This document shows positions 1 to 64,000 of a stretch of DNA of 64,000 nt, in pieces. The position numbers were made by a program, and so were the translations under genes. How positions within the stretch are numbered: position 1 is the first letter of the stretch; each line of letters opens with the position of its first letter. The stretch comes from Nitrospirota bacterium (lineage in GTDB: Bacteria > Nitrospirota > Thermodesulfovibrionia > Thermodesulfovibrionales > Dissulfurispiraceae). A model generated the notes under the pieces. The model searched no databases. It was not told the origin of the DNA and was given only the letters and a program-made list of their open reading frames with translations. Location of the stretch: positions 512,001 through 576,000 of the forward strand of contig CAWBMP010000002.1 in NCBI GenBank assembly GCA_963790025.1, read 5' to 3'.

Positions 1-381
1 AAAAAGGATAGTAGTCATGGCAAATAATGGCCGTACCAAGACCTGTATCAAGAATATCCAGTGAATGGCCGATGAGAGAAGATACCAGTATTGAACTCAC
101 CTTATAATTGCTGATGATTTCATCCAGGACCCTGCGGTAACCCGCATGTGTAACGGCAATAGCATGGATAGAGGGCATAAGGTCCCACGTATGGATGGGT
201 TCGTCAGCATTTATATCCGTATACAAGGCCAATCTTTGACCGCTGAATAGCGGCACTCCGGAAGACTTTAAGACCATATTGTTGCATATGGTATCCGCAT
301 GCATATAATCCCGTACCCAACGTTCCACGCCTCCGCCCCAACTATGCAATACGTGAAGTTGCACCGGTTTTCCGTTTGATG
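1..381. repeat. Diverged direct duplication of about 1774..2154 (offset 1773 nt)
   Basis: Colinear blocks, e.g. aaaaaggatagtagtcatggcaa at 1 and 1774; cccaactatgca, gttgcac and cgtttgatg near the far end of both copies. Confidence 0.9.
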
Positions 382-385
382 CCAT
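1..385 (-). CDS. Glycosyltransferase-like protein (GT-B N-terminal domain), 5' part; runs off the window edge; paralogue of the N-terminal domain of the adjacent Wzt fusion
   Basis: Not in the ORF track. Manual translation from ATG at 385 (GGAGG 8 nt upstream): MASNGKPVQLHVLHSWGGGVERWVRDYMHAD...AIICHDYYPF, open to position 1. Confidence 0.8.
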   Translation of the reverse strand, partial: MASNGKPVQLHVLHSWGGGVERWVRDYMHADTICNNMVLKSSGVPLFSGQRLALYTDINADEPIHTWDLMPSIHAIAVTHAGYRRVLDEIISNYKVSSILVSSLIGHSLDILDTGLGTAIICHDYYPF

Positions 386-406
386 TCCAGCAGCCTCCAT
401 TACACT

Positions 407-2191
407 TTATAGTGAACCAACATACTCGGCAACAATAGAATCAGGCGCCCCTATTTTTTTTAAAACGTGGTCCTCTATCAACGCGGCCCTATCGCATATC
501 CTTTTCACTTCTTCCATGGAATGCGTGACAAAAACAATCGTGACCCCCTGCCGCTTGAAATACGCCATCCTTTCATGACATTTTTTCTGAAATCTGATAT
601 CGCCTACAGCGAGGATTTCATCTATCAGCAATATCTCCGGGTCCAACGATGCCACAATTGAAAAACCAAGTCTGGCGAGCATGCCGCTGGAGTACATTCG
701 AATGGGCTGTCGAATAAACTCTCCGAGTTCGGAAAAGTCGATTATCTCTTCCAGCTTGTCCGCCACTTCTCTCCTCGTCAGACCTAGAAGCACACCATTC
801 ATCATGATGTTCTCCTTTCCGGTCAGTTCGGGATGAAAACCCGCACCCAGTTCGAGCAGGGGCGACACCCTTCCATTCACCGTTACCCTGCCCCCTGAAG
901 GCCTCAGCACCCCTGCCATAAGTCCCAGCAGTGTACTCTTTCCTGCACCATTCCTTCCAATAAGACCAAACGTTTCCCCTCTGAATATCTCAAAGGTAAT
1001 CCCTCTGAGCGCCTCGTATCTCGAATTCTTCATTTCGTCCACGGCATGAGGCAGGTCGAATAAAAACTTCTTGAATCCACCTGTAATATGATGATAGAGC
1101 GGATAGCTCTTGCTTACGCGGTCAAAAATCACCGCTTTCTCCCTACGCAATGGTGCTTCCGTGCAAGCACTGGAAGAGAGGGAAGCGGGGCTGTCGGTGA
1201 TAATGTCACGTTCAGGCAGATCAGTCGAAAGTTTGCTGTCTTTAGCAGCAACTAGAGCGACTTTTGAATGCTGCAGTTCAGCATGAGTCTCATGCAATTC
1301 AACCCGCGCCTCATGCAACATGGCATTCACTTTGGCAAATTCCAAATCGATCTTATACGGGTGGTAACGCAATCGCTCGGATTCTGACTGATTCATCATT
1401 AGTAACATTCTGTCCCTGGATGGACCGGAATCTTCACTGGCAATAGCAGGTTTCACTATATCGTGATACTCGTTCACCATATCTCTCAGCCTTTTGTCCG
1501 GCCACTCCGTTTCGTGAGGAATTATCCTGAAATCAAAGTCCCTGAAAACACCCTCGAGTCTGATCAAATTGCGCCGCACAGAGTCGGAAGGAGCTGTCAG
1601 CGTTATATTATAGTGTCTGATGAGATCCAGGAAACTCCTCCGCAGCACCACCCATTCATGTACCGACGCAAGTGGGAAAGAACGATTTTGCTTGTTGCCG
1701 GAGAAGCAGCGCTCCAAATCACCAATTCCGCACTCACTGCAAATTCTGTCAAAATAAATATCGATAGCAGGGCAAAAAGGATAGTAGTCATGGCAAGCAA
1801 TGGCCGTACGAAGACCCGTATTGAGGATGTCCAGTGAATGGCCGATAAAAGATGATATCAACATAGAACTCACCTTATAATTGCCGATGATTTCATCCAG
1901 GACGCTGCGGTAACCCTCGTGAGTAATGGAAGTGGCATGGATAGGGGGCATAAGATCCCATGTACGCAAGGGCTCATCAGCATTCAAGCCGGAATACAAG
2001 GCCAATCTTTGACCGGTGAGTCCAGGTATTCCCAAAGACTTTAAAACCATATTGTTCCACACGGCATCAGCGTGTATATAATCCATCAGCCACAGTTCCA
2101 CGCCTCCTCCCCAACTATGCATTATGTGGAGTTGCACAGGTTTTTCGTTTGATGTCAATACAGTGGTATTCACTCCGGCGCTCGTGCTCAT
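407..2191 (-). CDS. wzt: Polysaccharide ABC exporter ATP-binding subunit (Wzt) with an N-terminal GT-B-like half domain and coiled-coil linker
   Basis: Walker A GRNGAGKST, LLELGAGFHPELTGKENI, signature YSSGM, Walker B ILLIDE, H-loop VTH; about 350 extra N-terminal aa; ATGA overlap with wzm. Confidence 0.9.
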   Translation of the reverse strand: MSTSAGVNTTVLTSNEKPVQLHIMHSWGGGVELWLMDYIHADAVWNNMVLKSLGIPGLTGQRLALYSGLNADEPLRTWDLMPPIHATSITHEGYRSVLDEIIGNYKVSSMLISSFIGHSLDILNTGLRTAIACHDYYPFCPAIDIYFDRICSECGIGDLERCFSGNKQNRSFPLASVHEWVVLRRSFLDLIRHYNITLTAPSDSVRRNLIRLEGVFRDFDFRIIPHETEWPDKRLRDMVNEYHDIVKPAIASEDSGPSRDRMLLMMNQSESERLRYHPYKIDLEFAKVNAMLHEARVELHETHAELQHSKVALVAAKDSKLSTDLPERDIITDSPASLSSSACTEAPLRREKAVIFDRVSKSYPLYHHITGGFKKFLFDLPHAVDEMKNSRYEALRGITFEIFRGETFGLIGRNGAGKSTLLGLMAGVLRPSGGRVTVNGRVSPLLELGAGFHPELTGKENIMMNGVLLGLTRREVADKLEEIIDFSELGEFIRQPIRMYSSGMLARLGFSIVASLDPEILLIDEILAVGDIRFQKKCHERMAYFKRQGVTIVFVTHSMEEVKRICDRAALIEDHVLKKIGAPDSIVAEYVGSL

Positions 2192-2952
2192 AAGACCTCT
2201 GCAAATTTACAGGAGAGTTTATTATATAGCATAAGGCCCAAGCCTATAAAAAAAGTCCCGTAGACAAGACTGACGAGCAAACTCCTTATATCAAAATCCC
2301 CCGAGAGAAAAAGATTCCTCCAGCTTACCATCAGGGGGGCGAGCGGATTAAGATTGACCAGATACCTGAATCTTTCAGGTATCATAGCTTCGGAATAAAT
2401 AACAGGGGTAAAATAAAAGAGCAGTGTCGTACATATTGTAATAATCCGTTCGAGATCTCTGAAGAATAAATTAACCGATGAGATAATCAGGGCCAATCCG
2501 TATGTCAAGAGAAATTGGGCGACCAGCAACAATGGTATACCGTATATCCAGGCAGCACTGATAGAATGTCCATAAATGAACATGAACAGCACGATAACCG
2601 GTATCGCAAGGATAAAGTGGATCATGTCCAGAAGCACCGCTGAAAGCGGCAGCACCTGACGTGAAAAGTTAACTTTTTTGATTATCGATGCATTGGACAA
2701 AAAAACTAAAGGCGCACTATTAATTGAGTTGGCAAACCATTGCCACGGGAATAAACCTGTTATCAGGAATAAGGCATAGTCTTTCATCTGGATCTTCATA
2801 ACAACTTTGAAGGCTATAAAAAAGACAAAAGCAAAAGCAAGCGGATGTCCTACGGACCAGAGATATCCCAAAAAACTGCTTTTATACTTGACTTTCATGT
2901 CCTTCTGTATGATCACAAGTATTAAATCTATATAATGAGCGGCTGTTTTCAT
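2188..2952 (-). CDS. wzm: Polysaccharide ABC exporter permease (ABC-2 type)
   Basis: KYKSSFLGYLWS, NLFFRDLE, FYFTPVIY and LNPL motifs; about 6 TM segments; adjacent to wzt. Confidence 0.93.
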   Translation of the reverse strand: MKTAAHYIDLILVIIQKDMKVKYKSSFLGYLWSVGHPLAFAFVFFIAFKVVMKIQMKDYALFLITGLFPWQWFANSINSAPLVFLSNASIIKKVNFSRQVLPLSAVLLDMIHFILAIPVIVLFMFIYGHSISAAWIYGIPLLLVAQFLLTYGLALIISSVNLFFRDLERIITICTTLLFYFTPVIYSEAMIPERFRYLVNLNPLAPLMVSWRNLFLSGDFDIRSLLVSLVYGTFFIGLGLMLYNKLSCKFAEVL

Positions 2953-2969
2953 ACTGATTCGGACTCCAA

Positions 2970-3842
2970 TTAAGTGGTTTGCTCACACTGCATTGCATTT
3001 GCCAGGACCCGATTTATCATGGCAAAACATTCGGACAGTTCCTGCAGCCCTGAATTCCTGGATTCGATAGTGATATTGATTTTGTTCCCGCCGATCAACC
3101 GGGCGTAATCCCTGATGATCATATGCTGAATGCTGTCTGAATGAAGGATAAGATGATCGTCTAAACCGGCGTTGTTTTCCGAAAGGTGAATTTCCAGAAT
3201 CCTGTCAGCATACCGTTCAAACAGCAACGCTGTCGCATCGAGATAATTGAAGCCCAGGAGTCTCGAGGAAATCTTAAGATGGCCGAGGTCCAGTAAGAGA
3301 TACATATCAGTAAAGGCATCCATCATTGAAACAATCTCGTCGATATGCACCATAAAGCAGCATTCTCTGTTATACAGATTTTCAAGCGCTATCTTTTTGT
3401 CCGGGAACTCACTTGCGAACCACGCGAGGTTCTCCTCTATATCCTCAAGCGCAAAGAGCCTGGTATCTCCGGATTTAAACAGCACTTCATTATTCAACAT
3501 AAATTTTCTTTTGAAACCTGCGTGTATCGAGTAGTAATCAATGTCCAGTGCGCCGATAAAACGCATGGTTTCCTTTATAAAAGACCTTGTCTTTCTCCCC
3601 GTATCGGCAAAGTTTAAAACAAAATGTTCTTGCGGGGGAGGAAAATAACTGTGGAGCAGAAAATTTATCCCTTTTTGCCGCCTGATTTCCATGAGCCGCT
3701 CAAGCAGGCCTTCATCATGCAGACAACCGCCTGAAAGTTCAATATTTTCAGTAATGCCCGACAATTGCCTGCTGGCTTCGATACAGTCATCAGTCCTTAC
3801 AGATGATGTAGAAATATAGAGTAATGGGGAATCAGTGTTCAA
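2970..3842 (-). CDS. TIM-barrel sugar-phosphate isomerase/epimerase family protein (AP endonuclease 2-like)
   Basis: Metal-ligand pattern SIHAG, ALENL, LLLDLGH, EIHLSEN, DDH. Confidence 0.7.
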   Translation of the reverse strand: MNTDSPLLYISTSSVRTDDCIEASRQLSGITENIELSGGCLHDEGLLERLMEIRRQKGINFLLHSYFPPPQEHFVLNFADTGRKTRSFIKETMRFIGALDIDYYSIHAGFKRKFMLNNEVLFKSGDTRLFALEDIEENLAWFASEFPDKKIALENLYNRECCFMVHIDEIVSMMDAFTDMYLLLDLGHLKISSRLLGFNYLDATALLFERYADRILEIHLSENNAGLDDHLILHSDSIQHMIIRDYARLIGGNKINITIESRNSGLQELSECFAMINRVLANAMQCEQTT

Positions 3843-5292
3843 GCAGCTTTCTTCTTAATCTGGTTTTTGTCAATTCGATGATATGTCCTTTAACGCCGGC
3901 TCCGAACTTCTTTTCAAGCATGTTCAGGTAGTCTGCATTTTCGTAATAGCTGTGAAAGGCCTTGTCCCTGAACCTGAGAACTTCCTCAGCGCTGATATAT
4001 TTTGTCGGTAAGGGGAGCATTTCATAGGAGTGCTGTGAAAAACCGTGCCATTCCTTCGGAAGTTCCCATCCCTCTTTAATGGCAATATCATACAGCTGCG
4101 ACCCTGGATACGCCATGGCGCAATAAAAATTCGCGAATTCACAGTTCAGGTCCATTGCCATGTCAAGGGTCTCCTGCATGGTCTCCACTGTGTCATCCGG
4201 CAAACCGAATATATAATTCCCTATTACTCTTATGCCGGCGTCCTGAATTGTCCCTACAACATTTTTCACATCTTTTGTCTTCATTCTTTTTTCAGCGCCG
4301 TCTCTCACATCCGGGTTTGCCGATTCGATCCCCAGGGCAAGCCAGTTGATCCCTGCCTTTTTCATCTTTTTCAGATTACCAGGCTTCACTGTGTCAACCC
4401 TCGCATAAGCCCAAAGGTTCAAATCATAGCCCTTTTTTATCAGCAGGTCAACGATAGTCATATAATGCTTGTCACTCAGTACGAACAATTCATCGATTAT
4501 TTTAATATTCTTTACTCCGTAATCATTTACTAATACACCGATCTCTTTCACAACAAGCTCGGGGCTGCGGTAACGTATACCGGACTTTCCAAAAGGAGCA
4601 TTGATACAACAAAAGACACATGAATATGGACATCCCAGGCTGGTATATATAGCGCCATAGGGCATCCTGTTTTCGATAGAGTCAAAGCAGTGCCAGTTAT
4701 GCGCCCTGTATAACTGCATAGGAAGCAAATCCCATGCGGCAACTGGTAATACTTCATCAAGGTCTTTAATAAGTGCTGCTCTCGGATTGTTTTTAACGGC
4801 GCCGTCTTCGTAATACCAGAGGCCGGGGACCGCTGAATAATCGGGACTGCCTGCCCTCAACACCTGCAACAGGCCCGTCAAAGTATATGGTCCCTCACCT
4901 TCTATTACAAAATCAGCACTTTCCTCTTGCAGCGTCCGTCCCGGAAGCGCCGACGGGTGCAAGCCTCCCAGTGCAATTTTTGACGAGGTGGCTTCCTTCA
5001 AAGCTTTGCATATCTTACCTGCAATCGTCATATTTTGCGTCGATGCCGAAGGCTGGGACCCATACACTATCACCGCCGTCAGCAAAGGCTGAAGAAGGTT
5101 GACTTTTGCTGCGGTTTCGTATGGAGAAATGTTCTCGGCATTTACATCGATGATCCCCACGCTAAAACCGTTATTCCTTAGATAAGCAGCGATAACAGCT
5201 ATCCAGAAAGGAGGTTCGATAGCAGTATAGTCTTTGCCCAGGTCCTGAAAAACCTGCCTTCTGTCACCCGGATTGATCAATACAATATCCAT
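3832..5292 (-). CDS. Cobalamin-binding radical SAM enzyme (class B methyltransferase-like)
   Basis: N-terminal B12-binding domain (GGLHPS, EGEG); CxxxCxxC motif CPYSCVFC; GIES and IFGLP motifs. Confidence 0.88.
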   Translation of the reverse strand: MDIVLINPGDRRQVFQDLGKDYTAIEPPFWIAVIAAYLRNNGFSVGIIDVNAENISPYETAAKVNLLQPLLTAVIVYGSQPSASTQNMTIAGKICKALKEATSSKIALGGLHPSALPGRTLQEESADFVIEGEGPYTLTGLLQVLRAGSPDYSAVPGLWYYEDGAVKNNPRAALIKDLDEVLPVAAWDLLPMQLYRAHNWHCFDSIENRMPYGAIYTSLGCPYSCVFCCINAPFGKSGIRYRSPELVVKEIGVLVNDYGVKNIKIIDELFVLSDKHYMTIVDLLIKKGYDLNLWAYARVDTVKPGNLKKMKKAGINWLALGIESANPDVRDGAEKRMKTKDVKNVVGTIQDAGIRVIGNYIFGLPDDTVETMQETLDMAMDLNCEFANFYCAMAYPGSQLYDIAIKEGWELPKEWHGFSQHSYEMLPLPTKYISAEEVLRFRDKAFHSYYENADYLNMLEKKFGAGVKGHIIELTKTRLRRKLLEH

Positions 5293-5300
5293 CTCTACTC

Positions 5301-6263
5301 TTATGCAATATTTGCCATACTTTTGATATTTTTTATAATGCTATCTTCATCCATTCCTTTTGATCGATGAAGAGAAGCCCTGCTTCCGATATCAAAGACA
5401 TAGGCATCGTCAAATCCCATCCTCCTCAATCTGATACCCGATTCCCTGCCGGATAAAATGCCTGAGACCATGCTGTCAAGCCCGCCCTTATTTATGAAGG
5501 CCTCTTCGAGAGTCACAACATGCTTATACCTGCTTAATGTCTCGAATAACAGGTCCTCATTAACCGGTTTAATCAGGAAGACATCTACAAGTCCGACGGT
5601 AATGCCGTCCCCTGCCAGCTTCTCGATTGCCTTTAATGCCGTATGCGTCATATATCCCGTTGAAACCAGACAAGCCTCTCCCCCTTTTGCGAGTTCGCAA
5701 AATCCGTCCGTTATATGTACGTCTTGCCTGTTCCCGTAAATATCCGGTAATGGCTTGCCGTCAAATCGTAAGTATTTGGGTCTTTTATTTTCGATTGAAT
5801 AGTCTACAAACTTCTCTGCCAGCACGCAATCGCTTGGGGAGAAGATGCTCATGTTGGGCAGCGTTCTCAGTATGCTTATGTCCTCAACGCTGTGATGTGT
5901 CGGACCGGACACATCATAGCTCAGTCCGGCGCCGACACCGACCAGATTGACATTTACCTCATGGGTATGGGAAAGCAGGCACAGATTATTCCTTATCTGC
6001 TCAAACGCCCTCATGACCAGAAACGGCGCTATGGCGTATGCATAAACAGTATAGCCTTCCAGTGCCAGGCCTGTTGAAACATTTACAAGGTTCTGTTCCG
6101 CTATGCCGACATTTATAAATCTGTCACTGAAGTCTTCCCTGAGCTTGTCCAGTTTGGGTGACCCGAAGTCAGCAGCCAAAAAAAATAAAGAACCGTCATA
6201 GGACATACGATTGTAAATCCGCTCTATGAATACATCTCTCATGGTCCTCTTCTCGATGCTCAT
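5301..6263 (-). CDS. Transketolase-like C-terminal (pyrimidine-binding) subunit
   Basis: NVGIAEQNL, RAFEQIR, GPTHHS.ED, LPNM, TLEE motifs. Confidence 0.9.
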   Translation of the reverse strand: MSIEKRTMRDVFIERIYNRMSYDGSLFFLAADFGSPKLDKLREDFSDRFINVGIAEQNLVNVSTGLALEGYTVYAYAIAPFLVMRAFEQIRNNLCLLSHTHEVNVNLVGVGAGLSYDVSGPTHHSVEDISILRTLPNMSIFSPSDCVLAEKFVDYSIENKRPKYLRFDGKPLPDIYGNRQDVHITDGFCELAKGGEACLVSTGYMTHTALKAIEKLAGDGITVGLVDVFLIKPVNEDLLFETLSRYKHVVTLEEAFINKGGLDSMVSGILSGRESGIRLRRMGFDDAYVFDIGSRASLHRSKGMDEDSIIKNIKSMANIA

Positions 6264-7087
6264 TTCAACCTCTCTATTGCTTTATCGATTTCTTCAGGCC
6301 GTATGTTTTTTATGTGGCTCAGAGAATCTGTCTCAAGATGCGGCACACCCTTCCCTTTTATCGTGTTTGCGAGAAGCAGCTTCGGCTTGCCGCCCCTATC
6401 AGCCTTCAATCTTTTTAGAGAGGCATACACCCGGCCGACGTCATGTCCGTCTACTGTCTTGACTGCCCACTTAAAGTTCTTGAATTTATTCTCGAGCGGT
6501 TCCAGTTCCAGTATGTTATTGCAGTAATCAAGCATGCAGGCTTTATTGTTGTCAACGACCAATACCAGATTGTCCAGCCTGTGCTCCCCTGCAAACATTA
6601 TCGCCTCCCACACCGAACCCTCATATAATTCGCCATCACCCAGAAGCACGAAAACACTTTCCCCCTTCCCCTTCTTTTTTAAGGCGAGGGACACTCCGCA
6701 GGCAACGCCGAGCCCGTGCCCCAAAGAGCCGTTTATTGTTTCATATCCAGGGATAAGCGCATCAGGAATGCCTCCCAAAAAAGAGCCCTCTTTACAGACC
6801 CTTTTCAGTTCCTGCATATCAAAATAGCCGAGATCAGCGAGTATCGGATAGAATGAAATCGAGCCGTGCCCTTTGCTGATTATAAATCTGTCTCTATTTT
6901 CCCACCGCGTATTCTTCGGATCAAAACTTATGATCTTCCCATAAAACAACGCAACAAATATCTCTACGGCGGAAAGAGATGAGGCAAGTCTCGTCTCCTG
7001 TGCTATTCTGTGTATATTCAGAGTTTCCTTGCGTACCCATAGTGCTTTATCTTTCATGAACTGAATGCTGACGCCAGCTTTTTTCAT
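6260..7087 (-). CDS. Transketolase-like N-terminal (TPP-binding) subunit
   Basis: DRFIISKGH, GSLGHGL, TPP motif GDGELYEGSVWEA...NN, DGHD, TIKGKG. Confidence 0.9.
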   Translation of the reverse strand: MKKAGVSIQFMKDKALWVRKETLNIHRIAQETRLASSLSAVEIFVALFYGKIISFDPKNTRWENRDRFIISKGHGSISFYPILADLGYFDMQELKRVCKEGSFLGGIPDALIPGYETINGSLGHGLGVACGVSLALKKKGKGESVFVLLGDGELYEGSVWEAIMFAGEHRLDNLVLVVDNNKACMLDYCNNILELEPLENKFKNFKWAVKTVDGHDVGRVYASLKRLKADRGGKPKLLLANTIKGKGVPHLETDSLSHIKNIRPEEIDKAIERLK

Positions 7088-8040
7088 TGTAATTCTTCCT
7101 GTTGCTGACTATTCAAATACCATTTATATGTGGCTTCAAGCCCCTGCTCCAGGGTAACCGATGGTTTCCATCCCAGACCCAGGAACCTCGAACTGTCAAA
7201 AAGCTTTCTCTTCGGACCATCAGGCTTCGACGTATCCCATAGGATGTCGCCCTTAAACCCTACAACTTCTGCTATGCGCGTGGCGAGCTCTTTTGTAGTG
7301 CAGTCGATGCCTGTGCCGATATTGTAATGACTGTTCTCAAGCCTGTCAGCGTTCATCATGGCAAAGAGAGACGCATCGGCCACATCCTCGCTGAATATGA
7401 ATTCACGACGGGGAGTCCCACTCCCCCAAAGCACCATTTTGTCCGCTTTCGCCATCTTTGCATCATGAAATTTGGTTATCATCGCGGGTATTACATGATT
7501 GTTTTCATATTCGAAATGATCATTCGGTCCATACATCGAATTCGGAAGCAACGCTACAAATCTCTTTGTCTTGAACTGGTTGTTGTAGGACTTGCAGGCG
7601 ATTATTCCCGCAATTTTTGCTATGGCGTAAGCCTCGCTCGTTTCTTCTATAGCCCCTGTCATAAGATACTCTTCTTTGATCGGTTGCCTGGACTCCTTGG
7701 GATACGTACATGACGAAGCATAATAAAAAAAATGTTTTACCCCATATTTATGGGCCGCCTCGAAGAGGTTGTCCTGTATCGCAAAATTGGTATGCAGGAA
7801 TGTGGCGGGAAAAGTTCTGTTGCCGACAATCCCCCCTGTAAGGGCCGCTGCCATAAAAACATATTCAGGCTGTTCATGCCTGAAAAAGTCGTCGACGGCC
7901 TGCTGCTGAGTCAAATCAAGTTCGCTATGCTTTTTTGTCACAACATTCACGAAGCCCCCTGCCTTCAACTTCTTCATAAGGGCCGAGCCCAAAAGTCCCG
8001 TATGCCCCGCAACGTATATCTTTGAGGATGTCAAGCTCAT
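7084..8040 (-). CDS. fcl: GDP-4-keto-sugar epimerase/reductase (GDP-L-fucose synthase family)
   Basis: GHTGLLGS, SSCTYP (Cys), YAIAK, NMYGPND, HVIPAMI (His), WGSGTPRREF, WDTSKPDG. Confidence 0.88.
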   Translation of the reverse strand: MSLTSSKIYVAGHTGLLGSALMKKLKAGGFVNVVTKKHSELDLTQQQAVDDFFRHEQPEYVFMAAALTGGIVGNRTFPATFLHTNFAIQDNLFEAAHKYGVKHFFYYASSCTYPKESRQPIKEEYLMTGAIEETSEAYAIAKIAGIIACKSYNNQFKTKRFVALLPNSMYGPNDHFEYENNHVIPAMITKFHDAKMAKADKMVLWGSGTPRREFIFSEDVADASLFAMMNADRLENSHYNIGTGIDCTTKELATRIAEVVGFKGDILWDTSKPDGPKRKLFDSSRFLGLGWKPSVTLEQGLEATYKWYLNSQQQEELQ

Positions 8041-8063
8041 CTCTTTTTTCTCTCCTTCAATCT

Positions 8064-9005
8064 TTAAACGTTACTGTATTTGCTGTTTGATACTATTTTG
8101 TAGCCTTTTATTAATTCCTTGATACCCATCTCAAGGGAAAAGGCAGGCTTGAAACCCTTCCCTTCGACCTTTTCATTGGATACAATGTAATCTCTTTTGT
8201 CCGGGTCCTCGCCGATGGGTGCCTCGAGATATACAAAGTCCGGGACCTGTTCCTTGATTTTTGCACAAAGCTCTATTTTGGAAAGGTTTGCTTCGGAAAG
8301 GCCGACATTATAGGCTTCGTTCTTCATGGCATCGAAATTGTCCATACCGTGGATGAACGCCCTTGCGACATCGCGAATGTGTATATAATTCCTTTTAAAG
8401 TGACCTTCGAAAACAACAACGAACCTGTCTTTGACCGCTCTATATGTAAAATCATTTACCAGCAGGTCTATTCTCATTCTGGGGGCCATGCCAAAGACGG
8501 TCGCCAGCCTGAAGCTTATTGAGTTTCCCCTGTCAAGGACAATCTTTTCAGCCTCCACTTTGGCCTTCCCATACAGGGAGATCGGATTCAGCGGTGTTTG
8601 TTCAGTGCAGAAGATGCCTTTTTGGCCGATGCCGTAACCGCTGTTCGTGGTCGGTATTATTATCCTCTGCTCTTTCGAAGCGAGCCCTGCCAAAGAGGCG
8701 ATCGCATCCCTGTTAGTGGTAATGGTCCCAATTTTATCTCTTCCGCAAAGCGGAGCGCCAACCAGTGCCGCCAAAGGAATAATATAATCTGCCTTTTTAA
8801 GGAGCCCCTTGAGGATGTCCTCATCCCTGGCATCGCCCCTTACCACATCGAAATTCTCGTTGGCACAACAATCAAGAAGAGAATTCTGAGCAAACATGAA
8901 GGTATCCAGGACGGTCACCTTGTGCCCCAATCTCAACAACTCAGGGACGAGTATCGATCCCAGATAACCAGCGCCGCCCGTAACCAAAACAGTGTTCTTC
9001 ATCAA
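8064..9005 (-). CDS. GDP-heptose C4-dehydrogenase-like SDR (Campylobacter Cj1427 type)
   Basis: TGGAGYLGS, IIPLAALVGAPLC, TNSGYGIG, FRLATVFG.APRMRIDLLVNDFTYRA, IGEDPDKRDY match Cj1427 as I recall it; next to hddA/hddC/fcl. Confidence 0.8.
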   Translation of the reverse strand: MMKNTVLVTGGAGYLGSILVPELLRLGHKVTVLDTFMFAQNSLLDCCANENFDVVRGDARDEDILKGLLKKADYIIPLAALVGAPLCGRDKIGTITTNRDAIASLAGLASKEQRIIIPTTNSGYGIGQKGIFCTEQTPLNPISLYGKAKVEAEKIVLDRGNSISFRLATVFGMAPRMRIDLLVNDFTYRAVKDRFVVVFEGHFKRNYIHIRDVARAFIHGMDNFDAMKNEAYNVGLSEANLSKIELCAKIKEQVPDFVYLEAPIGEDPDKRDYIVSNEKVEGKGFKPAFSLEMGIKELIKGYKIVSNSKYSNV

Positions 9006-9054
9006 TTATTCCTCCTGGCCTCTTGCCCCGGCGTTGAACTTGCCGACACAAATC

Positions 9055-10065
9055 TCATTTGTTTTTTCCATTTTGATAACCCGGCATGTATACGATAATC
9101 TCAGAGCCGGTGAAGTCAAATTTAAAAGGTATGTGCAGATACCCCTTCAACGCTTTTTTTATCCTGTCTTGATACTCGGGTTCTGCATAAAAAAGCATAA
9201 AACCGCCGCCGCCCGCGCCCAGGAGCTTTCCGCCGAGAGCGCCGTTTTTAATAGCGGCTTCATATATGGCATCGACCTCACTGTTACTGATTTTGTCAGA
9301 CAGCCTTCTCTTTAACGACCATGTTTCACTTAAAAGCCTTCCAAAATCAGACAGGTCATCCCTCCCGGAAATGAGTGTCTTATATGCCTCATTGACCAGC
9401 TCTCTCATAGCAGACAATTCTTTTTTGTTTTTGGGAGTATTTTGTATCTGCTCTTTGGCTATCTCCGATGCATATCTCGCTATCCCGGTAAAAAAGAGCA
9501 TGAACTTGCTTTCAAAATTTCTTAAATGTTTTTCTTTCATTATTATGGGCTCGACAATAATCTCTCCGTTTTGCAAAAATTCAATCGTGTTCAGTCCCCC
9601 GCATGCGGCCCACACCTGGTCCTGCGAGCCCACGTTTTCTTTTATGAGGTTTTGTTCTATATGTATCGCCGTTTTATAAAGTTCTTCCTTTGTAATAATT
9701 TTCCCATCAAGTGCATAGAGGGTTTTAAGGAGCCCTACGGTAAATGCCGAGCTTGAACCCATGCCTGAGCGGGCAGGAATATCCCCGTCGTGATGGACCT
9801 CTATCCCATGCCCGATTTCCAAATACTTCAATGTTTCCCTCGCGGACGGGTGCTGGATTTCATCCAGATGCAATACTGTTTCCACTTTTGAATAGGCAAT
9901 CCTGTGTTTATGCTCAAAAAAAGGCGGAAGTTCCCTGCAAGTTATATAGCAGTATTTATCTATTGCGACTCCCAACACCTTACCCCCATTTTCCAGATAC
10001 CATGAAGGGTAATCCGTTCCTCCCCCGAAAAAAGAGATCCTATGGGGTGTCCTTGAAATAATCAT
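9055..10065 (-). CDS. hddA: D-glycero-alpha-D-manno-heptose-7-phosphate kinase (GHMP family)
   Basis: RISFFGGGTD, PARSGMGSSS, GSQDQ, GGKLLGAGGGGF. Confidence 0.85.
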   Translation of the reverse strand: MIISRTPHRISFFGGGTDYPSWYLENGGKVLGVAIDKYCYITCRELPPFFEHKHRIAYSKVETVLHLDEIQHPSARETLKYLEIGHGIEVHHDGDIPARSGMGSSSAFTVGLLKTLYALDGKIITKEELYKTAIHIEQNLIKENVGSQDQVWAACGGLNTIEFLQNGEIIVEPIIMKEKHLRNFESKFMLFFTGIARYASEIAKEQIQNTPKNKKELSAMRELVNEAYKTLISGRDDLSDFGRLLSETWSLKRRLSDKISNSEVDAIYEAAIKNGALGGKLLGAGGGGFMLFYAEPEYQDRIKKALKGYLHIPFKFDFTGSEIIVYMPGYQNGKNK

Positions 10066-10775
10066 TGTAATGCTCCTTTAACAACATGCTTTAATTCCTG
10101 TTGCGCCCTTTTATAATCTTCGGGGACCCCGATATCAATAAAGTAATTGTCACAAATGAAAGCAAAAGAACTTATTTTCATTACATTATTATATAAAAAA
10201 TCGACCTCAAAAGAAAAAGCGCCTTCACTGCACTCAAAAAAATCTGAAATGGCCTTCCCAATCACAATGACCCCGCCGTTTACGTACCCAAAAGGCTTGA
10301 AAGACTTCTCGTCAAATCCTATTACTCTCTTTTCCTTCACTATCACTGTTCCGTATCTGTCGACATAATGCATGGGTTTTACGGCAAACGTTAATAATGA
10401 GTCATGTTCGATATGAAAATCAACCATTTTTCTAAGGTCAACGTCAAAAAAAGTATCGCCATTCAGCACAACAGCGTTGTCCCCTCTAACTTTCTTCAAG
10501 GCTTCTCTTATGGCGCCGCCTGTTCCGAGCGGTGTCTCTTCAACAATGTACTCTATATCGATTTTTTTATAGTTAGCGCCGAAATAATCCCTGATGACCT
10601 CGTATTTATATCCCACAGAAAGCAAAATCCTGCCTATATCCTGCCCTGACAGGTAGTCCATTACATAAGACAGAAAAGGCCTGCCGTTTATATCAGCCAT
10701 GGGTTTGGGAACGTCTCTCACCACGCTCTGAAGCCGCGTGCCGACCCCCCCGGCCAGGATCACCGCTTCCATCAA
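10062..10775 (-). CDS. hddC: Heptose-1-phosphate guanylyltransferase (nucleotidyltransferase)
   Basis: ILAGGVGTRLQSVVRDVPKPMA, PLGTGGAI, NGDTFF, FSFE, FIDIGVPEDY. Confidence 0.82.
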   Translation of the reverse strand: MMEAVILAGGVGTRLQSVVRDVPKPMADINGRPFLSYVMDYLSGQDIGRILLSVGYKYEVIRDYFGANYKKIDIEYIVEETPLGTGGAIREALKKVRGDNAVVLNGDTFFDVDLRKMVDFHIEHDSLLTFAVKPMHYVDRYGTVIVKEKRVIGFDEKSFKPFGYVNGGVIVIGKAISDFFECSEGAFSFEVDFLYNNVMKISSFAFICDNYFIDIGVPEDYKRAQQELKHVVKGALQ

Positions 10776-11887
10776 TCCATTATGCCCGACACAATGCCGC
10801 TTACCATCCTTGCAATGGCGGGAGACGCTGTCAGTCCCGGCGACTCTATGCCTATAAGGTTGATAAGGCCAGGCAATCCCTTATCCGCTTCATCGGTAAT
10901 TACAAAGTCACTTGCCTTTTCGCCAGGACCGGATAATTTGGGACGAATGCCAGCCATATCCGGAATAAATGCATCTTCTTCGAGACCGGGTATGATCTTT
11001 AATGCCCCCTTGTAAAAGGCTTCTTTACTGGCAGCGTCAACCTTGTAATCGATACGATCGACATATTCGGTGTCAGGCCCGAAGCGCAGCCTTCCCCCAA
11101 GATCGAGCGTTGCATGGACCCCCAAACCTATTAATTCTTGGTGAGGCACAGGGTAGACAAGCATCTTAACTGGCGAGGTGTTTGCGTATGAAAAATATGA
11201 GCCCTTGCAAAACCTGAGTTTATATCCGCTCGCTGTTACGTCTATACCCGCGAGTCCGGCAATATAGTCTGCCGAAAGTCCGGCACAATTTATAACCACC
11301 TTAGACCTGAGCTGATAGTTCTCCTGCTTAATACCGACAATAAAGCCGTCTCTCTCATTGTTAATCTGTACCACTTCGCTGTTAAATGCAAAGATAACTC
11401 CCTTGTCTTCAGCCTTATTGAAGAAATGCTTCATCAAAGAATGTGAATCTACAATCCCGGTATTGGGGGAATAAATGGCTGCTATAGCGTTGGTATTGGG
11501 CTCAATCCTTTTAACCTCTTGCGCATCCAGAAGCGTCAAATCTTTCACCCGGTTCTTTGCACCTTTTTCAAGGAATTCCTCGAGGGACTTCAATTCGGTC
11601 CGGTCCGTAGCGACTATTAGTTTGCCCAATCTTTTGTGAGGGATCGAATATTCCTTACATTCCCTGTATAATAGTTCAGCGCCATTTACACATAACCGCG
11701 CCTTTAAAGAGCCTTCCTGATAATATATGCCTGAATGTATAACCTCGCTGTTGCGGCTGCTCGTCTCCTGACCAAAGCGATCGTGTCTCTCAAGGACTGC
11801 GATATTCTCGAATATCTCCGACAATTCCGCGGCAATCGCAAGGCCGACAACACCGGCCCCAATAATGGTTATCTCAACCTGGTCCAT
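10772..11887 (-). CDS. lhgO: FAD-dependent oxidoreductase, L-2-hydroxyglutarate oxidase/dehydrogenase family
   Basis: IIGAGVVGLA, ETSSRNSEVIHSGIYY..GSLKARLC, GKLIVAT, LGVHATLDL, AGIRPK, GIESPGLTAS. Confidence 0.8.
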   Translation of the reverse strand: MDQVEITIIGAGVVGLAIAAELSEIFENIAVLERHDRFGQETSSRNSEVIHSGIYYQEGSLKARLCVNGAELLYRECKEYSIPHKRLGKLIVATDRTELKSLEEFLEKGAKNRVKDLTLLDAQEVKRIEPNTNAIAAIYSPNTGIVDSHSLMKHFFNKAEDKGVIFAFNSEVVQINNERDGFIVGIKQENYQLRSKVVINCAGLSADYIAGLAGIDVTASGYKLRFCKGSYFSYANTSPVKMLVYPVPHQELIGLGVHATLDLGGRLRFGPDTEYVDRIDYKVDAASKEAFYKGALKIIPGLEEDAFIPDMAGIRPKLSGPGEKASDFVITDEADKGLPGLINLIGIESPGLTASPAIARMVSGIVSGIMD

Positions 11888-11969
11888 TGTTTCAAGTCCC
11901 TATCGAAGTGTTAATCATTTATTTTTATCGGTCCACCGGCAACCCAAACAGACGTCCCTGACGAATTCC

Positions 11970-12575
11970 CTAATCGGATACGGCAGCGGGAACGGCGGCA
12001 GGATTTCTTGAAATGGCCTTTGTTATGCTGTACCCGTTCGATTCCGGCGAACCATACAGCTTGATTGCCATCCCATAGCCGACCGCCTCGACGTCACCTT
12101 TAATATCCCTTGTCCATCCTTCTGAATTATAAAAAGTAATTGCTGCCGTATGGCCCAGTAAGTCATATTTCTTTATTGCATTACGGATGTATGCTTGATA
12201 GGGAGCAAAAATGAGAACAAAACCGTGCACGCCCCATATCCTTTTGGCAAGATAAAACCCAGTCACCAGCAGCGATATCATTGAAACGGCATAAACCAGC
12301 CTGAAAACCATGACGGGGTCACTAGCGACCATTTCCATGAAAGCGCACATAAATGAAGCGAGCATAGGCCGCCAGATCGCCGGGGAATCGAGTGGTGCGG
12401 CTATATACCCATTACCAAGCAGGAGGTTTTTTCCAATCATTATTTCAAAGACATTCCACTGGATTGTTGGAAGCAATCCGCCAACATGAAAGAAGAAGGC
12501 TGCACCAACAATTGCCCATAGAACCGGATATTCGGCAGCAATTGCTGTCAACATGAATTTGATTCTGGAAATCAT
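11970..12575 (-). CDS. Short membrane protein, possibly an internally deleted remnant of a GT-C (ArnT/PMT-like) transferase
   Basis: Likely start ATG at 12575 (ATGA overlap with the upstream stop); three hydrophobic segments, NLLLGNGY...IWRPMLA loop, then an abrupt soluble tail. Confidence 0.45.
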   Translation of the reverse strand: MISRIKFMLTAIAAEYPVLWAIVGAAFFFHVGGLLPTIQWNVFEIMIGKNLLLGNGYIAAPLDSPAIWRPMLASFMCAFMEMVASDPVMVFRLVYAVSMISLLVTGFYLAKRIWGVHGFVLIFAPYQAYIRNAIKKYDLLGHTAAITFYNSEGWTRDIKGDVEAVGYGMAIKLYGSPESNGYSITKAISRNPAAVPAAVSD

Positions 12576-13528
12576 ATATCCTGAGGGATGCCGCCCAATC
12601 TCATGTGGGAATGCAGAAAATAGGGCAATCCTGCGGCAACCGTAAAGAAAAAAGCCCCTGCCTGATATGCAAAAGACAGGGCCAGGGCCCCCTCCTTGGG
12701 CACGCCGAACTGAGACAGCGCCATCCAGAACGCCAGCTGCATAACGCCAAGACCGCCGGGAGTGGATGGAATAAGGAGACCGAGGTTTATAAACAGGAAC
12801 AGTACGGCAGCGGATTCGAATTTCAACCGGACGCCCTGAGAGATAAGCGCAAGGACCCCCCAATAATTGAACATCCAAACAATGAAGCTGAGCACGAGGA
12901 GATGCAGTATTTTGCCTGACTGATTTAACCGTGCCAGTGGAGAGAAAAAATTGTTCATAATGTGCAGGACCCTCTCAGGAATAAACAACATCCGGCCTCT
13001 GAGCGTCCTTAGCCGGTCCACGTTGAGCAGGAAAAACAGCATTATAAAGACCAATAACCCCCATACGGCAATCACTATTCTTGCACCTTTAAACGACAGC
13101 CCGTGGATGCCGTAAAACAAACATGCCATGAGCAGCAGCCCCAGCGATAATACGTCGAAAATGCGCTCGATGAAAACTGTGGAAAGAATATATGTCCTGG
13201 AGGCCCCGGTATGAGAGGCAAGATAGTATGCACGGTACAATTCCCCAGCGCGGAGAGGCAGAATATTGTTGACCATATATCCGACCATTATTCCCCCGAA
13301 AAGTGTTGACAATCTTATGTCGCCCACAGGCGACGTAGTGATGCGCCACATATAAGCCCGCACAACACAACTCGCCCCGAAACAGGCTATGCAAAGCAGC
13401 AGTGCAAAATAATTAATGCCCCTGAATGCGTAAATGAATTCCCTGAAGTTTATTCTATAAAATGCTCCGGCCAGAAATGCAATGCTGATTATCGTCCCAA
13501 GGGCAATTTTTGTGGTTCGTTTAGTCAT
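12572..13528 (-). CDS. Lysylphosphatidylglycerol synthase TM-domain / UPF0104 flippase-like membrane protein
   Basis: NNILPLRAGELYR, ERIFDV, IPSTPGGLGV motifs; about 8 TM segments. Confidence 0.85.
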   Translation of the reverse strand: MTKRTTKIALGTIISIAFLAGAFYRINFREFIYAFRGINYFALLLCIACFGASCVVRAYMWRITTSPVGDIRLSTLFGGIMVGYMVNNILPLRAGELYRAYYLASHTGASRTYILSTVFIERIFDVLSLGLLLMACLFYGIHGLSFKGARIVIAVWGLLVFIMLFFLLNVDRLRTLRGRMLFIPERVLHIMNNFFSPLARLNQSGKILHLLVLSFIVWMFNYWGVLALISQGVRLKFESAAVLFLFINLGLLIPSTPGGLGVMQLAFWMALSQFGVPKEGALALSFAYQAGAFFFTVAAGLPYFLHSHMRLGGIPQDI

Positions 13529-13532
13529 CTCG

Positions 13533-13599
13533 ATAATACAGTGTCAGTGATAGTGTCCGTTTAAGGATTCCTGCATGTACACTGCACTGACACTGTTAT
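13533..13599. other. Intergenic inverted repeat built from CAGTGT-like hexamers (possible RNA hairpin)
   Basis: ACAGTGTCAGTG (13538-13549) is the exact reverse complement of CACTGACACTGT (13585-13596); the stem extends imperfectly with AGTGT/ACACT. Confidence 0.6.
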
Positions 13600-14306
13600 A
13601 TTTCATATCCGGCTGACTGGGCGTCTTTATAAAACATCTTCACCGTATCCAGTGAAAGTTCATCAAGTTCCTTGTCCACCAATGAAAGTTTTTTGAGGAT
13701 ATCATTGGTGACAGTAATAATATGGCAGCCGCATGCTTCAGCGTGGAATATATTGAGAAGCTCCCTGGAGCTTGCCCATAAGAGTTCGGCTTTGAAATTG
13801 GGTTTAAGTATTTCTGCTGATTTCTTCATAATGGGCATAGGATCGCGACCCGTATCAGCAATCCTGCCTGCGAACACGGACACTATGCTGTTCACCTTCG
13901 TCGACAGAACTTCAGACAAAGCCTCGACCTGACCGAGCGTCAGAATCGCGGTTATATTCAATGACAGGCCATCAGCAGAAAGCTTCTTGATGAGCGGTAT
14001 AGAAGACTCACCCTTCGTATTAGTTATAGGAATCTTAATGTTTACGTTTTTCCCCCAGCTGGCTATTTCGCGCGCTTCCCGTTCCATTTTGTCGAACTCA
14101 TCGGAAAACACCTCGAAAGATATGGGATGGTCCTTTATTTCAGCCAGTACTGCCTTTGCAAATGCCTTGTAATCGGTCACCCCTGCCTTTTTCATGAGCG
14201 TAGGATTAGTCGTAAAACCTTTCACTACCCCCCGTTTGTGCGCCTCTTTCATTTCCGCTATGTCGGCTCCGTCCGCAAAAAGCTTGATTTTCAGCATGCT
14301 CTTCAT
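13596..14306 (-). CDS. tal: Transaldolase (short TalC/Fsa-like form)
   Basis: FADGAD, GFTTNPTLMKK, ISFEV, Schiff-base lysine IKIP, NITAI, SVFAGRIADTG, WASSRE. Confidence 0.9.
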   Translation of the reverse strand: MKSMLKIKLFADGADIAEMKEAHKRGVVKGFTTNPTLMKKAGVTDYKAFAKAVLAEIKDHPISFEVFSDEFDKMEREAREIASWGKNVNIKIPITNTKGESSIPLIKKLSADGLSLNITAILTLGQVEALSEVLSTKVNSIVSVFAGRIADTGRDPMPIMKKSAEILKPNFKAELLWASSRELLNIFHAEACGCHIITVTNDILKKLSLVDKELDELSLDTVKMFYKDAQSAGYEI

Positions 14307-14899
14307 TTCTCCTCCATGTTTACCGATAAGGTATTATTTATAATATCAACAGCTTCTTTGAGGTCTCCTGCCCTGAACTCCGGTGAACTCTTACCTCTTT
14401 TATTCTTAGAGTGACCCTCGTCGATCAGTATAGTCTTCAAACCGAAAGACTGTCCGCATAAGGTGTCCGAATCCTGATCTCCTATAAACCAGGAATCCGT
14501 AATAGAAAAATCGAAATCCCTTTTAGCCTCTTCCAAAAAAAGCGTGCCCGGTTTGCGGCAGCGGCAAACGCCCGTCAATTCCGAAACAAGACCGTTCGGG
14601 TGATGGTAACAGTAATAATATCGCGCAAAACCAATCCCGTGTTCCAAAAAAATCCTATGGAGTGACTCATGAATGGCTTTGATGTTTTCCATGGATGTTT
14701 TCCCTTTCGCAAAGCTCGGCTGATTGGAAACAAGAAAAAGCAGGTACTCCATTTCCATCAGGGCACGTAATGACGACACTGTCCATGGAAAAAGCTCAAG
14801 GTCAGCTACATTATGGGGAGATTCGTATTCCCCTGTATTCGGATTGAATACCAGCCGGTTTATTACCCCGTCCCTGTCCAGAAATACAGCCTTTGGCAT
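14303..14899 (-). CDS. gmhB: HAD-IIIA sugar-bisphosphate phosphatase (GmhB/LmbK-like)
   Basis: FLDRDGVIN, VSNQ, CYHHP...C.CRKP, FIGDQDSD. Confidence 0.85.
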   Translation of the reverse strand: MPKAVFLDRDGVINRLVFNPNTGEYESPHNVADLELFPWTVSSLRALMEMEYLLFLVSNQPSFAKGKTSMENIKAIHESLHRIFLEHGIGFARYYYCYHHPNGLVSELTGVCRCRKPGTLFLEEAKRDFDFSITDSWFIGDQDSDTLCGQSFGLKTILIDEGHSKNKRGKSSPEFRAGDLKEAVDIINNTLSVNMEEK

Positions 14900-16219
14900 C
14901 TATTTAACGGATTCCCATTTCATTTCGTATGCCTTGAGTGCGGGATGGGAGACAACCAAATGCCAGATGACTCCCTGAAAGGCTTCGGTATGGGGAGTCA
15001 CGGTTTCGTTGTTCACTGTCGGCACAAGCACGCAGGCATCAGCCACTTTCGCTGTATATCCGCCGTCTCTTCCCACCACACCGATAATACTGGCGCCCGT
15101 TTCTCTTGCATATTTCAAGGCATGGACAAGATTTGCGCTGATATTTTTTTCAGCATTGCCGCCGCCAACTGAGAAGACGAAGATGCAGTCATTGGCAGTT
15201 AGCCGGCTGCCTTTCAGCCAGTTGACAAACACGGTTTCCCATCCATCGTCATTAACGCGGGCTGTCAGTTCCGATACATTATCAGTGGGGGCATAGGACT
15301 CGATACCTGCAATCTTCCTGAAGTCGTTTACGGCATGGGCCGCATTACCAGCTCCTCCGCCGACTCCCAGAATGAAGAGTCTTCCCTTCTTCTCTCTCGT
15401 ATCGAGTAAAACCTTGACGGCTTTCTCTACCGCGTCCCTGTTTATGGAATTTGCAATGGTGACGACTTCAGACAAGTACATGTCTATGTAATCCCTGTAC
15501 CCCACTTTATTCCTCCCTTTTTTCCCATTTTCAAAAAAAATTCGCGTCTCTTCAAGCCCTTCATGAGAACCTATCTCGTAAAAGCGTTCCCTCACTTCGT
15601 AGCCCGCCATCTCTCCCCTGGATATCAAGTCCTTATATAGTTCCGCAAGATCAAAGGCCTCTCCTTCTCTTCTTTCTTCGAATACTTCTCTCTTCAGCAA
15701 AGAAAGACCATAGTCAATATACTCCATGTCAGGAGTTATGTCCTTCTTGTCGTATTTGACAATATTGTCGTTGTGATACACAATGTTGCTTCTGTCCCAC
15801 CGGTCCCTGTTATGCAGAACTGTCATAAGGGCAGGTTTTCCGCTCACCTCGAATTTCCGTTGTATGTCAGAATAGTCGCAATCCAGATATGAATCGCCGT
15901 ACAATACGAAAAAAGCGCTTCCCAGCATGGGCAGGGCTTTTTTCAGCGAACCGCCAGTACCCAGAAGAACGGGACCGTCATATGAATATTCGATTTGCAA
16001 TCCCATTTTGTCGCCGTTGCCGAGAGCGTCACGGACCATCTCACCCAAATAGCCTACGCATAGGACCACCTCCCGTATAGAGTTTCTTTTCAGAAGCTCA
16101 AGCTGATGCACTATGAAAGGCCGTCCGCCTATTTCCACCAGGGCCTTGGGTATTTTTTCCGTAACCGGCCTGAGTCTCGTTGCCAGGCCGCCTGCCAGAA
16201 TTGCAACAGGGAGCATCAC
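14900..16219 (-). CDS. Fusion of a sugar-1-phosphate nucleotidyltransferase and a SIS-domain (GmhA-like) phosphosugar isomerase
   Basis: N-terminal ILAGGLATRL..PKAL, LGTGG, YGDSYL, FYEIGS; C-terminal GVGGGAGNAAHAVND, TARVNDDG, PHTEAFQ. Confidence 0.85.
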   Translation of the reverse strand: MMLPVAILAGGLATRLRPVTEKIPKALVEIGGRPFIVHQLELLKRNSIREVVLCVGYLGEMVRDALGNGDKMGLQIEYSYDGPVLLGTGGSLKKALPMLGSAFFVLYGDSYLDCDYSDIQRKFEVSGKPALMTVLHNRDRWDRSNIVYHNDNIVKYDKKDITPDMEYIDYGLSLLKREVFEERREGEAFDLAELYKDLISRGEMAGYEVRERFYEIGSHEGLEETRIFFENGKKGRNKVGYRDYIDMYLSEVVTIANSINRDAVEKAVKVLLDTREKKGRLFILGVGGGAGNAAHAVNDFRKIAGIESYAPTDNVSELTARVNDDGWETVFVNWLKGSRLTANDCIFVFSVGGGNAEKNISANLVHALKYARETGASIIGVVGRDGGYTAKVADACVLVPTVNNETVTPHTEAFQGVIWHLVVSHPALKAYEMKWESVK

Positions 16220-17199
16220 GACTGCGTGACCACCTTGGTCCCCTCAAAATCGAAACGGAAGCGTACTTCGTACATTCCGGCCCCGGCCATGGCATGGCGC
16301 AACCGCCTCTTGTCTTCAGTGTAAAACATTAGGAACCCACCGCCTCCCGCGCCTATGAGTTTTCCTCCAAGAGCGCCGTTTTTCAGCGCCAGATTATACA
16401 GGTCGTCGATATGGGAGTTGCTCATATTGCCGGAGCGTTTCTTTTTATATTCCCAGTGCTCGTTCATTATACGGGCAAATTCGCCAAGATCGCCGGACTC
16501 AAAGGCATCTTTGCTCCTGTACCCCATTTCCTTCACAAAATGCAGATTTGCAATCATTGAGTTGTCTTTCTTCTTACTCTTGTCATCCTGTTCCTTAAGT
16601 ATGGATGATGCGCTCCGGGAATATCCTGTGAAAAAAAGCAGCAGGTTGTCTTCAAGATTGTATAACGTCTCGCTGGATATTTTAAGCGGCCACGCTTCAA
16701 CCTGCCCATCGGTCAGGAATTTAAAACAGGTAATCCCTCCGTAAGCAGCTATATACTGGTCCTGTTTTCCTATGGGCTCCCCCAGTTTTTCTATCTCGAT
16801 ATGACATGCCTGCTCGGCCAACTCCCGGGGATGAACAAGGTTCTTTTTTAAAGTATGCAACGCCTTGAGAAGCGCTGTTGTAAAACTCCCTGATGAACCC
16901 AGGCCTGTACCTGCCGGGATATCAGCCATGCTGGTTATTTCAAGATACGGAGCAGCAATGTCCAATGCCTTCAGGGATTCCCTGATAATAGGGTGCTGGA
17001 CATCATCAATATTAGTAACTTTTTCCATTCTTGAATATTTGATAATTAATTCCTGAAGAAAGGTATGATGCAACGTGATATATACATATTTATCAATAGC
17101 TGCCGCAATGAGAAATCCCGTATGTTCCCGGTAGTAGGAAGGCAAATCGGTGCCACCGCCGCCAAGGGAAATTCTTAAAGGGCTCCTCGTGATAATCAT
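16216..17199 (-). CDS. GHMP sugar-phosphate kinase (HddA/LmbP-like), second copy
   Basis: PLRISLGGGGTDLP, PAGTGLGSSG, GKQDQY, GGKLIGAGGGGF. Confidence 0.87.
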   Translation of the reverse strand: MIITRSPLRISLGGGGTDLPSYYREHTGFLIAAAIDKYVYITLHHTFLQELIIKYSRMEKVTNIDDVQHPIIRESLKALDIAAPYLEITSMADIPAGTGLGSSGSFTTALLKALHTLKKNLVHPRELAEQACHIEIEKLGEPIGKQDQYIAAYGGITCFKFLTDGQVEAWPLKISSETLYNLEDNLLLFFTGYSRSASSILKEQDDKSKKKDNSMIANLHFVKEMGYRSKDAFESGDLGEFARIMNEHWEYKKKRSGNMSNSHIDDLYNLALKNGALGGKLIGAGGGGFLMFYTEDKRRLRHAMAGAGMYEVRFRFDFEGTKVVTQS

Positions 17200-18173
17200 C
17201 TGTATCTTCCCCCATAGAGCTTATGAACAACTTCGAGGGCCGCCTTTGCATCCTCGAGATTTCCAGCAGGCTCAATATCCGTACCGATAGCCTGCACAAA
17301 ATAATCGAATTCAGTCTTCCATGAGTTGTCGGGAAAGGGATATTCCCATATAGTTGTTTCCGGGGGGCCCATCTGGGGAAGCATTCTATAGTAGGTCAAA
17401 CGTTCAACTCCATAACTGCCTCCAAGTCCGTCAATCTGGAGCTTTCCGTTCCTGCCGTATATTTCGAGGCAAAACATGTTTTTCCACTCGGAGCAACTGG
17501 CATGCAACCACGCCATCTGGTCCTTTTTCGTACGCATGGCTATAAAACCGTTATCTTCAACAGGCATGTTCCAGAAATACGTACCGACAAACCCCTCAAC
17601 TACATCGAAATCCCCCATAATCCAGCGGGACAAGTCAATTAAATGGACACCCTGATCCAGGAGTTCCCCACCACCGGCTACATGAGGATCTGCCCTCCAT
17701 TCCCGATCATAGCCGATGCGTCCGCCCTGCCCGTATCTTCCCCGGATAAACATCAATTCACCGAGAACGCCCGAATCGATAATCTTTTTTGCTTTCATCA
17801 TGGCCGGATGGAATCTCAGGTTGAACCCGACTTTTACCTTTCGTCCAAGTGAACGTGCCTTTTCGATGAGAGGCCCTATTTCCTGTGGGGAACGGGCCGC
17901 GGGTTTTTCCACTAAGACGTGCTTGCCATGCTCCACAGCAAACAGGCTGACAGGTGTAAGCCAGTCATTAGTTGTGGCAACAATTACAAGTTCGACTTCA
18001 GGATGGCCGACTGCCGTTCTCCAGTCGGTCGTCGCAACCGCGTTATCTCCGAAGCCGCTGACACACTGCGCCCTTTGGATATTATTGTCTGCAGTTATTA
18101 TCAACTGGTGCCTACCGAGGGCCCTCGCCCTTTTCTCCCCTATCAACCCGCAGCCCACAATCGCAATTTTCAT
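17196..18173 (-). CDS. Gfo/Idh/MocA family oxidoreductase (LmbZ-like by context)
   Basis: IVGCGLIG, VLVEKP, GFNLRFHP, GGGELLDQGVHLID. Confidence 0.88.
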   Translation of the reverse strand: MKIAIVGCGLIGEKRARALGRHQLIITADNNIQRAQCVSGFGDNAVATTDWRTAVGHPEVELVIVATTNDWLTPVSLFAVEHGKHVLVEKPAARSPQEIGPLIEKARSLGRKVKVGFNLRFHPAMMKAKKIIDSGVLGELMFIRGRYGQGGRIGYDREWRADPHVAGGGELLDQGVHLIDLSRWIMGDFDVVEGFVGTYFWNMPVEDNGFIAMRTKKDQMAWLHASCSEWKNMFCLEIYGRNGKLQIDGLGGSYGVERLTYYRMLPQMGPPETTIWEYPFPDNSWKTEFDYFVQAIGTDIEPAGNLEDAKAALEVVHKLYGGRYR

Positions 18174-18179
18174 ATAAGC

Positions 18180-19016
18180 GAACCCACGTCACTTCCCCGC
18201 TTCCCGGGAAAATCCTTTTCAAGATGATTTCGTTGCAAATTCCCTGTAATTTTCACGAACGTTATAAGCCTGCCAGATATCCTTATCATTTGCCTTTCCC
18301 GTTGCTGCAGAGAAACTCTAGGTAAGCACATAGAGAGTCCCCGACTTCAGGTGCCGTCCCGCCTGTGTCCTTTTGTTTCAGAGATCTTTCTAAAACTTTC
18401 CCCGGCTTTCCCAGCGCTCTCGATTATTTCCTGCGTCATTCCGGTCCTTACCGCTCCGGGCGCAACAGCGTTGATGCCAAATGCAGACACACGGCACTCT
18501 TCAGAAACTGTTTCGACCAGACGCAGCACGCCTGTCTTCGCCACTCCATAGGCAGAGAAATTAGGACGGGCGTGAGCCGCCACCCGAAAAATGGATGATT
18601 ATGCCGTAACGCTTTTCTTTCATATGGGGAATAATATATTTACATGAATAAAAGATACCGAACAGGTTTATTTCAATGGCCCTTGTCCATTCTGTGCTGT
18701 CCACATCTTCTATTTGTCCCTTGGGGCCGTATACGCCGGCATTATTGACAAATATGTCGATACTATTCAGATCATCAATACTCCTGGCGATGAAACTGTT
18801 CACATCGGACTCAACAGAGACATCGGCTTTTAATGAGATTATCTTCTGGCTTGGTCCAGCCATACACATCAGCCTCTCTCTCGCATTCTCAAGCTTAATA
18901 TCATCTCTAGCGCAAATTACCAGTGATGCTCCTTCTTTCACAAACTCTTCAGCAATTGCCAATCCGAGCCCCTGATTGGCGCCTGTAATAATAGCATTAC
19001 GGTTTTTCAGTCGCAC
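18180..19016 (-). pseudogene. Short-chain dehydrogenase/reductase, frameshifted with a degenerate C-terminus
   Basis: TGANQGLG and NNAG in 18561..19016; RPNFSAYGVAK (YxxxK) and NAVAPG in another frame (18347..18583); tail broken. Confidence 0.75.
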
Positions 19017-20307
19017 TCACGGGCCGCCACGGTATCATAGATTTATGTTATCCTTAGTCACTAAAAAGGCCCCGAACAAATCCGTTCTCAATGCACAACT
19101 TTACCTTTTAAAGAGCTCACGGATCTCTTGTCTATTTCCCGCAAAGAAGGGTGCTCGGTTGCAACAATAATGCAGCAGCTCCGAGCAGGGCATCTTCAGA
19201 AGATGCCGCAAGGGTAATGATTCCCTTCAAATTGTCGGGCAATTCCTGAACATGCGGGTCAACTGCCGAATAATAGCCCCTTGACTGTTCAGCCACTTAC
19301 ATAATTCAACCGACCAGGACCTCCTGAGAGCGCCGGTCCCGGGCTTATACGTCAGACCCAAAACAGTGATTGCCCTGCCCTTCAAATCCTTTAGGTATTC
19401 CATGCACTTTCTTTTTGCCCAGTCCTTATGGTGTGCGTTACTCTCTCTTACGGCCTCAAACAGATAATTGATACGCTTGTGCTCCTCTCCGATTTTAATA
19501 AGAAAATTTATGTCTCTAGCCAATGTGCCGCCGGCGAAAGCTGACCCCGGCTTAACATATGCCTTTTGTCCGATCCTCTCCTCTGTCTTCAGTCCCCGTT
19601 CCACTTCAAGGGCATCAGCGCCCACTGATTCGCACAACGCAGCTATTTCATCCGCAAAAACAATCGATATTGCAAGGAATGCATTGATTGCATGCTTCGT
19701 GATCTCTGCGGATGCAATTCCCATCCATTCAAGCCGATCGCTTATGGATGAAAAAATTGGACTAATTAATGCAATATCCTGCCTTTTCCGAACACCGATT
19801 ACTATCCTGTCCGGGTTCTCAAATACCTGAATTGCTTTTCCCAGCCGCAGGTTTTCGGGAGAGTAGAGCAAAAATAAAATTACGGTCGAGGAAACGCTCA
19901 CTTGAAGGTATTTTTCAATCCTTTCGGCAAAATGTACGGGCACCTGGGATGATATGATAATCCTGCCTATCCGGCTCCCGCCGAAAATCCGATATGCACC
20001 GTATCTTCCATTCTATGAAGTCAATGTCCGCCAGGTCATCCTCGTCAACCGGGGTATCAAATGCAATCCATACAGCATCGGCATCTTTTAGAGCGGCTGC
20101 AGGATCATCAGTAAAATCAAGACTTCTATCTTCGAGCCCTTGTCGTACTAATTCCTCAAGCCCCGGTTCATATACAGGGAGCTGTCCCTTCTTCAATCCG
20201 GAAATAGTTTCTTTATCATAGTCCAGTCCCGTTACGGCAAGTCCTCTCCGGGCCATACAGGCAGCAATAACGGTCCCAAGATGCCATAGCCCGAAAACAC
20301 AAATATT
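19017..20307 (-). pseudogene. UDP-glucose/GDP-mannose dehydrogenase-like protein (LmbL-like), fragmented, start codon not found
   Basis: ICVFGLWHLGTV near 20304, PVYEPGL, YSPENLRLG, AEITKHAINAFLA, GGTLARD (Thr where the family has catalytic Cys), LGLTYKPGT, spread over several frames. Confidence 0.75.
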
Positions 20308-21256
20308 CTCCTTTCAAACACCCAGGGGTTTTCTTCAGAAATTCCACTGTCCTGATAACAGCGTCCTGTATTGTCAGCCTGGGCCGCCACCCGAGGTTCC
20401 TGATCCTCGAGCAGTCCAGAAAAATAAACGGGCTGTCGCCAATCCATCCCCGCTCTCCGCCTGCATATTTCAGTGCAGGCTTAATCCCCAGATTTTCAGT
20501 AATCCAGGCGATGGAATTATTGACTTCACAGTATTCATCTGTTCCAAGATTTAGAATGTTCACTTTCTCATGGGCCTTATCGGCAGCGAGGAGCATCGCA
20601 TCGATACAATCCTGAACATAAAGGTATGACTTCCGCTGGTGTCCGTTTCCCAGGACGAACAATTCGTTAGGATTTGCCAGCAGCTTATTGTAAAAATCGA
20701 AGACATGCCCGTGAGTGTACCGCTCTCCCAGAATGGAAACGAATCTAAAAATCCACGCCTGGAAGCCGAAGCCTTCACAGTAGGCCGAAATCAAACTTTC
20801 TCCTGCAAGCTTGGAGGCGCCGTAAAGCGATGTCTGGACAGGGAACGGAGCGTTTTCCGGCGTAGGGAAAACATCCGGCTCTCCGTAAACAGAACCCGTT
20901 GAGGAGAAGGCTATCTTTTTAATTCCATTTGCCCTCATCGCCTCAAGGACATTAAATGTTGCAATAGTATTCTGCTCAAGATCTTTACGTGGGTGTTCCG
21001 TCCCAAAACGGACGTCCGCATTGGCTGCAAAGTGAAAAACAAAATCGCAACCCTGCATAGCCGCGTTCAGGGTTTCCGTATTGAGAAGGTCGTCCCTCAC
21101 AAGGATAAACCTCTTCGAACTTCCAGCCAGTTCGATGAACTCTTCGAACCCTGTTGAAAAATTGTCATATCCAACCACATAATGCCCATCCTGCAGAAGC
21201 CGGTCTGTCAGGGAACTTCCGATAAAACCGGCGCATCCCGTTATAAAATAGCGCAT
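20216..21256 (-). CDS. NAD-dependent nucleotide-sugar epimerase (LmbM-like by context); last codons appear frameshifted
   Basis: TGCAGFIGS, HFAANADV, SSTGSVYG, YGASK; the natural tail ENPWVFERR lies in another frame near 20330. Confidence 0.82.
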   Translation of the reverse strand: MRYFITGCAGFIGSSLTDRLLQDGHYVVGYDNFSTGFEEFIELAGSSKRFILVRDDLLNTETLNAAMQGCDFVFHFAANADVRFGTEHPRKDLEQNTIATFNVLEAMRANGIKKIAFSSTGSVYGEPDVFPTPENAPFPVQTSLYGASKLAGESLISAYCEGFGFQAWIFRFVSILGERYTHGHVFDFYNKLLANPNELFVLGNGHQRKSYLYVQDCIDAMLLAADKAHEKVNILNLGTDEYCEVNNSIAWITENLGIKPALKYAGGERGWIGDSPFIFLDCSRIRNLGWRPRLTIQDAVIRTVEFLKKTPGCLKGEYLCFRAMASWDRYCCLYGPERTCRNGTGL

Positions 21257-21265
21257 ATCATATCC

Positions 21266-22672
21266 TCATTTTTCTCCTTTCCTGTCTTCGTACAACGTTC
21301 CAAACCTGAATCTGAACAATGCCCAGATCCATAACAGCGGGTCCTTAATTAAAGAAACTTTTTTCCCTTGCTTGAACGAACGGGAATTATAATTTACAGG
21401 AATTTCCAGCGGCCGGTATCCTTTTCTCAATAATTTTATTACAATTTCCCAGTCAAAATCAAATCTGTTCGCCTTGAATGTCAACCCATAAAGACAATCG
21501 CGCCGGAAGATTTTATACATGGTAAACGGATCTTTCAGCTTTGAACCGCAAAAAAGATTCAAAAGGGAAGTGAAAAAAATCTGCCCAAAATTCATGATCA
21601 GCGACATCTGGGGTTGATCGGTAAAATGGCGCATTTTCCAGCCTTTTGAATGCCGAGACCCGAGAACAAACGCCTTTTGGTATTTCATAAGGGGTTCCAG
21701 CAGTTCATCGTAATCGTTAAGATCATATTCAAGGTCCCCGTCCTGGATCATTATGAAATCCCCGGCAGCGTATTGCAACCCTGTTCGGACCGCATGCCCC
21801 TTCCCTTGAGGCCTGTCCTCGAATACGAGCCTGACTCCCGGGGTGTCTTTGTAGCGCAGTACCTCTTCCCGGGTTCCATCAGTCGAATTGCTTTCCACAA
21901 CGATGACTTCTCTGTCCAGCCCCGGCAGTTCCTTTGCAAGCAGCGTTTCCATGAGTTCCGGAAAGGTTTCCTTTTCGTTGTAAACCGGTAAAATAACAGA
22001 AAGAGCAGGCTTGCTTTTCGCAGGCGACTTCCGGGACATGACAACCATAAACTGCTTGTTGCGGGAAATGCCGACATCGCGGAACCATGTCTTTGCCAGG
22101 GCATTCTGTATTGTCTGGGAATCGAAATAGTGAAGGTAATCGACCGGAACACCACCTCCGTTGCCGGTCACTGAGCTTTTGGGCCCGATATCGCATGAAG
22201 GAGTGGCAATCAAGAGACGGCCATCCGGTTTGAGTGCAGAATGTACCTTGAGCAACAGTTCTATGGGGTCCCGAACATGCCCGATAACATCAAACAAGGC
22301 ACAGACGTCGAACTGGCCGGAAGGCAGGTTTCCATATCCGGAAATATCGATGGACTGTACTTCAAACCCCGCCTCCATCGCCGCCGTGATCAAAGATCCA
22401 TTGCTGGAGCCGATTTCGAGAAGTCTTCCTTTTTCCTGGCCCGAATAATCAAGCAGACTCTTAAGAAATAATGGCACATCATAAAAACGGCTTTCATCAT
22501 GACGCCGCTGCAACCTTTCATCAGCCGGCTGCGGATTAAGGAAAACAAAGCCGCAGTCCTCGCATTGATATACAGCTTTCCCGTTCCTTACAAACGAATA
22601 ATGGATCCGGTTGCTGTCGCAAAGATAACAAGCGGGTTTGAAATTTGTTTCATTTTTAATTAGCAGGATCAA
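21266..22672 (-). CDS. Fusion of a Zn-ribbon/class I methyltransferase-like domain and a DPM-synthase-like GT2
   Basis: CYLC..CEDC, LLEIGSSNG, DVIGHVRDP; then SVILPVYNE, SNSTDGT, GKGHAVR, IQDGDLEY, GSR, DPFTMYK, EIPVNY. Confidence 0.85.
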   Translation of the reverse strand: MILLIKNETNFKPACYLCDSNRIHYSFVRNGKAVYQCEDCGFVFLNPQPADERLQRRHDESRFYDVPLFLKSLLDYSGQEKGRLLEIGSSNGSLITAAMEAGFEVQSIDISGYGNLPSGQFDVCALFDVIGHVRDPIELLLKVHSALKPDGRLLIATPSCDIGPKSSVTGNGGGVPVDYLHYFDSQTIQNALAKTWFRDVGISRNKQFMVVMSRKSPAKSKPALSVILPVYNEKETFPELMETLLAKELPGLDREVIVVESNSTDGTREEVLRYKDTPGVRLVFEDRPQGKGHAVRTGLQYAAGDFIMIQDGDLEYDLNDYDELLEPLMKYQKAFVLGSRHSKGWKMRHFTDQPQMSLIMNFGQIFFTSLLNLFCGSKLKDPFTMYKIFRRDCLYGLTFKANRFDFDWEIVIKLLRKGYRPLEIPVNYNSRSFKQGKKVSLIKDPLLWIWALFRFRFGTLYEDRKGEK

Positions 22673-25611
22673 TCTTTGTTTCCGCGAACTTTAAAAAAAA
22701 GAACACAGACCCCTGCAAAGGAGGCAGCCGATATGAAAAGCCCGTACATAAAAGACTTTGGCCGGTATTTAAACTTTATTATATGCGGACCGGCCTCAAG
22801 GGCCACTCCCCTGAACAAATAATCGGCTTTTAATATTTTGGTTTCCCTTCCGTCGACGTCTACCTGCCATCCCGGATAGTTGCTGTCATTAAGCATTAGA
22901 ATCCCGGGCTCTTTCATATCAGCGCTCACCACTACTTCCTGCGATTGATAGGAAAGGATCCTGGCAGGCTCCACTTTTTGAGGAGGCGCCTGACTGATAG
23001 TCCGCACAAGAGATATTTCGCTTTCTTTGCATTGTGAGCAATCGATAATCGCTTTTTCAAATATATTAAAAGACCGGTCCTTCAGCCGCGCCAAAACAGT
23101 ATCTTTATTATCGATCATTTCCGCGCTATAAAAAACAGACGCCCTCGGTAGAACGTCGGGGAATTCATAAATAAACACCTCTTTGTCATAGATCATCCTG
23201 AATGGCGCATTATTGTCATAGATTTTGCTGGATGGCACTTTCCCGCCCGCAAATCCTATGTCTCCCCAACCTGCCCAATCAGCCCTGTTGTCACCCTTCG
23301 GTCCGGGGTCGGTGGAAAAAAGTAAAGTCACATCTTTCCCTGCGTATTTGCTGAGGTCAAGCTCATATGCATGCCACTTTCTTTCAGACACGTTATGTTT
23401 GGGGTCTATGTACTTGTAAAATATTTTTTGAATACCTGCATCGGAAGTTTTGATCTCTATAGTGAACCCGACGCCATCCCCAATCACCTTCCCTTTGTAC
23501 ACATCGGGATGTATGCCGATCGCAAATTTCAGGAGCGCAGTATCCTTATTGATTACGGTCCTGTATGGAAGTCTGAAGGAAGGAGGGTGTTGGAAAAGGA
23601 CGTTTTTCCTGACTCCTGCTATTGCAAAACATTGCGGGCCGTCCCCAATATGGCCTTCCCTCTGATACTTCTCAATAAAATTGGCCTGTTTAAGTTGGGC
23701 AAATATATCACTCGTCATGCCCGTAAAAGTAGGATAAATGCTCAACAGATATTTTACCGAGGAAAGCTGCAGAAACCGCTTTCCATTAACAGTAATAAAA
23801 TCATATCTCTTATCGCCGGTGCCTGTAAACCTGTCTGAAAGATCACTGTTTATTTTGGAAAGATCACCGTTTATCGATGACTTGTCATTTTCGCCAAGAA
23901 AAAAACTCCTGATAAACGATCTATAGGCAGAATAGTACATTGCGTCAAGTGATCGAACATCGTAAAGTCCGAAAACCCCGGCCCAGTTGGGATAAAGCAC
24001 ACCCTCTACGCCAAAAACCCTGGAATAATCCCGATTACTTTTTTTTATAAAACTGATGTAAGGGGCCCCCTGATACGGATTTATGGTACGGTCGGGAAGC
24101 CGGCATAGGGTGTAAAAGGACGGGATAAAGTTCAGCGCTATCTCTATGAGCAGTACTGAAAGCGAGGAAATAATAATCCATTTTTTTTCGGAATATTTCC
24201 CGTACAGGTAGAACAGTATATATCCGTTGGCTAGCAGGACCAGGAATGCGGTGACCAGAAAAGTCACGTTCTTAATCGTGTGGAACTCAGGCTTGAACTT
24301 TAAGGAAAGTGCCCCGACAATAGAGACCGTTAAACAAAAAGCAATCCTTAAATATCGATTCTTAATATTCATGTTTAATGTCGAGAAGCCTATCGCCGCA
24401 AGTACTGCAACCGCAAATGAGAGCATACCCTCCTGGTATTTTGGATACATTATAAACTTCGAAAGGGGAAGATATCCGATCCAGTTGACCGGAGCTACGC
24501 CGAAATGCTTCATGAACATCGAAACAACGGAAACGGCAAAAAACACCACAAGCGTCCCGATCACAGTTGTTTCCTGTTTCCACGGCGGCCTGAAATATAC
24601 CACAATTGCAGTTAAGGCAAAAATAAATGGAGTGATTCCCCAGTAATACTCAGTCTGTGTGGATCCGAAAGCATGAGGTACGAGAAAGAAAAGAGTGTTC
24701 CTGAATTCATCCATCCCATGATGAAGTATACCGTAAATCATTCCGGTATGCTCGAACTGGTGACTATTAAACGAATTTTTCAGGAACTCCAGGAAGGGGA
24801 GCAGAAGAAAGGCCGACAATGAAAAACCGAGCACATTGGCGATGACAAAAACCTTCACCAGGCCCCATTTTTCCCGCGTTAGAGAGTCGTCGGTGAGAAG
24901 CCTGAAAATAAAATACATATACCCGAAATTCAGTACCAGGAAGGTGGATTCAGGCATTCCGCCCATAACAGAAAAGAAAACCGCGGCAGTAATCGCAATA
25001 ATGCTCTTTGGGCCCCCCTTTCTTAAAAGCATCTCAAAAGAGCAGAAGACCGCGGGCAGCATAACATCCACGCTGATATGAGGCATATTCAGATAAGTTA
25101 TATAATATCCTGAGAACATGAATATTATCGAACCCGCAAAGGAGGAAACATCATCTACAAAAAACCTCAGGAAGATATAACAGAACATCCCTGCAACAAA
25201 CAGGCGAAGTATCAGATAAAGATCATAGGTATACTCCGTGGTATGCAAAGCGAGCAGCAATGAAGGCGGATAGAAAGGCTGCGACTGCATGTTAGCAGCC
25301 AAAGGAGTTCCATAGGCGCTGTAAGGGTTCCAGAAGGGGAGGTTTCTTTCCTTCGCAAGCTCATAATTCATGATCTTGAACCAGGGTTCGGACTGCCAGG
25401 CGGGAGCGCCCGGGTCCCTTGTGCGTTCTCCTTTTAGCCCCCGAACATCTCCGTAAGCCCCGTTTGGCATGATACTCGCAGTGTTTCCGATGCCGAGCAT
25501 CAATGACTTATTACCCCAGATAACCGGGAAGAAGGCTGCATTTAGAACAACAATCAGGACCAAACCCGCGCGGAGACATTCGTTTTTCAGTAATTTGCCC
25601 GTAAACTGCAT
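22669..25611 (-). CDS. YfhO-family GT-C membrane glycosyltransferase with an inserted beta-sandwich domain
   Basis: PFWNPYSAYGTPLAANMQSQPFYP, many TM segments, VLPRA, C-terminal DSNYPGWQVDVDG...FRGVAL..GPH.IKFKYRP. Confidence 0.82.
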   Translation of the reverse strand: MQFTGKLLKNECLRAGLVLIVVLNAAFFPVIWGNKSLMLGIGNTASIMPNGAYGDVRGLKGERTRDPGAPAWQSEPWFKIMNYELAKERNLPFWNPYSAYGTPLAANMQSQPFYPPSLLLALHTTEYTYDLYLILRLFVAGMFCYIFLRFFVDDVSSFAGSIIFMFSGYYITYLNMPHISVDVMLPAVFCSFEMLLRKGGPKSIIAITAAVFFSVMGGMPESTFLVLNFGYMYFIFRLLTDDSLTREKWGLVKVFVIANVLGFSLSAFLLLPFLEFLKNSFNSHQFEHTGMIYGILHHGMDEFRNTLFFLVPHAFGSTQTEYYWGITPFIFALTAIVVYFRPPWKQETTVIGTLVVFFAVSVVSMFMKHFGVAPVNWIGYLPLSKFIMYPKYQEGMLSFAVAVLAAIGFSTLNMNIKNRYLRIAFCLTVSIVGALSLKFKPEFHTIKNVTFLVTAFLVLLANGYILFYLYGKYSEKKWIIISSLSVLLIEIALNFIPSFYTLCRLPDRTINPYQGAPYISFIKKSNRDYSRVFGVEGVLYPNWAGVFGLYDVRSLDAMYYSAYRSFIRSFFLGENDKSSINGDLSKINSDLSDRFTGTGDKRYDFITVNGKRFLQLSSVKYLLSIYPTFTGMTSDIFAQLKQANFIEKYQREGHIGDGPQCFAIAGVRKNVLFQHPPSFRLPYRTVINKDTALLKFAIGIHPDVYKGKVIGDGVGFTIEIKTSDAGIQKIFYKYIDPKHNVSERKWHAYELDLSKYAGKDVTLLFSTDPGPKGDNRADWAGWGDIGFAGGKVPSSKIYDNNAPFRMIYDKEVFIYEFPDVLPRASVFYSAEMIDNKDTVLARLKDRSFNIFEKAIIDCSQCKESEISLVRTISQAPPQKVEPARILSYQSQEVVVSADMKEPGILMLNDSNYPGWQVDVDGRETKILKADYLFRGVALEAGPHIIKFKYRPKSFMYGLFISAASFAGVCVLFFKVRGNKD

Positions 25612-25625
25612 AATTTATAAATGCC

Positions 25626-27290
25626 TCAACACCCAGAGTCAGTTTGCTTCTGTGGAATGGCCCTTGAGTAAGCGATTGCAAAGCACAACCAAAATAAAAA
25701 GTTCAACCTATAGGTCATTAGTAGAGCAATGTCGAATATCTGCATCAGGAGCACCGCGCTTACAGATGTCAGGAGTATCGAATCAAAATCCTGCAATTTC
25801 CAGTAAACTGCTTTTCGTGCGAAACGGTGCAGGGAAACAATTAATACATATAAAAACAGGCATATGATCATCATTGTAAACGGCACACCTATTTCAGCAG
25901 CCAGCTGCAGAAAAATATCGTGAGCATGCGTGCCATATGCCCCATAAAGCCTCTGTGCGCACTCTTCCCTCACCATGCCCAGACCCCATCCCGTTAGAGG
26001 CCGTTCCCTCACAAGCTGCATAGCGCAGGAATATGTCTCCGCCCTGCCCCTGAGAAAATATCGATGGCCCGAATCCCAGAACCTGATCACTGACGGGGAA
26101 ATATCATTCTTGACAAATATAGCAGGCTCACCCCAATTGAACGACGTTATAAGCAATAATACAATTATGCAGCAGGCAACCGCCTTTAACAGCGCCATCG
26201 TTCTTTTATACGGAACAGAACAGAATAAGGCTGTCAGTATGACCGCCACCATTGCATTCCGGGAACCGGCGAATAGTATCAGGAGCAGGGAAAAAAACAG
26301 GCACGCGCCTGAAAAAATAATGCGGCCCCACCGCCATGAAACGGCCTTATCATAAGTTTTAATGTCCCTGATTTCCCTCAAAAGCAAACCTAATGAATCC
26401 ATGAGTATGACCGCCACCATTGCATGCCGCGAACGGAAGAACAGCAGCACGACCGCGGAAAAAAACAGACACGCGCCTGAAAAAATAATGCGGCCCCACC
26501 GCCATGAAACGGCCTTATCATAAGTTTTAATGTCCCTGATTTCCCTCAAAAGCAAACCTAATGAATCCATGAGTATGACCGCCACCATTGCATGCCGCGA
26601 ACGGAAGAACAGCAGCACGACCGCGGAAAAAAACAGACACGCGCCTGAAAAAATAATGCGGCCCCACCGCCATGAAACGGCCTTGTCATAAGTTTTAATG
26701 TCCCTGATTTCCCTCAAAAGCAAACCTAATGAAACAGTAAAAGCGATGACGAGGTAAATTGCGAAAATATTAGGATTGTAAAGCGTCGCGGAGAGCGGCA
26801 GGTTTGGCTCATAAGAGCCGACAAATATGTCAACTATCGGGACATTATTCATAACAAGCTGTACCGATCCGTGCCAATGGTAATATTTCTCCAGGACTCC
26901 TATCAGAAATTGTTGAGGGACAGTCATAAGCAATGCATACGAGAAATGCTCGCATTCGGAGTCAGAAAACGGAACTAGACTCATTACGTAAAAAAATATG
27001 AAGAGCGGCACATAACGGGTAAATGCTACGAAGCCGGGTGAGTATTGCTCAGGCAGCACCTTCTTGTGAAACATCCACAGCGATATGATTAATATGATAA
27101 GACCAATTGCAACTTTCTCCTTATCGAGTCTTATTTCCCGGAATTGCAAAAAAGTTGCCATGGCAGCGGCAGCATAAAACACTATGACAAGTAGAGGGCT
27201 GACAACAAAAAACAATGTCCCCAGGACCAGAAGGAATTCGCGGGATGAAACAGTGTCTTTAGTTATTGCAAAAGACTCAGTTTTTTTCAT
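25626..27290 (-). CDS. O-antigen ligase / Wzy_C family membrane protein with an internal triple repeat
   Basis: NPNIFA, GSRNA, RPLTGWGLG, HAHDIFLQLAAEIG. Confidence 0.82.
   Translation of the reverse strand: MKKTESFAITKDTVSSREFLLVLGTLFFVVSPLLVIVFYAAAAMATFLQFREIRLDKEKVAIGLIILIISLWMFHKKVLPEQYSPGFVAFTRYVPLFIFFYVMSLVPFSDSECEHFSYALLMTVPQQFLIGVLEKYYHWHGSVQLVMNNVPIVDIFVGSYEPNLPLSATLYNPNIFAIYLVIAFTVSLGLLLREIRDIKTYDKAVSWRWGRIIFSGACLFFSAVVLLFFRSRHAMVAVILMDSLGLLLREIRDIKTYDKAVSWRWGRIIFSGACLFFSAVVLLFFRSRHAMVAVILMDSLGLLLREIRDIKTYDKAVSWRWGRIIFSGACLFFSLLLILFAGSRNAMVAVILTALFCSVPYKRTMALLKAVACCIIVLLLITSFNWGEPAIFVKNDISPSVIRFWDSGHRYFLRGRAETYSCAMQLVRERPLTGWGLGMVREECAQRLYGAYGTHAHDIFLQLAAEIGVPFTMMIICLFLYVLIVSLHRFARKAVYWKLQDFDSILLTSVSAVLLMQIFDIALLMTYRLNFLFWLCFAIAYSRAIPQKQTDSGC
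26236..26733. repeat. In-frame tandem repeat, about 3 x 168 bp (56 aa)
   Basis: ttccctcaaaagcaaacctaatgaa starts at 26373, 26541 and 26709 (period 168); the peptide SLGLLLREIRDIKTYDKAVSWRWGRIIFSGACLFFS occurs three times. Confidence 0.95.
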
Positions 27291-29199
27291 GATAGTGAGG
27301 AACGTATTTCCTCAGCATTTCTTTGACTGCGTGGCCATTGTCAAATTGGCTCCCATCAAGAAAAACCTTGAACACATCCAATATCCGTTCTACGCCTTCG
27401 ACGCTTTCGGTACTTGTATTTTTTGATATGAATATTTTCTCATGTTTGCTCGCCGATGTGCCTTCCTCAGCGGTGAGTATTTCTTCAAAAAGCTTTTCCC
27501 CAGGCCTGAGACCAATGAATTTTATGTCGATGTCCTTATACGGCTCCAGCCCGTGAATTCTGATCAGCTCTTCTGCAAGCTCCAGAATTTTGACCGGCTC
27601 GCCCATATCCAGCACAAGCACCTCGCCGCCCTTCCCAGTTACAGAAGCCTGCAGCACAAGAGAAACAGCTTCAGGTATTGTCATAAAATACCTTTGCATC
27701 TCTTTGTGTGTTACAGTAAGCGGGCCTCCATAGCGAAGCTGTTCGAGAAACAAAGGCAGGACACTTCCCCGGCTGCCAAGCACATTCCCGAATCTGACCG
27801 ATACAAACGCGGTCTTCCCCTGAGTATTGAAAGCCTTGCAGATATTTTCAGCCATCCTTTTCGTCGCACCCATTATGCTCGTCGGCAGTACCGCCTTGTC
27901 AGTGGAAATCATGATGAACTTCTTTACACCTGCGTTAATCGCGGCCCTGGCGACGGTATAAGTACCGAACATGTTTACCTTCACCGCCTCTTTCGGATTA
28001 TTCTCCATCATGGGCACATGCTTATATGCGGCAGCATGAAAAACGATCTCAGGATAAAATGCAGCCATAACTTCCCTGACCCTGCTTTCATCCTTTATGT
28101 CTCCTGCAATAAAATACGCTCTTTCTGTTAAATTCGGGAAATGCCTCTTCATTCCAAGCTGCATTGTATGCAGCGCCGTTTCGTCAATGTCGAAAAGAAT
28201 AATCTTCCGGGGGTAAAACGCGCATACCTGTCTGACGATCTCGGAGCCTATTGAGCCGCCGGCCCCGGTGACAAGAACTGTTTTATCATCCAAAAATTGC
28301 TCAATCTCCTGATAATCTATCGAAACAGCCTGGCGACCAATAAGATCTTCAACGCTTATCTCTTCAAGACTTCTCAGGTTTATATCAGGCTTATGGAAAT
28401 CGTAAATCCGGGGCACAATCTTGATTGCAGCCACTTTGGACTCTTTTGCCGCATTGTAGATATTCCTGAGACTCTTATGGTTCAAAGAAGGAATGGCTAT
28501 AATAACGGCCTCTGCATTATATCTTGCCACAGCCTTCTTCAGTTCATTGGTTGTACCGAATACCTTGACTCCATGCATGTAGGCCCCGACTTTAGCCATA
28601 TCGTCATCGAGCAATGCGACCGGGCAGAAATCTGAAAACCTCTGTTTGACCATGTCCCTCAATATTAATTCCCCTGTATTTCCGGCCCCGACTATAACAG
28701 TCCTCTTTCCATCACTCGAAAACCTTTTCTTGCCTATTACCTCATAAAAAAACCTTTTGGAAATCCTCAATGTCGAGAGGAGAAGGACCGATATGATCCC
28801 ATCGGTAAGAAAAATGCCCCTTGGAAAAGTAATCGTAAAGATCGGGGCTGCTAAATGCAAAACATGAGGCGCCGGAAACAGGATCATTGCCATAAGCACA
28901 GAACTGGAGACTACAACTGCACAGACAATATTAAAGAGATCATCAATGCTGACATATCTCCATGTAATCTTGTACATCCTGAATATGGAAAATGAAAGCA
29001 ATTTCATAATAAGAAACAAAGGCAGCACATTTAAAATCAGGTGCTTATATCCACTGCTCAGGACAAAATCAAAACGAAGCAAAAAGGAAATATATAGAGA
29101 AACCATAATGATCAAAATATCACCCAGCATGAAGAAGAAGAATCTCTTGAAATTGTTGGGCGCCAGAAGTCTTTGTAATGTATCACTCATTTTTGTCAA
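27277..29199 (-). CDS. Membrane-anchored UDP-GlcNAc 4,6-dehydratase (PglF/CapD/WbpM family)
   Basis: 4 TM segments, VGAGNTG, EDLIGR, TGAGGSIGSE, FHAAAYKHVP, STDKAV, MGATKR, RFGNVLGSRGSV, RPGEKL. Confidence 0.93.
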   Translation of the reverse strand: MTKMSDTLQRLLAPNNFKRFFFFMLGDILIIMVSLYISFLLRFDFVLSSGYKHLILNVLPLFLIMKLLSFSIFRMYKITWRYVSIDDLFNIVCAVVVSSSVLMAMILFPAPHVLHLAAPIFTITFPRGIFLTDGIISVLLLSTLRISKRFFYEVIGKKRFSSDGKRTVIVGAGNTGELILRDMVKQRFSDFCPVALLDDDMAKVGAYMHGVKVFGTTNELKKAVARYNAEAVIIAIPSLNHKSLRNIYNAAKESKVAAIKIVPRIYDFHKPDINLRSLEEISVEDLIGRQAVSIDYQEIEQFLDDKTVLVTGAGGSIGSEIVRQVCAFYPRKIILFDIDETALHTMQLGMKRHFPNLTERAYFIAGDIKDESRVREVMAAFYPEIVFHAAAYKHVPMMENNPKEAVKVNMFGTYTVARAAINAGVKKFIMISTDKAVLPTSIMGATKRMAENICKAFNTQGKTAFVSVRFGNVLGSRGSVLPLFLEQLRYGGPLTVTHKEMQRYFMTIPEAVSLVLQASVTGKGGEVLVLDMGEPVKILELAEELIRIHGLEPYKDIDIKFIGLRPGEKLFEEILTAEEGTSASKHEKIFISKNTSTESVEGVERILDVFKVFLDGSQFDNGHAVKEMLRKYVPHYHEKN

Positions 29200-29759
29200 T
29201 GCTGCACCCCCTCGCTGAGGGCGACTTTAAAAAAGGTCATCCATAAAATCTTGAGGTCAAACAGAAAAGACCTGTGCATGAGATAATAATAGTCATGCTC
29301 GACCTTCACTGGTATCGGCAGCTCGTCTCTGCCGTTTATCTGTGCCCACCCTGTAAGTCCGGGAGGTATTTTATGGATACCTTTATCAGTCCTGAGCGCA
29401 ATCAAATCATGCTGATTGAACAAGGCCGGCCTCGGCCCCACAAAACTCATATCGCCCCTGAGAATACTGAACAATTGCGGCAATTCATCCAGGCTTGTCT
29501 TCCTCAGCAGCTTACCTATCGGCGTTACGTACTGCCACGGGTTCTCAAGAAGATGAGTAGCCACAGGAGGCGTATTTATATTCATAGTGCGAAACTTCGG
29601 CATTTTAAAAATTCTATTATGCACCCCTGTTCTATCAGACCAGTAAAGGACCGGGCCCTTTGAAGTCAGTTTCACCGCCAATGCAATAATCGCAACAGGT
29701 ATCAGTAAAATGATCAAAAGGACCGAGGCAAGAATAATATCAAAAATCCTTTTAGACAA
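29196..29759 (-). CDS. Priming undecaprenyl-phosphate sugar-phosphotransferase (PglC/WbqP-like)
   Basis: KRIFDI, KFRTM, SLDELPQL, GDMSFVGPRP, PGLTGWAQINGR; probable TTG start at 29759 (the ORF track extends to 29861). Confidence 0.9.
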   Translation of the reverse strand: MSKRIFDIILASVLLIILLIPVAIIALAVKLTSKGPVLYWSDRTGVHNRIFKMPKFRTMNINTPPVATHLLENPWQYVTPIGKLLRKTSLDELPQLFSILRGDMSFVGPRPALFNQHDLIALRTDKGIHKIPPGLTGWAQINGRDELPIPVKVEHDYYYLMHRSFLFDLKILWMTFFKVALSEGVQH

Positions 29760-30737
29760 CGTTATTTTCCAGGAAATCCGAAACCATCGCCTTAATGCCC
29801 ATATCAATAGTCTCCGGCGGCCGCCAGCACATAACTGTTCGAAACTTAGAGCTGTCAACAACCAAAGATCCCGTCAAACGCTCAAATACCGGCCTTAGAG
29901 AAGGAACCATTTTTGACGCAAGGCCAAAAACCGGTTCAGGAACATGCAGCAATCTTGGCTTCCGCCGCATTGCAGCCGCTATTTTCCGGATCAAATCCGG
30001 TGTCAGATGTCCTGACCGTCGCTAATAAGAAAAGTTTGGACAGACGTTTCGCCTCTTTGGGCTGCCAGAATAAGCGCGTCGGTCAGGTTCGCCAGACCGA
30101 TCAGGCTCCTCCTGTTGTGAATACTGCCAAACGGCAACGGCCAGCCTCTATTTATGTACCGCATCAGCTTCAAAATGTTTCCCTTGACCCCGGGGCCATA
30201 TATAAGAGGGGGTCTGAGAATAATAACATTAAGTCTCTCTTCTTCGGAAACCTTTTTCAAGACCTGTTCAGCCTCCCATTTGGAAACAGCATATGGGTCC
30301 ATGGGATTAGGTTCAGCCGACTCCCGAAACGGCCTTTCAAAAGTGATTTCGCCGTTAACTTTTACAGAACTGACATATACAAACCGGCATACCCCGGCTT
30401 GTGCCGCCATGCGTGCAAGACGCTCTGTCCCGGCAGCGTTCACCTTCCGGAAAGCATCGAGCGGATTGTCGGATGTTTCTTTCATTACATGAACGCGTGC
30501 GGCAAGGTGTACTACCGTGTCTATTCCGGAGAGCGCTCCGGACCAGTCGGTCTCTGCACTTATTTCAGCTACAGCCACTTTTTCGGACACCGGCACATCT
30601 GCCCCGTAATCGCGCACTGCCCCGCGCACGTGATAACCGAAAGCAACAAGGGCTTTACATAAAGCCCTGCCGACAAAACCGCTTGCGCCCGTCACCAAGA
30701 TTCGCCTATTTGAAGTATGCGCATCCATATGAACCAA
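29752..30737 (-). CDS. UDP-4-keto-sugar reductase/epimerase (WbpV-like SDR), split by a 1-nt frameshift near 30005
   Basis: TGASGFVG, HLAARVH, YAVSK, RPPLIYGPGVKGN; ISDGQDI rejoins TPDLIRKIA if one C is restored. Confidence 0.8.
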
Positions 30738-31871
30738 TCAACCACTGCGGAGAAGGCCCTGCTCGTAAACTGCCATTGTTTCGGAGACGACCTTTTTTTC
30801 TGAAAACTCGTTAAGGACAATCTCACGGCCCCTGCCTCCCATTCTCATGCGTAACTCGTGATCAACTATCAGGTGTTCCAATGAAGAGGCAAGGGCTTCC
30901 GCGTCATATGGTGGGACAAGGAAACCGTTATCGCCGCCTCTGACGATTTCCCGGCATCCCGGCACATCAGTGGCAACAATAGGCCGCCCGCACGAGGCAG
31001 CCTCCAGAAGAACCTTGGGTAACCCCTCGCGATAGGATGGAAGGGTAATAACATGAGCCTGTGTATATATCTCCGGCATATGCTCACGGTGGCCCCACCA
31101 CTCGACAATACCACTCTTTTGCCAGCCATCCAGAACAGGGACCGGGATGGACGCCGGATTATCAGGGTCTGTCTTGCCGACCAGGACAAACCGGGCCTGG
31201 ATGCCCCGTGCCCGTATAAGTTTTGCCGCATCGACAAACTCACCAATGCCTTTGTCCCATAGCATTCGCGAGACAAGCATGACAACGGGAATGCCGGCCT
31301 GCTCAGGGATGCAGGCAAAACGCTCCGTATCGACCCCTGAGCCCCGGATGATGATGATCTGTTCCTTGTTGATAAGTCCTTTTTCGACAAACAATCTGTA
31401 ATCATCAGGATTCTGGAGAATCAGCCTGCTTCCCGGGGTGTTCAGAGCGACGCGCAGGAGTGGTTTGATCAGGGCCCGCAAGACAACAGCCGGCAATTCT
31501 GAAGATATAAAGACGTACCCCATACCCGCCAGGGCATTTACCGTTAAATGGATTTTTGTCAGTCGGGAGCAGATGGAACCGTAGAGGACAGGTTTCATGG
31601 CAACATGATGGACTATGTCAGGTCGTTCCTTCCTGTAGATGTCTAACAATTCAATGATGGACAGGAGTTCCCGAAACGGGTTCCTGCTTTTTCGCCGCAA
31701 CTGGATCGGAATCAGCTTAAACCCTTCCGTACGTATCAATTCCCCGTGGTCCTGTGTGTGTGTCGCAATAATCACTTCGAATCCGCTATCCCGGGCAGCG
31801 CGGGCAAGAGGCAGTCGATGAGACCAGAAATACCAGTCTTCAGTGATCAGGAACAAGATTTTCGGTCTCAT
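30738..31871 (-). CDS. GT4 glycosyltransferase (PglA/WbpU-like)
   Basis: ITEDWYFWSHR, GSGVD, RMLWDKG, PSYREGLPKVLLEA, TDVPGCRE; ATG at 31871. Confidence 0.92.
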   Translation of the reverse strand: MRPKILFLITEDWYFWSHRLPLARAARDSGFEVIIATHTQDHGELIRTEGFKLIPIQLRRKSRNPFRELLSIIELLDIYRKERPDIVHHVAMKPVLYGSICSRLTKIHLTVNALAGMGYVFISSELPAVVLRALIKPLLRVALNTPGSRLILQNPDDYRLFVEKGLINKEQIIIIRGSGVDTERFACIPEQAGIPVVMLVSRMLWDKGIGEFVDAAKLIRARGIQARFVLVGKTDPDNPASIPVPVLDGWQKSGIVEWWGHREHMPEIYTQAHVITLPSYREGLPKVLLEAASCGRPIVATDVPGCREIVRGGDNGFLVPPYDAEALASSLEHLIVDHELRMRMGGRGREIVLNEFSEKKVVSETMAVYEQGLLRSG

Positions 31872-33822
31872 TGTGCTTCCAGCCATTGCTGGAACATGAG
31901 GATCGTCCAAGATCATACTGCCAGTTTCTTTTTCCCGAAAGATGCTCCTGCCACTTCAGGCGTATAGTCTCCGGGTTAAAGAAACCTTCCCTCCTCAGAC
32001 GCCCTTCATCAAGGAGCGCCTCTGCCCAGGGCCGCAAGGCGCCTCTCATGAATGTGCCGATAGGTACCCCAAACCCCATCTTGGGTCTTTCGATAAGATG
32101 TTTGGGGACATAGCGGTCAAGCACCTGCCTGAGAAGCCATTTCCCCTGTCCGTTGCGGACCTTCATCTGTCGGGGGAGCCGCCAGGCGAACTCCACGACA
32201 TGGTGATTAAGATAAGGAGCGCGCGACTCAAGGCTTATACCCATGCTGGCCCGGTCTACCTTGACCGGATATCGTCGGGGAGATAGGTGATTGCATCAAG
32301 GAACATCATACGGTCCAGGAAGGAAGACAATACGGAAGATCGCTCGCTGTGAGAAAGAACGAGATCCTCCTCCCTGCCGTCGATAACGATGGATGATGGG
32401 TTCTGCCACGTAGATACAAATCGTTTATAAAGCTCCTGCCCGTTTCTTACAGACATGATCTCCGCAAGTTTGCGTAGCTTGTCGCCAGGCATCCTTTGTT
32501 TAGTTTTTTGGGTATGAGAATATCCAGGGACTGAAATACACTGTCCCATGTATCGGGGGACATGATGGTCAGGGCCTTCGCCATGGCCTTCCTTGCCCCG
32601 ACCGGCATCCGCCCACCCTCCTCCAGATATCGGGACCCCAGAAATATCTGGTAACCGCCGAAGACCTCATCGCCGCCGTCGCCGGACAAGCTTACGGTAA
32701 CGTGACGACGTGTCATTTCCGATACAAGAAAGGTGGGAATCTGCGATGAATCGGAGAAAGGTTCATCGTAGATGCGGGGAAGCCTGGGGATAACCGACAA
32801 GGCCATTTCCGCAGTGACATACAGTTCTGTATGTTCGGTCCCCAGATGCCGCGCAACCGCTTTTGCATGAACTGCCTCATTGAAATCGTCCTGATGGAAA
32901 CCGATCGTGAATGTTCTTACGGGGCGGCTGCTCTGAACCTACATCAAAGCGACAATCAATCGAGGAATCCACACCGCCTGAAAGAAATGCCCGAGGGCAC
33001 ATCCGCTTCCATCTGTTCCCTGACAGCCTTCCGCAACACGGCGTCCAGCTGGTCGGCAGCCTGTTCATCCGGCCCCGTAAATGGATGCCCTAAGCCCTGC
33101 TCAGCAATTTCCAGGACATCCCAATACTCCTGACTTCAGGGAAACTGCCTGCCGCGGTCGCAAGAGGGATGGTAATAAAACTTCCTGGAGAAAGCTTCCG
33201 GATGCCCTTGTATATTGAAAAAGGGGCCGGGACGTAATTATAGCGAACGTATTGGCAAAGCACATCACGGTCGATCTCCCATGATGCGGTTGCCGGGCAG
33301 GCCCTGAGGGCCTTAAGTTCAGAACCGAACAAGAAAGTGTTGCCTGCCCATCCGTAATATAAGGGCTTTTCCCCCATCCGATCGCGGGCCAGGGTCAGTT
33401 CCAGGCTGTCCCTGTCCCAGAGAGCAACAGCGAACATTCCGGTAAAGCGTTTTAAAGCATTTTCCACACCCCATGCCTTAATGGCTTCCAGCATGATCTC
33501 CGTATCAGAGTGGCCTTTCCATATAATTGTATTATTCTCTTTGAGCAACTCGTCCCTGATGTCCTTGTGGTTGTATACCTCTCCATTGAACACGATGACA
33601 TAGCGCCCATTATGGGAAGTCAGTGGCTGATGCCCCATCGGAGTAAGGTCCATAATGGCCAGCCTCCTGAATCCCAATGCAATACCGTATTCGGGATCGA
33701 CCCAATTGCCGCTATCGTCAGGCCGCAATGCCGTATTTTTCAGCCATACGGTCAACCGCACGCTTCAGCGCTTCTTCGGTGTGAGATCGTTTGATGTCGA
33801 TCAATCCGGCGAATCCGCACAT
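31868..33822 (-). pseudogene. asnB: Asparagine synthase-like glutamine amidotransferase (WbpS-like), multiply frameshifted, probably by sequencing errors
   Basis: MCGFAG at 33822, RRLAIMDL, FNGEVYN, SDTE, RDRMGEKPLYY, FLSGGVDSS, DEPFSDSS, SGDGGDEVFGGY, RPKMGFGVP across several frames; several breaks fall in shortened homopolymers. Confidence 0.85.
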
Positions 33823-35895
33823 TTAATAAACCTTTCGCAATTATCACGATTGTCAAAATCGCGCTCAGATTCCAGGCAAGCATGGCATAACGGAATTGTG
33901 CTGAATCATAAATGGAAAGCATCGGCAAGTGAGCGGCCAAAGCCGTCCAGGCCAAAACAAATAACCTCTCGCTAAGGATGGTCGGAAAGCAATAAAGACC
34001 GTTATGGCCAGAGTGACTAAATTCCCGATCATAAACAACTCCGCGGCAAATTTAAGAGATGGATATGTCAACCGTGGCAGCGTCCAAAGCCAACCCGACA
34101 ACTGCTTAATAACCTCATTGATATGTTGGGCCTTCCAATCCCGGCGAGAACGTCTTGTCCGGCCTGAAGATACGTCATGGGTGACAGGGTGACTGAAACA
34201 GTCGTTCCTGCTTTGGAAATGAGGTAAAACTGGTGGCCGAAATACAAATTATGAATGGGCATCAAAAATGCGAGTGCAAGCCCTGAGAGGCGCAGCCCAT
34301 GAGAGTAAAATCACGGATGCGCCAACTGCCCGTAAAGGAAAAAAAGGCCGAGCACTGCGACGGCAATAACAAAATTCGTGGTGTAAACATGGAAGCAGCA
34401 AGAAACATTCCTCCAATAAAAGCGAAAAACCGGTCCCTCTCTCCTCCCCATCGCGGGTTGGAACGCATGAACAGGTATAACCCAAAGATAAACAAGCCGA
34501 AACCCATTGCCTCGGCATATCCTAACTTGGCATTCTGGATATATTGCAGAAAGGAGAAACTGCCTAATGGCAGGAAGACAAAGAAAAGAGCACTTGCCAG
34601 AGCCCACTTATATCCGGCAACATGTTTGATTAACAGGTAAAGGAAATATGGAAGAAGGGCGACAAACGCGGTATATCCGAGATTGGTGTCACCAAAAATA
34701 TTTTTTTCTATGGAGCGGGCATAACGCATCCCGGGGGTAAACCAGTAAATCGGTTCATTCCCTTCAAACGCTTTGCTGATATCGCCATTCATCGTCGCAC
34801 GAGCAATATCCCTTCCCCAGGATTCATTAACTATGCCGTCGTCTCCGCCACCTTGGGGGGGATATTCAGACCAAGAAATTTCCCATTGCTATAATGAATA
34901 AATACGCCAATGATGATTAGGCTAAGTGCCGTGATATTGATGGCGACAACATAGGATTTCCATTTAATGTGCATCATAATAACGATCAATGCGACAATAC
35001 CCATTATGCTCAGAACGTCCCTCGCCGCACGGCCGACAGCAAGTTTTGGGCTTAGTTTCAGATTCATCGCTAATTCATATGGCTGCGGCGTTCTCGGCAC
35101 GTTCCGTGATTCGCTCAACTGTTTGAACCCCCCGGGAAAAACTGCGGGAAGATTCAACGCGTATATTCTTTTTCCCTCATTACTTACCGTAATGGTTCTC
35201 CCCGAGTAGTTCGTATGACTGATCTTTTCATAAGATCCGTCATTCTTTTGCCAGAAAACAGTGCCTTGCCACAGCAAAGTGCATCCAACAGATTGCTCAG
35301 AAAATTCGTACATAACGAAAAACGGCAACTGGACCTCGAAATTGCGGGCAAAGGTAATGGGATCATTGCCGTAAAAATTGTATTTTAAATCGTTGGCAAA
35401 GCCGCCGCGGAATTGGCTCAGATTCCTGAAAGAAAAGCCGTCCACCTGGCGGGAATATTTGGCCGCCCGCCACAATGCATCGCAGGAATAAGCATATAAC
35501 ATGGTGGGAAATGCCTTCAATTTTCGCCAGCGCTCGAGCGGAAGCTGCCCGGGAGGATACTGCTCGTTATAAGCTCGCCGCCATTCTTCGGATATTTCAA
35601 CAGGCAAATCCCGCTGCAATACGCCGTTTTCCTGGGTGCAAAGAAAAATATTATGCCCTTCTTCTATGTTTGCCCGGGGGAGCAAGCTCCTGGAATATGG
35701 CACCACAAGTATAATGCCGATGGCTGCGAGAATCCGCCATTTTTCCAGCCTTACATCGCAATAAACCAGCGCCAGCCATGAGGCCAGGACAATCACCATC
35801 TTCCACGTTTCGAGGATGGGCAGGCCGAACATTATCAACGGCGCCGCCGCCAGCGTAATTTTTGTCAATACTATGCTAAACCTGTTCTTTGCCAT
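33823..35895 (-). pseudogene. Uncharacterised polytopic membrane protein (GT-C-like), paralogue 1, frameshifted
   Basis: Fragments 34831..35976, 34262..34792, 34068..34265, 33865..34101 and 33752..33955 are colinear with paralogues 2 and 3 (IEEGHNIFL, FRGGFAND, IFGDTNLG, HNLYFGH). Confidence 0.7.
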
Positions 35896-35906
35896 ATACA
35901 CTTTGT

Positions 35907-36620
35907 TCAACTTCTGCGCATCAGATAAGTGGTCGCAAACGCATAGCGCAGCCACATCAGATATTGAGGTATCCATTTCAATGTACGGAAGCGGCTTTTT
36001 CCTTCCTTACGTTCGTACCATTGCACCGGATATTCCGCTATGCGGAAGCCGCAGCGATGCGCTTTCACCAGGAGTTCGATGCTGACGGCAAAGCCTGTTT
36101 TGCTTTCGATCTCGAAAGTCGCGATCACTTCGCGGGAAAACAGTCTAAAACCGTTGGTAGCATCGCGGGTTGGCAGAAAAGCGAGATTGTGGAGTATCCA
36201 TGCGGCCGATCGCGTGAGTATGGCTTTCAAAAATGGCGCGCCTTTAAAAGCGGCGCCCGGCATGAACCGGCACGGCGTAACGATGTGGCAGCCTTTTTCC
36301 ATAAGCCTGACCATGGCATCGATACTGGGCGCATTATAGTCGTCATCCGCCGGCATGACAAGTATGCATGGAGCAGTGGCGCGCCGTAACCCGGTTATTA
36401 CGGCCCCGTGCACGCCATATCCCGCATTTCGGACCAACTCAAGCGAGTGGTTTTCCGCCATTCTAAGGCTTCGCACAACAGGCAGGGTATCATCTTCTTC
36501 AAAGTCGTAACAGATCATGAGGCGAAAAGGAGTCTTCACGTGACGCTCCAGCGACTCCACAACGGAACGTATGTTTTTCCCTTCATTGAAAACAGGCATT
36601 ACTATATCCAGGGCGGTCAT
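35907..36620 (-). CDS. DPM-synthase-like GT2 (polyprenyl-phosphate glycosyltransferase)
   Basis: IVMPVFNE, MPADD, DATNGFRLF, EYPVQWYER..GKSRF; ATG at 36620. Confidence 0.87.
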   Translation of the reverse strand: MTALDIVMPVFNEGKNIRSVVESLERHVKTPFRLMICYDFEEDDTLPVVRSLRMAENHSLELVRNAGYGVHGAVITGLRRATAPCILVMPADDDYNAPSIDAMVRLMEKGCHIVTPCRFMPGAAFKGAPFLKAILTRSAAWILHNLAFLPTRDATNGFRLFSREVIATFEIESKTGFAVSIELLVKAHRCGFRIAEYPVQWYERKEGKSRFRTLKWIPQYLMWLRYAFATTYLMRRS

Positions 36621-37681
36621 ATGTGGCCTTCTCCACCGGCCGTGCACTTAATAGGAACAATGCCCTGATGCGATCTTGCAAGACAATCGAGCAGGTATTG
36701 GACGCGAAGGCCGTCCCTGATGTTCGGCGTCATGCCGCGGCCTTGCCTGATACAGTCTATCCAGCGGCCGATGATCATTCCGCTCGCAATCTTCCGGCCA
36801 TCCGCCTCGTCCTGCGCGTCCTTCATTTGACCGAGACTTTCCTCACTGCCGTCCTCGCCGCTCCGGAAACCGCTAAAACCCTTAATATAGTCCCGGGAAG
36901 GGTTGTACAGACAGACCGCCCCTTTATCACCGTATACCTCTACACGGTGCCCGCTCCCGCAAGGGGAATCCTGGCTGACCTGTACTGAAACCTTGGCGCC
37001 GCACGCGACTTCCAACCTCATGGTTGCACGAATGTCCCGCCCTGCATCAAGTTCGTCAAGCAGACATGCCGCCGAAACGATTTCACCCAGCAGCCATTCC
37101 GTATAATAGAGCACATGACTTACGAAGTTATTCAACACGCCTCCGCCTTTGTTCCGATCGAGCTTCCAGGGATGGTTGCCGGCGCGTGAGGAGCAAGTCT
37201 GCACATGCCAGTTTATGCTGGCGTGGCGGATACTCCCGAGTCTTCCTTCACGAATTACTTCGCGGGCGCGTTTCCACACGGCTGATTCCGGAAATATGAA
37301 ATCCACAGCGGACCTGTCGGCATTTTCGCAGGCGGCTTTCACGATTTGCGAAGCCGTCGGCCAGTCCGCGGCCAGGGGCTTCTCGCAAAAACAGGGAATG
37401 CCTGGGGCCGCAATGTCCGACAAAATTTCACCCTGTACAATCGGGGGAACAGCGACCACAAGCAGGTCCGGCCTTTGCTCGGAGAACATCTTGCGCCAAT
37501 CCGTGTAAGCACCGGGAATTCGATGCTGATTTGCGACCCTTTCAGTCTTCTCGCGATCGGTTCCGCAGAGGGCCGCTATTTCGCAGTCAGCCCGTTTTTG
37601 AAAAATCGGCAATAACACGTGTCGCGCATAGCCCAGACCTACGAGTCCTATACGCAACCGTTTATCCGGGAAGGGCTTCAT
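36617..37681 (-). CDS. Gfo/Idh/MocA oxidoreductase domain, in frame with the C-terminus of membrane paralogue 2
   Basis: IGLVGLG, VAVPP, FCEKPLA, GGGVLNNFVSH within ORF 36617..38182. Confidence 0.8.
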   Translation of the reverse strand: MKPFPDKRLRIGLVGLGYARHVLLPIFQKRADCEIAALCGTDREKTERVANQHRIPGAYTDWRKMFSEQRPDLLVVAVPPIVQGEILSDIAAPGIPCFCEKPLAADWPTASQIVKAACENADRSAVDFIFPESAVWKRAREVIREGRLGSIRHASINWHVQTCSSRAGNHPWKLDRNKGGGVLNNFVSHVLYYTEWLLGEIVSAACLLDELDAGRDIRATMRLEVACGAKVSVQVSQDSPCGSGHRVEVYGDKGAVCLYNPSRDYIKGFSGFRSGEDGSEESLGQMKDAQDEADGRKIASGMIIGRWIDCIRQGRGMTPNIRDGLRVQYLLDCLARSHQGIVPIKCTAGGEGHI

Positions 37682-39844
37682 ACGCGTAAAACCAATCAAA
37701 TCCTTGTTTTCCCATATACAAGCCACCAGCATGATAGTGACTATCATGGACAAATCCCATCCGAGCAGATCATAGCGGAATTTTGTATCAAAAACAAAAA
37801 GCATGGGAATATGTACAGCTAATGCAATCCAGGCCAGCAGAGCAATGCGCGGAAATCTTTTCGGTGAAACAACCATTCCGCAAAAAGTCAGAAGCAACGT
37901 GAATAAGTTCAGCATCAGTAAAAAAGAAATCCCTTTATGGATCGGAAACTGCTGGATGGGCGGCGTCCAAAACCAGCTTTGCATCTGATGTATTACCCGG
38001 ATCAAATCCGGCGCTTGTCCATTTCCGGCGGGCCGGGCGATCCATTCGCTCAAAGCGCGAACATAGGTCATGGGAGACGCGGTCAATGAAGCCGTTGTCG
38101 CCACCGAGGTGATAAGGAAGAACTTGTGCCCGAAATACAAATTGTGCAAGGTCATAAGGACAGCTAGGCTCAACCCGGCCACGGCCAGGAATTCTCAGCC
38201 GAAACGATGGTCACGCAAAGGCCGGTATATGCAACAAATACATAGCAGAACAGCGGCAAGAGCATAATTGGGCCTCAGAAAAAAAGACCCCGCCAAACAT
38301 GCCCCGCCCAGGAACGCGGACCACCCGTCCGCGCCTCCGGCATAGCCATCCTTTTCGCCCAGGTCCCGGCTGCATTTTCATCAGCAGGACCGCGCCAGAA
38401 AAAAAGCCCGCTCCCCACCGGTTCCGCGTATCCCAGAGGCCGCAAACAACATACTGCCCGAACGAAAAACTCACAGGAGAAAACAGGAAAAAAAACGCAC
38501 TGATATATGCCCACCGCGCGCCGCATAACCGCTGTACCAGAAGAAATACCCATAAGGGAAGGCATGAGATCAACGCGGTCAGACCGAGATTTGTATCACC
38601 AAAAATTATTCTTTCCGCCGCACGGAAATAACGCATTGCAGGGGTTCCCCCGTAAACCGGCTCATATCCCTCCAGGACCTCACCGATATGCCCCTGCGCC
38701 AGGGCTTCGGCCATCCCATGGCCGAAAAACTGCATGGTATATCCATCATGACTTACCATGCGGCGTATACAGCGCTCCAAGGGGTTTGCCCCCGCTGAAT
38801 GCCACACTGGCGTATATGAACGCCATCGCTACCGCAACAAGAGCTGCCGCGTTTATAAAAGGCCTCCATTGCACACGGGCCAGGAATATATAAATTGAGC
38901 ATATGCCAATTACCGTCAGGATCGTTCCGATCACCCTGCTTGCTGCCAATACGCGATTGAGTTTCAGATGCATCGGAAAGACAGGCGTTGCCTGTGGCAT
39001 AGAAAAGAGATACACCCTCTTGCCCGCGTCTGCCAGGGTAATTGTCCTGCCGGACAGTGCGGTGTGGTCAATCTTTTCATAAGATCCGTCAGCTTTTTAC
39101 CAGAACAAAGGCCCCTTCCAGCACAATTCGCATCCCGCGCACTCTCTCGAAAATTCGTACATCACGAAAAAGGGCATCGCCCTCCTGGAAAGATCGCCTC
39201 TCCACCAATAGTACCTGTAATCGTTCGCAAACCCGCCACGGAATCCTGCAAGACTGCTGAAATCTATGCGGTCAACCTTGCGCGAATACTTTGCAGGATG
39301 CCAGAACGCATCAGCCGACCATGCATATTCCCTGTCGGGCATGCCGCCGGTGGATGCAGCAAACTGCCAGAGACATCATCCCCAAAAGGGGGCTCCTCGG
39401 AAGGATACGTTTATCGAATTGGTCCCGCCAGTCATTATAGATCCGGGCCGGGATCGACTGCTGAAGGACCCCTTTGCCCTGCGCCAGCAGCATCAGAGCG
39501 TCATGCTCCTTCGACGGAATTTTATTTCCATAGATATCCTTGCCGTTTTTCACATCGTCTGGAACGGCTGACGCGCCGGGTTCAAAAACCAGAAAAATAT
39601 TGTGCCCCTCTTCGATTCCTGCCACCGGCAGCAGGGATTTGATAATCAGGACCGCAGCGATTATTCCCGCGCACAGGAGAACCTGCTTCTTTTTTGAAAA
39701 CGACGTCGCAGTATGCCAGCGCAAGAACACCGAGGAGAACGAACAAACATCTTCCAGGTCTGCACCACCGGCAAGCCCAGAAGAACAAGTAGCGGAACTT
39801 CCCAGAAACGACTTTGCCAAAACCAGATAAGACCTGCTACTCAT
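37682..39844 (-). pseudogene. Uncharacterised polytopic membrane protein (GT-C-like), paralogue 2, frameshifted
   Basis: MSSRSYLVLAK start at 39844; GIEEGHNIFL, AWSADAFW.PAKYSR, FRGGFAND, IFGDTNLG, HNLYFGHKF, FRYDLLGWDLS in successive frames. Confidence 0.7.
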
Positions 39845-40499
39845 TGCTTTCTTATTATCCCCAGCTTGCCGTAAATGATCTGAGAGGGCAGGCTTCTTTC
39901 TTCCATGAATTCTTTGTACGCCTGATCCGATCCATCCCACCTGTCACTGGAAGGATCGCAGTCGTCAACCACCATAATTCCGCCCGGACTCGATAGCTGA
40001 TATAACTCGGGCAGGGCTTTTCTGATGGGCCGGTGCAATCCACATCCAGAAGGACAAAGGAGAGGGGAGCAAGGTCGTTAAATCGTATTCGTTCCCGTCG
40101 GTTTCAATTGAACAGATGCCGGTGATATTGTTTTGCTCACTGCCCCGTCGAACCGTTCTTCTTGTTGGCAGAAAATCCCTCGTTGGAGAGGTTTTCGGTC
40201 TTGCCCCGATTCGACACTTAAATCTATCTCCCGGGTCGAAGCCCGAAAAAGTATCGACTGCGTAATATCTCTTGCGGATATCCTCATCGTCAATATATTC
40301 TTTGAGGAATACGGTCATGGTTGACCGTTCAAAAATACGATTTCCGCGATGTCTCCCCCGACATCTGGTCTCCTCAAGGCAACGGCAGAGAAAGCATAAT
40401 TGCGGCACGGTAAAGTTGTATGAGTACCTGGGGAAAAAAAATTTCCTCACGGAGGGATGAACAATATTTCCTTGATGATTTTTATAATCTTTTTTTCAT
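39841..40499 (-). pseudogene. TylF/MycF/NovP-family sugar O-methyltransferase, frameshifted
   Basis: YAVDTFSGF and C-terminal SPGGIMVVDDC lie in different frames; size fits the TylF family. Confidence 0.65.
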
Positions 40500-40510
40500 T
40501 TCCTGGCGAT

Positions 40511-41780
40511 TCAGTCGATAATCCTGGGTTCCGGCAAGGGGACGATAAACCTCCCTCGAAAACCTTTCTGTTTCAGTTTCGGCACAAGTTCGTCCGCAAT
40601 ATGCCAGGAAAAGAGAAGGGCGTACTCGGGCTGATCCTCGAATAACCTCGATTCCTCGATCACGGGTATGACGGTACCCGGAACATACTGCCGATCTTGT
40701 GGGACCCCTGAATTTCGAGAACAAAGTCGATGATCCCGTCATCCAGGCCGACATAATTGATAAGGGTGCTCGCCCGCGAAGGGGCGCTGATCCCATATAC
40801 GCGCTCTCCTCTATCCTTGATTGCAAGAAGAGTCTTTGCAGTTTCAGTTTGGAGACCACGACCTTTTTCTTGAACTCCAGAGGATCCTTCCTGTCCAGTA
40901 CAACGTGCGCCTCTGCCTTAAGAATATCTTCGACAGTCGGTTTGACGGGATAGTCTCCTTTTCTCGCAGCATAAACGCGAATGGAACCGCCATGCGTGGG
41001 GATACGTTTTGCATGGAATATCTCCAGTCCGTGGCTTTCGAGCAAATAGCGCAGGCTGTGCAGGGAATAATAGCGAAGGTGCTCATGATAAATGGTGTCG
41101 TACTGGAGTGTCTCTATCAGCGGGAGAAGATAATGCGATTCCGAAATGAAGACACCACCGGGCCCGAGCAGCCGCATGATCTGCTCCACCACTGCGTTGA
41201 CATTGTCTATATGGGCGAAGACATTCGTGGCCGTGACAAGCCTGGCGTGGCCGTGCTCGCCAATTACCCGCGAGACGGTTTTCTCCGTAAAATAGTCGAT
41301 AACAGTGGGAATACCGCGTCCGATGGCTATCTTTCCGATTTCCTCCGGGGTTATGCCAAGCACACGATGACGGTCCTTGAAATTCGAGAGCAGGTTGCCG
41401 TCATTGGAACCGATATCAACGACCAGATCGTCCTTTTTCATGTCCAGTATGGATGAGCATTCCCGGTAGAGTTCAGCAAAGTTTTCCCGCAATATTTTAG
41501 TTGTACTGCTGGTATACGGATATTCCGGCGGGAACAGGATTGCGGGATCAACAACAAGACCGAGCTGGACAAGACGGCATGTCGGGCAGAACAAGAGCTC
41601 CGCCGGATAAGCCGGCTGCTCATGGGGCTTCTCCCCGATCGGATTCATACGATTCACCGGGGGCAGATACCCCAGGAAAAAAATGGAATCCAGCTCAGGG
41701 TTGCCGCATATCTGGCAACTTTCGACAACTGCGCTGGAACCTGCTCTGCCGGAAAGAATCGATATTTCATTTTTTTTCAT
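40511..41780 (-). CDS. NDP-sugar C-methyltransferase (NovU/TylCIII type), frameshifted near the C-terminus
   Basis: Zn motifs CQIC and CPTC, LVQL, YPYTSS, DIGSNDG, TNVFAH, YDTIYHEHLRYY, PTHGGSIR; natural end FIVPLPEPRIID* at 40511. Confidence 0.85.
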
Positions 41781-41864
41781 GTGGAACTACTCCTTTCGCG
41801 CATAATTTAGTGAACAAATTCTTTGTGATCATCGGCAACCCGGCTGGAAGCAGGCCGGAGAAGG

Positions 41865-43055
41865 CTAAATCAGTTTTCTCGATTGCAGGACCCTTATGAG
41901 ATAGGAGAAATATTTGTTCGACGGATGCTCGTGGTCAATAAAATAAGTCCTATATTTTTCTATATGCCTGTGGTCGACTATGTTCAGGTCCGGCACCATT
42001 TCGAAGGTCCTTGACAAAATCTCTCCCGGAAGGTTACCGCCTTCCTTATAAATCGGGGGTATAACGAACACAACTTTCCTGCCTTTTTCCGTAACTATCC
42101 TGTTTATATCTCTCATAATCTTCGCGATGATTTTTTCATCTCCATACTGCAATTCCGAACGGCTGTTATCGTCTATGCGTTTATCCAGGACAAGCTGACT
42201 GCCCGTCCTTCTCACGGAATCGAAAAAGAAAACTTCCTGGGCAGTCCGGGACCCGTCGGCCAAAAAAGCCAGATCGAGATTGGAACAATAATTCTTCGCA
42301 TTGTTTTTTTCCAAAATGGTGAACAAACCCATTCTGGATAGAATTTTGGAAAGAAAGAAATGCGTGCCCTCCGTATTTGCCGCAAGCCGGCTGCAATCAT
42401 TCGGCGAAAAAACTCTTTGCCTGAAATCATCCTTCTTCAGCAATCCCAAAATCAGTGTTTTGTAGTTATACGTTGCTCTCACATACATTTCAAATTGATC
42501 CAGCGATTTCAAGATATTATTTAAATGCGTGAGAAACACTGAATTCCGCGCATTGTAAAAATCAAAAAAGTCGACAATATCCGATGGAAGATTGTCCGAT
42601 TTGTCCAGGATCATTAATCCCGAAACATTTGAATTGCTGACGAACAAAGGATCGAGTATCGCTACGATTACCAATTTGCCGGGAAGTTTATCTTTGCTCG
42701 CCAGGTAAGCCAGGTAGTCTCTTGTTTCGAGTAGAGAGATATGTGGAAAATTGTAATTATAGAAATAGTTCCGGGGGACGCCTGCGGGAAACGCTGATAT
42801 GGAAAAGCCGTCCAGAATATGACAACCAAAAGCGCCCACCAGAGCCGGCTGATACTTCTCTATGAAAGCGGTTTTGATATTCGCCCTGTCCCGTTCCGTA
42901 AGACCGTAAAAACTGAATACGTTGTCCTTTTTCAGATCAAAGAAATTTATCGCGTCGTATCGCGGAACATCATGGGCCCTGACAAGAACCCCAAGAACAA
43001 GATAAGAGACTACGACGAACAGGAAACAAAGAGAATGCCTGATTTTATTATTCAC
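41865..43055 (-). CDS. Membrane-anchored hypothetical protein, possible SGNH-like partner of the MBOAT
   Basis: N-terminal TM/signal segment; VVFVIPP and C-terminal FIDHEH (DxxH); directly downstream of the MBOAT. Confidence 0.55.
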   Translation of the reverse strand: MNNKIRHSLCFLFVVVSYLVLGVLVRAHDVPRYDAINFFDLKKDNVFSFYGLTERDRANIKTAFIEKYQPALVGAFGCHILDGFSISAFPAGVPRNYFYNYNFPHISLLETRDYLAYLASKDKLPGKLVIVAILDPLFVSNSNVSGLMILDKSDNLPSDIVDFFDFYNARNSVFLTHLNNILKSLDQFEMYVRATYNYKTLILGLLKKDDFRQRVFSPNDCSRLAANTEGTHFFLSKILSRMGLFTILEKNNAKNYCSNLDLAFLADGSRTAQEVFFFDSVRRTGSQLVLDKRIDDNSRSELQYGDEKIIAKIMRDINRIVTEKGRKVVFVIPPIYKEGGNLPGEILSRTFEMVPDLNIVDHRHIEKYRTYFIDHEHPSNKYFSYLIRVLQSRKLI

Positions 43056-43061
43056 AAATCC

Positions 43062-44447
43062 TCAAAACCTGAAATAAATAAAAGTCTGAGAATACTCAAA
43101 AAATGTAATCGCCAGCACCATGGCGCATCCCTGAAGGACAGGGCTGTCCACAAGAAAAACCGGCTTCTCGTTGTATAGCCATTTATCTTCCCTTACCAGA
43201 AACACAAATGCCCCGATGAGCAGGAAAAAGGCCCAATGCAAAAGTCCGAACTGCCCGGCGCCCCACTTGAAGCTGAACAGTATCTGCAGCATTTCCACAT
43301 ACTGGCCGCGGCCCCACAGATTATGAAAAAACAGGGGCCATCCGAATGAGACTATCGTGAACGTAACGGCTCTTCGCACCGGAGCGGCAAGCGCGTCCCA
43401 TTGCTTCCTGAACAAGTGGTAAAGGATGACAAAAAAAGCATGGTACGCCCCCCAAATTAAGAACCTCCATCCGGCTCCGTGCCATAACCCGCAAGCAAGA
43501 AAGATGACGATTATGTTCCGAACGTATCTTTTGTTTCCGCCCAGGGGCAGATAAACATAGTCTTTCAGCCAGAAAGATAAAGTCATGTGCCAGCGCCTCC
43601 AGAACTCTTTGGGACTCAGGGAAATGTAGGGTTCGTCGAAATTCCTGGGCAGGTCTATGCAAAAAAACTTTCCGAGGCCTATGGCAATTATCGAATACGC
43701 CCAGAAGTCGAAATAAATCCTGTACGAATATGCCAGAATGTTGAACAGCGCGTCCAGCGAGCTCAGTTGACCTACGCGCGCAGCCGAATTAAAACAGGGA
43801 TAAAATATGGTGTCCTGCCAGACGAACAGCCTGTCGGCTACAAAGACCTTGAAAAACAGGCCATAGGAAACATACTTTATGCCTCTGACTATGTCAGGCT
43901 TCAGGGCATTCACATTCCTCAGTTTTTCAAGTTGGGATTCTATTTGCCAGTAGCGCGGTATGGGACCGGCTATCAACTGGGGGAAGAAAGTCACATATAG
44001 CGCCATTTTGAGGGGGTTCCTTTCGATTTTTATCCTGCCCCTGGAAACGTCAAGGGAATAGCTGAGAATATGAAAAGTGTAAAAACTGACACCGGCAGGA
44101 ATAGTGACGTTCAGAAAAAAAACGAAACTGCTTCTTACACTCTCGCCGGCGCCGAACGTTGTCAACGTGAAATTCAGGTATTTGAACAGGAACAGCATTA
44201 ACAACGGCGCCGATGCGGCGACAACTTTGGCGCCGGTTGTCGGATATTTCACAGTAAGAAAAGCGGTCACGTATCCCCATAATACGGCGATTACCATACA
44301 TACCAGCGCAACCGCCCCCGAAGTCCAGTAGAAGAACAAGGAAGCGACCAGCAATATGGGCAGTCGAAACTGCCTGGGGAATAAATAAAAAAGAATGAGC
44401 GTTACGGGAAAGAATAGAAGTATGAACTGGACGGTATTATAATTCAA
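43062..44447 (-). CDS. MBOAT family O-acyltransferase (AlgI/DltB-like)
   Basis: LFKYLNF, PAGVSFYTF, FFPQLIAGPI, NFDEPY, FWRRWHMTLSFWLKDYVYLPLGG, GLWHGA. Confidence 0.93.
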   Translation of the reverse strand: MNYNTVQFILLFFPVTLILFYLFPRQFRLPILLVASLFFYWTSGAVALVCMVIAVLWGYVTAFLTVKYPTTGAKVVAASAPLLMLFLFKYLNFTLTTFGAGESVRSSFVFFLNVTIPAGVSFYTFHILSYSLDVSRGRIKIERNPLKMALYVTFFPQLIAGPIPRYWQIESQLEKLRNVNALKPDIVRGIKYVSYGLFFKVFVADRLFVWQDTIFYPCFNSAARVGQLSSLDALFNILAYSYRIYFDFWAYSIIAIGLGKFFCIDLPRNFDEPYISLSPKEFWRRWHMTLSFWLKDYVYLPLGGNKRYVRNIIVIFLACGLWHGAGWRFLIWGAYHAFFVILYHLFRKQWDALAAPVRRAVTFTIVSFGWPLFFHNLWGRGQYVEMLQILFSFKWGAGQFGLLHWAFFLLIGAFVFLVREDKWLYNEKPVFLVDSPVLQGCAMVLAITFFEYSQTFIYFRF

Positions 44448-44500
44448 ATGAAGTCTCTCCCACTTTTGCTCCTTATGCCCTAAGCTCCTGGCTCGTTCTT

Positions 44501-44527
44501 TTTATACCACTCGACTGTTCTGGACAA
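44501..44527 (-). promoter_or_regulatory. Possible internal sigma70-type promoter upstream of the MBOAT
   Basis: Minus strand TTGTCC-N12-TGG-TATAAA (extended -10-like, short spacer) in one of the few long intergenic gaps. Confidence 0.3.
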
Positions 44528-44536
44528 AGTTTTCTT

Positions 44537-46781
44537 TTACTCAGAGCCCAGGGTTTCCCCCGGCCTGCTCCGGGCCGATACAGAAAATCCCCTATTCGAT
44601 AAAACTTTGGCAATTGCCACTATGCTCAAGATGGCGCTCATATCCCAAGCCATCATGTCGTAACGGAATTGTCCGTAAAGGGTAAAGATAAAAAGCATTG
44701 GAGCATGAGCAGCCAATGTTGCCCAGGCTAATACGAAAAAGGCCTCTTGCTTCAGAAACAATCGGAAAGCAATAAATAGCGTCAAAACCAAAGTAAATAC
44801 ACTCACGACCATAAACAGTTTGGCGATAAATATAATCAGAGGGGAAAGCGGTAAGGTCGGCAATGTCCAAAGCCACACTGACAACTGATGAATTACCGCA
44901 TTAATGTCATGCCCTTTCCAGTTGCCGGCGAAGAGTTCCTGACCGGCATGAAGATAGGTCATAGGCGACAAAGGCAATATCACATCCCCCGACCCGGTCA
45001 TGAGATAGAACTTATGGCCGTAATACAAATTATGAACAGGCATTACAAGCGCGAATGCGAGCCCTGCCGCTGCGCAGGCCATCAGGATAAAATCATGGCT
45101 ACGCCAACTGGCGTAAATGAAAAAAAGGCCGAGCAATACAACCGCAATGGCAAAATTCGGTCTGACAAACATCGAAAAAGCCAGGCACAGCCCTCCCAGA
45201 TAGGCGAACAGCGAGTTCCGCCGCCCTCCCCATCGCTGCTGCGAACTTATGAACAGGTATACCCCCAAAACAAAAAAGCCAAAACCCACGGGATCGCCCA
45301 TCCCAAATTCCGCTTCATGGACATGTTGAAGAAAAGAAAACCTGCCCAATGGGAACAACAGAAACCAAAGCGTGGCTGCCGCTCCCCACTTGAAACCGGC
45401 AAAATGTCTGATCAGCAGGAAGACGAACCATGGCAGAAGAGCGATAAAAGCGGTGCATCCAAGATTGGAATCACCAAAAATAATTCTTTCTATGGCGCGT
45501 ACATAAAACATGCCGGGGGTGGTAAAGTAAACAGGGCCCTCTCCTTCAAGCGCTTTTACCAATTGACCGTCGAAAGCCAGATGCGCCATTCGTCTGCCGC
45601 CATTTTCATACCCAAAGCCATCATCACAGCCGCGCGGGGGATACCCCGGCCCAAGGAATTTTCCGTTGCTGTAGTGATTGAATAAAATAATAATGATATA
45701 ACTGATCGCCATGACAGCCACGGCTGTAAAATAGGATTTCCACCTGATTTTAGTCATGAGAAAGAATAATATAAAAATCCCTGCCAGACTCAAAAAATTT
45801 CCCGCAGCCCAACTGACGGCAAGTTTCGGACTGAGTTCAAGATGCATCGCCAAATCGGCTGCCGGCGGCCCATGCATGGAATGCCATTTCCCGCATCCAA
45901 TCTCCAATAGATGGGCCGGGGAGAACACTCGGAAGGCTCAGTGCGTAGACCCGTCTGCCTATGTCTGCTGCCGTTATAATCCTCCCTGAAAAATCCTGAT
46001 GGCTGATCTTCTCGAACGCGCCGTCGTCTTTTTGCCAATAGGCAGTGCCGCGCCACTTCAAAGTACATCCGACACTTTGCCCGGAGAATTCAAACATAAC
46101 AAAAAACGGCAACTGAAGCATGTAACTCCGGGCAAATGAAATAGCATCACTACCGTAAGAAGCATATCTCCAATCATTTGCGAATCCCCCTCTGAATTCG
46201 GCCAGGCTGTTGAAAGATATCGTGTCAATTTTCCTGGAGTATTTTGCCGGACGCAGGAAGGCATCGGAGGACCAGGCATACGGGCTGTCCGGAAAGCTAC
46301 CCTCGCCGTCAGCAACCCGATAGAGCCACGAGTGCTCCTCGTACGGCAGGACCTCAGGAGGTGAGATTTTATCAAATTCACTTCGCCATTCGTTGAAGAC
46401 CTGTGCCGGAAGAGAACGCTGCAGGACCTTCCCGTCCTGTTCACGCCGCCAATCATTGAAGATCGGCGGCGGACCAGTGAAGCTTGACGCCTGGGGGGCA
46501 GGCTGGACGACCACTCCGCCCTTACTGTAGAGAAAGATATTGTGCCCTTCCTCTATGCCTGCAACCGGCAGAAGGGATTTCACGATCAGGATCGAAATAA
46601 TAATTCCCAAGCACCAGACAATACGCGTCTTTTTGAAAACGATATCACTGTATACCAATGCGAGGACGCCTCCGAGAAATACAAACATCTTCCATGTCTG
46701 CACCAGCGGCAAACCCAGCAGAACCAGCAGCAAAACTCCCAGAACAGCCTTGGCTAAGACCTGATAAAAACGATTTCTCAT
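44537..46781 (-). CDS. Uncharacterised polytopic membrane protein (GT-C-like), paralogue 3, one frameshift near 45925
   Basis: ORFs 45837..46781 and 44537..45928 join into about 745 aa; GCDDGFGYE loop, FVRPNF, about 12 TM segments. Confidence 0.75.
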
Positions 46782-46830
46782 TCTTTCGTTCAGGAGGACA
46801 ATCGAGAGCCGAACTCAACAGTGTTGTAAT

Positions 46831-47787
46831 TCATTTTGCGTTTCTGATGTACCAGTCAACGGTTTTTGATAATCCTGTGGCGAGATCAGTTTTGGGCATG
46901 AATCCAAGAGCACTCAGCTTCGACACATCCGGGCACCGGCGGAGTGTGCTCCCGCGTTGCAAACGGCCGGGCACTATCCGGATTTCACGGCCGAAACAGC
47001 GGGCGGTCATTTCCGCGAGCCTCCCGATCGTTATCTCCTGGGATGTCCCGATATGATAGATATTCAGATGCTCTCCCTTTTTGATGACTTCGATCAAAGC
47101 CTCCACAAAATCATCGATGTATATGAACGCCCTCGTCTCCTCCCCGCTGCCCTGAATGGGGAAATCGATGATCCCCTGGGTTTCCGCGCATAGTTTTTTC
47201 ATCCGTATCGCGAACTGCGGGATCACATGCTCCCATCCCATGTCCGGCCCATATACATTGTGGGGGCGGAAAATAATGGCACGATCGAAATATTTCCTCC
47301 CATAATTGACGAGCATGAGCTCACTTATTATTTTGCCCCCGCCGTAAGAGTACCTGGGATTCAGAACATCGGGCACCATAAGGGGCGCTGTTTCATCGGT
47401 AGGGACAACAGGAGCGGTCTGATAAACTTCAGAACTGGAGGCCAGGACCAGGTTCTTTACGCCTTCCGCCATACAGGCGTCAAGGACGTTTATCATGCCC
47501 TTGACAGCTACTTCCAGAACAAGTTCCGGTTTCTCGTAAAAAAATTCCGTGCCGTTGATATATGCCAGATGGCATACGCAATCCATGCCTGAAATGGCTT
47601 TCCTCACAACAGACGGATCGCGGATATCGCCGGTAATTATTTCCACCCGGTCGACGTAAGGACCAAGCTTTTCGCGGCCTCCGCGAGAATCGTTATCCAG
47701 TGTCCTGACCTGTGCCCCTGCATTCAGGAGCCCTTTGACCAGGCCGCTGCCAATAAATCCCGTGCCTCCGGTTACAAGATATTTCAT
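46831..47787 (-). CDS. NAD-dependent SDR resembling UDP-hexuronate decarboxylases
   Basis: TGGTGFIGS, ASSSEVY, PRYSYGGGK, RPHNVYGP, ETRAFIYIDD, RRCPD. Confidence 0.8.
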   Translation of the reverse strand: MKYLVTGGTGFIGSGLVKGLLNAGAQVRTLDNDSRGGREKLGPYVDRVEIITGDIRDPSVVRKAISGMDCVCHLAYINGTEFFYEKPELVLEVAVKGMINVLDACMAEGVKNLVLASSSEVYQTAPVVPTDETAPLMVPDVLNPRYSYGGGKIISELMLVNYGRKYFDRAIIFRPHNVYGPDMGWEHVIPQFAIRMKKLCAETQGIIDFPIQGSGEETRAFIYIDDFVEALIEVIKKGEHLNIYHIGTSQEITIGRLAEMTARCFGREIRIVPGRLQRGSTLRRCPDVSKLSALGFMPKTDLATGLSKTVDWYIRNAK

Positions 47788-47799
47788 CGAACACTTCCT

Positions 47800-48552
47800 T
47801 TATTTTTTGGCATGTGTAATTAAGAAGGAACCGAACCTGTTTCGCAGGGGTCTGAAGTCCATCAACCTCTCGATTAAATTATAAACAGGCAGTATTATGA
47901 ATGATAATCTGCTGTCGACGTACTTGTAAGTCACTCCTGAAATTCCGTATACCAGCACATCTGAGAATCCTAAATCCCTTACCACTGCTTTAATCTCCCT
48001 TTTGTCAAGAGGCCTCTCATTCTCCGTTACACCTTTTGACGAATAAAAAGGCGATTCCTTGCATCGATAGAGCCACATGAAGGGATTCCCCCGATGAGGA
48101 TCATATCCCAGGATGATACCGCCTTTCTTTAAAACGCGATAGCACTCTTTCAAGACAGGCGAAAAATCCGGAAAATGGTGCAGCAATCCAGACAACAAAA
48201 TAACATCGAAACTACTTTCCGGGAAGTTCGTGTTTTCGATATCCCCCTGTCGAAAATTAATTTGAGGATACTTGTTCTGAGCATGAGCGATAGACCCCTC
48301 GGATATATCTATGCCATAAAGATCAAAACCTTTTTCCAGGAACTTTGAGGTAAAAGAACCGGTACCGCATCCGCAATCAAGTATCCTGAGTTTGCCGGAG
48401 GAACTCATGATAGGCCCCAGGAACCCGAAGAATTCATTGACTATCCGCCCATAACCCTTCTCGGTAAAAACATCGTAATCCAGGTCTCTCCCGAAGCGGT
48501 CGAAGAACTTTTTTTCCGCATTTTTGTTCTGTGCCGTTGTCCAGCCGTTCAT
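47800..48552 (-). CDS. Class I SAM-dependent methyltransferase
   Basis: ILDCGCGTG, GIDIS, FDVI, LHH, RVLKKGG. Confidence 0.88.
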   Translation of the reverse strand: MNGWTTAQNKNAEKKFFDRFGRDLDYDVFTEKGYGRIVNEFFGFLGPIMSSSGKLRILDCGCGTGSFTSKFLEKGFDLYGIDISEGSIAHAQNKYPQINFRQGDIENTNFPESSFDVILLSGLLHHFPDFSPVLKECYRVLKKGGIILGYDPHRGNPFMWLYRCKESPFYSSKGVTENERPLDKREIKAVVRDLGFSDVLVYGISGVTYKYVDSRLSFIILPVYNLIERLMDFRPLRNRFGSFLITHAKK

Positions 48553-48592
48553 TTTTCTTTACAAGGCCACGTTCTGATCTCAAAAATTTCTT

Positions 48593-49366
48593 TCATCGAT
48601 AATAATCCGGTATTTTAATTTTAATCACAGACCTGTCTCCTCCAACCTTCCGGTAATGACGGAATCCCCACAAAAACCATCGCGAATACTCCTTGACCCA
48701 TGGACCGAGGCGGAATGTAGACTCGCCGCCGTAAAGACGGTCTATGGAAATAATGGGAACTTCTCCCAGACTGAGTCCCACATACTGGGCTTTGATAGCC
48801 ATTTCGAAGGCCACTGCCCAGCCAATGGGCCGACATTCAAGATTGAGCCGGTGGAATACGTCCCTTCGGAACATCTTGATTCCGGTTGTCGCATCGGTAA
48901 AAGGCGACCCGCAGAAGCTGTAAAACAGTCGATTGGCAATACGGGAGAGAATACCACCGATCAGGGACCCCCCAAGACGTCTTCCGCCGTTGGCATAGCG
49001 TGTGCAACTTACAAAGTCGCAACCGTCATTCATAAGACTGATCATATCTTCGATGGCCAGGACCGGGCCGACTTCATCGGCGGCAAAGATCAGGATGTAT
49101 TTGCCCTTCGCGGATTCTACTCCGGTTTTGACAGCATTCACAACACCACGGCCCAGAGTGTTGTGGACAAGGAACAGTTCCGGATAGGTTTTCTGGATTT
49201 CGCGGACAACAGGTACGCTGTCATCGTCAACAGTATCGTGGATTACAATTACCTCGTGAGGTTCTTCCACAACGGCGCGAAGTATCTTCAGCATGATCTT
49301 CAGATTGATACCTTCGTTCCGTACCGGGAGGAGAATGGACAGGACTGTTTCACAGGAGTTATTCAT
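48593..49366 (-). CDS. DPM-synthase-like GT2
   Basis: SILLPVRNE, FAADE, SCTRY..GG, DATTGIKMF, EVPI...R..GES.F; ATG at 49366. Confidence 0.85.
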   Translation of the reverse strand: MNNSCETVLSILLPVRNEGINLKIMLKILRAVVEEPHEVIVIHDTVDDDSVPVVREIQKTYPELFLVHNTLGRGVVNAVKTGVESAKGKYILIFAADEVGPVLAIEDMISLMNDGCDFVSCTRYANGGRRLGGSLIGGILSRIANRLFYSFCGSPFTDATTGIKMFRRDVFHRLNLECRPIGWAVAFEMAIKAQYVGLSLGEVPIISIDRLYGGESTFRLGPWVKEYSRWFLWGFRHYRKVGGDRSVIKIKIPDYYR

Positions 49367-49902
49367 TTGGAGGCATCCCTCTTTGAAACATAATTCCTGA
49401 GTATCTCGACCTGTTTCAGGACATTGTCCCGGTTTCTCCTTCGCATGAGCCTTATGGGACTTCCGGCATAGACTGACCATGGCTCAAATGGAAATGAAGG
49501 CGGAACAAAACTCATGGCGCCGATAACCGTTCCTTCCGGGATAATGTTCCGGGGCATGACCACGGAATTGGCCCCAACGCCCGTATAATGGCCAAACACG
49601 ACATCACCCTCGATCGGATGGTTTTTCATATCAAGCCCGGGCGGCGTGATTACAACAAGATCGTTGACAAAATCACTGCTGGCGCACAGGATTTTCACAC
49701 CTGACGACAAACTGGAGAAGTCCCCGAGTTCGAACGTAAACCTGCTTCCCCCGACTACACCGCAGCCGGAGGCGATATGGGAATGCTTTCCGACGCGCAC
49801 CCTCGTAGAAAAATAGCAAAAGTCGTCTATGATGGAATACTCTTCCACAAAAAAAAGTTCCGGACAGCGAATACGGATATGTGGGGAAATAATCGGTTTC
49901 AA
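49363..49902 (-). CDS. Hexapeptide-repeat acyltransferase
   Basis: Left-handed beta-helix repeats; GANSVVMP, IGAMSFV, VYAGSP. Confidence 0.8.
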   Translation of the reverse strand: MKPIISPHIRIRCPELFFVEEYSIIDDFCYFSTRVRVGKHSHIASGCGVVGGSRFTFELGDFSSLSSGVKILCASSDFVNDLVVITPPGLDMKNHPIEGDVVFGHYTGVGANSVVMPRNIIPEGTVIGAMSFVPPSFPFEPWSVYAGSPIRLMRRRNRDNVLKQVEILRNYVSKRDASK

Positions 49903-49912
49903 AAAAACCCCG

Positions 49913-51130
49913 TCAGTTCTTCCCTTTTTTGTGTATGTTCCACATATCGATCACTTCGACGTTGCCGGAAAATTTGACTGTTTTGTATGCCTCATGCGGT
50001 ACGCCGATTATCACAATGTCGGACATGGCGACAAGTTCTTCTTTAGTAACAAACGCAGGGTCTTTTACATACTCATCGGACAACAAAACCGTACTGCCCT
50101 TGTAGCGGAGAATTTTCCCGAGTTTATATGACAATGAATCACGAATATCATCGCTTTCGGCTTTGAAGGCCATTCCGAGGATCCCGACCTTCATTTTTCT
50201 CAAATCATATTTTTGGGACAATCTCTCAACAATAAAATTAGGAAGCCCCTCGTTGATCGTCATAGCCACCTGTCCCATGATAAAATTATGTTTTTCAAAG
50301 GCAAAAAGCTGCATCGTGTCCTTCATAAGGCATGGCCCTGCCGCGAATCCCGGACCGGGAATGCTTTCCATTCGGGGGTATCCTCGTTTCATTTTATTGA
50401 GAAGTCCGTTGTAATCTATACCCGCTGACTCTACCATCATATAAAGCTGATTGGTTGCGGCAAACTGGATGTAGCGGTGGGCGTTGCAGATCAGTTTTGC
50501 AAACTCCGCTTCCCTCGGCGTTGCCTCTACGATCGCAGGCGCGATCTTCCCGAACAGATCACTCGCTACCCGGACCGCCTCAGGCGTTGTGCCGCTGACA
50601 ATCTGAGGCAGGGACTGTATCTCTTCGATGCCCTTGCCCTGCACTACACGCTCCGGGCAGAACGCGAGGGGATTATTCCTGCCGCGGGACCTGAGATAGC
50701 GGTCAAGGTATTCCGTAGCCCCTGGCGCAACAGTAGAACGCAGGATGATTGTCTGCCCATCCAGGAGAAAGGGGAGCATGCTGTCCACTGAACGGGTTAA
50801 AAGACTGAAGACTGGATTATGGAATTCGTCAATAGGAGTGCCTATGGTCAGGATCACAACAGGAATTCCTGAAACGTCTTTTATATCGGATGTAAACCCC
50901 AGCATGTCCCTGGCAAGGACTTTCCCTAGCATGGTCTCGCCGCCTTCTTCCATGAAAGGCAACTTCCCCTGCGAAAGAATGCTTATCGCTTTTTCATTGA
51001 GATCGCAGATCAGCGTGCGCATGCCCTTGTCGGCTAAAACAATGGATAGCGGAATCCCCACATGGCCGGCGCCCCCAATGACACAAACGTCATAATTACT
51101 CTTCGAATCACTTTTCATGGACATATTCAC
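49913..51130 (-). CDS. UDP-N-acetylhexosamine 6-dehydrogenase (WecC/WbpA family)
   Basis: GGAGHVGIP, RSTVAPG, CPERV, AEFAKL, GPCLMKD (catalytic Cys present), GMAFKAESDD.RDS. Confidence 0.87.
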   Translation of the reverse strand: MNMSMKSDSKSNYDVCVIGGAGHVGIPLSIVLADKGMRTLICDLNEKAISILSQGKLPFMEEGGETMLGKVLARDMLGFTSDIKDVSGIPVVILTIGTPIDEFHNPVFSLLTRSVDSMLPFLLDGQTIILRSTVAPGATEYLDRYLRSRGRNNPLAFCPERVVQGKGIEEIQSLPQIVSGTTPEAVRVASDLFGKIAPAIVEATPREAEFAKLICNAHRYIQFAATNQLYMMVESAGIDYNGLLNKMKRGYPRMESIPGPGFAAGPCLMKDTMQLFAFEKHNFIMGQVAMTINEGLPNFIVERLSQKYDLRKMKVGILGMAFKAESDDIRDSLSYKLGKILRYKGSTVLLSDEYVKDPAFVTKEELVAMSDIVIIGVPHEAYKTVKFSGNVEVIDMWNIHKKGKN

Positions 51131-52253
51131 CCTTCAGCAATTGATTGTAACGGTTGAGAAGCCCTTCGGCAACCACTCGAATGTCAAATTTATTTTGGAC
51201 CATTATTTTTCCCTGTGTCCCAAGCCTCCTGGATTTTTCGGGATCGTCCAGGAGATCGTTCAGTTTGACGGCCAGATCACCGGAGTCTCCTCTCTTGACC
51301 AGCAGCCCCGTTTTCTCATGAATGACCGCCTCACGGACATCCTCACCTTCAAAAGCCACCACCGGAGTCCCCACGCTTTGCGCTTCCAGGACCGTGATCC
51401 CCACAAAGCCGTCCAGAATGCCCGGCTTCACACAAATGTCCGCCAGCGAAAGCAATGCAGGCACATCCCTGCGCACGCCCAACAACTCCACTTTTTTTTC
51501 GAGTCCGAGTTCCCGTATGAGTTCCATAATTTCGCCCCTGAGATACCCCTCTCCCACTATCAGGAATCTTACATCCCGGCGCTCCCTGCAGACCAGAGCC
51601 GCGGCGCGTACAAACAGCTCATGGCTTTTCCGCGGCTCCAAAGCTCCGATCGTCACGATAACTCTTTCGCCGGGCTTTATCCCTAACTCGCCACGTAACC
51701 TTGAGATATCTTCCTCCGAAAACCTGTCCAACAATACCACCCCGCAAACCAGTTGTTTGCAAAGACGGCTGCTCCTGACCGGCAATCGGCGATAATAGCT
51801 GGCAATCTCCGGGGAAGTCAAGATCGTCATGTCCACTCCGACCGTTAAAAACCAATTCCTCAAATGCGTTGTAACCATGAATTCATCGGGCGCGTTCTGC
51901 AAACCCATGACACTGCTTAAAAATACCGGCTGCCGATGACCATTCCATGGATTGAAAAAGGTCCTTGCCACCCATGCCGTCACACAACAACGCGCAGCAA
52001 ACAAATGGACCACGTCGGGATTCAGCTTTCCAAGAGTTTCAGCCAGCCGCCTGCCGCTGGTAAACGCCTTCAGACCATAGAAATCAATTCTCTCCGTCCT
52101 TCCACCCTCCCGGATAATATCGCTCTCCAAAGGTCCCCCTCTGGAGATGACTGTGACATGATGACCCTTTTTGACAAATTCCCGTGTCAACAGGACCAGA
52201 TTGTGTTCGATCCCTCCCATTTCAAGGAGCAGGCAGACAAAAACAATGTTCAT
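51108..52253 (-). CDS. GT4 glycosyltransferase
   Basis: MGGIEH, GALEPRK, VGEG, LEAQSVGTPVVA, TGLLV. Confidence 0.88.
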   Translation of the reverse strand: MNIVFVCLLLEMGGIEHNLVLLTREFVKKGHHVTVISRGGPLESDIIREGGRTERIDFYGLKAFTSGRRLAETLGKLNPDVVHLFAARCCVTAWVARTFFNPWNGHRQPVFLSSVMGLQNAPDEFMVTTHLRNWFLTVGVDMTILTSPEIASYYRRLPVRSSRLCKQLVCGVVLLDRFSEEDISRLRGELGIKPGERVIVTIGALEPRKSHELFVRAAALVCRERRDVRFLIVGEGYLRGEIMELIRELGLEKKVELLGVRRDVPALLSLADICVKPGILDGFVGITVLEAQSVGTPVVAFEGEDVREAVIHEKTGLLVKRGDSGDLAVKLNDLLDDPEKSRRLGTQGKIMVQNKFDIRVVAEGLLNRYNQLLKGEYVHEK

Positions 52254-52257
52254 GAAA

Positions 52258-53364
52258 TCACTGTTTAAAAAACTCTCGCAGCGCCTTTATCACCGATTGA
52301 CAGGCGGTTTCTGCCAGGTGGGGTCCCAGCGGCAGGCTGAGTCCGGTCTCGCAGGCCCTCTCGGCATGGGGCAGACTTCCCCGGCCCAGTCCCAACCACC
52401 GGTAGGCCGGCATCAGATGGATTGGGACAGGATAATGCATCCCGGTCCCGATGCCGTGCTCTCCCAAATGCCGGGCCAGATAATCCCTCAAAGGATGTCG
52501 CACCACAAACAAGTGGTGGCAAGGCGATTCCTCATCCCGCCACCGCGGCAACCAGAGATTTTCCAATCCCCCAAGCCCGTCGATGTAATGCATAGCTCTC
52601 TTACGCCGCTGCCGGTTCCAGTCATCGAGCCTTTTCAGCTTGATTCGCAGCACCGCTGCCTGGATAGCGTCCATCCTCTCAGTAGAGCCGACGAATCGGT
52701 GATCAAACGGTTTTAACGCCCCGTGGTTCCTGAGCATCAGCAACTTCTCGCTGAGTTCCTCATCATCCGTTACCAGTGCGCCTGCATCACCGCATGCCCC
52801 TAGGTTTTTCCCTGGATAAAAACTGAAAGCTGCGGCATGACCAAAGGTCCCCGCCTTCTTTTCGTTGATCAGGGCACCGTGCGCCTGGCAGGCGTCCTCC
52901 AACAGCTTGATTCCGTGGGCATCTGCCAGACGCCTCCATCTATCAAGGTCCATGCAATGACCAAACAGATGCACGGGCATGAGCGCCCTCGTCCTGGTTG
53001 TGATAGCCTGTTCGGCCGCTTCGAAGCCGGCATGGATACCATCCGGCTCGATATCTATCAACACGGGTTTTGCGCCCGTCAAAGCCACGGCCTCTGCCGT
53101 AGCTACAAATGTATTTGCAGGGAGGACAACCTCGTCCCCAGGCCCGATGCCCCAGGCCCGCAGACAGTAATGCTCTGCCGCCGTGCCGCTGCTCACCGCA
53201 ACACAAAAGCGCCTCCCGACATACGCTGCGAACTCTTTTTCGAAGCTCTCGACTTCGTGTCCTCCGGTAAACCTTCCCGTTGAGAAGATACCGGCGAGAA
53301 GCGGCTCTGCCTCACCACGAATTTCCGCCCACTGCGGACCAAGATCAAGAAATGGGACCTTCAT
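52258..53364 (-). CDS. DegT/DnrJ/EryC1/StrS aminotransferase (WbpE-like)
   Basis: SSGTAA, NTFVAT, EDACQAHGA, FSFYPGKNLGA.GDAG, HYPVPIH. Confidence 0.92.
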   Translation of the reverse strand: MKVPFLDLGPQWAEIRGEAEPLLAGIFSTGRFTGGHEVESFEKEFAAYVGRRFCVAVSSGTAAEHYCLRAWGIGPGDEVVLPANTFVATAEAVALTGAKPVLIDIEPDGIHAGFEAAEQAITTRTRALMPVHLFGHCMDLDRWRRLADAHGIKLLEDACQAHGALINEKKAGTFGHAAAFSFYPGKNLGACGDAGALVTDDEELSEKLLMLRNHGALKPFDHRFVGSTERMDAIQAAVLRIKLKRLDDWNRQRRKRAMHYIDGLGGLENLWLPRWRDEESPCHHLFVVRHPLRDYLARHLGEHGIGTGMHYPVPIHLMPAYRWLGLGRGSLPHAERACETGLSLPLGPHLAETACQSVIKALREFFKQ

Positions 53365-53858
53365 CCGGCATCCTCCTTGAGTAACAGCCTTGCTGGATTT
53401 CCCGCAAATACCGCGCCGGGCGGGACATCTCTTGTCACCACGCTTCCAGCGCCAATCGTAGCGCCTTTCCCAATAACTACCCCGCTAAGAATTGTAGCGC
53501 TGGTACCAATGGACACCTCATCCTCTATACGCGTGGGAACGCACACCCAATCATTGTCCGTCTGAAGGGTCCCATCCCGGTTAATTGCTTTGGGATACTT
53601 GTCATTAATAAATGAAACATTATGGCCTACAAAAACACCGTTTCCGATTTCAACGCCCTCACAGATAAAAGAATGGCTGGAGATTTTGCAATCCGATCCG
53701 ATCCGGCAATTTTTTTGCAGTTCAACAAATGAACCTATTTTCGTCCGGTCACCGATTTCGCAGTCATATGCATTCACGAATTCATAGAATTTCACGTCAC
53801 TTCCAACTTTCACATTCCTGAGGCAGCGCCTCGGGGAATCTTCATTGACTATCTTCAT
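53361..53858 (-). CDS. Hexapeptide N-acetyltransferase (WbpD/WlbB-like)
   Basis: CKISSHSFICEGV.I, FINDKYP, IGAGSVVTRDVP...AGNPA. Confidence 0.88.
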   Translation of the reverse strand: MKIVNEDSPRRCLRNVKVGSDVKFYEFVNAYDCEIGDRTKIGSFVELQKNCRIGSDCKISSHSFICEGVEIGNGVFVGHNVSFINDKYPKAINRDGTLQTDNDWVCVPTRIEDEVSIGTSATILSGVVIGKGATIGAGSVVTRDVPPGAVFAGNPARLLLKEDAG

Positions 53859-53860
53859 TA

Positions 53861-54874
53861 TTATAACAATACCTCTTTACCGGAGCTCTTGATGCTTTGT
53901 TCGGCGGCCTCCAGAATTCTTACAACTCTCAGGCCGGAATCGCTGCCGCTGATCGGCCTTTCCTGTCCGCGCACAACGTTGGCAAAATGCGTCACTTCCC
54001 GGCTCAATGCCTCTACGTTCTCTATGTGCGGAGCAAACATGTCTCCCATACGATATTGCACGAGGGTCTTGTAGATGCCCTCCCGCTCCTCAACCACATC
54101 CACACCCTTGTCATAGACCTTGATCTTCTCAACCGTTTCCATATCGTCGAACACAATCATTTTCTTCGTTCCCCCGATCAGGGTTGTCCTGATTTTAACC
54201 GGCGCCAGCCAATTCACATGAAAATGGGCAATAGTGCCGTTTCCGAACCGCAAAGTGAGGTACGCGATGTTCTCCAGCCCGTCGGAATAATGGGCCACAC
54301 CAGTCACCTGGACGCTCAACGGCCTGGCATCCAGCACATAATCCATTATTGAAAGATCATGCGGGGCTAGGTCCCATACAACGTTGACGTCATGCTGGAA
54401 CAAGCCAAGGTTCACGCGGACCGAATCCCAGTAAAGGATCTCTCCCAGGCTCCCCGACGCTACAATTTCCTTAAGTTTGGTCACGGCACCCGTATAATTG
54501 AAGGTATGGTCCACCATTAAAACCAGCCCCCGCTTGTCCGCAAGTTCGATCAGGGTCTCGGCCTGCGCCACGGTACGCGTCATCGGTTTTTCCAGCAGTA
54601 CATGTTTGCCGTTTTCAAGACATGCCTTTGCAAGCTCAAAATGTGTATCAACCGGGGTTGCTATGGCAACAGCCCCTACTGCGTCATCTTTCAGGATGTC
54701 CGCAAGTTCCTGGGTCTGCCTCGCCGCCGGATACAGCGCGCCGATTTTTGCAAGTCTCGCGGCAGCGCGATCACACAAATGAGATAATTGGGTCGCATTG
54801 CATGCTGCAACATTTCTCGCCAGATTCGGCCCCCAATAGCCCAAGCCGACGACTGCCATTTTCAATGGTTCCAT
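53861..54874 (-). CDS. Gfo/Idh/MocA dehydrogenase (WbpB/WlbA-like)
   Basis: GLGYWGPNLARN, LEKP, VDHTF, WDLAPHD; clustered with the aminotransferase and acetyltransferase. Confidence 0.87.
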   Translation of the reverse strand: MEPLKMAVVGLGYWGPNLARNVAACNATQLSHLCDRAAARLAKIGALYPAARQTQELADILKDDAVGAVAIATPVDTHFELAKACLENGKHVLLEKPMTRTVAQAETLIELADKRGLVLMVDHTFNYTGAVTKLKEIVASGSLGEILYWDSVRVNLGLFQHDVNVVWDLAPHDLSIMDYVLDARPLSVQVTGVAHYSDGLENIAYLTLRFGNGTIAHFHVNWLAPVKIRTTLIGGTKKMIVFDDMETVEKIKVYDKGVDVVEEREGIYKTLVQYRMGDMFAPHIENVEALSREVTHFANVVRGQERPISGSDSGLRVVRILEAAEQSIKSSGKEVLL

Positions 54875-54898
54875 GTGTTTCTATGACCACCTTTATTT

Positions 54899-57745
54899 TT
54901 ATTTATAGAATCGGGCAAAGAGTTTATTATACTCATTCCTTTCATGATCGTTAAGTTTTTCAGGGTCCATCATTTCCATTGTAGCCCTTCTGACGTTCTG
55001 TCCCATCCTTCTTGAGTATTCCTCATCCGACAAAAATCTTTCCGCAGCCCTGGCCATGGACTTCCAGTCTCCATATTCAACCAGTTCCCCGGTCTCGCCG
55101 CTCTTTATCAGCTCAGGCTGCCAGTCGACATTATATGCCACTATAGGAACGCCGCCAAGGGCGGCCTCGGTCAAAGCACGGCCCGTATGAGGAGACAGCG
55201 CAACCGAAGCTTTGGGGATTACCCTTGCAAGCCATTCCTGGTCCCTGTTGCCCACAAATGCGACATCCCCTGAGATACCCAGTTTGGCAGCCGTCTGCTC
55301 AAGTTCTTTCCTCATCCTTCCATCGCCCGCAATAAGACACGCGATCTCATTGCCCCGTTTCTTCAGTTCGGAAAGAACAAACAGCACATGATCAGGCCGC
55401 TTCACGGCTTCCAGTCTTCCTATGTATATGGCGAACTTCCTGCCCGACAACTTAAAGCGTGCAAGCAGCTCTTCGGCGTCAGGACGCTCGGCCGGGTCCT
55501 TGTAATGCGCAGAGTGTATCAGGTTTCCATAGCGAAACACTGTAGAACATTCCTTCCTTGCACCGTTTTTCAGGGCAAAGTTAAGATTGTTCTGATTGGC
55601 CCCGGCAACCAGATCGGCGCGGGGAAGAGTGACCTTTTCAATTATCTTTTCTATCCATCTTTTACGGAAAAGCCTCGGCATGGCAACTCTTCCCGTAGCC
55701 TTATAGATATCGTCATAATTGCCCCCAATTCTTATAACAAAAGGAATCCCGAATGCCCTCGAAAGAGCGAGACCGAGCAATCCCAGATAGTAAGGCTCGC
55801 CGGCCCGGACCATCGAAATATGCTCTCCGGCGATCAGGCGGGAGAGGTAAAGATACAGGGACCATTGGGCAAGGGCAAAATTAAGAGCAGGCAGTTTCCG
55901 TAGTGAATCATATCTTCCTACCTTGCCTTCCACTATTGTATGTCTTTCAGCCAATGGCGTGCTGACCGGTTTACCATAGGTATCAGCCTCGTTCGCCGGG
56001 GGTATCACTGTGGCCAGGGGATGCACTGACCAGACATGCTCGAAATACCCTTCCAGGTCGCGGCAGGTGATGGATTCGTGCAACTGTCTCTTGCGAATTG
56101 CCTCAAGCGTATACGCCATATCCAGGATGAGCAGGCGTTTTCCTTTGAGGAGACCCTGTTTTTTTTGAAAAACAGCCTTCATCGCAACATAGACTAACAA
56201 GGAGGACAACGCCACCGCTGCGGCAATAGTATCAGCTGTCGCAGTCAATACTTTGGAAAGGGACAGTGAATTATAATAAGTCCCGATCACTTTTTTGATT
56301 CTTTCTATCGACAATACGACTAAATCACTCGTTATCACTTTCAGATAGCTCAACTTCTTTCTGCTCTTTAATACGGCTTTCCAATATGCCGGATTGAGGG
56401 TATAATCTATGATGCTCCGAAACCTGTTTGCCTTGATTGTGGCCCTGATTCTCAGACTCGTCAGGTTCATGCGATGGCTGGCCATGTAAAAACGGGGATC
56501 AACCACCTTAAAGAAAAGATTATCAGCGTTATAGATTTTATAATCCTCCTTTGTCAAAGGAGGGTTCACATAGTTCCTGTAAATGGCCGTTCCCGGAAAA
56601 GGCACGGTCAGGCATATAGCTACCCTGGTGGGACGTATTCGCCCCATCATCTGCAAAGTCTTTTTCGCATCTTCAGCCGTCTCTCCAGGCGTATTGAACA
56701 TGAAATTGGCATATGTCCTCAGGTTATACTTTCTGCATAAATCGAAACACTTCACTATCTGATCTTCGGTAATGCCCTTTTTCATCCTCCTGAGCGCTTC
56801 ATCGGAGCCTGATTCCACGCCAAAATCCACCTGTATGCAATTTGCCCCGCTTATCAAGCGTGCCATTTCCTCATCGAGTATGTTGACCCTTGTCTCCATT
56901 GCCCAGATCAAATCTATCTTCCTGCTTTTGAGGCCCTCCACAAATTCAACAACCCTGGGCTTCTTGATCATGAATGTATCATCCAATATGTAGAACGAGT
57001 CTATGTTGTATTTGTCCCTCAAACCCTCGATCTCATCCAGGACCTTTGATATCGGCCTGTATTTGACCTTTCTGTTCCTGTTGGCGCAAAAGGTGCACGA
57101 AAAAGGACATCCGATAGTTGTAAATATATGAATGCCGGACACAATCAGGTTTCTTATAATTCCCATATGGGGCTTTGCATAGTAGTTCATGTCCAGTTGT
57201 GAATAATCAGGATTCGGCAGAGTGTCCCAATCATTGAAGCTCGAACTCCCTTGTACTAACAGCCCGCCTTCTTTCGACCGCATTACAACGCCTTCCACAC
57301 CCCCCAGTCCCTGCCCGGCGTCCAGCCGTCTGATGATTTCAACCAACGGATATTGTCCGTCCCCTGCGACTGCAATGTCTACAGGACTCCCTTCAAAAAA
57401 GAAATCCTCAGGCTTGATGCTTACATGCAGGCCGCCGATTATGATAGGACAGTCATGGTTCTTCTTTATTGTCCTGCACAAGCTGATCACATCCCAGAAC
57501 TCCGGTGTATAGCACGGGAGACCTATATACCGCGGCCGCAATATTTTGACCTGTTCGATAATCTTGCGGGCAACCGCATCCATCTGCTTTCTCGTCGCGG
57601 CTATGCCGGGCCGTCCGGTCTTTATATCGACAATCTTGCATGCAATATTCTCATGTGTAAGCCAGGCGTGCAGATACAGCAAACCAACCGGGACCGTTGC
57701 TGAAGCGCTCCTGCTAGGTGGTGATACAAGGCATATATCGGTCAT
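54899..57745 (-). CDS. Fusion of a cobalamin-binding radical SAM domain and a GT4 glycosyltransferase
   Basis: GGLHV, CPFSCTFC, DDTF, FGVESGS, PFPGT; hydrophobic linker; then YIGRLEAVK, AGDG, EAALGGVPIVA, TGELV in one 948-aa ORF. Confidence 0.85.
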   Translation of the reverse strand: MTDICLVSPPSRSASATVPVGLLYLHAWLTHENIACKIVDIKTGRPGIAATRKQMDAVARKIIEQVKILRPRYIGLPCYTPEFWDVISLCRTIKKNHDCPIIIGGLHVSIKPEDFFFEGSPVDIAVAGDGQYPLVEIIRRLDAGQGLGGVEGVVMRSKEGGLLVQGSSSFNDWDTLPNPDYSQLDMNYYAKPHMGIIRNLIVSGIHIFTTIGCPFSCTFCANRNRKVKYRPISKVLDEIEGLRDKYNIDSFYILDDTFMIKKPRVVEFVEGLKSRKIDLIWAMETRVNILDEEMARLISGANCIQVDFGVESGSDEALRRMKKGITEDQIVKCFDLCRKYNLRTYANFMFNTPGETAEDAKKTLQMMGRIRPTRVAICLTVPFPGTAIYRNYVNPPLTKEDYKIYNADNLFFKVVDPRFYMASHRMNLTSLRIRATIKANRFRSIIDYTLNPAYWKAVLKSRKKLSYLKVITSDLVVLSIERIKKVIGTYYNSLSLSKVLTATADTIAAAVALSSLLVYVAMKAVFQKKQGLLKGKRLLILDMAYTLEAIRKRQLHESITCRDLEGYFEHVWSVHPLATVIPPANEADTYGKPVSTPLAERHTIVEGKVGRYDSLRKLPALNFALAQWSLYLYLSRLIAGEHISMVRAGEPYYLGLLGLALSRAFGIPFVIRIGGNYDDIYKATGRVAMPRLFRKRWIEKIIEKVTLPRADLVAGANQNNLNFALKNGARKECSTVFRYGNLIHSAHYKDPAERPDAEELLARFKLSGRKFAIYIGRLEAVKRPDHVLFVLSELKKRGNEIACLIAGDGRMRKELEQTAAKLGISGDVAFVGNRDQEWLARVIPKASVALSPHTGRALTEAALGGVPIVAYNVDWQPELIKSGETGELVEYGDWKSMARAAERFLSDEEYSRRMGQNVRRATMEMMDPEKLNDHERNEYNKLFARFYK

Positions 57746-57787
57746 TTCTCTCCTCTGTGAAAAAGAATAAAAATAAACATTTTTGGC

Positions 57788-58786
57788 TTATGCCGACACA
57801 TCTCCCCTGCCGACAATAACAGGTTCATTAATAATAACTTCAACATTATTCATTTGCGCATCCCTGAACCACTTTCTTACAGTATCAATGGTCTGCGGCT
57901 GATCATGGGCCGGCGAGAGCATATCGAAGGTATCGAGGACGGCCCACTCCTTAAACATCTTTTCATCAGGCAGATCGAATATCCCCCTGTAATCGGCAAT
58001 GAGCAGCTTGAAAACCAATCTTTTACCGAGGAAAGGGATTTTCCCCAAAAAAGTAGCCAGCGGCCACATCGACTCCACATATTTCTCACACAATTTGTAA
58101 AGCCTCTCAGCCTGAATGTTCCTGGTGAAAGGTCGCACCCAGTATTTTGTGTTCAGTAGTTGCCTGAAAAAACCTCTTTTAATGTAAACATCTATGACCA
58201 TGTTACCGCCCGGTTTTAGATACCTGGGCAATACAAAAAAAGCTTTTTCAACGTCAGGAGTATGCTGCAACACCCCAAAACAGAACAGCTTGTCAAAAAA
58301 TTTTTCCCTGAACGGCATGTTATATAAATCAGCCTGAACAATAATCACATTGTCCCTGCCGCCATTGGCAGCGTAATTCGCATCGACAGCATAACTGTAA
58401 TCGAGAGAAAGGACCATGGCTCCGGTTAAAGCCGCATGTTCGGTAAACCTCCCCGAACCGCATCCTGCCTCCAGTATTATCTCGCCTCGCAAATCGGTCT
58501 TCCAATGGGACTCCTCAAAAAATCGTGACCTCGAAATGTCGGCCCCGCTATAAGCGTCATATTGGGTCCTCGAATGTTTGGTCCATTGCAGGCCAAAGCT
58601 GCTGGCGTAGTTTTCAATGGGAACAAAGCGCGGTATATTCCGTATAATCTTATAATCTGCTCCGCATTTCCCGCATCCGAGAGTTCCGGTTGTAATCGAT
58701 GTTTCGTTTTCTTCGGTTACATTAGTTATCCCGAGTTGCTCTTTGCAGGCAGGGCAGACAAGATACTGGAGATGCGCTTTTCTCAT
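57788..58786 (-). CDS. Class I SAM methyltransferase with an N-terminal Trm112-like Zn ribbon
   Basis: LVCPAC..CGKC...IPRF, ILEAGCGSGRF, GVLQHTPD, LKPGG; ATG at 58786. Confidence 0.87.
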   Translation of the reverse strand: MRKAHLQYLVCPACKEQLGITNVTEENETSITTGTLGCGKCGADYKIIRNIPRFVPIENYASSFGLQWTKHSRTQYDAYSGADISRSRFFEESHWKTDLRGEIILEAGCGSGRFTEHAALTGAMVLSLDYSYAVDANYAANGGRDNVIIVQADLYNMPFREKFFDKLFCFGVLQHTPDVEKAFFVLPRYLKPGGNMVIDVYIKRGFFRQLLNTKYWVRPFTRNIQAERLYKLCEKYVESMWPLATFLGKIPFLGKRLVFKLLIADYRGIFDLPDEKMFKEWAVLDTFDMLSPAHDQPQTIDTVRKWFRDAQMNNVEVIINEPVIVGRGDVSA

Positions 58787-59793
58787 TTGACTTCTCTTCC
58801 CAGCCAACTCCGCAATTGAGTCCTTCTTATAAGAGAATCAAAGAGATCTTTATCCACCGGTTTGATATTGATATTGTCCAGGAAACCTTCTTCTACAGAC
58901 TTCCTTATTATCTCGGGGCATGTTCCCTTGTTAATAAATGTGACAGACCGGGCAATAATCTTTGACATAATAATCCTGATATTATAACAAACTACAATCC
59001 ACGAAAGACACAATTTCGTACTCGTCTTCATCGGTGACCTGAGAATTCTGCGGATATGACTTTTTGCAAGGATAAAAAAAGGCAGATAATATTTAGGTTT
59101 CCTTTTCCCGGGGAAAATATTCCGGTAATCCTCGTCTATGGTATTCCATTTCAGCCTGCTGAAGTAGGCGAACATAATTTCAGGGACCTGCCTGAAGCTG
59201 CCGTATAAGGCAAGTTCCTGGACAAATGCCTGATCGGTCGCCAAATGCTTTTCAAACAACAGCGTCTTTCTTACGGCTTCGAGCCTCATCAAACCATAAA
59301 CCGCCACCTGGGGGAATGTTCTCAAAACCATTTTATAACGTTCGACCGGATCATTAATCCCATCGATTGTTTCAAGAGTGGCCGTACAAAGTGTGTTTGC
59401 ATAGCCCTCGCACCTTAATTCGGTATGAGAGTGACATAGCACGGCAGCGGGATCGGCTTCCAGCACTTCAACGCATTTCCTGACATAAGCCGGCGCCCGC
59501 CTGTCATCGTGCGCGGCCCACATGAAATACTTGCCGGAAGAAAGCTCAACAACACGATTGAAATTCCAGAAGCTGCCCCGATTTTCCGGGGACCGGCTAT
59601 ACTTCACCCTCGGGTCCCTGCGGACGTATTCAGCGCAAATCTCCGGTGTCTCATCCGTTGAAGCATTGTCCGATACGACTATCTCAAGATTGGGATAGTC
59701 CTGCTCACGCAGGGAATCCAGGGCGCGGGCAAGTCCTTTTTCCCCGTTGTAGACAGGTACACCTATGCTGACTAATGGCATGGTATCGCTCAT
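58783..59793 (-). CDS. GT2 glycosyltransferase
   Basis: VSIGVPVYNG, SDNASTDET, YFMWAAHDD. Confidence 0.9.
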   Translation of the reverse strand: MSDTMPLVSIGVPVYNGEKGLARALDSLREQDYPNLEIVVSDNASTDETPEICAEYVRRDPRVKYSRSPENRGSFWNFNRVVELSSGKYFMWAAHDDRRAPAYVRKCVEVLEADPAAVLCHSHTELRCEGYANTLCTATLETIDGINDPVERYKMVLRTFPQVAVYGLMRLEAVRKTLLFEKHLATDQAFVQELALYGSFRQVPEIMFAYFSRLKWNTIDEDYRNIFPGKRKPKYYLPFFILAKSHIRRILRSPMKTSTKLCLSWIVVCYNIRIIMSKIIARSVTFINKGTCPEIIRKSVEEGFLDNINIKPVDKDLFDSLIRRTQLRSWLGREVK

Positions 59794-59801
59794 TTACCCT
59801 C

Positions 59802-60533
59802 TCATGCCCCCTCCACTTTCTTCTTCATTCCCGGCCGACCCTTGGATGCCCTGAAATATATATTCGGGCTAACGATGGGTTCGCCCAGGCGTCCGAGGAC
59901 ATACCGCATAAGGGCCCTCAGAAAAAATCTGGCCCCTTTTCTGCTCCAGTCCGGAAAACTGCGGACAATAACCGATATGTCTCCGAAGCCGGCAGATTCC
60001 ATCAATGCCCTCATACTCTGTTTATCAAAAGACTGTATGTGTCCAAACCTGTGGAATGTATTCTTGCAACAAGGGCAAAAAACTGTGCCGCTGCGCAAAT
60101 CTTCCCTGAATGGAACAGTGCCGATAAAAAGGCCGCCGGGTTTAAGTACGCGAAAAACCTCCGGAAGGGTTTGGTTCAGATCATCGTCGTTCAGGTGCTC
60201 CAGCACCTCCGTCATAATGACCCCGTCGAAGACATCGCTTTCAAAGGGTATGGATTGACTATGTCCGACACAAGCCCTGTCCCCTATGGGGATCCGTTGT
60301 TTCAGGTTGTCCACCGTTTTTGGGGAAGGATCGAGCGCGTAGACATTAATGCCCCGCTGATACATCTTTTCCTCCATGTGGCCACTTCCGATTCCTATAT
60401 TCAGAACTGACCGGGACTTTTCAAAACGCGTGGCCAGATAGTCGAGACGCGGATAACTTAGTTCGAATGTCGTCCACTCCGAGTCGTTCTGGAAATGGTC
60501 CCAAATGCAGTCCTGAGCATCCTGCTTCTTCAT
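59802..60533 (-). CDS. Class I SAM-dependent methyltransferase
   Basis: VLNIGIGSG, EVLEHL, RVLKPGG, CPCC insert. Confidence 0.87.
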   Translation of the reverse strand: MKKQDAQDCIWDHFQNDSEWTTFELSYPRLDYLATRFEKSRSVLNIGIGSGHMEEKMYQRGINVYALDPSPKTVDNLKQRIPIGDRACVGHSQSIPFESDVFDGVIMTEVLEHLNDDDLNQTLPEVFRVLKPGGLFIGTVPFREDLRSGTVFCPCCKNTFHRFGHIQSFDKQSMRALMESAGFGDISVIVRSFPDWSRKGARFFLRALMRYVLGRLGEPIVSPNIYFRASKGRPGMKKKVEGA

Positions 60534-61783
60534 CTGCGCTCCGGTATCCTCAATATCTTCCTCAAAATATCTTTTATCGTCTTATGCCTGCCCAGCCAAA
60601 CCGCGGCTATATACCGAAGATATATACGGACGCTGGGATAATCGATTTTACGGTATTTCAGAAACAGGCAGAGTTCTTCAAGAAAATTCCTGTATTTTCC
60701 CGCAAGTAAAAAAAGTCCCATATAATGAAACCTGAAGCTCGAGTAACCCCTGACAAAACATTTGTCCACATAAAGGGCCGGGTCCTTTCTCCTGTATTTG
60801 TGCAGTGTCCCGAATATTCTTCCGAAAGCTGTTTCGGCGTCATAATCCCTCAGCGCCCGCTCATGCCCTCTCCTGGCAATTTCCTCTCTCTCTTCTTCAT
60901 TCTCCAGGTAATACTTTATTTTATCCTTAAGCTCTTCCTGCGTGTGAAACACGTCGATCTCTTTGCCTATCTCGAACATTTCCTCTATTCCGGGCGCGTA
61001 TTCGCTCAACACAAATCCACCGCATAAAGCCACTTCAATGGGCCTTCCCTTGCACCCCTTTATCCTGTTATTGATATGAAGGCCAAAAGGCGCGGACCCC
61101 TGGTCCGTTCCTGTAAAGTTGAGGTTTATCCTGCTTTCGCTGAATATTTCCAGCATTCTGGCAAAACTGACGTGGCCGTTCGGGGCGTCTGCCCCATAGG
61201 CCTCGATACTTATGTTGTTCTCCATCAGATAGTCGACATGTTTTCTTCTCGTTCTGTTTATAAAATTGCCGACAAATGAAACGTCTATGGTTTTTCGTGT
61301 AACGCCGGGGGCTGCATAAAGTTTTTTGCTGAATAGAGAGAAAGTGCACAGGGTATTGATATTTAAAAGTTCATATGCGTATTTAGGCAGATAGTTCGGC
61401 AGCAGCACCAGATCGGCAAGCTGGGCATAATACCTGTCAACCGATTCGAAATAATATTCCGTATCGAAAAAATTCATGACTATACTGGACGATTTGGACA
61501 ACTTTTCCAGGAAATGAATATCGAAAGTAAGGTCGCTGGACCAGAGTATAAAGAAAATATAATTGACCCTGTTCTCAATGACCATGGCCTCAATAGTCTT
61601 CTCAAACTCCTTCTTTCCCTTCTGCACATATAAATCCCAATAATCTACAAAACAATAATTATCGCTGTTTGCTTTTATGCCGTTGCAATAAATTTCCAGT
61701 ATAGCATTGAAATCTGCAAAATGAGATATTGCCATTACATTCCGATTAGTTACCTGCAGATATTCACTATGTTCTTTCATCAA
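60530..61783 (-). CDS. Glycosyltransferase (CgeB / Glyco_trans_1_2-like)
   Basis: DVSFVG, SRINLN, KGRPIEVALCGGFVLSE, IKYYL..EEERE.IA..G. Confidence 0.8.
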   Translation of the reverse strand: MMKEHSEYLQVTNRNVMAISHFADFNAILEIYCNGIKANSDNYCFVDYWDLYVQKGKKEFEKTIEAMVIENRVNYIFFILWSSDLTFDIHFLEKLSKSSSIVMNFFDTEYYFESVDRYYAQLADLVLLPNYLPKYAYELLNINTLCTFSLFSKKLYAAPGVTRKTIDVSFVGNFINRTRRKHVDYLMENNISIEAYGADAPNGHVSFARMLEIFSESRINLNFTGTDQGSAPFGLHINNRIKGCKGRPIEVALCGGFVLSEYAPGIEEMFEIGKEIDVFHTQEELKDKIKYYLENEEEREEIARRGHERALRDYDAETAFGRIFGTLHKYRRKDPALYVDKCFVRGYSSFRFHYMGLFLLAGKYRNFLEELCLFLKYRKIDYPSVRIYLRYIAAVWLGRHKTIKDILRKILRIPERR

Positions 61784-62867
61784 AGAGTATCACCCCGGCA
61801 GTTTTCATTTTACCCTGTCCCATTTTTATCCGTAAACGGAATTCCTCAACTTTACGCCCGATGCATATATTCAATAAATAGGCAAATAGAATCGACAACA
61901 TAATGCTTGCAAACACGAATAAATCCGTATCATTAATATGCAGCTTTTGAAATAATAGGCGGGCCGCCCATATGACAACATAATGCACTATGTAAATCGG
62001 ATAGCTCAACTCGCCGATTCTGTTATCAAAATCAAACCTGTTTTGAAATATGAACGCGAGCGGAAGCAGCAGCAGGAAAAGAGGGAACAATATCAGCGAT
62101 TGATACAGCTCTCGTAACGGCAATATCAGGGGGAAACCGGCAAAGACGACCAACAGAAATATACTGGCATAGACCGACAAATTGTTAATCATCCTGACAG
62201 TCATGAGTCTGCGATACAAAGGCAGAAGAAACTGGTGAGAGAGGGCCCCCAGAAGGAAAAGGGCCAACTCTGCCGGAATAAACCTGTAAGTCCATGTGTC
62301 AATTGTTCCGATGCCGCGCATGAACAAACCTGCCCTCACAATAAGGGAGAGAATCAGGAAGGCTAAAATATACCTGCGTCTCTTTAAAATAAAGGGGGCA
62401 ATTAAATAAAAGGTGAGCTCGACTTCGAGCGTCCAGGCAGGAGGAACTAGCATACCAGCAGACAGCAGACAATAAGGACCGAATACCAACACATTATTCG
62501 TAACACTAAAGAACTGGATCCAATCCTGGCCGAATAGAAATATATTTGACAGGACCATCAAAATGTCTGCGGAACGAGGCATTACTCTATAAAAAGCAAA
62601 AAAACGCGGATTTGCAATTGAATATGCAATTAACGTCGCAAAGGCTACGCAAAAGTAGATCGGGTAAAGCCTGAGACAGCGATTGATATAGAAGGTCTTT
62701 ATATTCGCATATGCCTTACGCTCTACCAGGACATAAGACATCAGGAAACCCGAAATCATATAGAAGAGTTGAACGGCGTGCATTCCTCCGACAGCAAACA
62801 GCCTCTCGCTGCCCGATGCATGTCCTACTAACACGGCAATCGCGAACAATGTCCTTAGTGAACCCAT
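61767..62867 (-). CDS. Acyltransferase-3 (OafA-like) O-acyltransferase
   Basis: LRT..A..V...H, AVQLFYMISGF, RCLRLYP, WTLEVELTFY, GELSYPIYIVH. Confidence 0.9.
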   Translation of the reverse strand: MGSLRTLFAIAVLVGHASGSERLFAVGGMHAVQLFYMISGFLMSYVLVERKAYANIKTFYINRCLRLYPIYFCVAFATLIAYSIANPRFFAFYRVMPRSADILMVLSNIFLFGQDWIQFFSVTNNVLVFGPYCLLSAGMLVPPAWTLEVELTFYLIAPFILKRRRYILAFLILSLIVRAGLFMRGIGTIDTWTYRFIPAELALFLLGALSHQFLLPLYRRLMTVRMINNLSVYASIFLLVVFAGFPLILPLRELYQSLILFPLFLLLLPLAFIFQNRFDFDNRIGELSYPIYIVHYVVIWAARLLFQKLHINDTDLFVFASIMLSILFAYLLNICIGRKVEEFRLRIKMGQGKMKTAGVILFDERT

Positions 62868-62870
62868 TTT

Positions 62871-64000
62871 TCAGATATTCTCTGGATTGTAATCAGCAGC
62901 AATATTAATACCATGCGGGCGCTTATACTTGAAGCAAAGGACCACCGCGCTCAGCGCAACCATTTCGGAAACCACCAATGCAACCGCCATCCCTATATGC
63001 TTGTAAACAGGAGTCAGTATAAAAGCCAGGACCAGATTGACTATTCCTGCAAATATTACCACCCTGGAATATGCCTTATTCATATTGAATGCCAGCAATC
63101 CCAATGACGCTGCCAGACCACTGGAGCAAACAAGAAACGGCAGCAGTGAAAGAATTCTCAGAACTGCCACAGACCCGGGGTATTTAGGTCCCAAAAGTAT
63201 TCTTACAATATAAGGGGCAAGGACAAAAATCATCACCCCCAGAATAATTGTAAATCCGCCCATGCCCGCAAGGGCCTTATTAAAGATATTGACCGCCTTC
63301 TTCTCCGAGGTAACCGCCAACCTGCTTATATATGGATACATTGCTTGCGAAACAGGACTCAACATTGCAATAAAAGCTTTCACAATAGCATCTGCCGCCC
63401 TGTAATATCCCACAATAACATTGCTGCAAAACAATCCCAGGATAAAGACATTACTGGAAGTGTAAACAGTCCCCGCGAACAGTCCCAGAAAGACATGCCA
63501 GCCCTCTCTCAGTTCCGTGTAAACCGCCGCTTTCCGGGGAAGAGATATTACTATGCCGAAATTTCTAACAATCATCCACAGACTGATCGCGCCGACTATG
63601 ATTGTCCCAAGGGAATTCAAAAGAGGAACATAAAGATAGTCCGATTGTTCTCGCACAAAAATAAAGATGGTGACCAGATAAATGACCCTTGCAAATGTAT
63701 TGAGGACACTTATATGTTTCATTTTCTCCATGCCTTGGAAAAACCATGTGGGGAAAAAAACATTGCCCGGGACCATCAGGAAAGTTATAAGATAAAGTTC
63801 CCAGTTGGTCCTGAATTTGGAAAATATGATTACCATCAAAATAAAGACAGTGAAGCATGCAAGCATGAGAACAATCTTTATAAACATTATGGAGTTGAAA
63901 ACCTCGGCAAGTTCTTCTTTATGATCTCTGCTAACTGCCACCTTTCTCGGAGCGCTATGCACAAAGCCATAGTCTATTACAGTCACGAAGTAGAAAACAA
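62871..64000 (-). CDS. wzx: Wzx O-unit flippase, 5' end outside the window
   Basis: DYGF, FPTWFFQGME.M, VGYY.AAD, QAMYP, GMAVALVVSE; polytopic. Confidence 0.88.
   Translation of the reverse strand, partial: VFYFVTVIDYGFVHSAPRKVAVSRDHKEELAEVFNSIMFIKIVLMLACFTVFILMVIIFSKFRTNWELYLITFLMVPGNVFFPTWFFQGMEKMKHISVLNTFARVIYLVTIFIFVREQSDYLYVPLLNSLGTIIVGAISLWMIVRNFGIVISLPRKAAVYTELREGWHVFLGLFAGTVYTSSNVFILGLFCSNVIVGYYRAADAIVKAFIAMLSPVSQAMYPYISRLAVTSEKKAVNIFNKALAGMGGFTIILGVMIFVLAPYIVRILLGPKYPGSVAVLRILSLLPFLVCSSGLAASLGLLAFNMNKAYSRVVIFAGIVNLVLAFILTPVYKHIGMAVALVVSEMVALSAVVLCFKYKRPHGINIAADYNPENI

Follow-up and report, generated by a model that had tools for sequence, protein, structure and literature searches.

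An L-2-hydroxyglutarate dehydrogenase family gene beside a Cj1427-type dehydrogenase gene in a Nitrospirota glycan operon: a probable, small and optional recycling loop

Introduction

The locus considered here raises the question of why a flavoprotein from a family that oxidizes L-2-hydroxyglutarate (L-2-HG) is encoded in a glycan operon. The window, a stretch of 64,000 nucleotides from a Nitrospirota bacterium (contig CAWBMP010000002.1), carries such a gene close to an SDR gene resembling Cj1427 of Campylobacter jejuni, an enzyme reported to convert 2-oxoglutarate to L-2-HG, and whose published in vitro reactions are run with excess 2-oxoglutarate (PMC10680097). An earlier note on this DNA had proposed that the two products form a loop, in which the flavoprotein both regenerates the co-substrate and removes L-2-HG. 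By examining gene order, protein families, structural models and the genomic distribution of both families, we arrive at a narrower version of that proposal: because a gene of an L-2-HG-oxidizing family stands beside an SDR with an L-2-HG-making relative, a small, optional recycling loop is probable.

Gene organization of the cassette

The features used in the argument are the following.

3832..5292, minus strand: B12-binding radical SAM enzyme, kept across cassette relatives
5301..7087, minus strand: split transketolase-like pair (6260-7087 and 5301-6263), kept across cassette relatives
7084..8040, minus strand: Fcl-like NDP-4-keto-sugar epimerase/reductase (NF047922, 391 bits against a cut-off of 500)
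8064..9005, minus strand: Cj1427 orthologue, predicted GDP-heptose C4-dehydrogenase (SDR), 313 aa, with Y145-x3-K149
9055..10065, minus strand: HddA-like GHMP sugar kinase (NF049969, 160 bits against a cut-off of 600)
10062..10775, minus strand: HddC-like sugar-1-phosphate guanylyltransferase (NF049965, 252 bits against a cut-off of 300)
10772..11887, minus strand: flavoprotein, FAD-dependent L-2-hydroxyglutarate dehydrogenase family, Bp3253/3DME type, 371 aa
13596..17199, minus strand: upstream supply genes, namely a transaldolase, a GmhB-like phosphatase, a nucleotidyltransferase/SIS-like fusion (SIS-like domain assigned by eye from sequence) and a second HddA-like kinase
53861..54874, minus strand: Gfo/Idh/MocA dehydrogenase in a wbpB/D/E/A-like block, 42 kb off, a possible second source of 2-hydroxyglutarate

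The five central reading frames (flavoprotein, hddC-like, hddA-like, SDR and fcl-like) are all intact on the minus strand. The flavoprotein and hddC genes overlap by 4 bases, as do hddC and hddA, stop over start in each case, and gaps of 49 nt (hddA-SDR) and 23 nt (SDR-fcl) follow, which bears out the gene order described earlier. Co-transcription is suggested by these overlaps and not by a scan for promoters and terminators, which was uninformative: it gave 9 promoters against 11.5 in shuffled sequences, no excess. Relatives of hddA and hddC are present as the earlier note had stated, but both fall under their NCBIfam cut-offs and are hence called hddA-like and hddC-like only; the sugar could differ from GDP-heptose.

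The flavoprotein gene is not set apart by GC content (0.47, against 0.42-0.47 in its neighbours). It and the SDR gene each occur once in the genome, and the genome's single LhgO-family gene is the one in this cassette. The reading frame at 11970-12878 did not match the gene that precedes lhgO in genome G004, and a DegT/ColD-like gene of the type found with such cassettes was not found in G000 (best match 32%).

The SDR is a Cj1427 orthologue

In phmmer searches the SDR matched Cj1427 (6vo6) with E 4e-117, the second-best match having E 2e-21. Its structural model superposes on Cj1427 with a TM score of 0.96 at 56% identity, compared with at most 26% identity to other SDRs. It is an extended SDR in which G10, G13 and G16 of the glycine-rich NAD motif and Y145 and K149 of the YxxxK motif are invariant or nearly so across an alignment of 32 rows. 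Judged by sequence and model, the protein is a Cj1427 orthologue, and the likeness noticed earlier reaches orthologue level.

The flavoprotein belongs to the L-2-HG dehydrogenase family

The flavoprotein (PF01266, E 1e-63) has the DAO fold and the GxGxxG motif. Its best solved relative is Bp3253 of Bordetella pertussis (3dme; E 2e-89, TM 0.94, 45% identity), and Drosophila L2HGDH (8w78) matches with E 3e-45, TM 0.88 and 29% identity. The six substrate residues reported for the Drosophila enzyme, S88, H92, Y289, L299, H302 and R393 (PMC10726252), are all kept, as S47, H51, Y245, L255, H258 and R315, and so include the arginine that binds the C5 carboxylate. Of 101 aligned relatives, 100 keep them as well, and the remaining row is a truncated sequence.

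The LhgO/L2HGDH signature claimed earlier therefore holds for the family and for the six residues, but not for the E. coli-type LhgO equivalog, since the protein's score of 243.7 bits lies below the cut-off of 299 set for LhgO in NCBIfam (NF008726). It also lacks an insert of about 36 residues (36 gap columns after the GP motif) that is found in the other two subfamilies discussed below. Two other assignments were rejected. As a type 2 glycerol-3-phosphate oxidase (NF033460) the protein reaches 209.8 bits against a cut-off of 460, and GlpO (E 1e-29) lacks two of the six substrate residues, differing at the L299 and H302 positions where the flavoprotein has L and H. A role in glutarate catabolism was set aside in view of the score below the LhgO cut-off and of csiD, which had no match in the window's genome (98.8% complete).

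The label "oxidase" was dropped, as E. coli LhgO is reported to be a quinone-linked dehydrogenase and not an oxidase (PMC6265302). The window's flavoprotein, too, is probably a dehydrogenase and not an oxidase, and in a host that bears dsrA and makes menaquinone its electron acceptor is probably not O2.

Distribution of the two gene families

An LhgO-family gene was found within 10 kb of the SDR in 16 of 80 GTDB Cj1427 loci, on the same strand in all 16 and no more than 250 nt upstream of the SDR in 9. The 27 Cj1427-adjacent LhgO proteins fall into three subfamilies (of 9, 6 and 12) that are only about 30% identical to one another. A single clade of such proteins is rejected (p-AU 1e-39, 32 rows), and at least 11 changes between Cj1427-adjacent and other are forced on a quick LhgO tree; the SDR tree is a FastTree topology with long-branch warnings. 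Even among cassettes with SDRs that share 78-85% identity with that of the window, different LhgO subfamilies occupy the same position, the 3DME type in G004 and G498 and an intermediate type in G505 and G355, while beside Cj1427 orthologues in other phyla a bona fide LhgO (>520 bits) takes the flavoprotein's place. G498 holds two LhgO paralogues, each adjoining its own Cj1427-clade SDR. Most close relatives of the cassette carry a DegT/ColD-like gene.

At the genome level, the SDR occurs among 40 relatives only in G004, 3.2 kb from its LhgO, and the other 8 genus members have neither gene. Within the phylum, LhgO is present in 9 of 11 SDR-bearing genomes against 24 of 154 others outside family f24, and in 18 of 19 against 9 of 16 inside it. 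A Cj1427-clade SDR lies within 10 kb in 15 of the 47 LhgO loci examined (out of 67 matches), and rmlB, a much commoner gene, in 5. Across the whole own-phylum sample, adjacency to LhgO is only modestly higher for the SDR (5/27) than for gmd (3/33) or rmlB (4/42); with family f24 set aside, an exclusion chosen post hoc with the data already seen, the figures are 4/9, 0/9 and 0/24. The own-phylum rmlB figures come from the 150 of 182 rows listed.

Several results limit the association. Thirty-one of 42 full-length Cj1427 loci have no LhgO-family gene. Among Campylobacterota, the six sampled genomes with a Cj1427-type SDR (54-57% type) gave no LhgO match, and none of 13 LhgO loci examined held such an SDR. 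Co-occurrence in the phylum of G041 (LhgO in 21/41 SDR genomes against 24/260) was not counted in favour of the link, since 10 of these 21 LhgO genes adjoin a lysine-aminomutase-like gene in one lineage; only 2 of the 21 lie within 10 kb of the SDR, one of these being the picked centre. Many LhgO genes stand in lysine-catabolic or other contexts, and a G022 protein that is among the window flavoprotein's nearest relatives (71%) is encoded beside glnA in a non-glycan locus. No SDR-DAO fusion was seen among 37 longer homologues, a blank that is weak evidence; nine of the 37 are SDR-DegT fusions. Members of this flavoprotein family are also encoded with divergent Cj1427-clade SDRs and in WbpB-type clusters, and Cj1427 is therefore not their unique partner. 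The co-occurrence that the earlier note had suggested checking is thus repeated and independent, but the loop is optional and no fixed part of the Cj1427 system.

Proposed mechanism and alternatives

We consider it likely, from sequence and by analogy, that 2-oxoglutarate serves the SDR as oxidant and that the flavoprotein clears the resulting L-2-HG. The SDR would oxidize a sugar nucleotide, predicted to be GDP-heptose, at C4; as has been shown for Cj1427, and as its 56% identity to that enzyme suggests, it would hold on to the NADH and re-oxidize it with 2-oxoglutarate, yielding L-2-HG. The flavoprotein, with its fully conserved active site, would return L-2-HG to 2-oxoglutarate and pass the electrons to some acceptor. 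The net result would be that 2-oxoglutarate, acting as a catalytic shuttle, lets the sugar be oxidized without drawing on the NAD pool, while a likely product inhibitor is taken away and a C5 carbon skeleton is spared. In this reading the flavoprotein is an optional accessory that different subfamilies have supplied on several occasions and that can act in trans when encoded elsewhere. What survives of the loop as first proposed is the two families and their co-location; a fixed or unique pairing does not, given the loci without the gene and the other partners. Of the two benefits claimed, removal of L-2-HG is the more likely point of the flavoprotein; supply of 2-oxoglutarate is less so, as the DegT/ColD-like gene of most close relatives would provide it.

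Three other explanations were weighed. Under the first, which we hold to be unlikely, the flavoprotein would clear L-2-HG that several of the island's sugar oxidases produce when coupled to 2-oxoglutarate, chiefly the WbpB-like Gfo protein at 53861-54874, its adjacency to the SDR being incidental. LhgO-family genes do occur in wbpB/D/E-type clusters of G282, G447, G510 and G536, and the window's Gfo protein shares 45-50% identity with its counterparts next to LhgO in G282 and G447. Yet three of these four clusters (G282, G447 and G536) also hold an SDR and DegT pair, which may be the true partner; the window's Gfo gene is distant and its product bears only a weak resemblance to solved 3-dehydrogenases (E 2e-22); and the P. 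aeruginosa WbpB product is reported as D-2-HG (PMC8651671), on which dmL2HGDH is reported inactive (PMC10726252).

Alternatively, the flavoprotein could be a housekeeping metabolite-repair L-2-HG dehydrogenase, which mobile glycan islands have carried along and which selection has not tied to the SDR. By hand count, about 20 of the 47 own-phylum LhgO loci matched none of the glycan genes in the query panel, and about 12 others do lie among glycan genes but have no Cj1427-clade SDR; the weak whole-sample adjacency control and the Campylobacterota agree with this reading. Occupation of the same cassette by three distant subfamilies, often coupled or within 250 nt, speaks against it, as do the flanking paralogues of G498 and the fact that the nearest SDR is far oftener of the rare Cj1427 clade than gmd or rmlB; we give it little credence.

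The remaining explanation, that the flavoprotein oxidizes another 2-hydroxy acid, or the sugar or its branch, or that the SDR works with free NAD+ or a different keto acid, draws on the sub-cut-off score, the missing insert, a closest structure (Bp3253) described as functionless (PMC10726252) and the unexplained transketolase-like and radical SAM genes, but is improbable given the six conserved substrate residues and the substitution by bona fide LhgO.

Significance

Our literature search found no paper on an LhgO-Cj1427 pairing; three primary Cj1427 papers lay outside its scope, and they or their supplements may mention LhgO neighbours. It also found no measured activity for any 3DME-type protein. 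The idea is less new than the earlier note had supposed: for the D-enantiomer, WbpB and D2HGDH have already been described as coupled in this way (PMC8651671). Because both reactions are already known and the link is optional, we expect a moderate impact. If the proposed loop is real, it would give a reason for "lhgO" genes in surface-glycan operons, a testable role for the solved but functionless Bp3253/3DME subfamily, an L-enantiomer counterpart to the WbpB-D2HGDH coupling, a genomic marker by which more sugar oxidases coupled to 2-oxoglutarate could be found, and a cheap way of recycling the cofactor when GDP-heptoses are made in vitro.

More tentatively, L-2-HG dehydrogenase genes in glycan loci might mark a whole hidden class of nucleotide-sugar oxidases that rely on 2-oxoglutarate in place of free NAD+. 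Besides Cj1427 orthologues, such a class would take in the divergent RfbF-linked and 37%-type members of their clade, a separate group in which an SDR goes with DegT, and perhaps a few enzymes resembling WbpB. In that case much bacterial L-2-HG would come from glycan synthesis, and the short, insert-less 3DME type may be soluble, letting anaerobes use a non-ubiquinone acceptor.

Comparison with known systems

In Pseudomonas aeruginosa O-antigen synthesis, WbpB is reported to hold NADH tightly and to use 2-oxoglutarate as oxidant, with D2HGDH re-oxidizing the 2-HG; D-2-HG inhibits WbpB, and O-antigen falls when D2HGDH is lost (PMC8651671). The system proposed here would likewise couple a nucleotide-sugar dehydrogenase to 2-oxoglutarate, with a flavoenzyme sustaining glycan synthesis. 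That pair works through the D-enantiomer and joins a Gfo/Idh/MocA enzyme to a flavoprotein with another fold, whereas the window's is predicted to work through the L-enantiomer and to join an SDR to a DAO-family enzyme of the same operon. As in the C. jejuni capsular heptose pathway of Cj1427 (MlghA), Cj1430 and Cj1428 (PMC10680097, PMC7949155), HddA- and HddC-like genes and an Fcl-like reductase accompany the SDR, but the window adds the split transketolase, the B12 radical SAM enzyme and the flavoprotein, and a Pfam scan of it detected no RmlC-type epimerase. With E. coli LhgO/LhgD and eukaryotic L2HGDH (PMC6265302, PMC10726252) the flavoprotein shares its fold, motif and substrate residues; it differs in its score, the missing insert, the undetected csiD, its glycan operon and its menaquinone-making, dsrA-bearing host. 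It resembles Bp3253 most closely, having the same short form, and here the window's gene context points to a specific role for the subfamily.

Gene order in the window

The window is a single long glycan island on the minus strand, and the block considered here includes the following genes.

11887-10772, minus strand: flavoprotein (FAD-dependent L-2-hydroxyglutarate, L-2-HG, dehydrogenase family), first gene of the block
9005-8064, minus strand: SDR (predicted GDP-heptose C4-dehydrogenase), after the hddC-like and hddA-like genes
3832-7087, minus strand: split transketolase-like pair and B12 radical SAM gene, downstream of the fcl-like gene

The order is flavoprotein, hddC-like, hddA-like, SDR, fcl-like, split transketolase and B12 radical SAM, all intact; the first three are joined by consecutive 4-base stop-on-start overlaps, followed by gaps of 49 nt and 23 nt, which bears out the layout proposed in an earlier note (flavoprotein overlapping hddC, hddC overlapping hddA, then SDR and fcl). 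Flavoprotein and SDR are each present once in the genome (98.8% complete), and a promoter scan gave no signal exceeding chance. The transketolase-like pair and B12 radical SAM gene (3832-7087) accompany the Cj1427 cassette in several phyla.

Elsewhere in the window, positions 13596-17199 (transaldolase, GmhB-like, nucleotidyltransferase-SIS fusion and another HddA-like kinase) form a second sugar-activation set, whose substrate is possibly a heptose or some longer sugar. Breaks in reading frame interrupt UDP-glucose-dehydrogenase-like, short-chain-dehydrogenase and asparagine-synthase-like genes (about 18173-20260 and 31900-33760), either because these are pseudogenes or through assembly indels.

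Identity of the two enzymes

The SDR is Cj1427-like, as had been proposed: against Cj1427 (6vo6) it gives E 4e-117 (runner-up structure 2e-21), and its model (pLDDT 93.5) superposes with TM 0.96 at 56% identity. In a FastTree phylogeny of 147 SDRs, Cj1427 orthologues share a group (98% support) with divergent SDRs of the RfbF/RmlC-linked and 37% types, separate from Fcl and GalE types. Because the hddA-like and hddC-like genes score below their NCBIfam cut-offs, GDP-heptose is the likeliest, not a proven, substrate. One Cj1427 homologue (P0012, 718 aa) has Pfam matches PF07591 and PF14890, which we take to be intein-type families.

The nearest structure to the flavoprotein is Bp3253/3DME (45%, TM 0.94), followed by Drosophila L2HGDH (29%, TM 0.88) and then GlpO. 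Six L2HGDH substrate residues have been defined, of which Bp3253 (function unknown) keeps all and GlpO just four (PMC10726252). All six are present in the flavoprotein (S47, H51, Y245, L255, H258, R315) and in 100 of 101 aligned relatives. Its score against the NCBIfam LhgO model is 243.7 (cut-off 299), and it lacks a ~36-residue insert, presumably the enzyme's membrane anchor, that both other LhgO subfamilies (intermediate and canonical) carry. The protein is therefore predicted to work like L2HGDH but is not the E. coli equivalog, so that the earlier assignment holds for L2HGDH and fails at the LhgO cut-off. Its naming as an oxidase is unlikely to be right, since LhgO of E. coli acts as a dehydrogenase that is linked to quinones and prefers ubiquinone (PMC6265302), and since dsrA and futalosine-pathway genes are present in the host, with no csiD match in its genome (98.8% complete).

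Proposed mechanism

In Cj1427 the NADH stays tightly bound and is re-oxidised as the enzyme reduces 2-oxoglutarate to L-2-HG (PMC10680097). By analogy, the SDR would turn GDP-sugar and 2-oxoglutarate into GDP-4-keto-sugar and L-2-HG, and the flavoprotein would return L-2-HG to 2-oxoglutarate with an acceptor. In most close relatives an RfbH/ColD-type DegT gene lies between hddA and SDR (L099:10995-12161, and loci L081, L082, L149, L150 and L152, versus window 9005-9055 without it), possibly for a 3-deoxy-heptose route; 9 of 37 longer SDR homologues are DegT fusions, and none is an SDR-flavoprotein fusion. DegT enzymes of this type convert glutamate to 2-oxoglutarate, so carbon would ordinarily run on balance from glutamate to L-2-HG and leave by way of the flavoprotein. 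The window has no DegT gene of the cassette type (and a search of its genome found no close copy), so there the loop would close on itself. LhgO is no simple stand-in for DegT, as it occurs at similar frequency with DegT (5/22) and without it (6/20) in full-length loci drawn from the best 80 of 562.

Co-location of LhgO and SDR

A GTDB scan for the SDR confirmed 562 loci, and in the best 80 an LhgO-family gene occurs in 16 (11/42 among loci of at least 19 kb), always on the SDR's strand and in 9 cases no more than 250 nt upstream. Of 7 metagenome loci recovered with the flavoprotein, 4 are long: three read lhgO-hddC-hddA-degT-SDR and one has lhgO adjoining a 37% SDR. Among 40 relatives the SDR is found only in G004, 3.2 kb from that genome's flavoprotein gene.

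In a quick IQ-TREE of 101 rows (duplicate loci and truncated ORFs omitted), 27 Cj1427-adjacent LhgO proteins fall into three starred subfamilies ~30% identical to one another (3DME type 9, intermediate 6, canonical 12), and a one-clade origin is rejected (p-AU 1e-39, 32-row subset). Cassettes whose SDR is 78-85% identical to the window's hold the 3DME type (G004, G498) or, at the same position, the intermediate type (G505, G355); this swap points to selection for function, not co-inheritance. G498 has two LhgO paralogues, each adjoining a Cj1427-clade SDR. Eleven loci (L130, L132, L134-L136, L138, L143, L172, L177, L197, L198) repeat a cassette of RfbF, LhgO, divergent Cj1427-clade SDR and RmlC, frequently with a C-methyltransferase, all three subfamilies being represented.

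In 201 genomes of Nitrospirota, 47 of 67 LhgO loci were inspected (flanks 6-10 kb, some limited by contig ends). A Cj1427-clade SDR lies within 10 kb in 15: 6 orthologues (the window's included) and 9 divergent, among which one SDR is long-branched (G514) and one LhgO has an internal stop (G010). By hand count, such an SDR is missing from ~12 glycan loci, and ~20 have no glycan gene from the query panel. Outside one family, f24, LhgO is present in 9/11 genomes with the SDR and in 24/154 of the others; inside it the figures are 18/19 and 9/16, ratios that overstate the association because related genomes are not independent.

Adjacency controls in the same phylum (LhgO within 10 kb; window genome excluded) gave SDR 5/27, gmd 3/33 and rmlB 4/42 (rmlB among matches listed, 150 of 182). 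Under an f24 split chosen post hoc, with the data already seen, the figures are SDR 4/9, gmd 0/9 and rmlB 0/24 outside and 1/18, 3/24 and 4/18 inside (rmlB among matches listed); the latter come mostly from a single genus, in which the SDR lies at a different place in the genome. In G041's phylum (301 genomes), 21 of 41 SDR genomes have LhgO, within 10 kb solely in G041 (the picked centre) and G222, and 10 of the 21 adjoin a lysine-aminomutase-like gene; an hddA search added only G198 (LhgO 7 kb from hddA, SDR elsewhere). In Campylobacterota (96 genomes, centre excluded), LhgO occurs in 0/6 SDR genomes and the SDR at 0/13 LhgO loci.

LhgO has other neighbourhoods: canonical LhgO lies near a lysine-2,3-aminomutase-like gene in a single lineage of G041's phylum (L110, L111, L113, L114, L116-L121, L127). 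A 71% relative of the window flavoprotein (3DME type, L100 in G022) adjoins glnA, with NrpR and a glutamate-synthase-like gene also nearby, a 2-oxoglutarate/nitrogen neighbourhood; another 3DME-type gene lies near glnA at L102 (G030).

The pairing is real and has been assembled repeatedly; it makes chemical sense as a probable recycling loop, and it is optional. The co-occurrence that the earlier note proposed to test is seen in the three subfamilies and 16/80 loci (best 80 of 562), but not as a fixed partnership, given Campylobacterota (0/6) and the own-phylum 5/27 against gmd 3/33.

Other possible sources of 2-HG

LhgO is also found within four wbpB-type clusters, and the window has a wbpB/D/E/A-like block (49913-54874) whose Gfo enzyme, 45-50% identical to the LhgO-adjoining Gfo of G282 and G447, is a possible second 2-HG source; the P. 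aeruginosa WbpB product is D-2-HG (PMC8651671). At L173, L207, L218 and L126, LhgO lies near DegT and an SDR outside the Cj1427 clade (41-56% among G447, G303 and G536), possibly a second class of 2-oxoglutarate-coupled oxidases.

Relation to known systems

We found no publication on an L2HGDH-Cj1427 pairing in the literature searched, where subscription journals, including the primary Cj1427 work, are thinly covered; provisionally, the pairing is not yet in print. The novelty claimed for it extends to the pair and not to its logic: WbpB is inhibited by the D-2-HG it produces, and loss of D2HGDH leads to less O-antigen (PMC8651671). The WbpB-D2HGDH system of P. aeruginosa follows the same coupling logic, with D-2-HG there and, as predicted, L-2-HG here.

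Follow-up and report, generated by a model that had tools for sequence, protein, structure and literature searches.

What sugar is built by a run of nine enzyme families that lies among O-antigen-type genes (Wzm/Wzt, a ligase-like gene and Wzx) in a Nitrospirota bacterium? In the window (the whole stretch of 64,000 nucleotides that was analyzed; all of the genes given with coordinates here are on its minus strand) the nine families are contiguous and stand in the order that an earlier note on this DNA had given. They are an NDP-sugar epimerase that falls in the GDP-sugar 4-epimerase subgroup (an LmbM-like family; 20216..21256, with its true end near 20300); a UDP-glucose-dehydrogenase-like (UGD-like) protein without the catalytic cysteine (GLWHLG ... 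GGTLARD; 19014..20310), which is intact in relatives (442 aa in locus L016); an SDR reductase (18170..19016, frameshifted); a Gfo/Idh/MocA oxidoreductase of an LmbZ-like family (17196..18173); a GHMP anomeric sugar kinase that forms its own clade in the HddA/LmbP family (16216..17199); a fusion protein (14900..16219) whose first part, about aa 1-232, is a nucleotidyltransferase and whose second, about aa 240-439 (14903-15502), is a SIS isomerase from a subfamily other than GmhA; a GmhB/LmbK-like HAD-IIIA phosphatase of 198 aa, assigned by profile score (14303..14899); and a dedicated transaldolase of the TIGR02134 type, 236 aa, assigned by profile score and aligned residues (13596..14306). Our answer is that these genes represent a widespread but unstudied nine-gene pathway, which probably builds a nucleotide-activated cell-surface sugar of eight (possibly seven) carbons.

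Conservation of the cassette extends over 11 bacterial phyla and two archaeal genera, Acidobacteriota and Polyangia being rich in it. All nine genes are present in 15 of 57 loci, and 13 of the 57 have eight, without the UGD-like gene. The gene order is not due to chance: many genomes have it too, with the genes unbroken. The UGD-like gene is optional and is missing from about half of the loci; the idea that it then always resides elsewhere in the genome was rejected, as this was true in only 2 of 32 cases. Among harmless carriers in culture, Rhizobium jaguaris (NZ_CP032695) has the cassette with the UGD-like gene, and Methanospirillum stamsii and Acidobacteriaceae KBS 96 have it without. A second version is present in the assembly of the window itself: contig C1, whose identity across the adjoining 15 kb is 99.4%, shows the order epimerase, a different and intact SDR, and Gfo, with the UGD-like gene absent. 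In other genomes Gfo is naturally fused to the SDR, the kinase, the nucleotidyltransferase and the phosphatase. Phage versions have a trimmed gene set; the cultured phages in INPHARED gave no match to the SIS domain at E 1e-15.

Some flanking genes recur as well. A methyltransferase-GT2 fusion (21266..22672) has an orthologue at a level of at least 45% in 13 of the 57 cassette loci, and its GT2 domain resembles polyprenyl-phosphate glycosyltransferases (88 bits with the AglJ model, below the cut-off). Homologues of the YfhO-family membrane protein (22669..25611), which we take to be a probable GT-C enzyme, are found in 8 of 57. On the other side, an LPG-synthase-TM/flippase-like membrane protein (12572..13528) adjoins the transaldolase in one further locus (L099, 1 of 57, by tblastn).

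The isomerase scores only 50.5 bits against the GmhA model (cut-off 209), as compared with 197 bits for the genome's own GmhA; the best solved GmhA reaches 55 bits with its profile, and the HFAAE of GmhA is replaced by HAVND. By its sequence, then, the enzyme belongs to a separate, non-GmhA subfamily, and similar fusions to a nucleotidyltransferase occur among SIS representatives. The transaldolase scores 350.9 bits against TIGR02134 (cut-off 282) and 96 bits against TIGR00875. Aligned to solved transaldolases, its residues D12, N34, E65, K91, F145, R148, S179 and R181 fit a true transaldolase; K91 is presumably the Schiff-base lysine, and E65 and F145 the Glu/Phe transaldolase signature. The two enzymes travel together. 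Among 251 genomes, a transaldolase lies within 1.5 kb of the clade's SIS gene in 22 of 30 loci and within that distance of a GmhA-type gene in 0 of 30, a control set that includes 6 loci with HddA/HddC-like neighbors. In the bacterium's own phylum the figure is 8 of 8, the window included, and in viral loci a transaldolase is found at up to 8 kb in 75 of 80. (A viral control search with one GmhA protein produced no matches, and the control based on the 251 genomes was used instead.) A direct transaldolase-SIS fusion was also found (P0163). These observations support a tight coupling of the non-GmhA isomerase to a dedicated transaldolase.

The UGD-like gene carries GGTLARD at 19532-19512, and its threonine falls in the column of the catalytic cysteine of GFGGSCFPKD, bearing out what had been claimed for it. 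Cysteine is replaced by threonine in 118 of 120 homologues, the other two being gapped. In addition, GTGYVG has become GLWHLG, with tryptophan at the second glycine in 119 of 120, and KST to SSQ is a fixed change in the family. Of the features of a UDP-glucose 6-dehydrogenase, the catalytic lysine, asparagine and aspartate are kept, and the cysteine and the GxGxxG NAD loop are not. We read the family as one in which the catalytic cysteine has been lost and the NAD loop altered. The UGD-like protein is fused to the SDR in some genomes, and the SDR clades track the presence of the UGD-like gene. Matches in the ESM Atlas bore generic UGD names only; no Streptomyces or Coxiella names appeared among the best 120 matches of two UGD-like searches, most of which were nameless, so that this is no evidence of non-orthology.

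The kinase scores 178 bits on the HddA model (cut-off 600), its nearest structures are heptose kinases, and in the kinase tree its clade stands apart from three kinases that adjoin GmhA-type genes. It is with the latter that the kinase of a separate sugar cassette downstream groups (3832..11887: FAD oxidoreductase, HddC-like nucleotidyltransferase, HddA-like kinase, epimerase, Fcl-like protein, split transketolase and B12 radical SAM protein), in keeping with the earlier note, which had set that hddA/hddC pair apart. The downstream kinase and nucleotidyltransferase were considered as members of the cassette and rejected, as their orthologues are not conserved neighbors and the kinase tree separates the two. 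The cassette nucleotidyltransferase scores 131 bits with MurU versus 101 bits with HddC (cut-off 300), whereas its downstream counterpart scores 252 on HddC. For the epimerase the closest relatives are in the GDP-sugar 4-epimerase subgroup, the top structural ones being PhGal4E_1 (PDB 8RDG), A. fulgidus 3EHE, and 3AW9 (E 9e-84 and 5e-75). That subgroup prefers GDP sugars, and its archaeal-type members are single enzymes that were tested on hexose nucleotides, octoses being unmentioned in that paper (PMC12171764). The nucleotide is likely to be GDP, but because the nucleotidyltransferase is nearer to MurU than to HddC, this assignment is not secured.

With the lincosamide GDP-octose pathway of Streptomyces lincolnensis and S. 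caelestis (LmbR, N, P, K, O, M, L and Z) the cassette shares eight enzyme families, among them a dedicated transaldolase and the UGD-like/Gfo pair; the match is at the level of families as listed in PMC4351081 and PMC12945683. LmbR makes octulose from fructose-6-P or sedoheptulose-7-P plus ribose-5-P, according to PMC5854111. In a published table the nearest outside homologues of the Ccb proteins come from Solibacter (CcbK), Sorangium (CcbN and CcbP), uncultured Acidobacteria (CcbZ) and Acidobacterium (CcbO), and the best outside hit of CcbL is only 33%. The cassette is common in these source lineages, a correspondence at the level of lineages. The cassette differs from the antibiotic pathway in having an SDR in place of the aminotransferase, an optional UGD-like gene, and a transaldolase of the TIGR02134 type, whereas CcbR has 222 aa and an actinobacterial best hit (Cellulomonas); it showed neither carrier-protein fusions nor an adenylation domain nor genes for thiol transfer, and unlike the lincosamide genes it sits in an O-antigen-type setting. 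As had been claimed, there is no DegT-type aminotransferase inside the cassette, and DegT-like genes occur in only 1 of 57 and 2 of 27 cassette loci; an aminotransferase of the LmbS type does not belong to the cassette. The DegT gene of the window was rejected as a counterpart of LmbS, being 31 kb off and beside Gfo, hexapeptide and dehydrogenase genes of its own. Carrier-protein fusions were absent from the 30 of 150 SIS representatives scanned and from the best 120 of 224 long Gfo matches, and Lmb/Ccb entries from the PDB matches of the cassette proteins, none of which is evidence of non-orthology.

From the observed gene content, coupling, motifs and two versions we infer the following chemistry. 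The transaldolase would transfer the C3 unit of fructose-6-P or sedoheptulose-7-P onto ribose-5-P to give octulose-8-P, which the SIS enzyme would convert to aldo-octose-8-P; the GHMP kinase, phosphatase and nucleotidyltransferase would then yield an NDP-octose, and the epimerase would invert C4 and perhaps C6. Where the Cys-less UGD-like protein is present, Gfo would oxidize the sugar, the UGD-like protein would eliminate water, and the partner SDR would reduce the ketone (in the lincosamide route, the target of amination by LmbS), so that a deoxy sugar with no amino group results. Where it is absent (C1 and about half of the loci), Gfo and the different SDR would likely only epimerize. Tailoring would be a swappable module, and in part of the family the polyprenyl-phosphate GT2 and the YfhO-type protein probably serve for sugar transfer outside the cytoplasm. 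By analogy with the lincosamide enzymes, the product would be a straight-chain octose, activated by a nucleotide (most likely GDP) and destined for a surface glycan, a reading on which our judgment is evenly balanced. Of the lincosamide interpretation first put forward for this locus, the family match, the missing LmbS, the non-GmhA isomerase and the dedicated transaldolase hold up; its 8-deoxy step depends on the UGD-like gene, which is broken here, absent in C1 and optional elsewhere.

A serious, though tentative, alternative is that the product is an unusual NDP-heptose: sedoheptulose-7-P, which transaldolases normally make, would be supplied locally by the one in the cassette; the divergent SIS enzyme would turn it into a heptose-7-P, possibly the gluco epimer versus the manno epimer of GmhA; and reshaping would fall to the 4-epimerase, Gfo, the SDR and, where present, the UGD-like protein. 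Kinase, phosphatase and isomerase are nearest to heptose enzymes by named families and structures, the cassette kinase even exceeds the downstream kinase on the HddA model (160 bits for the latter), and the trimmed phage sets and the automatic JGI label of the SIS clade, D-sedoheptulose 7-phosphate isomerase, point the same way. The GDP-D-glycero-alpha-D-manno-heptose pathway (GmhA, HddA/WcbL, GmhB, HddC/WcbM) likewise combines a SIS isomerase, GHMP kinase, HAD phosphatase and nucleotidyltransferase in one glycan-locus operon. All four cassette proteins, however, fall under the curated cut-offs for that pathway; the isomerase and the kinase clade are distinct from those of GmhA-type loci, which lack the transaldolase even with HddA/HddC-like neighbors; and the genome already has its own GmhA and, on contig C5, a housekeeping transaldolase (a second gmhB-like gene lies elsewhere on contig C2). 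The UGD-like/Gfo pair presumably fits a 6,8-dehydration, a step that needs eight carbons. It is unlikely that the product is a different higher sugar (a nonose, a stereoisomeric octose built on another pentose phosphate, or a sugar that is branched or cyclized) or that the nucleotide is other than GDP: the epimerase subgroup's preference for GDP sugars argues against this, even though the transaldolase subfamily seems to differ from that of CcbR, the nucleotidyltransferase is MurU-like, and sister versions have a reversed HldE-type kinase/adenylyltransferase.

The state of the window's own genes raises a further alternative. The UGD-like gene lacks a start codon and is spread over at least three frames (20304-19993, 19964-19242 and 19174-19094), the SDR is frameshifted near 18570, and a 1-base deletion in the epimerase tail creates a read-through ORF of 346 aa (318 aa in C1); the earlier note had named the three families correctly but had not reported these disruptions. 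Several frameshifts in one window could signify real pseudogenization, such that this copy no longer deoxygenates, but we consider this very improbable. Between 18173 and 20340, stretches identical to C1 alternate with stretches that are not, and the 5' half of the SDR is of the UGD-partner type (64% to L016) while the 3' half is largely of the C1 type (85.6%, 18 gaps). Sequencing run X1 carries C1's letters at five places (18179-18223; its lack of cover at 18297-20342 was not taken as proof of absence), and run X2 has a 1-base insertion at 19267. A second indel cluster, at 30-35 kb, disrupts an asparagine-synthase-like gene whose counterpart in C1 is unbroken, and the UGD-like and SDR genes are intact in relatives. 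The region 18173-20340 is thus a mosaic in which two versions of the locus are mixed, and their blending by the assembly has garbled the UGD-like and SDR genes. The window thereby contributes a same-assembly pair of versions, while its own copy is a poor cloning template.

A sister cassette of ADP type (L291) has SIS, GmhB, transaldolase, two epimerases, a reversed HldE, Gfo and a Cys-less UGD-like protein. By annotation and gene order, CBU0674-CBU0678 of Coxiella burnetii (isomerase, epimerases and reversed HldE) resembles it, and its neighbors presumably include transaldolase, Gfo and UGD. The literature assigns this region to virenose; full-length LPS requires cbu0678, and mutations arise on passage in cbu0674, 0676 and 0677 (PMC5843353).

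Straight-chain aldo-octoses are known mainly from antibiotics, and we found no report of one in a surface glycan in the literature searched. Taken together, and tentatively, a common primary-metabolic NDP-octose pathway of bacteria, archaea and some phages may place unrecognized straight-chain octoses on surfaces, with a repurposed, Cys-less UGD fold serving as a plug-in module for deoxygenation, swapped between close strains in the manner of a serotype switch; the lincomycin sugar pathway would have been recruited from this cassette, and the ADP-type sister may underlie the unexplained Coxiella O-antigen locus. If the product is a heptose, the route would still be an undescribed one, if less surprising. 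If it is an octose, surface-glycan inventories miss a class of sugar, many gmhA, hddA and UDP-glucose dehydrogenase labels are misannotations, the lincosamide sugar pathway would have its origin explained, and rare-sugar synthesis would gain new enzymes.

The earlier note's reading of contiguous families from epimerase to transaldolase was borne out by NCBIfam. Nine genes follow one another on the minus strand, between 21256 and 13596 of the window, and were assigned, in reading order, as epimerase, nucleotide-sugar dehydrogenase (as two ORF fragments), SDR, Gfo/Idh/MocA oxidoreductase, GHMP kinase, nucleotidyltransferase (NTase)–SIS fusion, HAD-IIIA phosphatase, and transaldolase. The transaldolase is the sole intact gene of this cassette to score above a function-specific cut-off (TIGR02134, 350.9 against a cut-off of 282). 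Around the cassette extends a large glycan locus, whose genes include those for Wzm/Wzt, sugar transferases, and a Wzx flippase, and one that is ligase-like. Elsewhere in the window lies a fusion of a B12 radical SAM domain to GT4 (54899–57745).

To map the distribution of the cassette we searched GTDB genomes with the Gfo protein and kept 80 of 130 relatives (55 at 48–81% identity and 25 at 25–33%). The 55 closer loci and two plasmid loci, from Rhizobium jaguaris and Lawsonia, made up a close set of 57, many of them cut by contig ends, in which we found the kinase and the NTase in 52 each, the SIS and the phosphatase in 45 each, the epimerase in 42, the transaldolase in 35, and the UDP-glucose-dehydrogenase-like (UGD-like) gene in 25. 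The kinase, NTase, SIS, phosphatase, transaldolase, and UGD-like genes were each found in 0 of the 25 distant control loci. All nine genes were present in 15/57 close loci, and eight, without the UGD-like gene, in 13/57. Of the 55 genomes of the close set, 44 had a protein above the TIGR02134 cut-off, versus 0 of 14 controls. Going by record titles, the carriers belong to 11 bacterial phyla and to two archaeal genera. A close transaldolase was found in 0/40 near relatives of the source genome (best match, 37%) and the SIS in 8 genomes, the source genome included, among 301 of its phylum, a patchy spread of the kind shown by a mobile glycan locus. On Lawsonia plasmid 3 (NC_008014.1), from a pig pathogen, all nine genes are present together with GT2 and flippase-like genes, and the annotation gives them generic names only. 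Viral stretches matching the SIS numbered 215; on viral contigs (for example, L167:7995–11806, one of the loci L146–L225) the SIS, phosphatase, transaldolase, a glycosyltransferase-like gene, and a kinase lie in a row amid phage-like genes. A SIS search of cultured phage records gave no match.

The core of the cassette is distinct from the textbook heptose route. Its SIS scored 50.5 bits on the GmhA model, on which the genome's own GmhA scored 197, and a 22-sequence SIS profile reached 55 bits on the best solved GmhA. The HFAAE motif of GmhA is HAVND in the SIS, and the Gln of RVQE is, as judged by eye, Glu; we take these residues to be metal ligands of GmhA. Among 251 genomes of the class of genome G094, 39 carried an SIS of this clade and 32 a GmhA-type gene (155–205 bits, none above cut-off). 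In the best 30 loci of each, a transaldolase lay within 1.5 kb in 22/30 clade-SIS loci versus 0/30 GmhA-type loci, a comparison among non-independent kin to which we attach no p-value. Six of those 30 GmhA-type loci had HddA/HddC-like neighbors, still without a transaldolase. Transaldolase and SIS were adjacent in all eight loci of the source phylum and near each other in 75 of the best 80 of the 215 viral loci, and in one protein (P0163) they are fused in frame.

The product of the cassette has, in our estimate, about an even chance of being an octose. The layout resembles that of the lincosamide sugar pathway, whose Lmb/Ccb families we took from PMC4351081; PMC5854111 describes the LmbR reaction, and PMC12945683 the conversion of GDP-octose by LmbM, LmbL, CcbZ, and CcbS. 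The best non-lincosamide homologues listed in PMC4351081 supplement 1 for CcbK (Solibacter, 49%), CcbN (Sorangium, 39%), CcbZ (uncultured Acidobacteria, 40%), CcbP (Sorangium, 37%), CcbO (Acidobacterium, 38%), and CcbM (Methanosarcina, 46%) fit the range of the cassette by lineage name, but those for CcbR (Cellulomonas, 47%) and CcbL (Thermodesulfatator, 33%) lend no such lineage support. The cassette epimerase is nearest a GDP-sugar 4-epimerase subgroup (described in PMC12171764), and its NTase is nearer MurU than HddC. Unlike the lincosamide set, the cassette has no aminotransferase member, as the earlier note had claimed; a DegT-like gene was near the UGD-like gene in two of 27 metagenome loci anchored on the latter, many on short contigs.

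A heptose is a plausible product, if short of a probable one. The separateness of the downstream hddA/hddC-like pair that the earlier note described held up in part. In a 32-row kinase tree the downstream kinase grouped with three GmhA-neighbor kinases (SH-aLRT 100) and not with those of the cassette, with a tool warning of long branches meeting. Two results speak against a clean split: on the HddA model the cassette kinase (178 bits) outscores its downstream counterpart (160 bits), and the structures nearest the cassette kinase are those of heptose kinases. Some other product is improbable.

The UGD-like protein is a conserved, repurposed enzyme that, to judge from its motifs, is unlikely to be a four-electron dehydrogenase. 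Its GGTLARD motif (19532–19512), noted before as lacking the catalytic Cys, is indeed Cys-less: among the 120 listed homologues of an intact relative (L016), the Cys column is Thr in 118 and gapped in two. In this family GTGYVG has become GLWHLG, KST has become SSQ, and FLKE has become NLRL; the catalytic Lys, Asn, and Asp are retained. In the 27 metagenome loci, many on short contigs, an SDR came after the UGD-like gene in 23 and Gfo in 18, and fusions join UGD to SDR, and Gfo to SDR, kinase, NTase, or phosphatase. A 38-row SDR tree needed 3 changes to account for where the UGD-like gene is present, against 11.9 in shuffles; kin share labels there, the SDR of contig C1 is a long branch, and the two SDRs closest to that of C1 (L017 and L018, 50–52%) were left out. 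A 6,8-dehydration is assigned within the lincosamide sugar route, and a deoxy-octose from the UGD-bearing version is a rather doubtful prospect. In one locus (L296:1–3479) a DegT-like aminotransferase fragment adjoins transaldolase, epimerase, and UGD-like genes, possibly an amino-sugar version nearer the full Lmb set.

The UGD-like gene is optional, and both states occur within one assembly. Of 32 genomes with a UGD-like-free locus, two carried a member of the clade, in each case on a different contig; the other 30 gave only matches at 36% or less, or none. In the window the gene occupies at least three frames and has no start codon; a frameshift also breaks the SDR gene, and the epimerase ORF runs on past its proper end. 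C1 (26.3 kb), both ends of which are anchored to the contig of the window (C2), parallels the window from 48665 to about 18037, with 68–79% identity over its first 10 kb and 99.4% over about 15 kb (35498–20307). Beyond the latter stretch, C1 carries an epimerase (318 aa), an intact SDR unlike that of the window (283 aa), and Gfo, and no UGD-like gene. At 18173–20340, stretches identical to C1 alternate with foreign ones, a pattern that would be expected from a consensus over two haplotypes. Among contigs (depth 2–5) from two public runs, X1, whose possible relation to the source sample makes it weak independent support, has C1's letters at five places (18179–18223), and a contig of X2, 151 bases long and within the UGD-like gene, has one base inserted at 19267. 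A second indel cluster (30–35 kb) falls on an asparagine-synthase-like amidotransferase gene (31840–33761), which is in three pieces in the window and in C1 is a single 654-aa ORF. It is thus probable that each version is real and intact, as one of two strains or two copies; C1 has the look of a second strain whose glycan locus was swapped. C1 and the window also share a 168-base in-frame repeat, in three copies 91–96% alike, within the O-antigen-ligase-like gene (26236–26733).

Two other sugar cassettes lie nearby. One (2970–11887) comprises FAD oxidoreductase, HddC-like, HddA-like, epimerase, Fcl-like, split transketolase, B12 radical SAM, and TIM-barrel genes, lacks an isomerase, and may turn a heptose into a branched or methylated sugar. 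The other, some 95 kb away (G000:C2:612000–631999), is higher-sugar-like, with a divergent SIS (93.5 bits on GmhA), split and reversed HldE-like genes, radical SAM, epimerase, split transketolase, methyltransferases, and DegT. In two sister loci (L291 and L290), the SIS lies with a phosphatase, a transaldolase, Gfo, and a UGD of another large Cys-less clade (AGGNLERD; at least 120 homologues at 55% or more); that of L291 (9645–19112) is an ADP-type cassette with a reversed HldE-type enzyme. By annotation and gene order alone, this form is similar to the annotated O-antigen locus of Coxiella, in which cbu0678 is required for full-length LPS (PMC5843353, PMC13552124, bioRxiv 10.64898/2026.05.14.724635, and PMC3539893).

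As for destination, a methyltransferase–GT2 orthologue (at least 45%) was found in 13/57 loci and a YfhO homologue in 8/57, and a flippase-like gene flanks the transaldolase in the window and on the Lawsonia plasmid, which suggests lipid-phosphate-linked sugar transfer in part of the cassette family. Our literature search, with most subscription journals outside its scope, turned up neither an account of this cassette nor one of straight-chain aldo-octoses in surface glycans. The cassette is real, widespread, and uncharacterized, and what the analysis adds is the controlled transaldolase–isomerase coupling, the motif census of the UGD-like family, the published table of best hits to the Ccb proteins, and the two-version mosaic of this copy.
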